A stretch of DNA of 49,966 nt from positions 1 through 49,966 of the IMG/VR virus record IMGVR_UViG_3300017785_006608; one strand, given 5' to 3'. Shown in pieces: positions 1 to 49,966 of this stretch. The translations under genes and the position numbers were made by a program. The DNA comes from a virus (Duplodnaviria; Caudoviricetes). The notes under the pieces are model-generated. The model was not told the origin of the DNA. It did not search any database and was given only the letters and a program-made list of their open reading frames with translations. Position 1 is the first letter of the stretch; every line of letters begins with the position of its first letter.

Positions 1-123
1 AAGAGTAGCACATCGCACGGTGCTCCGTGTCGGCGTCGGCCTTGATGCGGCGGAGCCAAGTGGTCGTGCCGCGCATGGTCGTGCCCGACCACTTGACACC
101 CATCTCGTCCAGCATTTCCTTGA
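1..123. repeat. Terminal direct repeat, left copy (circular assembly overlap)
   Basis: 1-123 (aagagtagca...atttccttga) is identical to 49844-49966 and lies inside a gene. Confidence 0.97.
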
Positions 124-1795
124 GCCGCTCTTCCTGCTCGTTGAACTCGGCGAAGATGACCACGGGTTCGGTGGGGTTGGCCTCGATGAAGCACTGGGTC
201 CAGAGCAGCTTCGGGTCCACCTCGTGACGCTCGCGCTTGTAAGGACCGTGCTCGAACTCACGCAGCTTGTCGTAGCCGCAAGAAAGCTCACGCAGCAGAC
301 CATACTTGGCAAGGATGCACTGGGCGATCGGCTGCACGTTGCCATGCCGGTCCTTGACCTGCTCCAGGAACTCGATGTTCTTAGCCTGCTCGTACATCTG
401 CTTGGTCGCACGCAGCGAAACGAACCGGAACTGCGAGTCCTTTCCGGAGAACTGGTCCGCCTCGCCTCGCACGTACCGGATGGACGTGGTGGCGATGAGC
501 GTCTCGAACTTCATCTTGTTGCGGGGGACGTACTTGTTCGGGCTCGGGGAGATCAGCCACTTGCGTTCGTGGATCTCCCAGGTCGCACCCCACTTGAGAC
601 CGTACAGGTCAACGCACCGCATCTGCGCCCACATGTCCTGCGGACCCTGCTCGGAGGGGGTGCCATTGAGGAGGAGGACGTAGGGAACCAGGTCGCAGAG
701 CTCGTGGCAAGCCTTGGTCCGCTTGCTCTTCGGGTTCTTGATGGCGGACGTTTCGTCGGCGACCACCATGACCCGGCTCATGTCCCAATACTTCATCATA
801 AGTTCGAGGCGGGTTCCCACCCGCTCGTAGTTGATGATGTAGCAGTTGGGAGCCATCGGATGGCGCGGCTCGTAGCGGTCGGACTCGGCGATGAGATCCT
901 CGTCCGCTTCGTTGGTGCCGTCGAGCACGGCGATCCGGAACCCCTCCTTCTCGGCCTCGCCTACCCACGGTGAATACATATTCATCCGGGGGCACACGAC
1001 CAGGAGGATGTCGATGCTACCCTCCAGTAGCCGACGCTTGGCGACCATCTGCGACATGAGTGTCTTGCCGGTACGCATGTCGTACCAGATGGCCAGCCGC
1101 TCGGCGAGGTAGGCCGTCTCGGCGCCGATGATCTGCTGCGAGAACGGACGCTTACTGCGGGCGTAGAGGAGCCAGTGCAGCAGCGAGGGGGTCTCGGTCT
1201 TGTACTGCTCGGTGCCGGTACGCTCCGCCTTGGAGGGCACGGGCCGACCCGCACGGGCGGCGAGCTTCTCATTGTCGGTCAAGGCACGCGTGACCTCACG
1301 GTACGCAACCTGCTCCTTGACCGGGATGCGGTGGGGACCGTCGCCGACGAGGGCGGTCGAGCCCTTCTGCATGATGAAGGAGAAGCAGAGCGAGTCCATG
1401 TTCATGGACCACAGCACCGCCTCGCTGGCCCGCAACCGGTCATCGGGGTCGATGAACGGGAGGTCCATGAGCTTCATGAGGTTAGCTTGCGTCGCCCGGA
1501 TGGCGTGAACATCGCCGGACTCGGGGAGGGTCGCAACTACGGGGGCCTTGTCTGGGTGCTCGGGGTAGTCGAACACCTGTCGCGAGGGCTTGGCGACCAC
1601 CGTGTACTTCGTCTCGGAGACGGTCCTGCGGTGGGTACGGGAATGGATCTCATTGACCTCTTCGACCTGCTCTTCGACCACCGTGGTAGTGGTGGTGCGG
1701 TCCCAGTCGAAGCAGTAGTCAGACACCAGGATAGCGGTGTCGGTCAGGCGAGGGTGCGTGAACGCTCGGTTCCAGACAGTCCGTGGCTCGAACAT
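1..1795 (-). CDS. SNF2-family helicase, N-terminal part (continues across the join to 48891; ~915 aa in total)
   Basis: Not in the ORF track. ATG at 1795 follows GGAGG. Hand translation gives WYDMRTGKT (motif I), LLVVCP and VVADETSAIKNPKSKRTKA (motif II). In frame with 48891..49958 through the repeat. Confidence 0.9.
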   Translation of the reverse strand, partial: MFEPRTVWNRAFTHPRLTDTAILVSDYCFDWDRTTTTTVVEEQVEEVNEIHSRTHRRTVSETKYTVVAKPSRQVFDYPEHPDKAPVVATLPESGDVHAIRATQANLMKLMDLPFIDPDDRLRASEAVLWSMNMDSLCFSFIMQKGSTALVGDGPHRIPVKEQVAYREVTRALTDNEKLAARAGRPVPSKAERTGTEQYKTETPSLLHWLLYARSKRPFSQQIIGAETAYLAERLAIWYDMRTGKTLMSQMVAKRRLLEGSIDILLVVCPRMNMYSPWVGEAEKEGFRIAVLDGTNEADEDLIAESDRYEPRHPMAPNCYIINYERVGTRLELMMKYWDMSRVMVVADETSAIKNPKSKRTKACHELCDLVPYVLLLNGTPSEQGPQDMWAQMRCVDLYGLKWGATWEIHERKWLISPSPNKYVPRNKMKFETLIATTSIRYVRGEADQFSGKDSQFRFVSLRATKQMYEQAKNIEFLEQVKDRHGNVQPIAQCILAKYGLLRELSCGYDKLREFEHGPYKRERHEVDPKLLWTQCFIEANPTEPVVIFAEFNEQEERLKEMLDEMGVKWSGTTMRGTTTWLRRIKADADTEHRAMCYS

Positions 1796-1876
1796 AGTTC
1801 CTCCACGGCGGGGCCGAGGGGATAGTTGCCTTGCGGCATAGTGGTGGGGTAGGTAACCGTACCTAACACGGTGGGC

Positions 1877-1922
1877 GGGGCGAGCAAGTATGCAGGTAGA
1901 ACCTACATAACTTGCTCGCCCC
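1877..1922 (-). terminator. Intergenic hairpin (terminator or processing site)
   Basis: GGGGCGAGCAAGT / ACTTGCTCGCCCC arms plus an inner stem, lying between the acidic gene and the helicase. Confidence 0.5.
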
Positions 1923-1943
1923 TACCGGGTGGTGGTTCTGGAC

Positions 1944-2300
1944 CTACTCTTCTTCTTCCTCGTCCTCGTCGAGGTCCTCGTCCTCGTCAACGTCCTCTTC
2001 GTCCTCGCCGAGGTCGTCCTTCGTGAGGGGCACGGCGTCGGGCTCGTCGCGGTCGTCGGCATCGGCGAACACGAGCGACTCGTTGTCTTCCTGGAGGTCG
2101 TCGTCGTAGCGGACGTCCTCCAGCATGGAGTCGTCGGTGATGTTGGACTCGTCGATGTCGTCGATGGACGCGAGGAAGTCGGGGCCGGTGAGCGTGTAGA
2201 TGAGTGCGCGCCCTTCTCCCTTGATCGGCTGGAGCGAGCGGTGCTTGGTCACGAGCTCGTCGAAGGCGGCGTCGGAAAGCAGGATGGTGAGACACTTCAT
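1944..2300 (-). CDS. Small, extremely acidic protein (118 aa)
   Basis: AAGGA SD before ATG 2300 (MKCLTILL), high GC3, and a D/E-dominated C-terminal half. Confidence 0.85.
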   Translation of the reverse strand: MKCLTILLSDAAFDELVTKHRSLQPIKGEGRALIYTLTGPDFLASIDDIDESNITDDSMLEDVRYDDDLQEDNESLVFADADDRDEPDAVPLTKDDLGEDEEDVDEDEDLDEDEEEEE

Positions 2301-2358
2301 GATGATGGTCCTTGTTGAAGCCGGGGAAAGGAAGGCCCGGCATGGTTCCCCGAGGGGG

Positions 2359-2426
2359 GATGGAAGACACGGTAGCTCGCAACGCCCCCGTTGCCCCGAG
2401 TGCATCGGGCTACCGTGTCTTTCATC
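2359..2426. promoter_or_regulatory. Long intergenic inverted repeat (21-bp arms)
   Basis: GATGGAAGACACGGTAGCTCG / CGGGCTACCGTGTCTTTCATC. Confidence 0.7.
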
Positions 2427-2457
2427 TGCCCACGGTGTACCGTGAGACAGCGTAGTG

Positions 2458-2631
2458 TCAGTCTGGACAAACGAGCCTGAGCTTGCCACCCTCGGTCGTG
2501 AAACGGTAGGGGTACATCACGTACTCCCAACCGCTTGCGTCCGAATAGACCACTAAGTCCATCGGGTAGGCCGTGCCGGACACGAGGCCGATGATGGAGG
2601 GCTTGTCGACACCGTTGTCATAGAAGATCAT
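2458..2631 (-). CDS. Hypothetical protein (57 aa)
   Basis: TAATG coupling to the upstream gene, GGAG SD, protein-like composition. Confidence 0.7.
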   Translation of the reverse strand: MIFYDNGVDKPSIIGLVSGTAYPMDLVVYSDASGWEYVMYPYRFTTEGGKLRLVCPD

Positions 2632-3290
2632 TAGAACCACTCCTCAATGCCCAACTCGCGGGCGAGCTCGTTGAGACCCTTCTGCAAGTTGGACCGTGCG
2701 ACCAACTCAGCCGCACGCTCGGCCGTGATCTTCCCCTTGCTCAGCTTGCGATTGAGCATGTGGAGAAGTTGGGCTCGGAAAGTGAGAGCTTGGTCGTCGA
2801 GCGAACCGCTGTCCGTGTCACGACGCTTAGGCGTCTTGCTTGACAGCCGAGACTCGGTCTTGGCTACTTCGGCGGCGACCTTGCGACGCGCGGTGAACTC
2901 GGACGCGTCCTTGCGACACCGCTTGTGATAGTATTGGCGGATCATGTCGAGGTGGGCGTCGGTCGACCGTTGCAGGTCGTCGGCCGCTTCCTCCCACGAC
3001 CCGAGGATCGCACGGATGGCCGTCGTCTCCAAGCCGTCAAGGTCGACCACGGAGTACTCGTTGCGGACCTTGTCGCGCTCGCGGTCTTGCCGCGTGGACA
3101 CGACCGAGATGCGCCACGCGCCGTCCTCGATTGCGGAGGGATTGTTGAGTACCGTCACTCGACGGCGGCACTCGATGTTAGGGCAACTCATCTTCCATCG
3201 GATGCCGGTCGTCGGCATGGTCGCGAGGGTGAGCAGCACGGCTTTACAGTGCGGACAGGAAAGGTGGGTGACCACCTTCGGCTTCGACAT
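2631..3290 (-). CDS. Hypothetical protein with N-terminal zinc ribbon
   Basis: CPHC...CPNIEC cysteine pairs; helical, charged C-terminus. Confidence 0.8.
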   Translation of the reverse strand: MSKPKVVTHLSCPHCKAVLLTLATMPTTGIRWKMSCPNIECRRRVTVLNNPSAIEDGAWRISVVSTRQDRERDKVRNEYSVVDLDGLETTAIRAILGSWEEAADDLQRSTDAHLDMIRQYYHKRCRKDASEFTARRKVAAEVAKTESRLSSKTPKRRDTDSGSLDDQALTFRAQLLHMLNRKLSKGKITAERAAELVARSNLQKGLNELARELGIEEWF

Positions 3291-3329
3291 GGTACACTCG
3301 GGGCAACGAGGTATAGTGGTTGGACCCTA

Positions 3330-3386
3330 CAGGGAGGGTGGGTAGCCACGAGGCTCAGCGAGCCTCGTGGCTACCCGTCCTCCCTG
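3330..3386. promoter_or_regulatory. Long intergenic hairpin (27-bp stem, 3-nt loop)
   Basis: CAGGGAGGGTGGGTAGCCACGAGGCTC-AGC-GAGCCTCGTGGCTACCCGTCCTCCCTG. Confidence 0.75.
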
Positions 3387-3415
3387 GAGCAGCTTGCGCT
3401 GCTCCAGGGATGTAC

Positions 3416-4234
3416 CTACTCGGCCGGCGCGGGCGGGGTCGTGGTCGGCGTCTCGGACGCCTTGACTTCCGCCTTCTTGACTTCCTCGACCTTGCGCTCG
3501 GGCCGGAACTTGTCCGCGCGCCAGCCGAGGGAGACCGCGGTCTCCTTCTTCTTGCCGTCGGCCTCGGTCCGGACCCACCGCTCGTCGCTCACGACGTAGT
3601 TGATCTGGAAGCGATCACACAAATCGTAGAACGAGTGCGCGTCCTTGACGTCGGCGGGGAGACCGGAGCAGTTCGCCTCGGTCGTGCCGCGCTCCCCGGC
3701 GCGGCTCTTGCCGGCGTAGTCGGTGATGACCTGCGCGGCCGGCGCGGTGAGGATGTCGATCTCCTGCATGAGGATCGGGTAGATGCGCTCGAGGGCGAGG
3801 TGGGAGATGTAGGTCTTCCAGTCCTTGACGGTCTCGGACGCGCTCTTCGCGGCCTTCTTGGGGGGCACGTAGTAGATGAGCGTGCGGGCCGTCTCCGGGC
3901 CCGACATCGCCATCATCCGGAAGCCGTTGGCGCGAAGCGCCTTATCCTGGAGGGCGAGGTCGGCCTTGATTTCGGCCTTCGAGACGCCCTTGAGCGAGTC
4001 GAAGTCGGCGCGGAGGCTGCGGCTCGTCTCCAGGTAGAACGCGTCGGCGCGGGCGGCGGCGATGTTGTCGAGGATGGTCTCCTCGTCCACGAGCTCGGCG
4101 TCGACCATGGACGCCGGGCCGAAGAGCTCGCGGAGGATGGCGTCCGAGTTGGGATCCTCGGTGGGGGCCGCGCCACCACCATCGGTCTCGGGAGCGAAGC
4201 AAACGGCGAGGAGGGGGAAGATGAGGCTCTTCAT
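3416..4234 (-). CDS. Hypothetical early protein with scaffold-like N-terminal motif
   Basis: Very high GC3; starts MKSLIFPLLAVCFAPETDGGG; has its own promoter-like element upstream. Confidence 0.88.
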   Translation of the reverse strand: MKSLIFPLLAVCFAPETDGGGAAPTEDPNSDAILRELFGPASMVDAELVDEETILDNIAAARADAFYLETSRSLRADFDSLKGVSKAEIKADLALQDKALRANGFRMMAMSGPETARTLIYYVPPKKAAKSASETVKDWKTYISHLALERIYPILMQEIDILTAPAAQVITDYAGKSRAGERGTTEANCSGLPADVKDAHSFYDLCDRFQINYVVSDERWVRTEADGKKKETAVSLGWRADKFRPERKVEEVKKAEVKASETPTTTPPAPAE

Positions 4235-4311
4235 GATGATGTTGTCCGTCCTTGAGGTTTCCGCCAAGTGGTCCAGTTGAGGGAGTCACCATCGGCGTGG
4301 CGGCGCCGGGG

Positions 4312-4350
4312 GTGATTAGGTTATGCTCTATCCCGGGCCGTCAGGCAAGG
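4312..4350 (-). promoter_or_regulatory. Putative leftward promoter
   Basis: Minus strand CCTTGCCTGACGGCCCGGGATAGAGCATAACCTAATCAC resembles the element at 7454-7494; TTGCCT...TAACCT boxes with atypical spacing. Confidence 0.35.
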
Positions 4351-4382
4351 GGCGTCGAGCAAATAATCGGAAAGAGTAAAGG

Positions 4383-4473
4383 CTTCGAGAAACCCGGCTT
4401 AGAAGCTGGGTTTCTCGGAGGCCGTACTCGGCGCCGAACGGGAGCCCCGCCGTCTACAGTAGAGCGGCGGGGC
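4383..4473. terminator. Two tandem intergenic hairpins
   Basis: CTTCGAGAAACCCGGCTT/AAGCTGGGTTTCTCGGAG and GCCCCGCCG...CGGCGGGGC, downstream of 4484..4720. Confidence 0.55.
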
Positions 4474-4483
4474 CCGGGGCCCC

Positions 4484-4720
4484 CTACCCGGGGGGCATGA
4501 GTGAGTTGTCAGCGAGGATGCACGCATGAATCGCGCGGATCTCGACTCCGGTCATGCGGCCGATAGGCCGGTAGATGACTTGCCCGTCCTTCTTGACGAT
4601 CACCCGTCGAAGACCGAACTTGGTCGGCGCACCCTTGTAGGAGGCGTGGATGATCTGGATGCCCTGGTTGGGCACGGCGTACTCACGGATGATCTCGTCG
4701 TCGTTCTCGTCGTAGGCCAT
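4484..4720 (-). CDS. Small protein, possibly PC4-like nucleic-acid binding
   Basis: AGGAGG SD. The pattern MAYD...SYKG..K...R...GRMT..E (beta strands then one helix) recalls PC4-like folds; family call is from memory only. Confidence 0.75.
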   Translation of the reverse strand: MAYDENDDEIIREYAVPNQGIQIIHASYKGAPTKFGLRRVIVKKDGQVIYRPIGRMTGVEIRAIHACILADNSLMPPG

Positions 4721-4741
4721 GGGGCCCTCCTGTAGTTGAGG

Positions 4742-5005
4742 TTACTCGTCCCACCGGTCGCGCAGGATGCACGTACAGCGGCCGACGCCACCGAGGATCT
4801 TGCGGATCCGGTAGCGGACGTCTTCGAGCGTGACAGTGTCGGCGCCACGAGCGAGAAGATCGTGGTACTCGAACGACAGTTCGCGCGCGGCGTTGAGGTA
4901 GAGCGTCCGCTTACGGCGGAGGTCGTCGCTGGAGAGGTAGCGATACTTGCTCGCTTTGGGGAGGGAAGCACGGGTTTCCCGCTCGGCTTTGGTCAGTTGG
5001 GGCAT
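4742..5005 (-). CDS. Hypothetical basic protein
   Basis: GGAG SD before ATG 5005 (MPQLTKAE); coding-like codon bias. Confidence 0.8.
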   Translation of the reverse strand: MPQLTKAERETRASLPKASKYRYLSSDDLRRKRTLYLNAARELSFEYHDLLARGADTVTLEDVRYRIRKILGGVGRCTCILRDRWDE

Positions 5006-5013
5006 AGCCCGCT

Positions 5014-5065
5014 CCGTGGTTGACCTATGGGCCCGACCGAAGTCGGGCCCATGCGTCAATCGCGG
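5014..5065 (-). promoter_or_regulatory. Hairpin capped by a C(UUCG)G tetraloop, next to an RBS
   Basis: Minus strand ATGGGCCCGAC-TTCG-GTCGGGCCCAT plus an 11-bp imperfect basal stem. Confidence 0.7.
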
Positions 5066-5151
5066 GCGCTCAACCACGCGGCGCGCAGGGACGCGCAGCC
5101 GACGAGGATGAAGGCCGAACCGAGAAGGCGGATGAACATGAGGTCGTCCAT
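5056..5151 (-). CDS. Small single-TM protein (31 aa)
   Basis: TGATG coupling; MDDLMFIRLLGSAFILVGCASL is hydrophobic. Confidence 0.6.
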   Translation of the reverse strand: MDDLMFIRLLGSAFILVGCASLRAAWLSARD

Positions 5152-5414
5152 CAGAGCACCACGTCGCGCAGACGGGCGCTGCACACGGTCTTGGCGAACG
5201 CCGTGAGGACGGCCTCGTTGGCGGCTTCCTCGATGCGCGCCACGTCGGCGGGATGAAGCTCCCAGTCGTGGCTCACGTAGACGTTGGCGCGGGGAAGCTC
5301 GGTGCCCACGGCGCCGAAGTCGATGATGACCTCGTCGCACGGGATCTTGACGAGGCGCCCCTTGTCATCCCGGTAGGAGAGGGCGAAGGGGAAAGCGATC
5401 ACAATCTCTTTCAT
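5151..5414 (-). CDS. Hypothetical protein
   Basis: GGAG SD, high GC3. Confidence 0.82.
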   Translation of the reverse strand: MKEIVIAFPFALSYRDDKGRLVKIPCDEVIIDFGAVGTELPRANVYVSHDWELHPADVARIEEAANEAVLTAFAKTVCSARLRDVVL

Positions 5415-5488
5415 AGTGGGTCTCCAGCAAGAGCCACGGTGGATCCGTGAGTCTTACTGGAGGCCCCGCATGAAGCGGGACCTCCGGA

Positions 5489-5734
5489 TCAGTCTTTGGG
5501 TTCGGAAACCACGCCGTCGCGACGGTCCTGGATGGCGCCGTCGAGGCCCATCAGGTTGGAGCGCAGGTCACGCATCTCGGTGTCGACCTGCTCGATCTCG
5601 TACTTGAGCTGGCGCTTTCGGTTGTCGAGCACCGAGATCCGGTCGCGGGCGTCCCACGCCTTGACGTACAGGTCGGGGAGGGGGATGGTCTTGTAGTGGT
5701 CGACGTAGGGCTCGTCTTCGATGGGATCTTTCAT
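5489..5734 (-). CDS. Hypothetical coiled-coil protein
   Basis: GGAGG SD before ATG 5734 (MKDPIEDE); heptad pattern. Confidence 0.82.
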   Translation of the reverse strand: MKDPIEDEPYVDHYKTIPLPDLYVKAWDARDRISVLDNRKRQLKYEIEQVDTEMRDLRSNLMGLDGAIQDRRDGVVSEPKD

Positions 5735-5956
5735 GCAATCCTCCAACAAGGCGCACGCGGTATGCGAGCGTCTTAGTGGAGGCCCGACCCGTATTCCGGG
5801 TCGGGACCTCATTTAGGGAAACACACGCGCCGCCCTGTAGGCGCGATTACAGTGGAGCGACTGGCGCTCGGGATTGGTTCCCAACTATCGGCATCGGGGA
5901 TCGGTCCGACACGGTGGCTACCGGGTTCTAACGCTTAGAGCGTCCCCGTCACCACA

Positions 5957-5990
5957 ATGTCTTAGCACACACCACGATGTCACTCGTCAA
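5957..5990 (-). promoter_or_regulatory. Putative leftward promoter
   Basis: TTGACG at 5990-5985 with TGCTAAGACAT downstream, ahead of a hairpin-rich ~220-nt leader. Confidence 0.35.
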
Positions 5991-6082
5991 CACACCCTCG
6001 GGGAGGGTAGCATGTCCCCTATGTACGGCTCGCCAGTTCGGGTCATCGCCTACGTGGGGTACAGATCCGGGATTCACCGGAG

Positions 6083-6304
6083 TTAGCTGGAATGCGTCCA
6101 GCAGGGTAGCGACGTCTTGTCGCAAAGAGTGTACGCGGTAAACGGGGTCGGAATGGATACGAATAGCGCCGCGCGATCCACGTATGAATCAAGCGGGCGC
6201 AAGTAGATGTAGAGCGTGCGTTCCTGCGTTGCGACGCGTCGCAACGCAAAGAGCATCCGTGCGTTACGACGCAACGGGCGCACAAACACGTACAGCCCGC
6301 GCAT
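6083..6304 (-). CDS. Possible small protein (dubious)
   Basis: Internal repeat LYVFVRPL/LYIYLRPL, but no clear SD and the region is palindrome-dense. Confidence 0.25.
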   Translation of the reverse strand: MRGLYVFVRPLRRNARMLFALRRVATQERTLYIYLRPLDSYVDRAALFVSIPTPFTAYTLCDKTSLPCWTHSS

Positions 6305-6329
6305 AGCGCAGGCTGTAGTGTGATGGGGG

Positions 6330-7055
6330 TTAGTACCCCGGGGTGCCGCGAACGTACGCGCCCCATTGTGAGGGCAGGATCCCCCGGGCCAGTTCCTTCC
6401 CGCCGTCACCCTCGCGAACGAGCCGCTTGCCACGGATCGAATGTGCGTTGAGGCCGACCGTACCAAGCGTCAGGACGCTTTGTTCGATCAACCGCGCTTC
6501 GGTTTCGGCAACAGCCATCACGGCGTTACGGCCGTGAGTGCGAATGAACGCGGGATCGGCCGGAATATGGATCGGGGGCTTAGTCATCTTACGCGCGTGT
6601 TTCTTCTCACGACACGACATCGGGCGAAACACGTTGTCGATCTTAGCCGGGGGCTGGATCGTGGCTTCCGGGGGCTTGACGCGCAAACTACGGTAGTTGT
6701 CCGCGATCTTGCCCGCGATGGCGATCTTCACTTCCTTAGCAGGAATGAAGCGGATCGGCGAGTGAGCGCCGTTAGCGTAGTTCCCGGGGCTGTATTCCCC
6801 AACTACGTCACCGGCTACAAACTTTCCCGGTTCCGTGTGATCCACGACCGTGAAGCCGTAGAGACGCTCATTCTGATACGCGCCTTTATACGGCGCGGCC
6901 TCGCGAGGCTTCCGGGGTGCCTTAGCAGGCTTCCGGGGCTTCGGAGGAAGCTTAGAAGGATCACGATCGGCGCGCACCTTAGCACGCGTGACCACGACCA
7001 CGTTAGAAACATTGCCCTTAGCGGGCTGGATGATCATGTTACGGCTTTCTTTCAT
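6330..7055 (-). CDS. Hypothetical basic Lys/Pro-rich protein, first gene of the left arm
   Basis: ~240-codon open frame with protein-like composition; codon usage differs from neighbours; start uncertain (7085, 7055 or 7037). Confidence 0.7.
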   Translation of the reverse strand: MKESRNMIIQPAKGNVSNVVVVTRAKVRADRDPSKLPPKPRKPAKAPRKPREAAPYKGAYQNERLYGFTVVDHTEPGKFVAGDVVGEYSPGNYANGAHSPIRFIPAKEVKIAIAGKIADNYRSLRVKPPEATIQPPAKIDNVFRPMSCREKKHARKMTKPPIHIPADPAFIRTHGRNAVMAVAETEARLIEQSVLTLGTVGLNAHSIRGKRLVREGDGGKELARGILPSQWGAYVRGTPGY

Positions 7056-7087
7056 TCTGTATTCCCGTTTACCGCGCACTATCACGG

Positions 7088-7452
7088 GCGCCGATCCGAA
7101 GATCGGCGCGCGTTCCTACCAAACCGAAGCGAGAAACGTGATGAAACTTACTTCAGCCCAAGTGTAACCCGGGTAGTGAAGCAAGAGCGCAGCGTCGCGT
7201 GCTTCCGGGTGAGTGAACCCGATCGCAACATGATCGCTGTAGCTTTCCACGAGCTTATCCATTCTACCTTCCTACGGGCAACGGGTGTATCCCGTTGGCG
7301 CCCGTGAAAGTGCGCGGCATAGTGTGAACGCTGGACCGTGTTTCGGGGCCCCTTAGGGGGGCATGAAACGCGTTGGGCGTTCGGTTTCCATTTCTTATGC
7401 ATCATTCGCCGTTCGTATGATCTCGGCACCGAAGCACCACAAGATCAAGGAA
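7088..7452 (-). ncRNA. Candidate structured RNA or leader (leftward)
   Basis: C(UUCG)G-capped stems at 7088-7109 and 7419-7446 (G-U pairs on the minus strand), plus long stems 7167-7210 and 7274-7305. Confidence 0.5.
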
Positions 7453-7453
7453 C

Positions 7454-7494
7454 GTGAGTAAGGATGTCGAATGGCCCGAGGCTACGGGGCAAGG
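7454..7494 (-). promoter_or_regulatory. Putative leftward early promoter
   Basis: Minus strand CCTTGCCCCGTAGCCTCGGGCCATTCGACATCCTTACTCAC is similar to 4312-4350 and sits directly before a UUCG hairpin. Confidence 0.35.
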
Positions 7495-7800
7495 TGCGCG
7501 GGCTGGATCCGCTGCCTGCCGAGGGGGTTTCATGCCCCGCACAAACCTTCTAAGGGGCCCGGTGGATCTTGGCTACAAACTTCCTTGCGAAAGTTTGCGG
7601 CCCCCACCGTCCTACGGCCCGGGGGCCGCGCGGGGTTGTACCCGCCAGCGGGTTTCACCCCGCCCAAACCATGTATGGTCGGGGGCCCGGCGCGGCAAGG
7701 AAGATCGGCGATCCGGATCGAAGATTCTTCTAAGTGTGTGAGATCACTGGGAAAGCGGACACTCACTTGCGACGAAAGGTGCGTCCCTGGCAGCAGGCCG

Positions 7801-7877
7801 CTGGCGGGCCGCTGGCGGGCCGCCAGCGCACGGTCCAGCCCTGGCGGGCCGTGCCCTGGCGGGCCGCTGGACCGTGC
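7801..7877. repeat. Four copies of CTGGCGGGCCG with a nested inverted repeat
   Basis: Copies start at 7801, 7812, 7841 and 7856; GCACGGTCCAGC (7828-7839) / GCTGGACCGTGC (7866-7877). Confidence 0.85.
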
Positions 7878-8029
7878 CCCGAACCGAACCCCACCGCTAT
7901 GTCCGCGCGATGCGCGCGCTCGCGATCGCGTTCACGCGGACTACAGTGTGGGCCGATCGTGACCAACGTTCGTGCCTTGCGATGCGACGCAAGGGGCATG
8001 TCCATTCGGTGCCGTGGACGCTTAGGTGA

Positions 8030-8057
8030 ACATGAGTGCAGTATACTGTACGCATGT
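8030..8057. promoter_or_regulatory. 28-bp imperfect palindrome
   Basis: ACATGAGTGCAGTATACTGTACGCATGT, two mismatched pairs. Confidence 0.5.
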
Positions 8058-8605
8058 CCAGTGAGGCCGGGCACATCTTGGCTTGGTTGACAGTGAAATG
8101 GGCGTGGCAAGATTACACTCACGTCGCAAGTGCTGAAGCGTTATGTTTGTTGCGACGGTGGGGGAACGAAATAGCCACGGGTGTTCCTGGGTTATTCGGT
8201 GGGGCGGATCGGAATAATGTAGGAAGGAAGCACGTTTACGGGGTGGGTGGACTGCGTCGTTACAGGATCGTGATGAGGGCAGAATAGGGAGGGGGTGAGT
8301 GGTATTTGTGTACCTTCTGACTGTATAGTGTGCTTGGAACCTGGGTTTCCGGGAATGCCGACAATAATGGGCCGCGAACCTGGGCTTTCCATAGCTGGCG
8401 TTGGACGTTGGGACATTTGGGGGGGTTCGGTGTCATTTGGTAGCTCGGGGGGGCCCCGCCAGGGCATACTGAACGCATGTTCTCGGCCATTACAGTACAC
8501 TCAAGTGGTGGGGTGGCGCCACACACTCACGCACCGAACCTGCTACGCCGGACCGTGGCCCAACGTTGGGACCGACCACCCACCACCCTGTAACCGTCGC
8601 ATCGC

Positions 8606-8686
8606 ACGTCCACACGTCGTCGCGTTGACGGGTACGCACGTCGTCGTGATGCGGGTACGCACGTCGTCGTGAAGCGCGTCCACACG
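8606..8686. repeat. Iteron-like tandem repeats, 23-bp period
   Basis: CGGGTACGCACGTCGTCGTGA exact at 8629 and 8652, flanked by degenerate CGTCCACACG copies. Confidence 0.85.
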
Positions 8687-8937
8687 CTAACGGTCTTGCG
8701 ACACGACACAGGGACCGCAGTCTTCCCCCACCCCCTTTTAACCCTTATTCTACCTTCTGGACACTCTCACCAATCCCGCCCCTATATACGCGCGCCCATG
8801 TTCCATCACGTATCCTCCTTGCGCCCCTACGTAACTACGTCCACGCGCCCACGATGAGATAAAGCGCCGCCCTCCCCACCCCCACCGGACGCCACCGCCG
8901 AATAATGCAGCTTCAACCACGTCTTTCACGATTTCTC

Positions 8938-8968
8938 TTGACGACCTTGCGCCATCGGGCTATGGGAT
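8938..8968 (+). promoter_or_regulatory. Putative rightward (late arm) promoter
   Basis: TTGACG, 17 nt, then TATGGG (weak -10), preceded by a T-rich tract. Confidence 0.4.
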
Positions 8969-8972
8969 CGGC

Positions 8973-9460
8973 ATGGTGCTGGAGAATCTGCCCTCTGAGA
9001 GCGTTCCTCTATTGAGGTAGACAGTGCCATCGGCGTTTCATTCAACCCCGTAGACGGTAGCCTCACGGCCTCCTACGTACCGGGACTTGGTGGATCAGAG
9101 AGGAAGCTCGCCGACCGTTCTCCATCGTGGGAACAACAAGCACTCCAGGCCAGCCTCGTGTTCGCGGGGAGCCTGTGCGCGAGGTACCACTAAGCTGGGC
9201 CTCCTTGGCGGATGGAAGTACGGCCACACCGGATTCTTACCCCGTCATGGTCGAGGGAATATGAACTCCTCGATGCCGAGCGTGCTCCTGACAGGCTGCG
9301 CTCGTAAAGCTCAACGCGGGACAGAGACTAACCGCCGTCATGCAGGGTAGTGGGTGAGAGAAGAAGCAGTACCAGTGCAGTCTCGGCAAGTCCCAGGCAT
9401 GGGATACTACCCCGACGGAATAGCATAGGGAGGCAGCGCCTATCTCACGGCCCCTACCAC
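8973..9460 (+). ncRNA. Candidate large structured ncRNA or leader of the late operon
   Basis: No credible ORF. Nested helices with G-U pairs on the + strand, closed by GGGACTTG (9082-9089) / CAAGTCCC (9387-9394). Confidence 0.55.
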
Positions 9461-9506
9461 CCCCGTAGATGAACCACTCCACGCTCACCACCCCCCGAGG
9501 TGTCCC

Positions 9507-10139
9507 ATCCCCATCAAGCGCAAGAAAGAAGGCGAGCGTTCGCGCTTCGTCGCCCTTCTCCTGCGGTTCATCTTCGGTGAAGATGGTCCCTGGACGACGG
9601 GCGACGAGCGCACGCTTCGTGAGATCCACGCGTCTACCCCGGACTCGCAGTACGCGAAGCGCCGGGACCTCGCGTTCCTGTTGAAGAGCTCGGACGGCAT
9701 CGTCCGGACCGACATCCTCGACTTCTTCGTCAACAAGGTAGGCGGACTCGTCGGCCGCCTCCTTCCGGACCTGCCCGGTGACCTCGACCACGACGGGATT
9801 CCGGACGCGATCGAGCTCTACGAAGAGCTCGGCGAGCAGTTCCTCCGTCGCGCCGCGGAACTCCGTGAGAAGCACGGGATGGCTCGCCTCAAGGTCGAGA
9901 TCAGCTACTACGTGGCTGGCGATGATGAAGACGCTGCCCGCGTTCGTGCCGAGTACGAGCGCACGCCCCCGCCGAGCGCTCGTGCCGAGTACGAGCGCAC
10001 CGGCAGCCTCGAACAGTTCCGAGTAGGCACGCCGGTCAGCGATGACCAGGTCAGCGCGCCAAAGGGAAACACTTCGGACGTGGGCAGCGATCCGGAGGGC
10101 CAGGGTGTGAAACCCCCGGCCGACGGCGCCACTCCTTAG
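9507..10139 (+). CDS. Hypothetical protein (210 aa) with probable ATC start
   Basis: Frame is open with coding-like GC3 from 9507; SD GAGGT 5 nt upstream; DLDHDGIPD Ca-binding-like motif; RAEYERT duplicated. Confidence 0.75.
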   Translation: MPIKRKKEGERSRFVALLLRFIFGEDGPWTTGDERTLREIHASTPDSQYAKRRDLAFLLKSSDGIVRTDILDFFVNKVGGLVGRLLPDLPGDLDHDGIPDAIELYEELGEQFLRRAAELREKHGMARLKVEISYYVAGDDEDAARVRAEYERTPPPSARAEYERTGSLEQFRVGTPVSDDQVSAPKGNTSDVGSDPEGQGVKPPADGATP

Positions 10140-10289
10140 GGAGGTTCTGTCTGTCTCGACGTCGAAGCGACGTCGCTTCGTAATGGTAGTAAACCTTCGA
10201 TGGGATGGGAGTCCCTGACGAGGCTACCGGTCTGGTCCCGACCATGGCGGACAAGAGGTTGCCGAATGACCCCCGGCCGCCCAGTCGTG

Positions 10290-10326
10290 GTCGGTCGTTC
10301 TCCCCGTCCAAGGAGAACGACCGACT
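10290..10326 (+). promoter_or_regulatory. 14-bp hairpin upstream of the Acb2/Tad1-like gene
   Basis: GTCGGTCGTTCTCC / GGAGAACGACCGAC. Confidence 0.55.
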
Positions 10327-10354
10327 GCGTTCCCTTCAACTTGGAGCCACCACG

Positions 10355-10822
10355 ATGAACCCCGCTGTTCGACCCTTCTCTTCCTTCCAAGACGTCCAGG
10401 ACCGACTCCGCTACCGCGGCGTCACCACCCCCGAGGCCAAGCTGGCCCACGAGTGGCTCCGCGACCGGGAGAATGAGCTCTCCGTCTTCTTCCAGTCCGA
10501 GTCCGTGCCGGGCTCCCAGGCGGGACGCTCCCCGTTCGAGCAACTTCGGGTCCAACTCGAAGAGTTCGCGCTCGGGATCTTCAACCGCTGCGTAGAGTCT
10601 CCCGAGCGGACTCTCGCCCTGCGCCACATCGAGACGGCGCGGATGGCCGGCAATGAGTGCATTCTTCTCGCCACGAGTACCAACGCGGTGTCCATGCGCG
10701 AAGACATGATCACCTCGAACATCTACACGTTCGAGCTTCGCCTCGCCCGCTACCGCGCCTCGCAGGCGGTCGCGTTCTACGGGACGCAGGTGCAGGAGTT
10801 CATCCACGGTGGAGAAACCTGA
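10355..10822 (+). CDS. Acb2/Tad1-like helical-hairpin protein (candidate nucleotide-signal sponge)
   Basis: GGAG SD. CVESPERTLALRHIETARMAGNECI fits the remembered family pattern cP.SrE.slAl.klE.a.m.aN..I. Confidence 0.6.
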   Translation: MNPAVRPFSSFQDVQDRLRYRGVTTPEAKLAHEWLRDRENELSVFFQSESVPGSQAGRSPFEQLRVQLEEFALGIFNRCVESPERTLALRHIETARMAGNECILLATSTNAVSMREDMITSNIYTFELRLARYRASQAVAFYGTQVQEFIHGGET

Positions 10823-11259
10823 TGTTCGAGCTTGACCTGCGTCGTACCTGGTTCACGCGCACGAGTACGATTTCCATCGTGCTCTTGAACCGCTCGTTCT
10901 ACAGCTACGCGCTGGAGGACTATGACCGCGGGTCGGCTCCGAAGGTCCCCGGGCAGACGGCCATCCCTGCTGGCACCTACGAGATGGACATCACCTTCTC
11001 GAATCGGTTCCAGCAGGACATGCCGATCCTGCTCAACGTGCCCAACTTCCAGGGCATCCGGATCCACACCGGGAACACGGACAAAGATACCGAGGGTTGT
11101 ATACTCCTGGGCTTGTACCGAGGAGTAAACACCGTGACCAACTCCAAGCTCGCCTATGCCCCCTTCTTTGAGAAGATGAAGGTCGCCAAGGCAGCTGGGG
11201 AGAAGATGGTCTGTCGCATCGGTCGCGACCCGTTTTTTTGGGAGGAAGCAAACAAGTGA
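10822..11259 (+). CDS. DUF5675 family protein (putative endolysin, L,D-transpeptidase-like)
   Basis: ALED, TAIPAGTY and GIRIHTGN...DTEGCILLG signature; TGATG coupling. Confidence 0.9.
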   Translation: MFELDLRRTWFTRTSTISIVLLNRSFYSYALEDYDRGSAPKVPGQTAIPAGTYEMDITFSNRFQQDMPILLNVPNFQGIRIHTGNTDKDTEGCILLGLYRGVNTVTNSKLAYAPFFEKMKVAKAAGEKMVCRIGRDPFFWEEANK

Positions 11260-11546
11260 GCTCCGAGACCCCGACCTTGCCTGATCGCACAGAGAACCAG
11301 CTTTTCAACCTGGTCACCAGGCTTGTCAACAATGCGGATGCAAACAGCCTCGCGCTGGTGGGGCAACTGAACGGGCTCCGCTGGGAAGTCCGTATCATCG
11401 TTCTTGTCACACTGATGCTCATGGCCGTCCGTGATGGGGCCTTCACGAAGCTCGGACTCCCCGGCCTGACCTTCGAAACCCATCCTGCGGGTGACCACGC
11501 CTACCCCGAAGTGGAGACCATTACCCCCACCTCTATCGTCCCGTGA
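11256..11546 (+). CDS. Single-TM protein, holin candidate
   Basis: GTGA overlap with the lysin stop, GGAGG SD, TM segment IIVLVTLMLMAV. Confidence 0.6.
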   Translation: MSSETPTLPDRTENQLFNLVTRLVNNADANSLALVGQLNGLRWEVRIIVLVTLMLMAVRDGAFTKLGLPGLTFETHPAGDHAYPEVETITPTSIVP

Positions 11547-11547
11547 T

Positions 11548-12018
11548 ATGAGCACTTTCCGCCAAGCCATCCTCGATCGGATGAAAGCCACCAACTTCGG
11601 CGAGGAAGCCCTCGCCGATCAGGTGATCTCCATCATCAAGGGCGAGCGGGTAGTGAAGTCATTCTCGGTCGTAGGCGGAAAGAAAGTTCAGACCGGAGAA
11701 GTGGTGACGGTGGATCCGAAGGACGCGGGACGCGGCCTCGTGATCCACGACCGCATCATGGGTGGAGCCCTCGGCCTGACGCCGAAGACCGTCGAGGAGA
11801 CGGCTCCCCAAGATCGCCTGTATGCGATGTTTGCCCCGAAGCGCGATGAACGCGTGGTGGCTCACGTCAAGCCAGTTCAAGCTCTGCCCCCCGAGGTAGC
11901 CAGCCAGGCATCTCCGGAGCAAGAAGAGGTTCTCTCGGTGGCGCTGCCGGAAGAGGTGGCCCTACCCGGGGTGGCAGAGCTTCTGGATCCTCCCCTTACC
12001 GACGATGACGTCTGGTAA
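11548..12018 (+). CDS. Putative terminase small subunit
   Basis: Directly upstream of and coupled (TAATG) to TerL; function inferred from position only. Confidence 0.55.
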   Translation: MSTFRQAILDRMKATNFGEEALADQVISIIKGERVVKSFSVVGGKKVQTGEVVTVDPKDAGRGLVIHDRIMGGALGLTPKTVEETAPQDRLYAMFAPKRDERVVAHVKPVQALPPEVASQASPEQEEVLSVALPEEVALPGVAELLDPPLTDDDVW

Positions 12019-14321
12019 TGGCCCGCAACACCAAAGTGCAGTTGGACGGACTTGTTTCGTCCATCTCTCAGAAGTACGCGGAGTTCGCCTACCTGCGGGC
12101 GAAGTACGACCGCTTCCTGGAGCCCTCACCAGAGAAGAAGCACACCTACGATCAACTCCAGATCGCAGAGACTGACCTCACGGTATTGGTTGGGCTCCTG
12201 CGCGAGTTGGGCGTCCACGTCTCGGTGACGGACCTCAAGGCCAAGGGGCTCAAGTGGTTCGCCAAGAACATCGGCGTGTCGCCGGACAAGGCCGCGTTAC
12301 TGGAAACCATCAAGATCCCGGAGTTCCCGGACTTCAACCGTCCGCCTCCGACGAAGAAGTTCTCCAATCCGCTGGACAGGGTGGCTCGACCGCCCGCCAT
12401 CGTCACGATGCTCGCCAGCCCCGTAGATGAAGGCTCCTTCACTCCAGACTTCAGCTTCGACGACAAGCTCAAGCTGGACTTCGAGTTCTTCTGCAACAAC
12501 TGCCTCAAGATTCCGTACCGGCCCGGGATGCACCCGGACTACCCGGAAGGAGGCTCCGGCTTTTTCTTCCTGACTGAGATGCAACGGCTTCTGCTGGCCG
12601 AGCTCTACTACGACCTGTTGATCCGAAAGATTCCGGTTCGTTACATCATTCTCAAGTCTCGTCAGTTGGGGTGTACGACCCTCCTGCTGGCCTTCTGGAC
12701 TTGGCTCGCACTGACGTTCGAGAACTTCGTCGTTCTGTTCATCATCGACAAGGGCAAGCACAACATCACCAAGAAAGACATGGTGATGAAGTGGCTCGAC
12801 TACATCGAGACGAACCATGGCAACGCGTTCAAGGCGAAGCTCACCAAGCGGGACATGTCCCAGGGAATCTTCATCTTCTCGAACGGCTCGGGACTCATGT
12901 TCGAGTCTGCCGAGTCTCCCAATCCGGGCACGTCAGAGCGCATCTCCGTGCTCCATGAGTCGGAGAAGCCGAAGTGGCCCGCAGGCCGCGCCGGTGAAGT
13001 AGAAGCGTCCATCCTCCCTGGTATGTCGGAGTCGCGCTACACGATCCACGTCAACGAGTCTACGGCCGAGGGGCAGGAGCACTTCGCCAAAGAATGGAAG
13101 CGCGCGGTCAAGGACCCGTCCTACGGCTACAAGCCGCTCTTCTTCCCGTGGTTCATCTCCGGTGAGTACCAGCTTCCGCCTCCTGAGTCCAGTTATGACG
13201 CTGACCGCGACTTCATCTACCTTAACGACGACCCCGAGGTGGCTGAGGTAGACGACTCGGGTGAGTTCGTCATGAACGAGGAAGCGTACTCCGCGACCTA
13301 CAAGCTCTCCCCGGCGCAGACGTACTGGCGCCGGATGGCGATCAAGAGGAAGTTCAAGGGGAACCGCGACACCTTCGACCAAGAGTATCCTACTACTCCG
13401 GGCCACGCGTGGCGTGCCATCTCTTCCAGCTTCTTTCCCAAGGAGAAGCTGGACCTCGCCGAGACAGAGTCTGTCCGAGCTCCGCTGCTCGTCGGCCACC
13501 TCACGAACGCGACGGGCTTCATTGACCATTCCCGCCCCTGCCTCTACAATACGGTCGTCCCGCAGATTACTACTTCCCGCAACGGAGACCTGAAAGTTTG
13601 GGAGCTCCCAGTGAAGGACGGAGAGGCTCGCTACTTCGTCGGGGGCGACGTCTGCGAGGGCAAGACCATTATCAATGAACAGGGAAGTTCCGACCCCGAC
13701 TGGACGGTCTTCCCGGTCAAGAATGAGAGAGGTACTACGGTGGCTATCTACCGAGCGCGCGTGCGTCCGGAGGAAGCCTGGATTCCCTTGCTCCTGCTTT
13801 GCGTGCTCTACAACAACGCTCACGTCAACGTGGAGCGCAACGGCCCCGGTGCCACGCTCTTGACGTGGTTCTACCAGACCGGTTACCCCAAGCTCCTCAT
13901 TTGGCCGACTCCTAAGGGGCGTCCGGCGATCGATCGAGCATGGACCCAACTGGGCGCAGGAAACCGCGTCGAGATGCTCGCCCAGCTAAGGGCGGCGTAC
14001 AACGCCGACTATACCAGAATCTTGTCTATTGAGTTGCTTCACGAGCTTCGATCGTTTATAGTGAACGGTAAGACGGGCAAGGTCGGAGCCGATGTCAACA
14101 ACCACGACGATATCGTCCTGGCTGATTGCCACGCCGAGACCTGCCGCCTCTTCTACTTGGGGCTCCTTCGCGCCTACGACGTGAAGGATCGGAACCCTGT
14201 GGAAGATCTCATCGTTTACGATCCTGCCCGCGATCCTAACCACGCCGAGTTCGGCGGCTGGGTCTTCGGGGAAGGGATTACCGACATCGATCTTGATCCA
14301 TCCGAAATGGAGGGTTGGTAA
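12018..14321 (+). CDS. terL: Terminase large subunit
   Basis: ILKSRQLGCTT Walker A, LHESE Walker B region, NESTAEG, nuclease motifs VGGDVCEG, VERNGPG and HDDIVLA; long N-terminal extension. Confidence 0.95.
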   Translation: MARNTKVQLDGLVSSISQKYAEFAYLRAKYDRFLEPSPEKKHTYDQLQIAETDLTVLVGLLRELGVHVSVTDLKAKGLKWFAKNIGVSPDKAALLETIKIPEFPDFNRPPPTKKFSNPLDRVARPPAIVTMLASPVDEGSFTPDFSFDDKLKLDFEFFCNNCLKIPYRPGMHPDYPEGGSGFFFLTEMQRLLLAELYYDLLIRKIPVRYIILKSRQLGCTTLLLAFWTWLALTFENFVVLFIIDKGKHNITKKDMVMKWLDYIETNHGNAFKAKLTKRDMSQGIFIFSNGSGLMFESAESPNPGTSERISVLHESEKPKWPAGRAGEVEASILPGMSESRYTIHVNESTAEGQEHFAKEWKRAVKDPSYGYKPLFFPWFISGEYQLPPPESSYDADRDFIYLNDDPEVAEVDDSGEFVMNEEAYSATYKLSPAQTYWRRMAIKRKFKGNRDTFDQEYPTTPGHAWRAISSSFFPKEKLDLAETESVRAPLLVGHLTNATGFIDHSRPCLYNTVVPQITTSRNGDLKVWELPVKDGEARYFVGGDVCEGKTIINEQGSSDPDWTVFPVKNERGTTVAIYRARVRPEEAWIPLLLLCVLYNNAHVNVERNGPGATLLTWFYQTGYPKLLIWPTPKGRPAIDRAWTQLGAGNRVEMLAQLRAAYNADYTRILSIELLHELRSFIVNGKTGKVGADVNNHDDIVLADCHAETCRLFYLGLLRAYDVKDRNPVEDLIVYDPARDPNHAEFGGWVFGEGITDIDLDPSEMEGW

Positions 14322-16261
14322 TGGCTAAGAAGAAGATGACCAAGGCTCTGGTCGAGCTCTGGGACCAACGCCTTCGTGCCGACCTCCAGCAGCGGATGTC
14401 CCAGTGCGACCCGGACTGGGAGAAGCACAACGTCCTGGTCCGCAACACGGGCTCGGGGTTCCGCAACGGTAACCTCGTCGAGGACTTCGTTCGCGTCCTC
14501 CAGATGCGACTGTTCGCTCGGCCTTTCGAGGTCAGCATCAAGCCGGACAACCCGGACTACGCCGAGAAGGCCGACACGGCGACGGTCGTGTCGGAGTCGG
14601 TGGCTCGTATCGCCTCCCTATCTGACCAACTGTTCGAGGCGACCAAGGACGCCATGTGGGCGACCACGGGCTGGCTTGAAGTTGGTCACCCTCTGGACCC
14701 CTGGTCCTTGGATGTGATGCGCTCGGTTTTCTCCCCGAACGTCGACCAGACCGAGATGCTCCCGGACAACCCTGCCGTAGACGAGTACGAGCCGGTGGAT
14801 CCTTCGGAGTTGGCTGCCTACGGCGTCCAGCCGGACAACGTTCTCCCCTTCGATCCGTTCGCCGAGATCCCGGCGATGGAAGAAGAAGGCGAGGCGCAGC
14901 CGGTCTTCAACGCGACGATGGGTTACCCGTGGCTTACCGTGGTTGACCCGCGGCTGGTCCTCATCCCTCCTCAGGCGCGCAACGAGGAAGGGGTCGACTA
15001 CATTTGTCGTCTCCGCTTCATGACTCGGGCCGAGCTCAAGAAGATCCGCAACGTGGACTACGGCTACGCCAGTGGCTCTATCAACGGCGAGTTCAAGGAA
15101 ATCTTCACCCGGTCGTCCGGAATGGATCCTTTGCTCTTTCCCGAACTCATGTTGATCATGGAGACGTGGATCATCCGGGACCGCAACAACCCGGACTACA
15201 ACAACTGGTATCTCTGCCACGTCTTTGGTCATTCCGAGTGGGTCATCACGAACACCGTGAATCCCTACGGCGGCATGATCCCTCTCACGCCGGTAAAGCC
15301 CCTCAAGCACAAGGGGTACTACGACGCCAGCACCGCTAAGACCCTGGCTCAGTTTGCCGACATCTTCGACATCGGCGTCAAGTCCCTCTACCACAAGTTC
15401 TTGGAGTTGCTCAACCCCAAGACCCTGAACGGGGCGGGCGCAGGACTGGAACCGAAGGAAGCGAAGAAGCTCAACGATCCGAGCTACCGCGGACCAGTCG
15501 CCGTCAACGACATCACGCAGGTCCAGCGGTGGAAGCCAGAGCCCTTGGACCAGGCTTTCCTCGTCCACCTCAACTACGTCAAATCCCTGGCGCAGACGTC
15601 CTCCGGGGCGAATGACATGGACCGTGGTCAACCGATCAAGGATATCTCCGCCCGGCAGACGTCGGCACTGATTCAGGCGACGGGCATCAATGTCGAGGGG
15701 ATGAAGAACGAGATCGCCCAGTCGGCCCGCAAGGTGCTGATGAAGCTGATGCATCTCATCGGTCTCTACAACCACCAGTCCGGTGGTCGTACCTATCAGA
15801 TCGAGGACCGCATCGTCAAGATGAACCGCGGGACGCACGACTTTACGGAGTCGTTCATCTACAACGTGGAAGTGGTCGACACGGGAGACACGGACGCCGA
15901 ATCGCAGCTGTCGTGGAACCAGTTCCTCCGCACGCTCATGACGGACTCCGGCGGGGTCCTGATCCCGTACATCGACCTGGAGAAGCTCGCGCGCGAGACG
16001 GTGAGGATCTACGGCAAGGGATCCTCTCTGCTCGCCAGCCGGGGCGCCGGTCGTCCCGGTGAGGGTCAGTTAGGCTCCGCAGATCCCCAGGTTCAAGCTG
16101 GGCTTTCCGGGATTCCTCAACTTTCTTCTGGACAAGACGGCCCCCTCGGGCTATCTGATATGGCAGACGGGCAACACCCCGAGCGTCAGCTTGGCTCCCG
16201 CGGGCTCTCGATGAGCAACGCTATGAGCGGGTTGAAGCGGACGGGCATCTCCGGAGTTTGA
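14321..16261 (+). CDS. Portal protein
   Basis: ~646 aa after TerL; features typical of podovirus portals (VDPRLVLIPP, PYGGMIP, SGANDMDRG...SARQTS). Confidence 0.85.
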   Translation: MAKKKMTKALVELWDQRLRADLQQRMSQCDPDWEKHNVLVRNTGSGFRNGNLVEDFVRVLQMRLFARPFEVSIKPDNPDYAEKADTATVVSESVARIASLSDQLFEATKDAMWATTGWLEVGHPLDPWSLDVMRSVFSPNVDQTEMLPDNPAVDEYEPVDPSELAAYGVQPDNVLPFDPFAEIPAMEEEGEAQPVFNATMGYPWLTVVDPRLVLIPPQARNEEGVDYICRLRFMTRAELKKIRNVDYGYASGSINGEFKEIFTRSSGMDPLLFPELMLIMETWIIRDRNNPDYNNWYLCHVFGHSEWVITNTVNPYGGMIPLTPVKPLKHKGYYDASTAKTLAQFADIFDIGVKSLYHKFLELLNPKTLNGAGAGLEPKEAKKLNDPSYRGPVAVNDITQVQRWKPEPLDQAFLVHLNYVKSLAQTSSGANDMDRGQPIKDISARQTSALIQATGINVEGMKNEIAQSARKVLMKLMHLIGLYNHQSGGRTYQIEDRIVKMNRGTHDFTESFIYNVEVVDTGDTDAESQLSWNQFLRTLMTDSGGVLIPYIDLEKLARETVRIYGKGSSLLASRGAGRPGEGQLGSADPQVQAGLSGIPQLSSGQDGPLGLSDMADGQHPERQLGSRGLSMSNAMSGLKRTGISGV

Positions 16262-16262
16262 A

Positions 16263-16730
16263 GTGCGCCACGATTGGGAATGCCAGGACTGTAAGGCAGT
16301 CACCGAAGTAGAGAGGAAGATGAGCGAAAGCTCTCTCCCTCCTCGTCACTCCTGTAAAGGTTGTGGCGCGGACAACTACAAGAAGAAGCTCGCACTCCCG
16401 ATGCGTTGCACTTCACGCTCTGAGAAGTCCCCGTTCCCGATGCGTCTCTCGTCAATCGAGAAGATCAAGACCATCAAGGACTCGAAGGGCAAGGAGTTGG
16501 GGAAGGAGCGAGAGAAGATCATCGCGACTTCCGAAACCCACTACCATCAGATCCTCAACGAGCGTGGAATGGTGATGGCCCTGGCCGGAGAAGACTCCAC
16601 CATCGGGAAGTCCCAGCGCTCCGTGTACGACACTTTCCTCGACAACGCGGCTCCGAGTGAGACCGCCCGCGACATGGCAAAGAAGTCGCACTTTGTCGAA
16701 GATCCCGCCGAAGTCGGCCAACTCGTCTGA
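16263..16730 (+). CDS. FmdB-like zinc-ribbon protein
   Basis: DWECQDC...E...MSE...CKGCG pattern; GTG start after GGAG. Confidence 0.8.
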   Translation: MRHDWECQDCKAVTEVERKMSESSLPPRHSCKGCGADNYKKKLALPMRCTSRSEKSPFPMRLSSIEKIKTIKDSKGKELGKEREKIIATSETHYHQILNERGMVMALAGEDSTIGKSQRSVYDTFLDNAAPSETARDMAKKSHFVEDPAEVGQLV

Positions 16731-16746
16731 ATCCACTGGAGGTCAA

Positions 16747-17442
16747 GTGTTTCTTCTCAAGCTCATGAATGTTTGCCGCGCGCCGGAAGGCGACGGTGGT
16801 GGTGCCGGTGCCGGTGCCGGTGGACAGACTCCGGCCGCTCCGGCCGCTCCGGTGGCTCAGGCTCCCGTGGTCCAGCAGGCCCCGGCGTTCAGCGCCCGCT
16901 CCCACATGCAGCGTTTCCTCAAGACCCCGGAAGCTCCTCAGGTCCGGACCGAGGACGCCGGCAAGCCCTGGACCCACTCGGACCAGCAGGCCCACGATCG
17001 CCGCATGTCGGAGATCAACCAGACCCGCTCCTTCCACGAGGGCCTGCTCGGTCTCGCCGAGAAGCCCTTCGTCTACGGTGAGGGAGACAATGCCCTCACC
17101 TTCGCGTTCTCGGACGCTCCCAGCGTCGAAGGCTACCTCAAGCAGGTCGCCGCCTACGCCGAGAAGGGGTTCACCCCGCAGGACGCCGCCAAGCTCTACC
17201 ACTTCGACGCCGCCATCCAACAGGCCCGCGAGCAAGGTGCTCGCGCCGCAGAGAAGCGCCTCATGACCCAACGTCAGCAGGTCGCCGACGCGTCGGGGAC
17301 CGCAGACGGTGCCGGTGACCCGTTGGCCGAGCCCAAGCGTCCGGCCAAGCAGAAGGGCAACCTCTCGGTGGAGGAAATCTTCGCCAAGAGCTTCCCCGAG
17401 GAACACAAGCGCGTCATGAAAGATGGTTTCAATCTCGGGTAG
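16747..17442 (+). CDS. Capsid scaffolding protein
   Basis: GGAGG SD then GTG 16747; Gly/Ala/Pro-rich N-terminus; immediately before the capsid gene. Confidence 0.75.
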   Translation: MFLLKLMNVCRAPEGDGGGAGAGAGGQTPAAPAAPVAQAPVVQQAPAFSARSHMQRFLKTPEAPQVRTEDAGKPWTHSDQQAHDRRMSEINQTRSFHEGLLGLAEKPFVYGEGDNALTFAFSDAPSVEGYLKQVAAYAEKGFTPQDAAKLYHFDAAIQQAREQGARAAEKRLMTQRQQVADASGTADGAGDPLAEPKRPAKQKGNLSVEEIFAKSFPEEHKRVMKDGFNLG

Positions 17443-17501
17443 TTAGCTTTGCGGGATAGTCACCCGCCAGCGAAGCTGCCCATCATCAGGGAGAGGCACA
17501 C

Positions 17502-18614
17502 ATGGGTTCCCGTCAAGAATACAGTGACAACTGGAGGCTGATCCAGGCCACCGACGAGCGTTCCCGCACGCTCGTGATCCAGGAGCTCAAGAAGAGCTAC
17601 CTATACTACCGCATCCTCCAGGTGGGGAACATCATCAACATCCACGACACGTTGGAGGTGCCTATGTACGTGGCGCCCCCCGTGTCGGGGCGCTGGATCG
17701 ATCGGGGCGACTCCCTCCCCGACCACCAGACCACGGCCGCGCAGATGGGGTTCTGGACGAACCGCTACTGCGTCTTCCCGACCGGCTTCGACCTCCTGGA
17801 GGCGATGCAGAAGGAAGGAGACCAGGCCCAGTTGTTCGACCTCGCCGAGATGCGCGCCGCCGAGCTCGCCTGGGCGATGCGCCGCACGCTCTCTGCGGCC
17901 CTCTTCTCCGGCCAGGGCGGGAAGCAGCCGGACGGTCTCTCCAACATGATCGAGAAGGCCGCGCCGGCCTCTCAGGTCAAGGTTGTGAGCGGCGTCGACA
18001 AGGCCACGAAGGCGTGGTTCCGCAACAAGTTCGTCCAGCTCGCGGCGAACTTCGGGACGATCGCGGCCGGCTCGACCGTCCCCGCCGGTCTCCTCGCGTT
18101 CCTCCAGCTCAAGACGCAGACCACGGTCGGCACCAACGAAGCGTCCGACTTCTGCACGCACAAGGACGTGTGGGAGATGTTCCGCCGCGCGATGCTCGAG
18201 ATCGGCTCGCACTACGCGCTCATCACCGAGCGCAAGCAGGCTGAGTTCGGTCACAAGGGCTTCATGATCGACGGCGCCCACCTCGCGTGGGACGTGAACT
18301 GCCCGGCGGACACGATCTACGCTCTCCATCTCGAGGACAACCACAAGGAGGAGAACAAGAACGGCCCCGGCGACAAGGCCCAGATGGACACCGACTTCGA
18401 GGACATGGGTGTCAAGTCCCCCCTCAAGATGTCCGGCAACATCGGCATCGCGATGCACCCCAAGATCAAGTGGCGCAAGATCAGCCCGCGCCAGCCGTAC
18501 CGCCAGATGAGCGAGACCTCCTGGACGATCACCTCGTTCAACCCGGTCATGTCCCGCATGTCCGACAACGGTGTCGCCGGTTCGGACAACGGCCTTCGCT
18601 GGAGTACCTGGTAA
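17502..18614 (+). CDS. Major capsid protein
   Basis: 370 aa, strongest codon bias; LFSGQGGKQPDGL, SGVDKATKAWFRN and FMIDGAHLAWDVNCP are typical of HK97-fold capsids. Confidence 0.88.
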   Translation: MGSRQEYSDNWRLIQATDERSRTLVIQELKKSYLYYRILQVGNIINIHDTLEVPMYVAPPVSGRWIDRGDSLPDHQTTAAQMGFWTNRYCVFPTGFDLLEAMQKEGDQAQLFDLAEMRAAELAWAMRRTLSAALFSGQGGKQPDGLSNMIEKAAPASQVKVVSGVDKATKAWFRNKFVQLAANFGTIAAGSTVPAGLLAFLQLKTQTTVGTNEASDFCTHKDVWEMFRRAMLEIGSHYALITERKQAEFGHKGFMIDGAHLAWDVNCPADTIYALHLEDNHKEENKNGPGDKAQMDTDFEDMGVKSPLKMSGNIGIAMHPKIKWRKISPRQPYRQMSETSWTITSFNPVMSRMSDNGVAGSDNGLRWSTW

Positions 18615-19120
18615 TGGACGGCCTCGCTTCCAAGTCGGTCCTCGACCGCATCGAGGCGTTCTTCGCTACCAACACACCGACGACGCTCGCGGCGGCGGTG
18701 GCGGCGGTCAAAGCGGTTGTCGACGCCATCCAGGTGACGACCGACCTTCTCCAGGGTCAGCACATCTCCAACCAGACCAAGGTCTACCCGACGCTCGCCA
18801 ACGGCGTGCTTGTCACCGGTGGCGCCGGAGTGTGGGTTCTCGGCGCCTCGGCCGAGATCGTGCCGGCCAACGGTATCGCGGTCCCGTTCTACGTCGATGC
18901 CCTGGAGTGCACCACGACTTCCGGCGCCGGCCAGTTCGAGATCGTGCTCTACCACGGCGCGGCGGATACCGAGTTCGCTCGGTTCCGCACCTCCAACGGC
19001 AACCGCATGACCATGCGCGCCGTCAAGAAGATCCCCGCCAACGACAAGATCACGGCCAAGCTCGCCACCCTCGCGGGCGGCGCGCAGACCATGACCACCA
19101 ACATCTCCTACCACCCGTAA
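18614..19120 (+). CDS. Virion structural protein (decoration-like)
   Basis: TAATG coupling; Ala/Thr/Gly-rich and beta-rich. Confidence 0.7.
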   Translation: MDGLASKSVLDRIEAFFATNTPTTLAAAVAAVKAVVDAIQVTTDLLQGQHISNQTKVYPTLANGVLVTGGAGVWVLGASAEIVPANGIAVPFYVDALECTTTSGAGQFEIVLYHGAADTEFARFRTSNGNRMTMRAVKKIPANDKITAKLATLAGGAQTMTTNISYHP

Positions 19121-19130
19121 GGGGGCAATC

Positions 19131-19868
19131 ATGGCTCGTCATCGTCCTCAGGACGGCACCTGGACCGACAAGGCGCCGTACCCGTTCTACCGACCCCCGA
19201 ACGCCGTGGTCAAGGCTTCCGAGGTCGCCTACCGCGAAATCATCGCGGGTTCCGACCTCTACGCCGCGGGCGAGAACCGTGAAGTGATCTGGGAGCTCAA
19301 GGACTCCACCAACACCAAGATCCACTACGAGTTCACCCCCTACGTCCATCCCACGGGCGCGGCGGCGATCACGTTGGGGACCGTTGCCTACGACGCCGTC
19401 GGCAACGCGACCTACACTCCGACCAAGGAGGGGCTCTTCCTCTCCGAGGCTGGTGTGCTGATCGCGGCCACCGAAGAGGTCGAGGACATCGCCGGCGCGC
19501 TGCTCACCGACTACTACTACCACGTCACGGACGAGCTCGAGACCTACGAGGCCCACCGGGTCCTCACGATCTCCGCGGGCGATTTCCTGTGGTTGGTGCG
19601 TCGGTGCTCCAAGTACGAGGCCAAGGCGTCGACCGCGATCACCGCGAACGACATCGTAATCTCCTCCACCACGGTCGCGGGAGAAGTTGAGGCCGCCGGT
19701 GCCATCAACACCGCCGGCACGATCGCGCAGTACAACACGAGCCTGTTCAAGAACCTCCTCGGGGATGCGAACCCCCGGGCGTTCGGGATGGGTCTCGCGT
19801 CGGAGACGATCGGCGCGGCCGGCTTCTTCGACCTGGAGCTCCTGCTTCCGCCCCGCCTTCTGCGGTAG
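19131..19868 (+). CDS. Virion structural protein (cement/decoration-like)
   Basis: High codon bias; last gene before the head-module terminator. Confidence 0.7.
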   Translation: MARHRPQDGTWTDKAPYPFYRPPNAVVKASEVAYREIIAGSDLYAAGENREVIWELKDSTNTKIHYEFTPYVHPTGAAAITLGTVAYDAVGNATYTPTKEGLFLSEAGVLIAATEEVEDIAGALLTDYYYHVTDELETYEAHRVLTISAGDFLWLVRRCSKYEAKASTAITANDIVISSTTVAGEVEAAGAINTAGTIAQYNTSLFKNLLGDANPRAFGMGLASETIGAAGFFDLELLLPPRLLR

Positions 19869-19885
19869 TCGTTCCTGACCGGAAC

Positions 19886-19917
19886 GGCCGGCGAGGAGAA
19901 ATCCTCGCCGGCCTTCG
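19886..19917 (+). terminator. Terminator hairpin after the head genes
   Basis: GGCCGGCGAGGA-GAAA-TCCTCGCCGGCC with a short T tail. Confidence 0.75.
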
Positions 19918-19938
19918 TCGGTCCAGGGGTACTCATTC

Positions 19939-21231
19939 ATGGCTACCATCCGCGTTGACGAACTGATGGCGACGTTCTCCGCGGGGCTGGGAACCAGTGC
20001 GGTTGTAGATTCCCTTTACCACGCGCTGGAGGAAGAGTACAGTCTCCTGCGAGAGAAGTCCTGGGTGTGGAACTGGGTCATGGTCGACCTGCTCACCAAG
20101 GCCGCCGTGGCCGAGCCCCAACCGGCGACCTTTAGCTGGGTCGAGGGTCAGACTTACGTCACTTGTACGCAGAACCTCTCGCTGGGGTTTCTGATGACAG
20201 GTCGCGTGGTAATGCTCGGTGACGAGTGGTACCGCGTGTTGGACTACGGACTGTTCAACTCCGCCCGCTTCTACGTGGACCGTGAGATCCTGGGCAGTTC
20301 CACTGGCAACGTCCTTTACTTCTCGCGCAACACGTACTGCCTCCGCACGACGGTGGTCGACTACATTCGTCTGGATGGAAAGCGCAAGCTGTCGCGGCTG
20401 TCGCCGACTTTCCTCTCCATCCGCTTCTGTGGGAATGTCCATCCAAACTTGGGCAACCCCACCTCCTATGTAGATGAAGACAACACGCACCGCGAGATCC
20501 CTGCTCCCGGCTACGCTCCGGTTGTGAGCAGCGCGGGATCGGGCGTGCTCGCCAACGGGACGTACACATACTTCTACACGAGGTATGATCCCGAGACGGG
20601 ACTGGAATCCGACCCCGGGCCGTCGCAGACCTACGTCAATACGACGGGTTTCGCCGCGTCGGTTGTTTACGGCAATCCCGCGGCCGACCGCTCGGAAAGT
20701 ACGTCGTACTACCTGCGCCTGTATCGATCGTTGGAGAACCGTTCTACTCCACGCCAGCGGCCCCCGATGTGGCTTGTCCAGGAACGGACGGCCGCGACGG
20801 CGGGAAGCCCCCACATCGACCCTATCTCGGACGTCGTGCTGGTAACGGCCACCCGTTACTATGACGGAGCCAAGACCCTGATCCGGCTGTGGCCGCCCCC
20901 GGACGCTACTCGCCACTCGCTCAATACCAGACACGTCAACTGCTGGGGCCGCCGTCCCTACGAGAAGGACTACCTAAACCTCGGTCGCAACGACGAGGTC
21001 CTGGAGCTTCTCCGCATCTTTCTCAAGGGCGTGCTGGACCTCCAAGGGGGGGACGCCCAGAGTCAGCGGACGGCTTCGGTCATCTTCCGTCAGCAGTTGA
21101 AGTACCTCCTCAACGAGTCCCGCCCCGCCGCCGACGGCGACCAGGGACCGGAGACTCACTTCCCCCCGGTAGCGGGCCCGAGTATCATTGATGGCGGCGA
21201 CTGGGTCGAAGCCTTGAACTGGAAGGAATAG
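19939..21231 (+). CDS. Putative head-tail adaptor (tail tubular A-like)
   Basis: Helical N-terminus with WVWNW, an inserted beta domain (GTYTYFYT...TGLESDP), and position. Confidence 0.6.
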   Translation: MATIRVDELMATFSAGLGTSAVVDSLYHALEEEYSLLREKSWVWNWVMVDLLTKAAVAEPQPATFSWVEGQTYVTCTQNLSLGFLMTGRVVMLGDEWYRVLDYGLFNSARFYVDREILGSSTGNVLYFSRNTYCLRTTVVDYIRLDGKRKLSRLSPTFLSIRFCGNVHPNLGNPTSYVDEDNTHREIPAPGYAPVVSSAGSGVLANGTYTYFYTRYDPETGLESDPGPSQTYVNTTGFAASVVYGNPAADRSESTSYYLRLYRSLENRSTPRQRPPMWLVQERTAATAGSPHIDPISDVVLVTATRYYDGAKTLIRLWPPPDATRHSLNTRHVNCWGRRPYEKDYLNLGRNDEVLELLRIFLKGVLDLQGGDAQSQRTASVIFRQQLKYLLNESRPAADGDQGPETHFPPVAGPSIIDGGDWVEALNWKE

Positions 21232-23259
21232 ATGGAAGAAACTCCGCGCCTTCCCCGTGAGCTCTACCTTCGCTTCGGTCCTGGGCTGATCGACGCCCAG
21301 CAGACCGATCTTGCCCGACTCGGGGAGGGCAGCGTCAACTTCTACCCCTCCGACGAGGGTGAGTACCTCCAAAACTACCCGGGCCGCACGGACTACTTCC
21401 AGCGCAACAAGAACGACAGTTACATCGGGACTCCTCCCTCGCTGTCGACCAGCATCACCCGGATGACCATCTTCTTGGACTTCCGGGGCAAGGAGCATCT
21501 GGTCTTTGTCCAGGGTGCCAACCTGTGTGAGAGCTACGGCAACGGCTTCCGGGTCCTCTACACCTTCCTCGGCCAGCCGTTCAGTGACCGGTACTACCCG
21601 GCTATCTTCGTCCATGCCGCCAAACTGATCATCGCGAACCATGGCGATCCGGTTCTGATGTGGGATGGCCTGGAGAACGTACACCCGCTGGGAGTGCAGG
21701 AAGCAGGACTTCCTCCCGAGGTTCGCGTCTCTCTCCCACCGTTCGTAGCTGCCTGGGTCTATGGGGCTTTCGCCTACGCGACGTACTGGTGGACGCAGAA
21801 GGCCCCCATCTCCGGGCCGAGTAAGTGCAAGGGTGCGGACGGAACTACCCGAGTTTCCTACTACGGGGAGGCCGTCATCCAGTTCGAGGACAAGTATGGT
21901 AACAAGGGTCGCTGCTCTCCTCCTTCTCGTATCTTCGAGGTCAAACCTGAGTATGACCCTGTCCTGTACGAGGGTGCCCCGGCTTACTTCGTATCCGAGT
22001 TCGCCGTTGCCGACTACTACCCTCCCCTGGTAGAAGACCACATCACCGGGGTCACATTCGGTCGCACACTTAATCTCAACCCCGATGGTGGGCTTGGCTC
22101 CCACGGAATCTACTACAAAGAATCCCATCGGCAACAGACGGTCTACAACCGGATCACGATGCAGGCTACTGACGCGGTCCTGACCGCGGGTGGCCTGATC
22201 GATACCTTGGTGAGCGGTCCTCCCCAGGCTTCCGGCGGCTGCTCGTGGAAAGAGCTCGTGGTGTTGTGGGGACTGGAGGACGCGAATGTCGTGGCTATCT
22301 CTGATGACGGGTTCTTCGGACAGTTCCGAGGAAGTCGCCAGTTTCGGGCGAATGACAATGTGCGCGCCGGAGTCCCCATGGGGGACCGCCTCGCTGTCAT
22401 TACTCGATCCACTGTGGAGGTACTGTATCTCGCTAACGATGGGTCGCTCGGGGTCCTCCAACAGGATTTCGCCAATGGTTCGCTCTACGGGCGTTCGTTT
22501 GTTGATGTTGGGGATGGCACAATCTTTGGCCTCTGGAATCGCGGCTTCGCGTTCTACAACGGCGAAACCCACGACTTCGTGGAGTGTCCCTACTACCTCA
22601 AGGCCCTATATCTCGACGAGCGATTTCACGTCCAGTCGGCGGTAAAGGCCAACGAGTGGTACATCCTGACCGTCAGGAAAGACCTGGTCTCTGCCAAGAA
22701 CAACTACATGATCCTGTACCATCTGACGGTACGTCAGTGGTACTTGATTGAAGAGTCGGTCTTCGACCTGTGCTTCTGGGACAACAAGTTCTACGGCTGC
22801 GACAACTCGATCTACCAGTTGTTCCGTGGGACCTACAGCCGCCCGGCGGTGGTGTCGGTCAGGGGGCTGATCCCCCAGGGATCCACCATCTTGAGCCAAC
22901 GCTCGGTCATGAACCTGCGTCTGCTGCTCCAGCCGTCCTCGTCGGCGCAGTTCGGAGTGGACCTGACGGGCGAGTTCAACTCCAACGAAGCCGAATCAGA
23001 CCCCACCTTCTCTCTCCCCTCGGCCCAGTCCGTAGACCGGGCTCGCCAGCCGGTCGACCATTGGGGGAAGGTGAACCTCCTGTACTCCGACCGCCCGCGC
23101 TGGATCGCTCCGCGGGACGTGTGGATCACCCCCGTAATCGGAAATAGCGTGGCCGGGTATAGCCATAGCGTCAAGGTGACGTTCCCGGTAGGGCACCTCG
23201 TCAAGATCAAGGCACTGGGGATCGTCTTCGGTGTCGACCAGCGGACCAACCTGACATGA
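21232..23259 (+). CDS. Putative tail nozzle / stabilisation protein (beta-propeller-like)
   Basis: 675 aa, aromatic and beta-rich, follows the adaptor as in podoviruses. Confidence 0.65.
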   Translation: MEETPRLPRELYLRFGPGLIDAQQTDLARLGEGSVNFYPSDEGEYLQNYPGRTDYFQRNKNDSYIGTPPSLSTSITRMTIFLDFRGKEHLVFVQGANLCESYGNGFRVLYTFLGQPFSDRYYPAIFVHAAKLIIANHGDPVLMWDGLENVHPLGVQEAGLPPEVRVSLPPFVAAWVYGAFAYATYWWTQKAPISGPSKCKGADGTTRVSYYGEAVIQFEDKYGNKGRCSPPSRIFEVKPEYDPVLYEGAPAYFVSEFAVADYYPPLVEDHITGVTFGRTLNLNPDGGLGSHGIYYKESHRQQTVYNRITMQATDAVLTAGGLIDTLVSGPPQASGGCSWKELVVLWGLEDANVVAISDDGFFGQFRGSRQFRANDNVRAGVPMGDRLAVITRSTVEVLYLANDGSLGVLQQDFANGSLYGRSFVDVGDGTIFGLWNRGFAFYNGETHDFVECPYYLKALYLDERFHVQSAVKANEWYILTVRKDLVSAKNNYMILYHLTVRQWYLIEESVFDLCFWDNKFYGCDNSIYQLFRGTYSRPAVVSVRGLIPQGSTILSQRSVMNLRLLLQPSSSAQFGVDLTGEFNSNEAESDPTFSLPSAQSVDRARQPVDHWGKVNLLYSDRPRWIAPRDVWITPVIGNSVAGYSHSVKVTFPVGHLVKIKALGIVFGVDQRTNLT

Positions 23260-23414
23260 TCAAGCTGAGCACTACCTCTCTGGATCGGGTGCGCTGGAAA
23301 GCGTCGGGTCTGGACAAGCCTGCGCCTCGCCAACTACCGGCGTTGAAGCAGGCTTTGATCGATAGAGACTTGCCTCCTAATACGAACCGTGCTAAGGTCG
23401 TGTTACCAACATGA
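23256..23414 (+). CDS. Small hypothetical protein (52 aa)
   Basis: Below the ORF-track cutoff; ATGA overlaps at both ends (MIKLSTTSLDRVRWK...). Confidence 0.7.
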   Translation: MIKLSTTSLDRVRWKASGLDKPAPRQLPALKQALIDRDLPPNTNRAKVVLPT

Positions 23415-24043
23415 ACGGATCTATCCGACTGTACCAACTGAGCTCCGGCGCGGCCCTCAATCGGCGCGTGATCGTAGAGCTCTTTCTGGAAGCCGCCGGA
23501 CGTTTGACCACGATCCGGAACGGCTACGTGGGAGACTCCCAGGTCCGGCGCACGATGATGCGGATCGACGCGATCAAGGAGTTGCAAGCCAACTATCAGG
23601 TCAGCATGGGCTACCTTACTCCCAACATGGGACATCAGGTCCCTGGCACGGGGCTGGAAGTTCTCAACGACGACTCGTACTTCGAGGGGATCCTTTCCTA
23701 CTCGTTGGACGTTTCGATGCCGGAAGACTACGGTCGCCGTGTGTACGCGTGGCCCGTGCTGGATGGAAAAGCCTTGTGGGCAGGGGAAAGCTGGGCCGAG
23801 GTAGACCAACTCCTTAGCTACGTCGCTGGCACGACCAATCCTGCCACGACGATCGCTAACCCTTCGATCTTGGCTGGTCAACTCCAGGCCTCCGATGAAG
23901 AAGGAACCAACATCACGTTGGGTAACGACTGTGCAGTCGTGGGCTTCAACGCTCGCTCGTACTGCGGAGTGCTGATCGCCACGCTGGCTGGACCTGCCAA
24001 GGTCCATCGCGCGCAGATCCAGTTGGAGAAGCAGATCCGATGA
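23411..24043 (+). CDS. Putative tail protein
   Basis: Coupled ORF in the tail module. Confidence 0.7.
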   Translation: MNGSIRLYQLSSGAALNRRVIVELFLEAAGRLTTIRNGYVGDSQVRRTMMRIDAIKELQANYQVSMGYLTPNMGHQVPGTGLEVLNDDSYFEGILSYSLDVSMPEDYGRRVYAWPVLDGKALWAGESWAEVDQLLSYVAGTTNPATTIANPSILAGQLQASDEEGTNITLGNDCAVVGFNARSYCGVLIATLAGPAKVHRAQIQLEKQIR

Positions 24044-24723
24044 TCACCTTCACCAAAGAGATCGACCAGAAGTTTCTGCTCGATACGGACCTGGACACCC
24101 TGTTCTCGGACCTTGAAGATTTCGTCAATACGGTCAAGCTACCGACGACGGACTTCGAGCCGGCCGCGGTGGACCAGCGACTGGTGTACGCGCCCCTGGA
24201 GATTTGGCTCGCCGCGGAGTTCTCTTACCCACTCACGATCACCAACCCGCTTGCCGGGTACTACCTGATCGGAGAGTCGGTTCTCGACCACGATACCAAC
24301 CTGACCGAAGCTCGCAACAAGGGAGTCAACGGTCAGCCGGTCTTCCTCGTGGCCGCGTACCTGTCGGGAGCGAACGTCAAGTACGACGCTACGGTCCCTT
24401 CCAAGTTTCACATCGGACGTTGGAACGGTTCTGCGTGGGTCATTCTCACCACCACCACGCGCACGATGGGGCAGGCCAACGGGGAAGTTCGTCGCATCTA
24501 CAACGCCATGACCAACGATCACTACATCACGGGTGTCGCCGGCTACGTGCCGATGAACCACGCTCGGGACCGTGGGATCGTACTTCTGGCCTCGTTCGGC
24601 GGTGATGTCCAGAACGGACCCTCCAACTCCTCCAACCGGTTTGCGGTGTTCGCGTCAGACGTGTCCAACTTCGCGATGGTGGAAGGCATGATCATGCTGA
24701 GCGCCCGGGAGAATGGTTTCTAA
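24040..24723 (+). CDS. Putative tail protein
   Basis: ATGA coupling; beta-rich. Confidence 0.7.
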   Translation: MITFTKEIDQKFLLDTDLDTLFSDLEDFVNTVKLPTTDFEPAAVDQRLVYAPLEIWLAAEFSYPLTITNPLAGYYLIGESVLDHDTNLTEARNKGVNGQPVFLVAAYLSGANVKYDATVPSKFHIGRWNGSAWVILTTTTRTMGQANGEVRRIYNAMTNDHYITGVAGYVPMNHARDRGIVLLASFGGDVQNGPSNSSNRFAVFASDVSNFAMVEGMIMLSARENGF

Positions 24724-25853
24724 TGTCTGTCACCATTACCGCCGTGGGTACGACCTGTGTCGTTTCCATCGTAGACAACAACTTCCTCACGTTGCAGGAC
24801 TTGTGCCGGTCGGGGATTATCACCGCTGACATGACCGGGACGTTCGACCGCTACCAGGTCCTGCGGTATACCAGCGGTCGCATCGTGTCGATGGAGCAGT
24901 TTGCGTCGCCGTTCCTGATCGCCGACCGGGCCAACATCGACGGCATCTTCGATCTCTCGTTTCGTCACGTTCCGGGCGTCTCCGATGCGAACGCGCCCGA
25001 GGAGAAGACTCGCTCCAACTACGCGATGGAGTTGTTGGGGCGGCCGGGGCCGTCGTTCCAACAGCAGTTCCAAGAAGACGGTATCAACACCGCGACCGTT
25101 CCTGGCTGGCCTCCCGCGTGGTGGCCGATCGACCGTTACCCTAAGGAGCTCTGCTTCTCCAAGTGGCTCACGGTCCCGCACGCAGGGAAGCACCTCTACG
25201 TAGAGGAGCCTTGCGTAGTGTACGTGAAGGCGTCGTGCAAGGCGTCGCTCAACGCCTTTCGCATCCTGGCCCGGGGACAGACCACCACCATCGGGACCTA
25301 CAACCCGGACTACTTCAACTGGCGTAACGCTCACCTGGGACGCTTCGGTCTGATCGTGGACACGAACCCGAAGCTCTACGATGAGTTCGCTAACGTGAAT
25401 CCCAACATCGTGGACCCTGTCACGGGCGCGATGGCCCCCTACGTGTCCTGGAAGATCATCCGCGATCGGACGTTTTTTCTGCCGCAGCGCGCCAACATCT
25501 CTTTGCGCGCGTCGATCGCACTGGCGGGGCGCCGAGCGTACAACTTCCGTCTTGCGTACCGGGATGCGGCCCACCACGGGTACGCGGACCTTTCGCTCGG
25601 GAACTACTACTCCGGCAACTGGGAGTCCGCGGACCCCGCGGTCATCTTCCACGAACCTATCTTCAACGCGTCATGGGTGACGGACCTGGGGACATACCTC
25701 CCCGGCCCGACCACGCGACAGAGCGAACCTAAGTACGCGTTCTACCCTTCCTGGATCAACCTGTGGGAGAGTGCTTCTCTCACCTTGGCGTTCAAGTACG
25801 ACCGTGAAACGGCCTACTCCAAGAACTCCACCGATCCTGATTTCGTTCCCTAA
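24723..25853 (+). CDS. Putative tail / receptor-binding protein
   Basis: TAATG coupling; aromatic-rich, 376 aa. Confidence 0.65.
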   Translation: MSVTITAVGTTCVVSIVDNNFLTLQDLCRSGIITADMTGTFDRYQVLRYTSGRIVSMEQFASPFLIADRANIDGIFDLSFRHVPGVSDANAPEEKTRSNYAMELLGRPGPSFQQQFQEDGINTATVPGWPPAWWPIDRYPKELCFSKWLTVPHAGKHLYVEEPCVVYVKASCKASLNAFRILARGQTTTIGTYNPDYFNWRNAHLGRFGLIVDTNPKLYDEFANVNPNIVDPVTGAMAPYVSWKIIRDRTFFLPQRANISLRASIALAGRRAYNFRLAYRDAAHHGYADLSLGNYYSGNWESADPAVIFHEPIFNASWVTDLGTYLPGPTTRQSEPKYAFYPSWINLWESASLTLAFKYDRETAYSKNSTDPDFVP

Positions 25854-25862
25854 GGAGTCACT

Positions 25863-27950
25863 ATGGCGCGTCGTGCGAATCCCTACGGGATCCAGACGGA
25901 TGAGATCGAAGGCTACGGCGCGGGAACGTGGGCCGGCAACATCGGGACCGGAGCCATGTCCGGCGCGGCGACGGGTATGACGCTCGGGGGCGGCCCGTGG
26001 GGTGCCGTCGCAGGTGGCCTCATCGGCGGCGTGGCCGGTGGCGTCGCGACGGGCGCGGACGAGAAAGACTACAAGGCCGCGCAGGAGCAGCAGAACCAAC
26101 TCAAGCAGGACCTCGGCTCCCGTGACGTTTACGACAACCTGATCGCGCAGCAGGGTATCCGAGACTCTATCCAGATGGAGGCCGCGCAGACCGAGGCGGC
26201 CCAGGCGGGGAACCGCTACAACCTCACGGGCGCGTCTACAGCAGCCCTGCAAGCCAAGGCTGCTCGCGACCTGCAACTCCAGTCCTCTCTGGAACGCGGT
26301 CAGTTGTACCTCACCGCCCAGCAAATGGACCAGGCTCGCCGCGACCAGGTACTCCAGGAGTACGGGGCATCCCAGGAGCTCGCTAACAACGCGACGGCGA
26401 GCGCCGGTCAGAACATGGCCTCGCTTGGACAAGCGATGGGGGCCGCAGCGCAACTCGGGACGATGATGAAGTCGTCCAACGCCATCCCCTCCGTTGACTC
26501 GGCCCCCGTAGCCGGTCAGGACATGGGCTTGTCCTCGATGGGCAACGACCTGATGGCGCTTCCTGGGTCCGACCGGACGGGGACCGCCGCGGTGCCGGGT
26601 GCTGGCATGGACCCGGAAGCGGCGACGCGGATGCAGGCCGTCTCGCTCCAGGCGAAAGCCAACCCCACGATCCTCGCCAGTATGCAGGGACTATCCCCGC
26701 AAGAACAGGTTGCGATGGGAAAGGCGTACCCGGAGGCGTTCGGCGGAACCTACGTCGCTCCTCCGGTGGAGCAGAACTCCCTCGGTGGGACGCCCTACGA
26801 GAATCCGTATGTCACGGCCCCGACGATCGGTCGTGATGTGGGGGTTTCTACCTCCCCGGTAGCCTCGGGCGCGGCGGGCGCGGCGGGGGCCGGTTCCCGT
26901 TCTGGAAGCGGCAATAGCCGCACTGGGCGTGCGCCTACGCGCGTTGGTACGGGCCCCACGGGGGTCGGTGCCGTGCCGCCCGTGGTAGGCTACAAGGGGG
27001 CTCCCAGTGCGGGTAACGGGCCCCCCGTTTCCGGGGCTACCCCGCCCACCGGCATCCAGGAGGATACGCACGTTGCGGTCGCGAACCAGGACGCGGAAGC
27101 ACTTCTGTCGCGTACAAACGAGTACCAATACTACCCGACTTCGGAACAAGAGGATACTACGGTCTCTAACTCTGGTACGGCAGTTACCTCTGGTACAGCC
27201 GTAGACCCATACGAAAACAGGTTCACCGATCCGGTCGCCAATGTCATGTCCGGCGGGGGTTTCGGAGCCGCTTACAGGGGCTTCCGTGAGGCAACCTCTA
27301 ACCCCACCGTAGACGCTATCCGAAGCGACACCATCGACATTCCAAACCCGTTGACGGCTATCACGGACGCTCGTATGGCTGCTCGCCAGAACAGCATCGT
27401 GTTTCCGGAGTTCAATCCGGAAGGACCGCCAGCTTCCACCGCAACCCCGTCGGAGACTATGGTCATGGACGACTACGTCTATCAGCCTCCTCTCCAGCCC
27501 TCTGATCCCGAGTCGCAGCGTCAGGCGCTGGACGCTGGTATGGTCCAGGGGTCCTTCCGCGCGGGACAGATGGCTGACCGTCGCGAGAAGACGCGCACCC
27601 AGGAGGCCAAGCAGAAGGAAGCGCTCCAGACGGGGAGGGACGAGGCTCGCTCCCAAGCTACGGTCCAAGGTGCGGAGGAAGCGGCGGTGCTTGCCGACTC
27701 CCGGGAAGCGGCCAAGGCCGGAGACCGGCGTGAGTTGGCGACGGCGGGTCGTCAGGCCGCGGGACTGGACGCCGCGGATAAGAAGCTCGCCTCCAACACG
27801 GCTAAGGCCAGCCTGCCGGAGAAGCAGTCCATCTTCAGGGATTCCTACTCCAAGTGGAAGAAGCTCATGACTTCCCGCGGCGTAGATGAATCCGAGCTCA
27901 CTACCGAGAACTACATCGACTTCCTCGCGGAAGCGGAGGGACCCAACTAA
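25863..27950 (+). CDS. Internal virion (ejection) protein with glycine zipper
   Basis: GAMSGAATGMTLGGGPWGAVAGGLIGGVAG, Gln/Ala-rich helices, low-complexity middle. Confidence 0.75.
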   Translation: MARRANPYGIQTDEIEGYGAGTWAGNIGTGAMSGAATGMTLGGGPWGAVAGGLIGGVAGGVATGADEKDYKAAQEQQNQLKQDLGSRDVYDNLIAQQGIRDSIQMEAAQTEAAQAGNRYNLTGASTAALQAKAARDLQLQSSLERGQLYLTAQQMDQARRDQVLQEYGASQELANNATASAGQNMASLGQAMGAAAQLGTMMKSSNAIPSVDSAPVAGQDMGLSSMGNDLMALPGSDRTGTAAVPGAGMDPEAATRMQAVSLQAKANPTILASMQGLSPQEQVAMGKAYPEAFGGTYVAPPVEQNSLGGTPYENPYVTAPTIGRDVGVSTSPVASGAAGAAGAGSRSGSGNSRTGRAPTRVGTGPTGVGAVPPVVGYKGAPSAGNGPPVSGATPPTGIQEDTHVAVANQDAEALLSRTNEYQYYPTSEQEDTTVSNSGTAVTSGTAVDPYENRFTDPVANVMSGGGFGAAYRGFREATSNPTVDAIRSDTIDIPNPLTAITDARMAARQNSIVFPEFNPEGPPASTATPSETMVMDDYVYQPPLQPSDPESQRQALDAGMVQGSFRAGQMADRREKTRTQEAKQKEALQTGRDEARSQATVQGAEEAAVLADSREAAKAGDRRELATAGRQAAGLDAADKKLASNTAKASLPEKQSIFRDSYSKWKKLMTSRGVDESELTTENYIDFLAEAEGPN

Positions 27951-29071
27951 TGGCTACCGTTACCTACAACCAAGCCGGTACGTCCGGTGCGTTCAAAGCC
28001 GTCGCGGGGACCATCGGTGGGTTCATCGAAGGTGAGAAGTTCAACGAGGGCAAGCGTCAGTTCAACGAAACCCTCGGCCTGGAGAAGGACAAGTTCAAGG
28101 AGAACCAGGTCCAGTGGGACGAGGACATGGAGTACCGGTTCACCAACCTCCGGCAGATGGCCGAGGACAACCGGCTCAACCGTGCCCAGGCGGACAAGTT
28201 CAACTCGATGGCGGACATTCGCGCGCGCGAGATGCAGCGCGCAGGGTTCGACTTCCAGGAGTACTTCACCAAGAAGATCGAGCAACCGTTCGCCGCGGAG
28301 CAGAACGAAGCCGACCGCAAGGTCACGAGGCGCGGCCAGAGCCTCCAGTACGCGGAGGGGATGGACTCGAACCTCAAGCAGTACCGTGCGTCCATGACGG
28401 CGCTGGAAGAGCAGAAGCGCCAGCATCAGTCAGATTCCGGTACCGCCATCACGATCGGGACGGAGATCCTGGGCGACCTCGCCTACATGTCCATGCCTCC
28501 GGAGCAGCAGGCGGCAGCGCTCCAGAGGGCGACGGAGAAGTACATCGGACTTGGCCGCGTCCGCGGCTCAGAAGGGGTCACGCAGACCACGGCCGAGGAG
28601 TACTCGGCCGCCGAAGATCACATGCGGGACGTGCTGCTCAACCTCCCGGCTCGCAAGGCGACCTACGTCGACGAGCAGATGAAGATGGCGTCGATTCAGT
28701 CCGGCCTGCGTAACGGTATCCAGGTGTCGACCACTGGCTCCGGACAGATGTCTTTCCTGCCGGCTACTCCGTCCTGGAATGCGGCGGGGTTCGGCGTCCC
28801 CGACCGGGACCCGAACGCGATGACTCCAAACGACAACCAGCTTCATGGGGAAATGCTCGCCAAGCTGGCTGAGATTCGAGTCAAGCACAAGACCGAAGGC
28901 TGGGACCAGTACGGGGCGGACCTCCAGATGAACATGGCACGCCCCGAGTTGACGGGCATCATCGGCCAGATGCACGACAAGAGCCCTTACGTTCAAGAGT
29001 ACTACGACAAGATGCTCCAGGCCGTGATCTACCCTGAGTCCGGCGGCATTGAATCCCTCCAGGTCGAATAG
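27950..29071 (+). CDS. Internal virion (ejection) protein
   Basis: KRQFNETLGLEKDKF-type Gln/Glu-rich helical segments; position. Confidence 0.7.
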   Translation: MATVTYNQAGTSGAFKAVAGTIGGFIEGEKFNEGKRQFNETLGLEKDKFKENQVQWDEDMEYRFTNLRQMAEDNRLNRAQADKFNSMADIRAREMQRAGFDFQEYFTKKIEQPFAAEQNEADRKVTRRGQSLQYAEGMDSNLKQYRASMTALEEQKRQHQSDSGTAITIGTEILGDLAYMSMPPEQQAAALQRATEKYIGLGRVRGSEGVTQTTAEEYSAAEDHMRDVLLNLPARKATYVDEQMKMASIQSGLRNGIQVSTTGSGQMSFLPATPSWNAAGFGVPDRDPNAMTPNDNQLHGEMLAKLAEIRVKHKTEGWDQYGADLQMNMARPELTGIIGQMHDKSPYVQEYYDKMLQAVIYPESGGIESLQVE

Positions 29072-29080
29072 GATACCACT

Positions 29081-32000
29081 ATGGCGATGACTCCCGAAGA
29101 GATGAAGCAGGCCGCGCTCGCCAAGCTCGCGGTCGGCTACGAGGATGACAACAGCGAGAACGACGAAGTCGATCCCGCGAAGGTCAAGCGGGCGGGCTAT
29201 CAGGCGCTGGAGTACAACCGCGTCAAGGTGGAAGCACGTCAGGCTTTTAGTCGGGGTCAGATCAGCAAAGCGGAGTACGACGGCTACATCGCTGGCGACC
29301 GCTCCAACATCCTCCAGAAGATGATCTTCGACGCGCCCGCGGAGTTAATCACGGGCAAGGAGTACACCAACCGGGAAGCTACCGGCGGGACGTTGGAGAC
29401 GATCGGGGACATCCTTTCTATCCCGAACTACCTCGTCGCCAGCGTGTCGAAGGCCACACTGGAGTCCGGCTACGACGTGGGACCGTTCAAGCTTGGCTTC
29501 TCTCCTGAGTCGTTCTTCGACGCATGGAACAGCAAGACCGACTTCATGAAGCTGTTCGACGAGTACGACGTCCTGGGCGAGGAGGGCAGCAAGGCCAACT
29601 TCGTGGGCGGGCTCGCCGCGGACATCCTCCTGGACCCCACCACCTACCTCACCTTCGGTGTGAGTTCCGGTTCCCGAGTGGTGCTCAAGGAGTCCTCGCA
29701 GGCAGGCTCCAAGCTCATCGCCAAGGGCGTCAAGACTACCAACCCCGGGCAGGTGGACGCTACGCTCACTCGCTTCGGCCGCAAGATTTACGGCATGGCC
29801 GCGGAGGACCTCAACGGGAAGTACGCCGCCAAGACCGCGGCCCGTCAGGAGGAACGACTGGCGGCGGGGATGGAGCCCCTCCACATGCTCGACGAGAAGC
29901 TGGCGCGCGAGTGGCACCAGGAGATCGGCGAGTACATGACCGAGCACTTCGACGATCTCCAGCAGCGACTCGCTACCCGCGTCGTAGGTGGACGTACCGG
30001 CGTGCGCGGTCGTATCCTCAACGGGATCGAGAAGGCGGCGCCGTTCCTGCCGGGGACGGACGCTAACTTGGACGCGATCATCAAGCGGACCAGTGACGCC
30101 ACGAAGCGGACGGCCGCGATGTTCGGTGCCGCCGCGGAGCGTAAGGCGTCGTGGGTCCTGGACCACACGGTCGACGACATGTTCCAGGAGACCGCTTCCG
30201 CCCTCAAGAAGGAGGTAGGGCTCTACAACACCACGAAGATGCAGCACGCCCTGGCTAACGCTCCGCTGATCGGGCAGAGCATGAAGGGCTTCTTCAACGT
30301 CTTCGACGCGGGATGGAATGCGTCTCCGGACGTGGTGGAGGCGGTGCGCTTCTCCAAGGTCGAGGCCCAGCGGGCGACGGATGCCAGCCACGCGGCCTAC
30401 TCCGCGAGTGAGTTGGGCAAGGCTACGGACCAAGAACTCGACTACGTCGCCCGCGTAGTTGAAGCTCGTGGCATCCGGAAGGCATCGAAGGGAAAGGACA
30501 TCCCCAAGAAGCTGGTCACCGAGTCGCTGATGGATCCTCATGCCGAGCTCTTCGACGAAGCGTCCAACGCGATGGTCAAGAACGACAACTACGGCAAGCC
30601 CCTCCTGAATGCGGACGGTACTCCGCGCACGAGGGACATCATGGTGGACGATCTGGAGGCGGACGTTCAGGGCCCCCTCGGCGCCTTCATGGACCTCACT
30701 CCCCGCGTCCAGAAGATGGTGGACTTCTTCGAGAAGGAGATGGACGACATCCTCCAGATCGAGAAGAAGCGCGGCTTCGACGTGGGTAACGTCGAGGGTT
30801 ACGTCAATCGCGTCTACAAGGATCCGAAGGCGCGTGAGTTGGTCATGGACCTCGTGCTCAAGAAGCACGGACAAGACTCCGTCCGCTCGGCCAACAAGTT
30901 CGTCCAGCAGCGGATGATCGCTACGATCAACGACGTGGAAGAGTTGTTCGGCAAGGGCGCACTGGAGATGAACGCGCTCAAGCTGCTCAAGATCCGCAAG
31001 CGCGCGAGCATCGAGATGCTCGCCACGGACAAGCTGCTCCAGACGGTGGCCCGCGACCATGGCGTCGCCGAGTCCATCATCAGTGACCTCAAGCGGGGAA
31101 TGCCGGATGGCATGGTCCGAGGGGTGATCACCAAGCTCAAGGAGAGTGTTCACCAGGTCGTCGCGGCAGACCAGGTCTACCGCACGGCAAAGGGAAACCT
31201 GACCAAGCTCGGGTTCGAGGAGGGAAACAACGCCCGTAACCGGGAGCTCCTCGAGTACCTGATGCAGCCCAACAGTCCGGAGGGCAAGTACTCCGAGAAG
31301 TGGAAGGAGGTCGCTGAGCGACTCCAGTTGCCGCAGGACGCTCAGCTTCACCGGGCCGGTGAGACTAAGTCGGCGCTGCCGACCACGTTCAAGTACAAGG
31401 AGGCTCCGCGCGGCTCCATGTCCGTGGGCAAGGGCGTCTACCGCTGGGCGACCGGGGATGGCTTTACGGCCATGCCGGTCACCGAAGCCCTCAAGATGAT
31501 CCAGGACCCCAACCACCCGGCGTGGGCTCGCGTGTTCCAGAACTCCATCGGTGGGACCGAGCAGAAGTTCGAGCGCGTCAACGGGCTGCTCGCCGGCCTG
31601 GACCGATACACCCGCAAGCACCTCGACTCGCAGTTGGAGGGCTTCATGCCCGACGTGCGTGAGCGGGTCTTGAGTGCGTGGGAGAAGAACAGTCCCAAGG
31701 AAGTCGTTGCCTCCCCCAACAACCAGTCCGTAGAAGAACTGATCGATATCGCCCTCGGGAAGAAGGATGGCAGCTACAGGGCTGGCAACATCTCCTACTC
31801 CCGAAAGGCTGTTCCCAACGGGACGGATCCTGAAGAACTGGAATCGCTGCTGAAGAGCAACCCCACCACCTCTGCCCGCACTCTCTCCATGATGGTGGAC
31901 CTTCGCACGAAGGATCCTGTCAACAAGGCTATTGCCAAGCGACTGAGTGAAGTGATCGGCGATGAAGTTAGGGTACGACTGGTAAACGGGGCATCAGAAG

Positions 32001-35000
32001 TCCCAGAGGCCGCCAGCGCGGTCTTCGATCCCAACAAGAACGAGATCCTGTTCCGTGGGTTCGATGATGCTTTCCAGTCCGGGTTGGACGAACATACGGT
32101 GCTGCATGAGCTTACTCACGCAGCCACGTACTACTCTTACCACAACGCGGACGCGACCCCGGTGATCAAGGCCGCCCAGGTGGACCTTACAAACATGCTC
32201 GTCTCTGTGCGAGACGAGATCATCCATTCCGGAACCGACCTCTCTGAAGAGCTCGTCCGCGACTTCCGGTACTACACCAGCAACGTAGATGAGTTGCTGG
32301 CCGGGACTTTCTCGGACCCCAAGTTCCGGGACTACCTCAAGAAGATTCCGGGGGAGAAGAAGTCCAAGGGTGCCCTCACCAGGATGTGGGACAAGTTTGT
32401 CACTACCCTCGGTAACCTGCTTGGCATCAGCCCGAACGAGAGTACCGCCCTTGGCGATATTCTCGGTCGTGGCAACCAACTGATGGAGGACAAGTCCGGA
32501 CCCGAGATTCTTCGTGCCGGCTCCTACATGGATGGTGAGAAGCTCCCGGCTTCACTGGCCAAGGTCAAGGACCCCAACGAGACGTTCAACAAGTTCATGG
32601 ACCAGTTGGCCGCGCCGCTCGAAGTCCGCAAGCTGGAAGGACAGTTCACCCAGCCGATGGTGGACTACTTCCGCGCTGTCCGTCGCAAGTTCGGTATCTA
32701 CACCGACACCGCGTCGCCGACCAAGACCCAGCGCGAGGAGATCACGGAGCTCGCCGGCAAGGTGGGTCTATCGCCGGCGAACCTCAAGGACATCTACACG
32801 CACTTGTGGAACGACGGGGAGATCAAGACGGCGGGGCAGGCTGACCAGGCCATCAAGCTCCTGCGCGGCGAGGTTTACCCCGGCGACGACTCGTCCGAGA
32901 CGGTCAAGTTCGTGCTGGAGTTCACGCCCTCGAAGAACAACCCGCTCGCCCCGCTCGCCGACCCTGCCCTCCAGATGGCCGAGGGCCGGGTACCGGGACG
33001 ATCCGCCCTGGGGCAGACGCTCAAGAACGTCCGCGACCCGGCGATGGCGGCGGGGGTAGTTCCCCCGGACGTGATGGTCGCGGGTGACCAGGGTCTGCCC
33101 GGAACCTCCACCATCGGTCGTCAGGGCCCGTCCCCGCAGTCGGACGCCCTGGGCGACGAGCTTCGGACGTCTACCATCCAGGCAGAGGAGACTCTGCCCG
33201 GCAATATCCAGACGGCCGAGACTCGCATCGCCGAACTCCAGAAGCTTCTGGACGCGTCGAAGGCCGAGCAGGCTCCGACCAAGACGAAGAAAGGTCTGAC
33301 CAAGCGGGCCGCGGACGCGAAGAAGGACTACGACTACAGCAAGACTCTGGTCAAGCAGACCATCGAGGACCATAAGGCGCTGCGGGAGTCGGGTAAGGAA
33401 GTCACCGACGCGATGAAGAAGGAGAAGGAGCGTCGCATCGCGCAGCGCCAGAAGGACAAGAACCGCTTCCTCAAGGTCCAGGTCGAACTCACCGAGAGCA
33501 AGACGACGGCGAAGGATGCGAACCGTGGCGTCAAGGCGACGAGTAAGTACGTCCGCGATCTCGAACGGACGTTGAAGAAGGAACAGTCCAACCTCACTCG
33601 CCTGCAAGCGGACTCGGCGGCCCGCGGCGAGGGAGCTCCCCTCGGCGAAATGGATAAGTTGGGCCGACCGAAGGGCGAGTCCAAGGTCGGCGGTGTCAAG
33701 AAGGAGCCGGTCAAGAATCCGAACCAGCCGATCAAGGTCCCCATCTACGTGGACCAAGGGACGGCGAGGCTGCTCCAGGACATGATGGCGCCGGACATCG
33801 ACCCTCAGTGGTCGAGCTTGACGCGCCAGATGGTCATCGGCTTCGACAAGGTCCAGAGCTTCTTCAAGTCCAACCTGCTGCTGCCGTGGACTGGGTCCTG
33901 GGCCCGTAACGGGATCGGTAACGTCGCGATGGCCTACATGAAGGCTGGCATCGGGATGTTCCACCCGCAGAAGATGGACAACTACTGGGACGCGATGACG
34001 CTCATCCTGGGCAAGTACTCGGACCTGCCGGAGACGGTCGGCGCCCGGCGCGCGAACCTGGACATGATCAGCCAGAAGATGGTCAAGGCTGCCGGCGGTC
34101 GACAGGTCAAGCTCGGCGACCTCGTCGAAGAGATGGCGATGCGCGGCGTGTTCAAAGCGTCCGTGTCCGACGACGTTCTGTCCGGCGTCACGGCGGGCGG
34201 GCGCGCGGCGGCGGCGGTGTCCGGTGGCGCGGCGGGAGCCATGGCGGGGGCCCTGGCCGGGGCCCTGGCGCCCGCTCCCGCCGAGGGGGAACCCGATACC
34301 TGGCGCAACGCAGCGAGCCTCCTGGGAGGGCTTGCCGGGGCCGGCTTGGGGGCTCGTAGCGTGAAGGGGGCGGGCAAGCTGGACAAGGTGATGAACGTCG
34401 CGAGCGAGACGCTTCAGTCCAACTGGAAGCCTTTCCTCCGGCGCGGGGAGATGGCGACGGAGATCCCCGTCCGGATGGCGCTGTTCATGTCCGAGTTCCA
34501 ACGGACGGGATCAACGGCCGAAGCCGCTACCTCCGTCTACCGTCACCTCAACGACTGGAACTCCCTGGGCGTAACTGAACGGCGTTACATCCGGCGCGCG
34601 ATCCCGTTCTACAACTGGACCAAGCTCGCGATCAAGCAGACGTTCTTCACCATGTTGGAGGAGCCGGGCCGGCTGAACAACATGCTCAAGACGGTGCGGG
34701 ACTGGAATGAGTCCGAGCACGTCGACCCCGAGGACATCCCCGACTACCTGCACGAGAAGCTGGTCATGGTCGGGAGCGTGCTGGGTAAGAAGTACAGCGT
34801 CTCCGGGGTGGGACTCCCCATCGAGGATGTGTCCGAGATGGCGAACATGATCCTGCCGGGCACGACCAACTTCCGTAAGGAAGTGGGGGAGTTCTCGCAG
34901 GGTCTCATTCGACGGTCGTCGTTCGTGCCAGCCTCCATCATTGAGGGGCTCACGAACACGGATTCGTTTACGGGGGGTACCATCACCCCGGACGTGGAGA

Positions 35001-35461
35001 ACGGGGTCTTTACGACCCGCTTCATGGACGGGAACAAGTGGGAGACGGCCCCGTCCTGGATGAAGACCCTCGTGGGCTACCGGCCCGCAACTGCGTCCAC
35101 GCAGGCGGTGGTCAATCCCACGATGGCATGGCTGATGGGGGAAGCCCCGGTGAGCCGGTTCCTCACGGTGGCACGTCAGGTCTACGATAGCGAGGACCCG
35201 ACTAAGCTCAATCACTTGGCTCTGGCGCGCACGGTCTTGGGAGCCAGCGTCTACCGGGTGAACCCGCAGGACGGACGCTACTACATCAACAAGGGTCGCA
35301 TCGACAAGATGAAGAACCTGCTCGCCAATGTCGGCGCCCTCAAGACCTACGAGGGGTTCGTAGACATGACAAAGGAGGACGCCGATTTCTCGACGTCCTC
35401 CGGAAGGGGGCGGGGAGGGTCGCGGGGCCCCGGTGATCGAGGCCCCGCGCGGAGGGGTTAG
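29081..35461 (+). CDS. Large internal virion / polyvalent protein with zincin-like metallopeptidase module
   Basis: 2126 aa; DILLDPTTYL N-terminal motif, TVLHELTHA...DELLA (HExxH), glycine zipper, and an ERRYIRRAIPFYNW C-terminal domain. Confidence 0.85.
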   Translation: MAMTPEEMKQAALAKLAVGYEDDNSENDEVDPAKVKRAGYQALEYNRVKVEARQAFSRGQISKAEYDGYIAGDRSNILQKMIFDAPAELITGKEYTNREATGGTLETIGDILSIPNYLVASVSKATLESGYDVGPFKLGFSPESFFDAWNSKTDFMKLFDEYDVLGEEGSKANFVGGLAADILLDPTTYLTFGVSSGSRVVLKESSQAGSKLIAKGVKTTNPGQVDATLTRFGRKIYGMAAEDLNGKYAAKTAARQEERLAAGMEPLHMLDEKLAREWHQEIGEYMTEHFDDLQQRLATRVVGGRTGVRGRILNGIEKAAPFLPGTDANLDAIIKRTSDATKRTAAMFGAAAERKASWVLDHTVDDMFQETASALKKEVGLYNTTKMQHALANAPLIGQSMKGFFNVFDAGWNASPDVVEAVRFSKVEAQRATDASHAAYSASELGKATDQELDYVARVVEARGIRKASKGKDIPKKLVTESLMDPHAELFDEASNAMVKNDNYGKPLLNADGTPRTRDIMVDDLEADVQGPLGAFMDLTPRVQKMVDFFEKEMDDILQIEKKRGFDVGNVEGYVNRVYKDPKARELVMDLVLKKHGQDSVRSANKFVQQRMIATINDVEELFGKGALEMNALKLLKIRKRASIEMLATDKLLQTVARDHGVAESIISDLKRGMPDGMVRGVITKLKESVHQVVAADQVYRTAKGNLTKLGFEEGNNARNRELLEYLMQPNSPEGKYSEKWKEVAERLQLPQDAQLHRAGETKSALPTTFKYKEAPRGSMSVGKGVYRWATGDGFTAMPVTEALKMIQDPNHPAWARVFQNSIGGTEQKFERVNGLLAGLDRYTRKHLDSQLEGFMPDVRERVLSAWEKNSPKEVVASPNNQSVEELIDIALGKKDGSYRAGNISYSRKAVPNGTDPEELESLLKSNPTTSARTLSMMVDLRTKDPVNKAIAKRLSEVIGDEVRVRLVNGASEVPEAASAVFDPNKNEILFRGFDDAFQSGLDEHTVLHELTHAATYYSYHNADATPVIKAAQVDLTNMLVSVRDEIIHSGTDLSEELVRDFRYYTSNVDELLAGTFSDPKFRDYLKKIPGEKKSKGALTRMWDKFVTTLGNLLGISPNESTALGDILGRGNQLMEDKSGPEILRAGSYMDGEKLPASLAKVKDPNETFNKFMDQLAAPLEVRKLEGQFTQPMVDYFRAVRRKFGIYTDTASPTKTQREEITELAGKVGLSPANLKDIYTHLWNDGEIKTAGQADQAIKLLRGEVYPGDDSSETVKFVLEFTPSKNNPLAPLADPALQMAEGRVPGRSALGQTLKNVRDPAMAAGVVPPDVMVAGDQGLPGTSTIGRQGPSPQSDALGDELRTSTIQAEETLPGNIQTAETRIAELQKLLDASKAEQAPTKTKKGLTKRAADAKKDYDYSKTLVKQTIEDHKALRESGKEVTDAMKKEKERRIAQRQKDKNRFLKVQVELTESKTTAKDANRGVKATSKYVRDLERTLKKEQSNLTRLQADSAARGEGAPLGEMDKLGRPKGESKVGGVKKEPVKNPNQPIKVPIYVDQGTARLLQDMMAPDIDPQWSSLTRQMVIGFDKVQSFFKSNLLLPWTGSWARNGIGNVAMAYMKAGIGMFHPQKMDNYWDAMTLILGKYSDLPETVGARRANLDMISQKMVKAAGGRQVKLGDLVEEMAMRGVFKASVSDDVLSGVTAGGRAAAAVSGGAAGAMAGALAGALAPAPAEGEPDTWRNAASLLGGLAGAGLGARSVKGAGKLDKVMNVASETLQSNWKPFLRRGEMATEIPVRMALFMSEFQRTGSTAEAATSVYRHLNDWNSLGVTERRYIRRAIPFYNWTKLAIKQTFFTMLEEPGRLNNMLKTVRDWNESEHVDPEDIPDYLHEKLVMVGSVLGKKYSVSGVGLPIEDVSEMANMILPGTTNFRKEVGEFSQGLIRRSSFVPASIIEGLTNTDSFTGGTITPDVENGVFTTRFMDGNKWETAPSWMKTLVGYRPATASTQAVVNPTMAWLMGEAPVSRFLTVARQVYDSEDPTKLNHLALARTVLGASVYRVNPQDGRYYINKGRIDKMKNLLANVGALKTYEGFVDMTKEDADFSTSSGRGRGGSRGPGDRGPARRG

Positions 35462-35862
35462 CAGACCTTCCCGTGCTTGTACGACCTGGAGCGGTTGTGC
35501 TTCATCTTGGCGACCAGCACCTCGATGAACTCGTCCCGCTTGCCGATCGCACCCACGAGGTCGAAGACCCGGATGACAATGTCGGCGAGCTCGGAGAGGA
35601 AACCTTCGATCTTGCCGGCCTTGGGGCCGTCGATGATCTTGGAGGTCCGCATCCCTTCGGGACCTTCCCGGTACGCCTCCAGCGCCTCACTCACTTCGGA
35701 GTGAATGAGACAGAGCTTCTCGGGGATGGTCTTCTCGACGGCCGTGGGCAAGACGCAGTCGTTCTTGTTGTCCCACTGGCCATCCCAGAACCCGTGGTCC
35801 CGGGCGTTGCCGTGGGCTTCGTCGATGTACTGGTGAAGGCTGTTGTAGATGTCGATGGCCAT
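35458..35862 (-). CDS. MazG-like nucleotide pyrophosphohydrolase
   Basis: LCLIHSEVSEALEAYR...SELADIVIRVFDL...KMKHNRSRSYKHGK. Confidence 0.92.
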   Translation of the reverse strand: MAIDIYNSLHQYIDEAHGNARDHGFWDGQWDNKNDCVLPTAVEKTIPEKLCLIHSEVSEALEAYREGPEGMRTSKIIDGPKAGKIEGFLSELADIVIRVFDLVGAIGKRDEFIEVLVAKMKHNRSRSYKHGKVC

Positions 35863-36827
35863 CAGTTCCTCTTGGCGGCGGCTTCCAGTTCCGCCATGGT
35901 CTTGATGCGGACTTCCGCGACCCCGCGCTGGACCGCGGCCTGGTTGATGGGACCAGTGGCGAGCCCGGGATCGCGCTCGTCGCCGATGTGGAGAGCACGC
36001 CCGTCCGCGGACTCGAAGACCGCGTCGATGCCCCGCGTCCCGAAGTCCACGATGGTCAGGTCCGCGGGGTTCCGGTCGGGCACGGCCCGGCCGCCCTTGA
36101 AGTCACCCGCGACGAACGCGGCGAGCGTCTGCGACATGACCTGCACCGTCTCGCCCATGTTGGTCTGGGCATCCCGCACGGCTGCGACCTGCGCGCGGGA
36201 GTTCTTGTCCAGGAACGCACCCGCGCGGTAGAGCACGTCCATCGGGACGATGAGCAGCTTCTCGAACGCCTGCTGCTTGAGCACGTTGGGGTACGGTCCC
36301 TGCAACGTCGCCGCGAGCGCAGCAAGCTGCGCGTCGGTGAGGTCGTTGCCGTCCCGGAGCGCTTCGTCCCCGATCCGCATGATCGCGGAGAGGTTGTTCT
36401 TCTTCGTGGTCCGGTCGATGCCCATCGAGGTGAGCTCCCGGAGGATGGGATCCTCCTCCGGCTCGGGATCCTCGGTGTAGCGGGGCGGATCGCGATTCTC
36501 CTCCAGCTTGGGCTCGTTCCGGCGCGGGGCGGGGGGCTCGATCACGACCTGGTCGCGGGGGGCGATGACCTTGCCCCCCAGGGCCTTGGCGACCTCGGCC
36601 GCGATGTGAGCTTCACGCTCACGGTTCAGGCGCTTGTGGCGCTGCTCATCCGTCTCGGGCGGCGGCTTGGGCGGCGACGGGGGCGCGTCGTCGACGACGA
36701 ACTGGAGGAGGAAGGAGCCGAGCAGGGGCGGCACCTCGAAGTGTTCCCCCGGCTGCTTGCCGTAGACGATGACTTTGACCCCGTCGAGATCGACCGAGGT
36801 AATATAGGGAATGACCAGCTTCTTCAC
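35862..36827 (-). CDS. Hypothetical protein
   Basis: 321-aa ORF, high GC3, AAGGAG SD. Confidence 0.85.
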   Translation of the reverse strand: MKKLVIPYITSVDLDGVKVIVYGKQPGEHFEVPPLLGSFLLQFVVDDAPPSPPKPPPETDEQRHKRLNREREAHIAAEVAKALGGKVIAPRDQVVIEPPAPRRNEPKLEENRDPPRYTEDPEPEEDPILRELTSMGIDRTTKKNNLSAIMRIGDEALRDGNDLTDAQLAALAATLQGPYPNVLKQQAFEKLLIVPMDVLYRAGAFLDKNSRAQVAAVRDAQTNMGETVQVMSQTLAAFVAGDFKGGRAVPDRNPADLTIVDFGTRGIDAVFESADGRALHIGDERDPGLATGPINQAAVQRGVAEVRIKTMAELEAAAKRN

Positions 36828-37265
36828 TTAGTACTCCTTGAGGGAAAGAACCTTGAGCGCGTTCAGGTTGAGGACCAGGACCGGGACTCCTGAATCCGTG
36901 TGGGTGATCTTCTTGGGCAGCGGCAGCCACCCCGTCCGATCCTTGAGAGAGAAGTTCTGCACCACGTCGCAGGGGATGAGCCAGTAGGTATCCTCCCGCT
37001 TCATGTAGTAGATCCCGACTACGAGTGCCCCCGTGTCGTGGAGCATCTTCATCTTCGCTTTCTGGACCGGCGAGAAGTAGTTGCCCTCCATCTTGAGCTC
37101 GGCGCCGAAGAACTGGCCGCGGATGGAGCCGATGATGTCCGGGATACCGGACGGGTCGTACTCACTCGCGTGGAACTTCCAGATGAAGTTCTCGCCAGGG
37201 AAGGCCGCGCCAACCGAACGGGTGAACAGCTTGACGAGGTCGGATTCGAGATTGGTGGGGGGCAT
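36828..37265 (-). CDS. VRR-NUC / Holliday junction resolvase-like nuclease
   Basis: LESD...SGIPDIIG...FFGAELK...SPVQ PD-(D/E)xK pattern; TGATG coupling. Confidence 0.88.
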   Translation of the reverse strand: MPPTNLESDLVKLFTRSVGAAFPGENFIWKFHASEYDPSGIPDIIGSIRGQFFGAELKMEGNYFSPVQKAKMKMLHDTGALVVGIYYMKREDTYWLIPCDVVQNFSLKDRTGWLPLPKKITHTDSGVPVLVLNLNALKVLSLKEY

Positions 37266-37507
37266 CAGTAGAACAGCCTTTGTTGAGGTTCCGGCTTCTT
37301 CTCCACCACCCACCGCGACACGTCCAGGAAGACGTAGGCCAGCGGGGCTTTGAACTCGTTCTTTGCCCTCATCTTGATGCGGATGATGACGCGGTCGCCA
37401 GGCAGGACACCTATGAGGCGTGCCCACTTACCACCGTAGTTGGAGGTCGTGCCCGTGAAGGGGTTGAGGAGGCGGGACTGGGGGATGATCCTAATCCTCT
37501 TGCCCAT
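37265..37507 (-). CDS. Hypothetical protein
   Basis: Coupled at both ends. Confidence 0.75.
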   Translation of the reverse strand: MGKRIRIIPQSRLLNPFTGTTSNYGGKWARLIGVLPGDRVIIRIKMRAKNEFKAPLAYVFLDVSRWVVEKKPEPQQRLFY

Positions 37508-37674
37508 TACTTCTTCTCCTTCGCGGCGACCGCCGCCTGCTCGTAGAGGTCCGCTTGCTTGTCATTCCCCATCAGACGGTTCTTCATTGCCGACGCGGAG
37601 AACTGCTGGTGGAGGGGAAGGAGGTAGTTACGCTCCTTGGTGGCGAGCATCTTGATCATCTTGTCTTGGTTCAT
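37507..37674 (-). CDS. Small hypothetical protein (55 aa)
   Basis: Not in the track; MNQDKMIKMLATKERNY...; ATGA and TAATG overlaps. Confidence 0.75.
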   Translation of the reverse strand: MNQDKMIKMLATKERNYLLPLHQQFSASAMKNRLMGNDKQADLYEQAAVAAKEKK

Positions 37675-39404
37675 CGACCGGCTCCGAACAGTGAGTGCTG
37701 GCGGGATTGCACGTTGGACTTGAGGGGGAAGTTGGAGATGACGAACTCGCCCTTGTCCATGCGAGCATCGCCAGCACCGGCCATCGAGTAGCGGACGTAG
37801 ACCTTCTCCAAGTGAAAGACCGGGGTTCCGTCGGGCCGCTTGAAGGACCCGTAGAGCGCGCGCAGGTCGTCGTGGTCGGAGTTGGTCTGGATGAGTTGGT
37901 TGCCCATCTGGTCAATCTCGTAGCAGAGATTGGCGAGGTTCACTTGGTCTTTCCACCCGAACGCCGACTCACCTTGGAACGTCTTGTACCCCGCCGTCTG
38001 CCAGTAAGGCGGATCGAGATAGAAGAACACTCGACCAGGAGGATAACTCGCGGCGGGGAGGTTCTTGTTACAGGACCGGATGATTCGCTCGTAACCAGTC
38101 GAGCGAATGTTGACGCGGCGCAGGCGCTTCGCAACCTTGATGAGATGGGACTCATCAATCGAAAGGTCCAGAAGGACGTGAGGTGAACTTGCGTACGAAG
38201 AGTAATCTCCCTTGGCATTGAACGCAGACTGAGAGCCAAGGTAAAACGCAACGGCTCGTTCGATCCCTCGGAGCTTGCGGGCGGCCAGCAGGTCACGAAG
38301 GCCAAGTACCACGGCTTCGTGGTTCGGGATGGCATTGATGTACCTCGCCAAGCGCGTGGGGTCCAAGCGGACGTGGTGGAAGAAGGACGCCATGTCCCCG
38401 TCGAAGTCGTTGATGATCTCAATCTTCGACTCGGGCTTCCAGAGGGTCATCTTTACGGAGCCCATGAAGGGCTCGACGTAGGTGTGGTGCGGAGGGAAGT
38501 TCTCCACAAGGAAGGTACGCAGTTGGGACTTAGCTCCCATGCGGGCGATGACGCTTTCCAGCGGCAGGCAGAAGGAAGGCTCGCCGTCCGGCTCGGTGAC
38601 GTTGAAGCCGGTGAGCTTCTCCCAGTCCTCGATCTCCACGTAGGAGTAGTCCTGCTCCAGTCGGAACCCCTGCTCGTTCGGCTCCGGGAGGAACGTGTGG
38701 GTTACGGGACCGAGCTTCCCGGGGAGGAACTCCATTTCGACGGATCGAGCCCCTTCTGCGAGAGGAAGTCCAGGTAGCGAGAAGTCCTCTGCTTCCTCTG
38801 GTCCTCCCACCACAATCGATCCTGGAGCCTCCAGGCGTCGAGAAGCATCTGCTCGCAGTTCGTCAAGAACGTCTCCAAGGGGACGGAGACTTGCTTGTAC
38901 TCCTGCTGCTGGCGCCACTCCTTCTTCCACGTCAGGTGGTTGATGTGGAGCGGACACCACCCGCGGTTCTCCGCGTGACTTGCCCGCAGGTTGAGCAGGA
39001 ACAAGTCCAAGGGCCTCTCGCACACGAAGCAGATGGGAGTCTCGGGATTCACCTGCACGGCGACGGAGACGGGTGTCTTCGCCCCCATCCGATAGATGAT
39101 CTCCTTCATGTACGACGCTTCCGTCCAGGTCTCCGCTTTCCCCTGCCGCTCCACCGGGAGCTTGAGGCAGTACGAGCTCAGGTCCTGGTGATCCAGTCCC
39201 TCCGGGAACGGCTCCGGGAGCGGGATGTTCGGGACCCACACTTCCTCGTCCGCTTCCTGCGTCACGAGGTACGTCGGGACTACTGCCAGCAGTCGGGCCG
39301 GGATGTCCGACGTGTCCACCGGGGAGAACTCCAACGTCACGCGCAGTACCGCCATCACGATGCTCCTTCAACTTCTTGAGCTTGGCGAGGAAGTCGATGG
39401 ACAT
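37671..39404 (-). CDS. D12-class N6-adenine DNA methyltransferase with long disordered N-terminal extension
   Basis: RMGAK, YVEPFMGS, EIINDFD and FFYLDPPY motifs. The true start could be 39404 (TAATG-coupled) or near 38735. Confidence 0.92.
   Translation of the reverse strand: MSIDFLAKLKKLKEHRDGGTARDVGVLPGGHVGHPGPTAGSSPDVPRDAGSGRGSVGPEHPAPGAVPGGTGSPGPELVLPQAPGGAAGESGDLDGSVVHEGDHLSDGGEDTRLRRRAGESRDSHLLRVREALGLVPAQPAGKSRGEPRVVSAPHQPPDVEEGVAPAAGVQASLRPLGDVLDELRADASRRLEAPGSIVVGGPEEAEDFSLPGLPLAEGARSVEMEFLPGKLGPVTHTFLPEPNEQGFRLEQDYSYVEIEDWEKLTGFNVTEPDGEPSFCLPLESVIARMGAKSQLRTFLVENFPPHHTYVEPFMGSVKMTLWKPESKIEIINDFDGDMASFFHHVRLDPTRLARYINAIPNHEAVVLGLRDLLAARKLRGIERAVAFYLGSQSAFNAKGDYSSYASSPHVLLDLSIDESHLIKVAKRLRRVNIRSTGYERIIRSCNKNLPAASYPPGRVFFYLDPPYWQTAGYKTFQGESAFGWKDQVNLANLCYEIDQMGNQLIQTNSDHDDLRALYGSFKRPDGTPVFHLEKVYVRYSMAGAGDARMDKGEFVISNFPLKSNVQSRQHSLFGAGR
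37940..38335 (-). CDS. Candidate overprinted gene inside the methyltransferase (131 aa)
   Basis: GAGGT-6nt-ATG; alternative frame is open over the segment where host GC3 falls. Confidence 0.4.
   Translation of the reverse strand: MPSRTTKPWYLAFVTCWPPASSEGSNEPLRFTLALSLRSMPREITLRTQVHLTSFWTFRLMSPISSRLRSACAASTFARLVTSESSGPVTRTSPPRVILLVECSSISIRLTGRRRGTRRSKVSRRSGGKTK
38702..39358 (-). CDS. Hypothetical protein overlapping the methyltransferase N-terminal extension
   Basis: AAGGAG SD, globular composition, high GC3 in this frame, CFVC...CPLH zinc-like motif. Confidence 0.8.
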   Translation of the reverse strand: MMAVLRVTLEFSPVDTSDIPARLLAVVPTYLVTQEADEEVWVPNIPLPEPFPEGLDHQDLSSYCLKLPVERQGKAETWTEASYMKEIIYRMGAKTPVSVAVQVNPETPICFVCERPLDLFLLNLRASHAENRGWCPLHINHLTWKKEWRQQQEYKQVSVPLETFLTNCEQMLLDAWRLQDRLWWEDQRKQRTSRYLDFLSQKGLDPSKWSSSPGSSVP

Positions 39405-40978
39405 TAGAAGTATTCCTCCACCAGATCCACCAGATCCGACAGGTCAGGCACGGTAGCACGGGCGATGATCTTCTTGCACAGATCCTCCTTACCCCGTAGA
39501 CGGGCCAGCGCGGTGATGCGAGTCTCCACGCGGCGCACGCCTTCATCTACGAGGGCGGGATCCCCGATGAGGATGAGGTCATCCTTCGCACGGGACGCCC
39601 CCGTGTAGAGCAGGTTCCTCGTGATAGCAAAGGCGTGGCGCGGGTCCAGGACCATGATCACGACCGGGGACTCCGAGCCCTGCGACTTGTGGATCGTGCC
39701 GGCGTAGAACCAGTCGACGTACTTGTGGAGGTCGTAGTCCTCCAACTCGTAGATGCGGCCCTGGTCGTTACGGATGATCGCTTGCCGGGCCGACCGCTTG
39801 TAGTCTTCCAGCGTCCCAACCTCCCCGTTGACGAACCCCTGCTTGTAGTCGTTCACAGTGAACATGACCCGGTCTCCACGCGTGAACTTGCTCTTGCCGA
39901 GGGTGCGCTCGGGGAGCAAGTGATGGGAGATGATCTCGTTCAGCTTCTCCGTAGACGAATCCAGCTTGGCTTGCTTCATCGGGGTGATGATGAGGCACTG
40001 ACGGGGAATGTCGGTGAGGCGGAACTTGTCGGCCAGGTAGCCGGAGGTGTAGCAGTCCACCACCCGAGCCTCGATCTCTCCCTTGGGGTAGCGATGGACG
40101 TGGACGTTGGGGAACGACCGTCCGTTCAACCCTCGCCCCTGACGAATCTCCCCTACGAGGTCGATGATGCCGTTGCCCGTCGCCTGCCGCTGTACCTCGG
40201 TGAGAGTGAACAACGGGAGCCACCCACTGTAGATGAAGTCCCGGAACGGCGCGCCGGCTCCGACCGGGAGAAGCTGGTCCACGTCGCCTACGAAGATGAC
40301 ATTGGTCTCGGGACGCAGGGCATCTACGAGGTAGCCCATGAGAGAGGCATCGATCATGCTGCACTCATCCACGAACAGCACGTCCAGGTCCAGCTTGCGG
40401 TAGCTGTTGTACGCGGGCGACTGACCAGGGATGAGGCCGAGCAGGCGGTGGATGGTGCAGGGCTGGACCATGCCGCGGAGCTTGCTCGCCAGCACGGACG
40501 CGGCCTTGCCGGTCGGAGCGCATACCTCCACGATCTTGTTGGAGGCAATCAGCTTCTCGATCATCTCGCCGATGAGGAACGTCTTGCCGGTCCCGGGCCC
40601 GCCATTTAGGATCCCTACCCCGCGCCGTGAAAGCCCTGCCCACGCTACGCACTGGGAAGCACTGTAGCGTGCCTCGGGCGGGGGGCCAAGGGGTAGGGTA
40701 GGGGGCGAACCGAAAGCCCTACAGCGGGCCTCCCAGGTGGCAATACGGGCCTCGCCCACAAGCCCCGAAGCGGAGGCAAAGAGTGGAGGACTGCCGTCGA
40801 GGAAGATCAGATCTCCTTCCTCATAGAGCGGGTGGAGCTCGTGCTTCTGCCAAGTGAGCTTACTAACTCGCTGAAGACGAGCCACCAAGGAAGCGTCAGC
40901 AGCGGTGTGTCCCTGCTCACCAGCGAGCTTGAGCAAGCGCAGAGAAGCGTGGGTCATGCGACCAGTGGGAGCGGGCAT
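39404..40978 (-). CDS. RecD-like SF1B helicase
   Basis: GGPGTGKT, CAPTGKAA, TIHRLL, VDECSM, GDVDQL and TIHKSQGSE. Confidence 0.95.
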   Translation of the reverse strand: MPAPTGRMTHASLRLLKLAGEQGHTAADASLVARLQRVSKLTWQKHELHPLYEEGDLIFLDGSPPLFASASGLVGEARIATWEARCRAFGSPPTLPLGPPPEARYSASQCVAWAGLSRRGVGILNGGPGTGKTFLIGEMIEKLIASNKIVEVCAPTGKAASVLASKLRGMVQPCTIHRLLGLIPGQSPAYNSYRKLDLDVLFVDECSMIDASLMGYLVDALRPETNVIFVGDVDQLLPVGAGAPFRDFIYSGWLPLFTLTEVQRQATGNGIIDLVGEIRQGRGLNGRSFPNVHVHRYPKGEIEARVVDCYTSGYLADKFRLTDIPRQCLIITPMKQAKLDSSTEKLNEIISHHLLPERTLGKSKFTRGDRVMFTVNDYKQGFVNGEVGTLEDYKRSARQAIIRNDQGRIYELEDYDLHKYVDWFYAGTIHKSQGSESPVVIMVLDPRHAFAITRNLLYTGASRAKDDLILIGDPALVDEGVRRVETRITALARLRGKEDLCKKIIARATVPDLSDLVDLVEEYF

Positions 40979-41163
40979 TATTTATCCTCGAAAGCGGGGC
41001 AATCCGCGTCTTCGTTCTTCTCCAGCCACTTGCGCTGGCTTTCTCCGTGGCCTCCTTTCCCGTTTACTCGCACCATAGCTACTCGCAACCAGCGGTAGAC
41101 TTCCTTGTTCTGGTCTTGGACCTTACAATCGGGACCGTTCTTACAGAAGTTACAGTTAAGCAT
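40978..41163 (-). CDS. Small Cys-containing protein
   Basis: AAGGAG SD; MLNCNFCKNGPDC...CPAF. Confidence 0.75.
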   Translation of the reverse strand: MLNCNFCKNGPDCKVQDQNKEVYRWLRVAMVRVNGKGGHGESQRKWLEKNEDADCPAFEDK

Positions 41164-44100
41164 GACGCTCGTGCTCCTTGCGGGTAGTGAGGTACTCGGC
41201 GATCCGCTCCTTGATGCGGTCGTCCGTGAACCGGTAGAAACGTCCATCCTTAGTGAGGAGTCCGTGGGTCATGTGGGCCAGGCGAATGAAGTGCTGCGCG
41301 CCCATGTTGTCCAGCACGTCCGACACGTCGTCCCGTGAGAAGCGTTCGGCTACAGTGAGGAAGTGGAGGTTCTCGTAGCGACGGACCTGATCGAACAGCT
41401 TGACAATGTCCCCCGGCAGCGTCGCCATCGAGGACTTGAGGTGCAGGAACTTGGAGTAGTTCCGCTCGATGAAGTCGCACGCGGCGTCGACGTGCTCGCG
41501 TCCGACTACGAGGTTGTATCCGTCGGTGGAGTAGACCAGTCCGGCCAACCCAGCCGCCAGCCGTGCGACCTTGAAGCGAGCCATCGCAGGAAGAAGAAGG
41601 GTGTTTCCTCCGAATCGTTCGGAAAGCTCGGCAGCGCGCACGAGTACATGTTGGGGATCCACGATGCGGATGCGATCTCTGGTGAGGGACCAAGCCCAGC
41701 CCAGGTGGTAGCGGGCGAGGTCAGTAGTCCATCGGTGCTCACCAGCAGGGACGTGCTGTCGAGTGAAGAGAGATCGGTCACGCAGTTCGTGCTGGATGTG
41801 CAAGTACTCAAGCCGGCCGAGATCCTGCACAGTGCCCATGACTTCGAGCGCTGCTTCGTAGGCGTCCACGGATTTGAGCGATTTGGATCCGCGCGGATTA
41901 GTGAGGTAAAGCATACGAACGTGAGCGAGAGTTGACCGATCACCGTTGGCGGTGAGACGCTCAGCCATACCAGAGGACAGGAGATTAGTGAGACGTCCCA
42001 CGTCTTCAAGCGGCAGCTTAGAAAACTCATCGAGTCCCACATGGGCCCGGTGAGAGGTGGGAAGGAGTCCCCAAGAGAATGCCATACGATTGCCATGAGG
42101 AATGTTACCCCCGACCAAGCCGACGAACGTGGGCTTGGCGTCCATGGTCTTGAACCGCCCCGCGCCGAAGTGCCGGTTGAGGTTCTTAGTGACCGTGCTC
42201 TTGCCAACCGTGGTGTCGCCCAGGACCATGACGGCCGGGCAGACACGCTCCGAGTTCTGGTCGCCGATCTTGATCTGGAACGGCAGAAAGTAGCTCAACA
42301 GGATGGCCAAGGTCATCTCGTCGGAGCCGTAAATCTTGGTGACGTAGTCCCGCACGTCGGCTACGAGGGAGAAGATACGCTCGGTGACCGTGCCATCCCC
42401 GTGTACCACCCCCCGTAGACGCTCCGACATCTCGTCGTTGTTCTGATGGTGGAGGATGTCGCCGTGCGCGGCCTTGAACTCGCGGATAGCGATGGTAAAC
42501 TGCGAGGTCTTGGGGTTGGAGATGAGGTGACCACCGAACGTGTACGTAGTGTTCTCCCGGATCTCAATCCGGTCCTCGCGGATCAGGAACCCGCTACGGT
42601 GGGAGAACTCGAAGTCGGTCTTGTCGTCCCCGGTTGGGGAGTGAATGTCCACGGTGGGGGTGAAGATGACTTGTTCGACCGCTGACTGGTCAATGCGATA
42701 CTCCGCGAACGTACACTTGACCGGCACTCCCAGCGACCCAGCCAGCAGTTTCTGGATGATGTCCTTGGGGGTGCCCACCATCTCGACCTGCTGCTCGGCG
42801 GTCAACTCTACGAACGTCTGGTAGCCGGCCGAGGGGAGGCGACACCCCTTGCAGATGGGCATAGGGTCAGTCCGCCCCACCACGCACGATACCTCGCACC
42901 GCCGGGGGACGACGTATGGTGCCTCACCACGGCCGGAGACCATGCCGTCAAAGCGGACCCAAGCTCCGACGTTGACGGGGTTGACCAGATCACGGAACGC
43001 GACCTGCCGCATGTCGTCCCACAGGACCTCACGCTTATGTGCCGCACCCACTCCTCCCACGTCCTCGGTGAGGGGAAGCTCTTGACGTTCGACCTTGACC
43101 CAATCCAGATACTCCAGCGCAGCAGCATCCCATCCTGCCTTCTTGAGGAAGTCTGTTACGTCGCCCTTGTCCGGGAGCTCCGCGGCTACTTCGGCAGGCC
43201 ATCGTCCGGCTTCCACGGAAGCTCCGACGTTGGCCAGAACTTGGGCAAGTCCCACCACTCCTTTGTCGTTCGGTCCATTAGTTCCTGGTTCCCGTCCGAA
43301 CGTACCATCAACGCCAGTCTGGTCGACGTCGAGCAGAACGCGAACGGATTTCCCAATAAAGAGAGGTAGTAGTTCCTCAGCGTATTGGCCCTCTCCTCCC
43401 GTCCAAGCCACCGCCGGTACCCCAAGCTGGTTGAGTAGAAGGGCTTTGAGTTCACCTCCGACAACGTATACGAAAGGGGAATCATACATCACCTGCATGG
43501 GGTAGAGGTACGGGCCACCATGACCCTTCACGCTGATGACCTTTCCCAGCCCACCGTCCCACTTCGGTTGCCACCCCCACAACTCCTGGTCCGTCAGGCA
43601 TTGGGGAGTGATGATGTCCGGACGCTTCCGAGAAACGACCGGGTTCTCCTTGGTGGAGGACTCGTGTTCCCACACGCAGAAGGTACGGAAAACGTCATGC
43701 TTGCGGACGTTGACGATGCGGTGCAAGGCACCGAGCGCTCGCCCGTCCTTGTTGATGCCACGACCAGAGACGTCTACGAACACGGGGATGAGTACTCGTC
43801 CCGATCCGGGATGCTTGTCGTAGCCGATGCAATACTTCTGGAGCGTCTCCTTGTTGATCCCGTACCGCCCCATCATGAACTGGAGGCGCGGAGCGTCCGT
43901 GTCCCACCAGGCGACCGCACTGATGACGGAGTCGCGAACCTTGGCGTCGGCGACGATGTTGAACTTGGAAGTCTTGTCCCCCGCCTTGACCTGCTTGGCG
44001 TAGACGGGCTTCGTATTGTTGCCCGCCTTCTTCCACAGTCCATACTTCTGGAGCAGGTTCTGGAGGGTAGTGGGAAAGTCCCACCCCTTCATCTTCATGT

Positions 44101-44323
44101 AGAGGGAGAAGATGTCGCCGTGCTCCCCGCAGGTGTGACACTTCCAACCGCCATGCTTGGGGTTGAAGGACAGCGAGGGGGACTTATCTCCGTTGGTGTG
44201 GTTACCGGAGTTGAAGCAGCGTCGGACGTTACCCTTCCCACTACCGAGGAGTTCATCGAACTCCGAAGTCGGGTTGAGTGCGTCTACGAGAAGGGATTTG
44301 ACGTTACGATCCACGGTGGGCAA
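41156..44323 (-). CDS. Primase-helicase: CHC2 zinc finger + TOPRIM + MCM-like AAA+ domain
   Basis: CF...H...CHTC zinc finger; GGELKA and LLDVD TOPRIM; LGDTTVGKS, WGLLP...VGLDEFSKL and LTNPRG are MCM-like. Confidence 0.88.
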   Translation of the reverse strand: MPTVDRNVKSLLVDALNPTSEFDELLGSGKGNVRRCFNSGNHTNGDKSPSLSFNPKHGGWKCHTCGEHGDIFSLYMKMKGWDFPTTLQNLLQKYGLWKKAGNNTKPVYAKQVKAGDKTSKFNIVADAKVRDSVISAVAWWDTDAPRLQFMMGRYGINKETLQKYCIGYDKHPGSGRVLIPVFVDVSGRGINKDGRALGALHRIVNVRKHDVFRTFCVWEHESSTKENPVVSRKRPDIITPQCLTDQELWGWQPKWDGGLGKVISVKGHGGPYLYPMQVMYDSPFVYVVGGELKALLLNQLGVPAVAWTGGEGQYAEELLPLFIGKSVRVLLDVDQTGVDGTFGREPGTNGPNDKGVVGLAQVLANVGASVEAGRWPAEVAAELPDKGDVTDFLKKAGWDAAALEYLDWVKVERQELPLTEDVGGVGAAHKREVLWDDMRQVAFRDLVNPVNVGAWVRFDGMVSGRGEAPYVVPRRCEVSCVVGRTDPMPICKGCRLPSAGYQTFVELTAEQQVEMVGTPKDIIQKLLAGSLGVPVKCTFAEYRIDQSAVEQVIFTPTVDIHSPTGDDKTDFEFSHRSGFLIREDRIEIRENTTYTFGGHLISNPKTSQFTIAIREFKAAHGDILHHQNNDEMSERLRGVVHGDGTVTERIFSLVADVRDYVTKIYGSDEMTLAILLSYFLPFQIKIGDQNSERVCPAVMVLGDTTVGKSTVTKNLNRHFGAGRFKTMDAKPTFVGLVGGNIPHGNRMAFSWGLLPTSHRAHVGLDEFSKLPLEDVGRLTNLLSSGMAERLTANGDRSTLAHVRMLYLTNPRGSKSLKSVDAYEAALEVMGTVQDLGRLEYLHIQHELRDRSLFTRQHVPAGEHRWTTDLARYHLGWAWSLTRDRIRIVDPQHVLVRAAELSERFGGNTLLLPAMARFKVARLAAGLAGLVYSTDGYNLVVGREHVDAACDFIERNYSKFLHLKSSMATLPGDIVKLFDQVRRYENLHFLTVAERFSRDDVSDVLDNMGAQHFIRLAHMTHGLLTKDGRFYRFTDDRIKERIAEYLTTRKEHERHA
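41506..42096 (-). CDS. Candidate overprinted gene inside the helicase domain (196 aa)
   Basis: Alternative frame is open; host GC3 drops at the ATG and recovers after the TAG; GGGGGT upstream. Confidence 0.45.
   Translation of the reverse strand: MAIVWHSLGDSFPPLTGPMWDSMSFLSCRLKTWDVSLISCPLVWLSVSPPTVIGQLSLTFVCFTSLIRADPNRSNPWTPTKQRSKSWALCRISAGLSTCTSSTNCVTDLSSLDSTSLLVSTDGLLTSPATTWAGLGPSPEIASASWIPNMYSCALPSFPNDSEETPFFFLRWLASRSHGWRLGWPDWSTPPTDTTS
43186..43485 (-). CDS. Candidate overprinted gene inside the TOPRIM domain (99 aa)
   Basis: AGGT-5nt-ATG; host uses rare CTA/GTA/GGA codons over this span; balanced protein composition. Confidence 0.5.
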   Translation of the reverse strand: MIPLSYTLSEVNSKPFYSTSLGYRRWLGREERANTLRNYYLSLLGNPFAFCSTSTRLALMVRSDGNQELMDRTTKEWWDLPKFWPTSELPWKPDDGLPK

Positions 44324-44337
44324 CCCTGGTCGAGAAG

Positions 44338-44649
44338 TTAGGCGTGAGCCGAGTAGTCGTAGCTCGGATTCATCGTCGCCAGGTGGACCGTCAGACCGTG
44401 CTGCACGCGCCAGTAGCTAAGGATGTCGGGGATCATGCTCCGCTCGAAGTCTTGCGGCGCGGTGATGGAGATGATGGTGGTGGTGTGTCGCTTCGCCGTC
44501 TCGGCCAGCCCGTAAGCCTGAACCTTGATCTCCGACAGCGTCATGTCCTCCATGACGCGAAGCCCTTCGGCGTCCAGGTCTTCGAGGGACCGAACAAGAA
44601 GGGTCTTTCCGGAGTGAGGAAGACCGAACAGAAGGATGATGGTCTTCAT
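44338..44649 (-). CDS. Small P-loop-like protein
   Basis: IILLFGLPHSGKT; only 103 aa. Confidence 0.75.
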   Translation of the reverse strand: MKTIILLFGLPHSGKTLLVRSLEDLDAEGLRVMEDMTLSEIKVQAYGLAETAKRHTTTIISITAPQDFERSMIPDILSYWRVQHGLTVHLATMNPSYDYSAHA

Positions 44650-44753
44650 TACTTACCCCGGAGCCAGTTGAAGAGGTCGATCAGAACCAGGACACACATG
44701 CCGAGGAAGATCCCCAGCGTAGTGTAGTAGAGCATCTGGAGGAAGATGATCAT
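44649..44753 (-). CDS. Small single-TM protein (34 aa)
   Basis: MIIFLQMLYYTTLGIFLGMCVLVLIDLFNW; coupled at both ends. Confidence 0.7.
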   Translation of the reverse strand: MIIFLQMLYYTTLGIFLGMCVLVLIDLFNWLRGK

Positions 44754-45427
44754 TCTTGCTTCTCCCAATGGGACACGAGCCGGGGCTGGGTGGAGCAGTA
44801 GTCGTAGGCGGTCTTGATCGCACTCAACCAGGAGTTGTAGTTGAGGAAGCGTCCAGCTACGGAGGGGTGCGGCGCGTAGATGATGTTGTCGTGGTACGAC
44901 ACGTACCCATCCGTGCCCACCCCGAGGGCGTTGACCAGGATGCTCTGGTGGTCGAAGCCGCTCCAGCCGATGGCCTCATGGACCTGGTAGCGGGCCCACT
45001 GACCGAAGGCGAGGATGACCTTGGGCTTGAGGTCCCGGATCTCTACCATCAGGTAGGGCCGGCAGTTGCGGAGCATCCGCATGTTGGGAGCGGCGTTGCC
45101 CGGCGTCGCGCACTTGGCTGCCTGCGTCCCGTAGACCTGCTTGCTCGTGAGCCCGAGGTGAGCGACCATACCCAGCACGTACCGCTCGTGGTTGGTCTTG
45201 AGGTGGTCCCAGTCCGGGCCGTTGTAGTGGAGCATGTACGCCCCGTGGAGGCAGCGTACCTTGTCCTGCGGAGGGTTCTGCGCCACGATCATGAGGTCGG
45301 GGGCGACGCTCCCGGCGCCGTAGCGGGGGGAGGGGTAGACCGCTTGGCAGTCCTTGTCCTGACCGCACTTGCGGCAGGACATGATCATGTTGCGAAGCTG
45401 CTCACGTGGCATAGTGGGGTGGGGCAT
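44750..45427 (-). CDS. Uracil-DNA glycosylase superfamily protein (family 4-like, Fe-S)
   Basis: CRKC, MIVAQNP, AKCATPGNAAP, CRPYL, LKPKVILAFG and HPS. Confidence 0.88.
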   Translation of the reverse strand: MPHPTMPREQLRNMIMSCRKCGQDKDCQAVYPSPRYGAGSVAPDLMIVAQNPPQDKVRCLHGAYMLHYNGPDWDHLKTNHERYVLGMVAHLGLTSKQVYGTQAAKCATPGNAAPNMRMLRNCRPYLMVEIRDLKPKVILAFGQWARYQVHEAIGWSGFDHQSILVNALGVGTDGYVSYHDNIIYAPHPSVAGRFLNYNSWLSAIKTAYDYCSTQPRLVSHWEKQE

Positions 45428-45627
45428 TACTTCCTCTTCTTGCGATCGTTCCAGAGGTTGTTGAGACGGATGCATTCGTCTACCTGGGCTGGTCCCTGGT
45501 GGACGACCACGTCTGGATGCCCATGGTGGTCGAGATAGGGCCTGGCAAAGTGAGCCGTCTTGAGCTTGCCCGTCCCGTCGTAGACGCGCACGATGGCGCC
45601 GGTCTGGACACTAAAGTCTTCGATCAT
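45427..45627 (-). CDS. Hypothetical protein
   Basis: GGAG SD before ATG 45627; TAATG coupling. Confidence 0.75.
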   Translation of the reverse strand: MIEDFSVQTGAIVRVYDGTGKLKTAHFARPYLDHHGHPDVVVHQGPAQVDECIRLNNLWNDRKKRK

Positions 45628-45644
45628 GAGTACTCCACTACGAC

Positions 45645-45674
45645 CACAACCCCGCCACCTTGCGGTGACGGGGA
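45645..45674 (-). terminator. GNRA-capped hairpin, terminator-like
   Basis: Minus strand CCCCGTCACC-GCAA-GGTGGCGGGG-TTGT. Confidence 0.55.
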
Positions 45675-45776
45675 AGGGTTCGGCTTTATGTCGAGCGCTT
45701 TCCCCGGGGCCAACAGACAACAGACCCATAGTTTCAGGGCCGCCCCAAGATAGTCACACCGCAACCAGCCTCAAAG

Positions 45777-46034
45777 CTACCGGCAGATGATCTGGCTCAA
45801 CGTCTCCCATGCGATGGGCACCGTGCCCTCCGGGCAGCAGTTCGTGTAGTCGCGCAGGCCCGACGTGATCACAACCGAGCAGTCGGTGTTGGCATCCCAC
45901 ACCCCGGACTCCCAGGACCCGTTGGGGTAGATCGTGTAGTGATCGTTGAGCTCACGCTCCGGTTTGACTTCCGTCTCACCGTCCGCACAGCCACCATCGG
46001 CACCGAGAAGAAGAAGGATGAAGGACATGGTCAC
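45777..46034 (-). CDS. Small secreted or lipoprotein-like protein
   Basis: FILLLLGADGGC hydrophobic leader ending in Cys; further Cys residues in the mature part. Confidence 0.7.
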   Translation of the reverse strand: MTMSFILLLLGADGGCADGETEVKPERELNDHYTIYPNGSWESGVWDANTDCSVVITSGLRDYTNCCPEGTVPIAWETLSQIICR

Positions 46035-46035
46035 C

Positions 46036-47007
46036 TCAGAAGGGGATGGGCGTTCCGTCGGCGGCGGTCTTGGAGGGGTCTCCGGTCACCGGGACCGAGA
46101 GATCTTCGTCCGGCACCACCGCACCGGAGTACTTGACCGCGAACTTGGTCACCGGCTCGACCATCTGCTTGATCACGTTGGCGTAGGTGAGGGGGTCCAC
46201 CACGCCGGCAAACTCGGGATCGAGTTGGGCGTACTTGAATCCGATCGGCGGCTCGACCACGTCGATGGAGAGCTTGAACACGGAGGCGGTGACCGGCACG
46301 CGGCGGGCCGCGGCCATGATCGCCATCGTCTCCAGCGGCTTGCGGTTGGAGCCGTAGGACACGGTGAGCGTGGCGAACGGGTCGATGGTCTGGTCGTTGG
46401 CGAAGAAGTAGAGCTCCTCGCTGCGCTCGCCGGGAAGCGCCATGCCCTTGACCATGATCATGAGGAACAGGGTGCGCCCCTCCTGGCACGCCTTGCGCTT
46501 CGAGCCGCCCTCCGGCTTGCCCTCCCACGCGTCGCTCGACTCGAACTGGTTGTACGGGCAGCGACCGCAGGAGAAGTACACGTTCTCCTTGAGCTCGGGC
46601 GTGACCGGGAGGAGGTACGGCTGCCGGTAGTGCTCGTTGATGAGCCAGTTGCCGCTGACCTGCTCGGCGAGCAGCTTGTTGGGGTCGGTGAAGCCGACCG
46701 AGCACACGGGGAACTTGCCCCACGTCCCGGCCTTCTTGTCCGCCTCGGGCGGCCAGAGCGCACGCGTGCCGTAGATGTCCACGGCGGTAGCGTACACGCT
46801 CTTGACCGAGCGGACGAGCTCGCCGCCGATCTTGATGTCGAAGAGACCGGTCTCCTTGTTCATGGTCAGGGTGGTGATGAGCTTGCGCTCATCGACCGAG
46901 GACTTGAAGCGGTCCTCGGCGCCGGCCTCGGCCTGCCCACCGAGCATGGCGAGGTAAGCGATGACGTCGGAGGACGAGGCGGGGATGACGGTGGGGAGGT
47001 TGGACAT
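46036..47007 (-). CDS. Putative single-stranded DNA-binding protein
   Basis: Very strong codon bias, Cys cluster (CGRCPYNQF...KAC), acidic tail ending PIPF, close to the exonuclease gene. Confidence 0.65.
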   Translation of the reverse strand: MSNLPTVIPASSSDVIAYLAMLGGQAEAGAEDRFKSSVDERKLITTLTMNKETGLFDIKIGGELVRSVKSVYATAVDIYGTRALWPPEADKKAGTWGKFPVCSVGFTDPNKLLAEQVSGNWLINEHYRQPYLLPVTPELKENVYFSCGRCPYNQFESSDAWEGKPEGGSKRKACQEGRTLFLMIMVKGMALPGERSEELYFFANDQTIDPFATLTVSYGSNRKPLETMAIMAAARRVPVTASVFKLSIDVVEPPIGFKYAQLDPEFAGVVDPLTYANVIKQMVEPVTKFAVKYSGAVVPDEDLSVPVTGDPSKTAADGTPIPF

Positions 47008-47229
47008 TTACTTCTTCTCCAGGAAGGCGAGGGCGCGGGCGTGTTCGGGACGAATGGTGTGTACGTGGAACTCGGAATGTGTATCTTCGATCAGACCTTG
47101 ACGAGTAACTTCGATACCGAAGATCCCATTGGGGTTCTCGTTGAGCCAGTCGAAGGCGTCGGAAAGAGCAGCGAACATGATGCTCGTGCGCTCGAACCGG
47201 TGGTCGAGAAGGTAGATGTTGAGCTTCAC
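47008..47229 (-). CDS. Hypothetical protein
   Basis: GTGA coupling; fills the operon. Confidence 0.7.
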   Translation of the reverse strand: MKLNIYLLDHRFERTSIMFAALSDAFDWLNENPNGIFGIEVTRQGLIEDTHSEFHVHTIRPEHARALAFLEKK

Positions 47230-47348
47230 AGGGCGTACCGGCGGATGATCATCCAGTAGCCATCGCCGAGGTAATGAACTTCACCACCGGAGGCCACGAC
47301 CTTTACGGTCGTAGCGTGCTTGATGATGTCGTACTGCTTGAGGTCCAT
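47226..47348 (-). CDS. Small hypothetical protein (40 aa)
   Basis: GGAG SD; MDLKQYDIIKH. Confidence 0.65.
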   Translation of the reverse strand: MDLKQYDIIKHATTVKVVASGGEVHYLGDGYWMIIRRYAL

Positions 47349-47353
47349 AGTTG

Positions 47354-48424
47354 TCAACTCCGGAGATAGTCGAAGGCAGGTCCCGACACCATATCGGCGA
47401 CGCTGGTAGCAGACGTGTCCTTGAGGCACACGTCAAAGTGGCGGCACGTCGGGCACGAGGGCTTGCCGAACGTGGTAGGCATGAGCTTGGTGAAGTTGCG
47501 CTGTCCGATCTGGCGCAGCCATGTCAGGACCTGAGACTGGTAGTCCATGACGAACGCGTGGCTCATCGCGTCGCCGATGAACAGCGGCGACCCCTTGGGA
47601 GTACCGGCCTCACCCCACGCTCCGGACTTCTTGTACGGCACGAGGTTGGTCGGGACCACAATCCCGTAGAAGGCAACCCGCTCGCGCGGGTACTTGAGGT
47701 AGTTCAACCACTGGTAGTGGCGAAGCTGAGTGTTGAACAGGATCTCGTTGGGCGAGAGCGTCACCTTGGAAGGGTTGTCACCCTTGAGGTACACGTTGAG
47801 GATGCCGTAGTTCTTGAGGTCGAGAATGCCGAGGCGTCCCTCAGTGTCCACGACCTTGAAGTCCAGGGTGCCGTCGAAACGTACACGGTACGCGTCATCA
47901 CCATCTACGTGGGAGAGGTTGAGCTCGTTCGCCACCACGACGTAGCCCTTCTGCTCCATGTAGTCCAGCGTGCGGGACAGCAGGTGGTGGAGCGAAACGT
48001 CACCGAGCTTGTCGGTGAGGGTGAACTCGATGGCCCACTGTTGGATCTGCTTCTTGTCCACGACACGGTCGCCGTTGTGGTAGTAGAGGTCCTTGGGTGA
48101 CACGCCGGCTCGCTCGGCGTCACGCAGCTTGACGATCCGCATGTGGTGGAGCCAGAACTCCGGGTCCCAACCCTCGGTGCGGAGCTTCTCGCGGTCCTCG
48201 ACCGCAGAATGCATGACCGACCCGAGGAACATGCGAGCCTCGAACCGACGCTGGGACGTGGTGAGGGCGTGCCCGAGCAGGGCATGGCACTCACGCCACA
48301 AGCTGAGCTCGGTCTGATGGACCTCGTCCATGCCGACGTCGTGGAGGGCCTTGCGCTCGGAGAGCGTGAGCAGAGTGCGCTTGGTCTTGCCGCCGCGGAG
48401 GAAGGCGAGTTGCTTGTCGTTCAT
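47354..48424 (-). CDS. PD-(D/E)xK exonuclease (RecB/Cas4-like)
   Basis: LGSVMH, NE...GTLD...ILDLK, QLRHY and C-terminal CPTCRHFDVC. Confidence 0.88.
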   Translation of the reverse strand: MNDKQLAFLRGGKTKRTLLTLSERKALHDVGMDEVHQTELSLWRECHALLGHALTTSQRRFEARMFLGSVMHSAVEDREKLRTEGWDPEFWLHHMRIVKLRDAERAGVSPKDLYYHNGDRVVDKKQIQQWAIEFTLTDKLGDVSLHHLLSRTLDYMEQKGYVVVANELNLSHVDGDDAYRVRFDGTLDFKVVDTEGRLGILDLKNYGILNVYLKGDNPSKVTLSPNEILFNTQLRHYQWLNYLKYPRERVAFYGIVVPTNLVPYKKSGAWGEAGTPKGSPLFIGDAMSHAFVMDYQSQVLTWLRQIGQRNFTKLMPTTFGKPSCPTCRHFDVCLKDTSATSVADMVSGPAFDYLRS

Positions 48425-48894
48425 AGCGAGTCCCCGAAGTGGACGGCCGGGCCGTAGCTGGGGTCTTGATGAGTGGTGAGGTAGGACCAGGTGACGTCGA
48501 GGAACGCGAGGAAGGTCAGCACCCGGTAGTAGTGCTCCAGTTCTTCCTCGCTCATGAAGTCCCCACGCCCGGAGGACTTAGCCGAGTGCAGGTAGTACAG
48601 GTTACGGATGACCATACCCGAGTACTCTACCATCGTGAAGTACGTCAAGGACTGGAGCTTCGCGATGGCAGCGTCTACCCCGCGGTCGATCCAGGTCGAG
48701 TTGGGACACCCATCCAGTAGACGGAAGGTTAGCACGGTGCGGTCGGAAGGGGCCAGCATCATGAGGGCGTTGGCCCACTGACGTGGACGTCGGACCAGGA
48801 CCGGATGGCGGTCGGCGAGTACTTCCATCTGCGCCACGCGGAAGGCGAGGCGCACGTTGGAGACGTCACTCGGGAACGAGTACGAGGTGTTCAC
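48421..48894 (-). CDS. Hypothetical protein
   Basis: GTGA/ATGA coupling, AAGGAG SD. Confidence 0.8.
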   Translation of the reverse strand: MNTSYSFPSDVSNVRLAFRVAQMEVLADRHPVLVRRPRQWANALMMLAPSDRTVLTFRLLDGCPNSTWIDRGVDAAIAKLQSLTYFTMVEYSGMVIRNLYYLHSAKSSGRGDFMSEEELEHYYRVLTFLAFLDVTWSYLTTHQDPSYGPAVHFGDSL

Positions 48895-49966
48895 GCCGTC
48901 TCCTTCTTGACCTTGCTCATGAGCAAGGCATACGCAGAGCGCACCGTGTTCTTGTAGAGCATGTCGTGTTCGGTGTGGAGGATGAGCGCGCCCTTCTCGT
49001 CATAGGCCAGCTTGGCCCACGTCTCCAGGTCCGGCTCACCGAGCCAGTTGCTCATGTCCTTCTTGTTCTTGATGCCGAACTTCCCGATGAGCTTGTCCGT
49101 GAGCTTGTTGACGATCAGAGACTCGGAAAGCTTGGAGTAGGGCGGCAGGCCACAAGCGATGCGGGCCATCATCTCTTCGGTGTCGAAGTAGTCGTCGCTG
49201 TTGGCCGCGCCGTCGTCTGCCTTCATCCCTTCTACGAGGGAGGAGATGAAGTTGGAGTAGCCCTTGCGCTCGGCGTCCTGGAGGAGCTTCTGCTGCACGT
49301 CCTGCTTCTCCCGCAACGCCCCGTAAACGAGGTCCTCGATGCTGCCCTTGATACCGAGGGCGTAGATCATCGTGCAGGGACACTTGCCAGTGCGAGGGTC
49401 AACGGTGACGCACCGGTCCTTCGCTTGCTGGAACGTACCCAGGGACCAGGGCGGGGCGAGGAAGATGATGTTGGGGTAGGTCCCGATGCCGTCGGCGACC
49501 GCCTCGTTGCGGGCCAACGAGATACCACGACCCTCGCTGCACTTGAGGATGAAGACGTGGGTACGTCCCGTGTTGAACTCTTCGATGGCGCCGGCCCGGT
49601 CACGGGGGGACAGCTTCTTGCCCGGGGCGAAGCCGACGTACTTCTCGGTCTCCGACTCATAGTGGGTGAAGAACCACTTGATGGCGTCCGGGTGGTAACG
49701 CATCTGGTCTTCGGAGGAAGGAGGGGGCAGGAGCTCGTTGAGCTCGTCCTGCGCGTCGGTGTTGCCGTCGAGCATCTCCTTCATCGTGAGCTTGTGCTTC
49801 TTGGCGAGCTTCTCCAGCGCGTCGATGTACCCCTTCTCCAAGTAAGAGTAGCACATCGCACGGTGCTCCGTGTCGGCGTCGGCCTTGATGCGGCGGAGCC
49901 AAGTGGTCGTGCCGCGCATGGTCGTGCCCGACCACTTGACACCCATCTCGTCCAGCATTTCCTTGA
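48891..49966 (-). CDS. SNF2-family helicase, C-terminal part
   Basis: EGRGISL, FLAPPWS...QAKDR and GSIEDLVY helicase-C motifs; joins 1..1795. Confidence 0.9.
   Translation of the reverse strand, partial: KEMLDEMGVKWSGTTMRGTTTWLRRIKADADTEHRAMCYSYLEKGYIDALEKLAKKHKLTMKEMLDGNTDAQDELNELLPPPSSEDQMRYHPDAIKWFFTHYESETEKYVGFAPGKKLSPRDRAGAIEEFNTGRTHVFILKCSEGRGISLARNEAVADGIGTYPNIIFLAPPWSLGTFQQAKDRCVTVDPRTGKCPCTMIYALGIKGSIEDLVYGALREKQDVQQKLLQDAERKGYSNFISSLVEGMKADDGAANSDDYFDTEEMMARIACGLPPYSKLSESLIVNKLTDKLIGKFGIKNKKDMSNWLGEPDLETWAKLAYDEKGALILHTEHDMLYKNTVRSAYALLMSKVKKETA
49844..49966. repeat. Terminal direct repeat, right copy
   Basis: Identical to 1-123. Confidence 0.97.

Follow-up and report, generated by a model that had tools for sequence, protein, structure and literature searches.

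On balance, the replication operon of a freshwater phage appears to read some of its stretches twice, combining one old overlap with younger, flagged ORFs. The analysis covers a 49,966-nt window, meaning the whole stretch of DNA, and its genome is designated Q in comparisons. The best-supported overlap is that between a Cys-knuckle gene and the N-terminal arm of an adenine methyltransferase, where one DNA stretch likely makes two proteins. Three further frames, flagged in a preliminary description, are likely but unproven young hidden genes. The features are the following, with Shine-Dalgarno (SD) energies in kcal/mol, computed against an anti-SD tail, and z denoting the dip in host third-position GC content (GC3) after amino-acid correction:

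37671..39404, minus strand: DNA adenine methyltransferase, long frame, 577 aa (PF02086 at residues 290-525; SD -9.3)
38702..39355, minus strand: 217-aa Cys-knuckle protein (CFVC...CPLH), fully contained in the long methyltransferase, in its +1 frame (SD -8.0; GC3 0.88)
39404..40978, minus strand: RecD-like helicase, its stop overlapping the long methyltransferase ATG
41156..44314, minus strand: primase-helicase (CHC2 Zn ribbon, MCM P-loop), within which three +1 ORFs lie
38335->37940, minus strand: +1 ORF of 131 aa inside the catalytic domain of the methyltransferase (z -5.5; SD -7.8)
42096->41506, minus strand: +1 ORF of 196 aa inside the ATPase core of the helicase (z -7.0; SD -10.0)
43485->43186, minus strand: +1 ORF of 99 aa inside the primase region (z -8.5; SD -5.8)
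42808..43128, minus strand: further +1 ORF, 106 aa, a weak candidate over the tail of the 99-aa ORF's dip (SD -7.9)
22286..22645, plus strand: further +1 ORF, 119 aa, a weak candidate in the dip of gene 21232-23259 (SD -9.3)

The methyltransferase is of the D12-class N6-adenine type, with a PF02086 domain and a DPPY motif that is invariant in the alignment. Its long frame starts with an ATG at 39404 coupled to the RecD stop (TAATG) and comprises a ~225-aa G/S/P/acidic N-terminal arm followed by the D12 catalytic domain; a shorter start is possible at 38735 (354 aa). Across 35500-45500, contigs from three other runs spanned all 30 bins and showed no indel and five substitutions, none of them within the nested ORFs, which rules out an assembly artefact as their source. 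Close relatives were not found in viral or genome contigs, and the metagenome scan covered 25 of 64 parts. The closest relative with DNA was L009 (L-numbers denote DNA loci of relatives, P-numbers homologous proteins), the nearest DNA being only 50-60% identical. The closest homologs, P0002-P0006 and P0037-P0041, have identities of 52-64%.

The same arrangement of Cys gene and methyltransferase was found in seven relatives. Across the eight genomes carrying the gene, the methyltransferase frame over it contains no stop in 8/8, as compared to 86 expected in sum (4.5-23.3 per genome), and in relatives with low GC3 the probability of such a stop-free frame is 7e-14 (L004), 4e-9 (L001) and 1e-8 (L008). 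Both frames are open beyond chance across the relatives, and each holds conserved residues: the Cys knuckles are present in 8/8 genomes, and the arm frame, more modestly, carries a GE[ST]/DES...R[LMV] motif, recognized by eye in four of eight DNA loci (Q, L009, L082, L001) and two database proteins (P0043, P0061), at which the Cys-frame residues vary. The arm ATG lies at or adjoining the upstream gene's stop, and a long arm is present in 25/72 methyltransferase homologs. Taken at the level of sequence, translation of the Cys gene overlap is predicted with high probability. This overlap, which lies just outside the flagged ORFs, had been missed by the preliminary description. A profile search with the Cys-gene alignment returned two proteins only, the window's own and another whose 148 aa match the L002 protein in length; the predicted fold was uninformative (pLDDT 58, no Foldseek match in BFVD), and an Atlas search gave only sub-0.9 leads to small viral proteins. 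A literature search, subscription journals being outside its coverage, found no paper on an overprinted gene or zinc finger in the N-terminal extension of a phage adenine methyltransferase.

The three same-strand ORFs originally proposed within the replication enzymes were all found, on the minus strand and in the host +1 frame, running from ATG to stop. Counted in host codons, the nested starts are at 276 and 739 of the helicase and at 134 of the methyltransferase. Host GC3 inside versus outside the nested ORF is 0.65 vs 0.87 (131 aa), 0.61 vs 0.78 (196 aa) and 0.48 vs 0.77 (99 aa), and the dips persist after amino-acid correction (z -5.5, -7.0 and -8.5, respectively). The proposal that each dip starts at about the nested ATG held for both helicase ORFs, with change points at -5 and -1 codons (that of the 196-aa core ORF begins five codons ahead of its ATG), but only loosely for the methyltransferase ORF (+22, interval -6 to +28). 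The 3′ ends of the dips fit poorly: two ORFs have a dip that ends 23-26 codons short of the stop, whereas that of the 99-aa ORF continues for 53 codons past it. As for the rare codons listed, some ORFs have raised GGA, CTT and ACT, but CTA is used only in the 99-aa ORF (3/12 Leu, with none in the other two) and GTA is not raised. An SD-like motif does precede each ATG (-7.8, -10.0 and -5.8 kcal/mol for 131, 196 and 99 aa), but exceeds the expectation from host amino acids only for the methyltransferase ORF (synonymous null: P = 0.009, 0.18 and 0.22, respectively). The SD of the 99-aa ORF is weak, and its composition is balanced.

The length of the flagged ORFs, taken alone, is unremarkable. 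In 47 genes, eight +1 ATG ORFs of at least 99 aa were counted, against 3.7 expected (P = 0.02), but significance is lost with a cutoff of 131 aa (P = 0.21) or of 196 aa (P = 0.17). The context-aware probability of no stop was 0.21 (131 aa), 0.026 (196 aa) and 0.084 (99 aa), and shuffling within the patch gave 0.20, 0.04 and 0.006, respectively. Low-GC3 patches devoid of long nested ORFs, mentioned as a caveat from the outset, are real (the one at the N-terminus of the RecD-like helicase served as control), and most dips hold no ORF. All 16 patches of at least 50 codons in this genome show no net +1 stop deficit (57 stops observed vs ~59 expected), so a dip in GC3 does not on its own indicate dual coding. 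Low GC3 as a signature of dual coding therefore survives in part: the dip alone is no proof, but dual coding is the best explanation of a signature that recurs in other genomes. The +2 and antisense frames of the flagged patches show no stop deficit, and improbably long +1 runs are not in excess in the family (35.7 per 100,000 codons, as compared to 35.2 and 25.5).

The signal in the flagged ORFs is the coincidence of SD and ATG with the dip start, not length. With thresholds fixed after seeing this genome, an SD, an ATG and an ORF of at least 95 codons were found at the patch start in 3/11 patches vs 0.27 expected (P = 0.0008; without the SD requirement, 0.56 expected, P = 0.008). Thus, all three flagged ORFs combine a synonymous usage shift from the nested start (z -5.5 to -8.5) with a translation signal. 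Among 12 +1 ATG ORFs of at least 85 aa, the five with a following dip have SD energies of -5.8 to -10.0, as compared to -5.1 to +2.4 for the other seven. Applied without this genome, the joint test found the signature in 2/10 dips of relatives vs 0.30 expected (P = 0.03), one of these two family replicates being the same site as the helicase-core ORF; in 3/23 dips vs 0.22 expected (P = 0.001) at distant primase-helicase loci, which were centred on replication genes; and in 0/74 dips at other phage loci. Hosts are DnaE twice and primase-helicase once, and this replication test across other genomes found no joint signature in the +2 frame. Zero-stop windows in the relatives' dips were not significantly enriched (2/13 vs 0.8 expected, P = 0.16). 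The window's methyltransferase ORF, its host having escaped the automatic gene caller, was left out of the replication joint test and of this last comparison, and the near-duplicate loci L013 and L017 were excluded from the change-point, z, joint, long-run and zero-stop-window analyses.

Stops in the +1 frames of homologs without synonymous constraint, which would speak against hidden genes, were found in part. L009 retains only the helicase-core ORF of the three; at the 99-aa and 131-aa sites, its dips persist (z -3.0 and -2.4) despite five +1 stops each. At the core ORF, the comparison of Q with L009 revealed no synonymous suppression (fourfold identity 16/53 vs 62/213, at saturation) and no constraint on the nested protein (identity 34/133 vs 36 under the null). 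The start codon of the core ORF is matched in position by an ATG in L009 (139 aa) and by a TTG in L014 (110 aa), and the SD ahead of this ORF sits on a conserved Gly-Gly, at -4.8 or stronger in all 19 relatives shown. Six of 17 genomes have a long open +1 frame in the helicase core, all six with z <= -2.4, as compared to z >= -1.3 in the other 11. Fourfold-site identity is raised in pairs of relatives sharing an ORF (L005/L012, 39/53 vs 120/279; L004/L008, 22/38 vs 14/50). A tree from a quick, unfinished search placed L012 as sister to L011, not L005, so that the segment shared by L005 and L012 may reflect recombination. The 131-aa ORF is closed in L009, L082, L001 and L003, and L004/L008 have a separate 106-aa ORF at its site. 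The 99-aa region contains at least one +1 stop in 15/15 relatives. The proposal of hidden de novo proteins beside the replication enzymes is thus partly supported, by the recurrence of the signature elsewhere, but two of the three ORFs are closed in L009. We regard translation as reasonably probable for the helicase-core ORF, marginally favoured for the primase-region ORF and slightly short of even for the methyltransferase ORF.

As for the weak candidates, the 106-aa ORF at 42808..43128 shows no codon shift across its full length, and the gene hosting the 119-aa ORF has no family match and lies among virion genes, outside the replication module. An ORF common to L007, L015 and L016 in the giant virion gene is constrained in one of three pairs, and a +1 ORF common to homologs of gene 46036-47007 was rejected, as the host sequence explains its sharing. 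The three nested products and the Cys protein had no family match in Pfam or PHROGs, with one weak match for one relative; the 99-aa product had no usable Atlas match and an uninformative fold (pLDDT 47, single sequence). The nested products contain no strong hydrophobic segment (best 19-residue Kyte-Doolittle mean 1.58). An embedded o-spanin (Rz1-like) was rejected, the hosts being enzymes and the products having no N-terminal hydrophobic signal by hydropathy and inspection and no PHROG match.

The dips under the flagged ORFs may be of other origin, through old recombination with relatives of lower GC, a local bias in mutation or tuning of the translation rate, with only the Cys-gene overlap being real. 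T-rich third positions create +1 ATGs and avoid +1 stops, so that the ORFs would be by-products. This agrees with the many patches devoid of such an ORF, the missing net stop deficit, the modest stop-free probabilities (0.03-0.21), the dips of L009 at two ORFs it does not have, a 161-codon stop-free +1 run in L011 with neither dip nor ATG, and a shared +1 ORF in another gene that host sequence alone explains. However, the coincidence of SD, ATG and ORF is still rare in shuffles preserving the dips' codon usage, both here and in other genomes; in L051 and L032, dip and nested ORF coincide at both ends (at 40-codon resolution); and the 99-aa region holds a lineage-specific insertion common to the closest homologs P0002-P0006, which argues against a distant donor. 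We therefore consider this explanation rather unlikely. Embedded origins, repeats, promoters and terminators were also considered as a source of the dips, and nothing above chance was found. Alternatively, the ORFs may be translated from internal SDs into functionless noise or decaying remnants, the dips being relics of nested genes in an ancestor shared with L009. The stops within the residual dips of L009 and the unconserved nested sequence fit this account, and the authors of the mycobacteriophage Patience study raise the same possibility for their expressed ORFs (PMC4324244); the Patience candidate ORF, matched by its 372-nt length and in the +1 frame, has no dip (z -0.6) and a stop-free P of 0.34. 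Yet, without selection now or in the recent past, dips as deep as z -5.5 to -8.5 would be difficult to maintain against the codon bias of the genome, and two pairs of relatives show constraint, making this account improbable. That the open methyltransferase frame instead serves a -1 ribosomal frameshift fusing the zinc finger to the methyltransferase, as a homolog with a Cys-gene-like N-terminus in frame with the methyltransferase (P0075) might suggest, is very improbable, since in 8/8 genomes the open frame begins at an ATG that lies upstream of where the Cys gene itself starts, which a frameshift would not need, and the arms open with similar short hydrophobic segments.

Under the preferred reading, in which some stretches are read twice, ribosomes would start at internal SD/ATG sites one base out of frame and produce small extra proteins from within the genes for methyltransferase and primase-helicase. 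In a +1 overlap, the host codon's third position is the second position of the nested protein, so that selection acting on the nested product would shift the host's wobble bases from G/C to T and A; the dips are observed, and we infer such selection as their cause. The old stage would be represented by the 217-aa predicted zinc-binding protein in the +1 frame of the likely disordered methyltransferase arm, kept family-wide, and the young stage by the three flagged ORFs, restricted to lineages and fast-changing. The latter were likely born where conserved host residues already supply SD and start (e.g., Gly-Gly as GGNGGN followed by an xAT-G junction). As far as a role can be suggested, they would most likely encode accessory proteins produced alongside the replication enzymes.

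Out-of-frame ORFs over a phage primase-helicase gene are also known from T7, in which genes 4.1 and 4.2 overlap gene 4, although the helicase class is unrelated, being MCM-type here. The closest precedent for the flagged ORFs is the expressed ORF inside the DNA polymerase gene of Patience, likewise a same-strand, out-of-frame ORF with a ribosome-binding site in a phage replication enzyme. The study reports 17 instances of seven peptides from this ORF in gene 91 (DNA polymerase III alpha), with 30% nested vs 53% host identity in one relative and absence from a more distant one (PMC4324244); similarly, the nested identity of Q and L009 is 34/133 vs 64% for the host. Unlike Patience, the present phage has several ORFs per module, deep codon dips and a family-wide overlap, and its candidates are known from sequence where Patience has peptides. 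Lambda Rz1 (in Rz) and T7 18.7 are embedded spanins (PMC6139136, PMC4283147) and likewise fully embedded +1 genes of tailed phages; unlike these, the hosts here are enzymes rather than i-spanins, with no lysis cassette. Restricted distribution, rapid evolution and a disorder-prone partner frame are shared with the de novo overprinted accessory genes of viruses, for which the curated set, as far as the available text goes, is of eukaryotic viruses (PMC8227390; test method in PMC6188560), whereas the present overlaps lie in the catalytic cores of dsDNA phage enzymes and in the methyltransferase arm.

Gene callers permit one frame per stretch. For this genome, the protein collection holds the Cys gene and the short methyltransferase, and for relatives such as L002 and L008 the long methyltransferase, so one partner is easily lost. 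At ~220 codons, the old overlap provides a concrete case for asking how one sequence serves two proteins. Should the flagged ORFs prove real, a second gene can fit inside the catalytic cores of essential enzymes, and the birth of genes by overprinting in tailed phages would be traceable within a single family, whose homologous sites show old, young and closed states. More tentatively, the genes for replication enzymes may serve this family and its distant relations as a recurring nursery of new genes, in which conserved catalytic motifs supply ribosome-binding sites and +1 genes arise repeatedly at the same sites in different lineages, remodel host wobble positions, turn over fast and sometimes persist, as in the pair of methyltransferase arm and zinc finger. 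If so, a simple test for SD, ATG and codon dip would reveal a large unannotated proteome in high-GC phages.

The window, an entire contig of 49,966 bases represented in freshwater metagenome runs, belongs to a tailed phage (terminase, portal and major head protein genes were identified) and carries on its minus strand a replication module made up of the following genes:

44314 to 41156, minus strand: primase-MCM helicase
40978 to 39404, minus strand: RecD-like helicase
39355 to 38702, minus strand: Cys gene, encoding a 217-aa Cys-knuckle protein without known family
ending at 37671, minus strand: D12 adenine methyltransferase

Contigs from three further runs differed across the module region by five substitutions and no indel, arguing that the window sequence is sound. 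A substitution at 41158, seen in a single contig of run X3, changes the primase-helicase stop to a Gln codon. Elsewhere, ~2.5 kb between divergent arms (7100-9600) lack a clear codon-periodic gene.

The preliminary description had placed three +1 ORFs inside the methyltransferase and the primase-helicase, and all three were recovered there, in the +1 frame relative to their hosts:

38335 to 37940, minus strand: 131-aa ORF in the methyltransferase
42096 to 41506, minus strand: 196-aa ORF in the helicase core
43485 to 43186, minus strand: 99-aa ORF in the primase region

Host GC3 inside these ORFs is 0.65, 0.61 and 0.48, respectively, and the dips persist after amino-acid correction (z = -5.5, -7.0 and -8.5), ruling out an amino-acid effect. 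In a +1 overlap, the third position of each host codon doubles as the second position of a nested codon, the one that largely decides whether a residue is hydrophobic or charged; selection on a nested protein must therefore break the G/C wobble bias of its host. That the dip starts at the nested ATG held for both helicase ORFs (at most five codons off), with a loose fit for the methyltransferase ORF; the 3′ ends of the three dips lie -23, -26 and +53 codons from the nested stops. Frames, starts, SD-like sites and dips, as well as their distribution, can be read directly from the DNA. Two further +1 ORFs have an SD and a partial dip:

43128 to 42808, minus strand
22286 to 22645, plus strand

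A 165-aa +1 ORF at 16769-17266 (plus strand), within the gene at 16747-17442, has neither SD nor dip and looks like chance.

Dips by themselves are weak evidence of dual coding. As had been cautioned, low-GC3 patches also occur without a long nested ORF (26679-27540, 31802-32123, 40603-40978 and 13899-14322, all with ordinary +1 stop counts), and over the 16 patches of at least 50 codons in the window there was no net +1 stop deficit (57 observed, ~59 expected). ORF length, which was to be judged against shuffled codons, likewise proved weak evidence: genome-wide, the excess was significant at the 99-aa threshold only (8 observed versus 3.7 expected), and the stop-free probability given the host protein was 0.21, 0.026 and 0.084 for the 131-, 196- and 99-aa ORFs. 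What stands out over chance is the coincidence of SD, ATG and ORF with the dip start. Among the 11 patches away from gene starts, three open on an SD and the ATG of a +1 ORF at least 95 codons long, as compared to 0.27 expected from shuffles preserving codon usage patch by patch (P = 0.0008). Likewise, SD strength splits the 12 +1 ATG ORFs of at least 85 aa into five with and seven without a dip.

Since the thresholds had been set after seeing the data, other DNA was put through almost the same test, with a 90-codon ORF and a window of 20 codons. The coincidence recurred at 2/10 dips in relatives (0.30 expected), 3/23 in distant primase-helicase loci (0.22 expected) and 0/74 in other phage loci, and never in the +2 frame; as the distant loci were picked around replication genes, these counts are no measure of a preference for replication enzymes. 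Nested +1 ORFs with a strong SD at a GC3 dip lie in four other phage-like contigs (starts approximate), the first three being the distant cases just counted:

L051, ~11700, plus strand: host DnaE
L050, ~14519, plus strand: host DnaE
L066, ~7582, plus strand: host primase-helicase
L032, ~8198, plus strand: TTG start, host SNF2 helicase

In L051, GC3 is 65-75% under the nested ORF versus 82-92% outside. Among relatives' dips, zero-stop windows were not significantly enriched, nor are long +1 runs in excess across the family as a whole; the relative L011 contains a 161-codon +1 run without dip or ATG.

The relatives whose DNA could be compared have helicases of only 33-50% identity. In the helicase core, a long open +1 frame occurs in 6/17 genomes, all with corrected dips at or below -2.4, as compared to -1.3 or higher in the other 11 (Fisher P = 8e-5, overstated because the genomes share kinship and the compared segment was picked afterwards). 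Of the nested frames expected to be kept, the core ORF start is found in L009, whose ATG at the identical codon opens a 139-aa ORF preceded by an SD of -11.3 kcal/mol, while each of the other two sites has five stops there, despite which L009 retains both dips. The predicted synonymous constraint between carriers did not materialize on the core ORF common to this genome and L009, and its SD is largely supplied by a conserved Gly-Gly. L014 has a TTG start at this site; its helicase and methyltransferase (9286-13591) show deep dips and contain several long +1 frames. A 112-aa ORF occurs in both L005 and L012, its fourfold identity being 39/53 versus 120/279; the non-carrier L011 is less like either within it (10/53 and 18/58). 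In a quick tree L012 is sister to L011, and its likeness to L005 may therefore reflect recombination. At the site of the 131-aa ORF, L004 and L008 have a common 106-aa ORF (22/38 versus 14/50). Separately, a basic +1 ORF of 109-111 aa lies inside a giant virion gene of L007 (12010-17506), L015 (12512-18080) and L016 (11107-16837), on the minus strand in all three; ATG, SD and stop are common to them, with synonymous constraint in 1/3 pairs.

The best-supported overlap was absent from the preliminary description. Rather than starting near 38735, the methyltransferase frame reaches back without a stop to an ATG at 39404, fused with the RecD stop as TAATG and preceded by GGAGG as SD, giving a 577-aa frame; the Cys gene, with its own SD, lies entirely within the +1 frame of this extension (the arm). 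Of ten relatives with methyltransferase DNA, seven have the Cys gene upstream, and the methyltransferase frame is stop-free through it in all seven: the window and these relatives have zero stops each, where 4.5, 6.1, 8.0, 15.7, 6.1, 7.6, 23.3 and 15.1 are expected. L011, L012 and L014 have a short methyltransferase and lack the Cys gene. Relatives' nested proteins are <30% identical to that of the window, with two Cys knuckles retained. The Cys protein is predicted to bind zinc. The arms, present in long form in 25/72 methyltransferase homologs, have a high content of G, S, P and acidic residues, and a motif in the arm frame recurs in several of them. In the window, codon usage in the Cys gene matches that of the genome (GC3 0.88), unlike that in the arm (0.44); by the codon-usage criterion for telling the newcomer, as given in excerpts of PMC8227390, the arm is somewhat likelier to be the newer member, a reading blurred by low-GC relatives. 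In the homolog P0075, an N-terminus resembling the Cys gene product is joined in frame to the methyltransferase, and in L014 upstream ORFs in two other frames match the P0105 arm. At its other end (37671-37700, minus strand), the methyltransferase terminates in QHSLF; Qx[SGDA][LM]F occurs in the last 25 residues of 43/72 family homologs versus 0/48 distant methyltransferases (P0036-P0155). This resembles the beta-clamp-binding motif QL(S/D)LF (excerpted in PMC9690074), and the enzyme may thus travel on the host clamp.

Embedded +1 genes are already known in tailed phages, such as Rz1 (excerpts of PMC6139136 and PMC4283147). The closest known case is Patience gene 91, for which excerpts of PMC4324244 report an embedded same-strand product detected by mass spectrometry and patchy conservation. 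As a control, its 372-nt +1 ORF, matched by length alone, showed no dip and a stop-free P of 0.34, indicating that tests of this type can fail to pick up ORFs that are translated, and that translation need not mean selection. The permutation tests are described in the excerpted PMC6188560. In open-access text, a search for an overprinted arm of a methyltransferase turned up no paper.

Taken by part, dual coding is close to certain for the Cys gene and arm. Judged from sequence features, it is probable for the helicase-core ORF, slightly favoured for the primase-region ORF, and a tentative proposition for the methyltransferase ORF. Nested sites would arise where conserved residues provide an SD and an xAT-G junction, and ribosomes initiating inside the polycistronic mRNA of the replication module would yield small proteins, whose role, at best guess, is in accessory functions during replication. 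Most such genes would be young and subject to turnover, with one having been made permanent.
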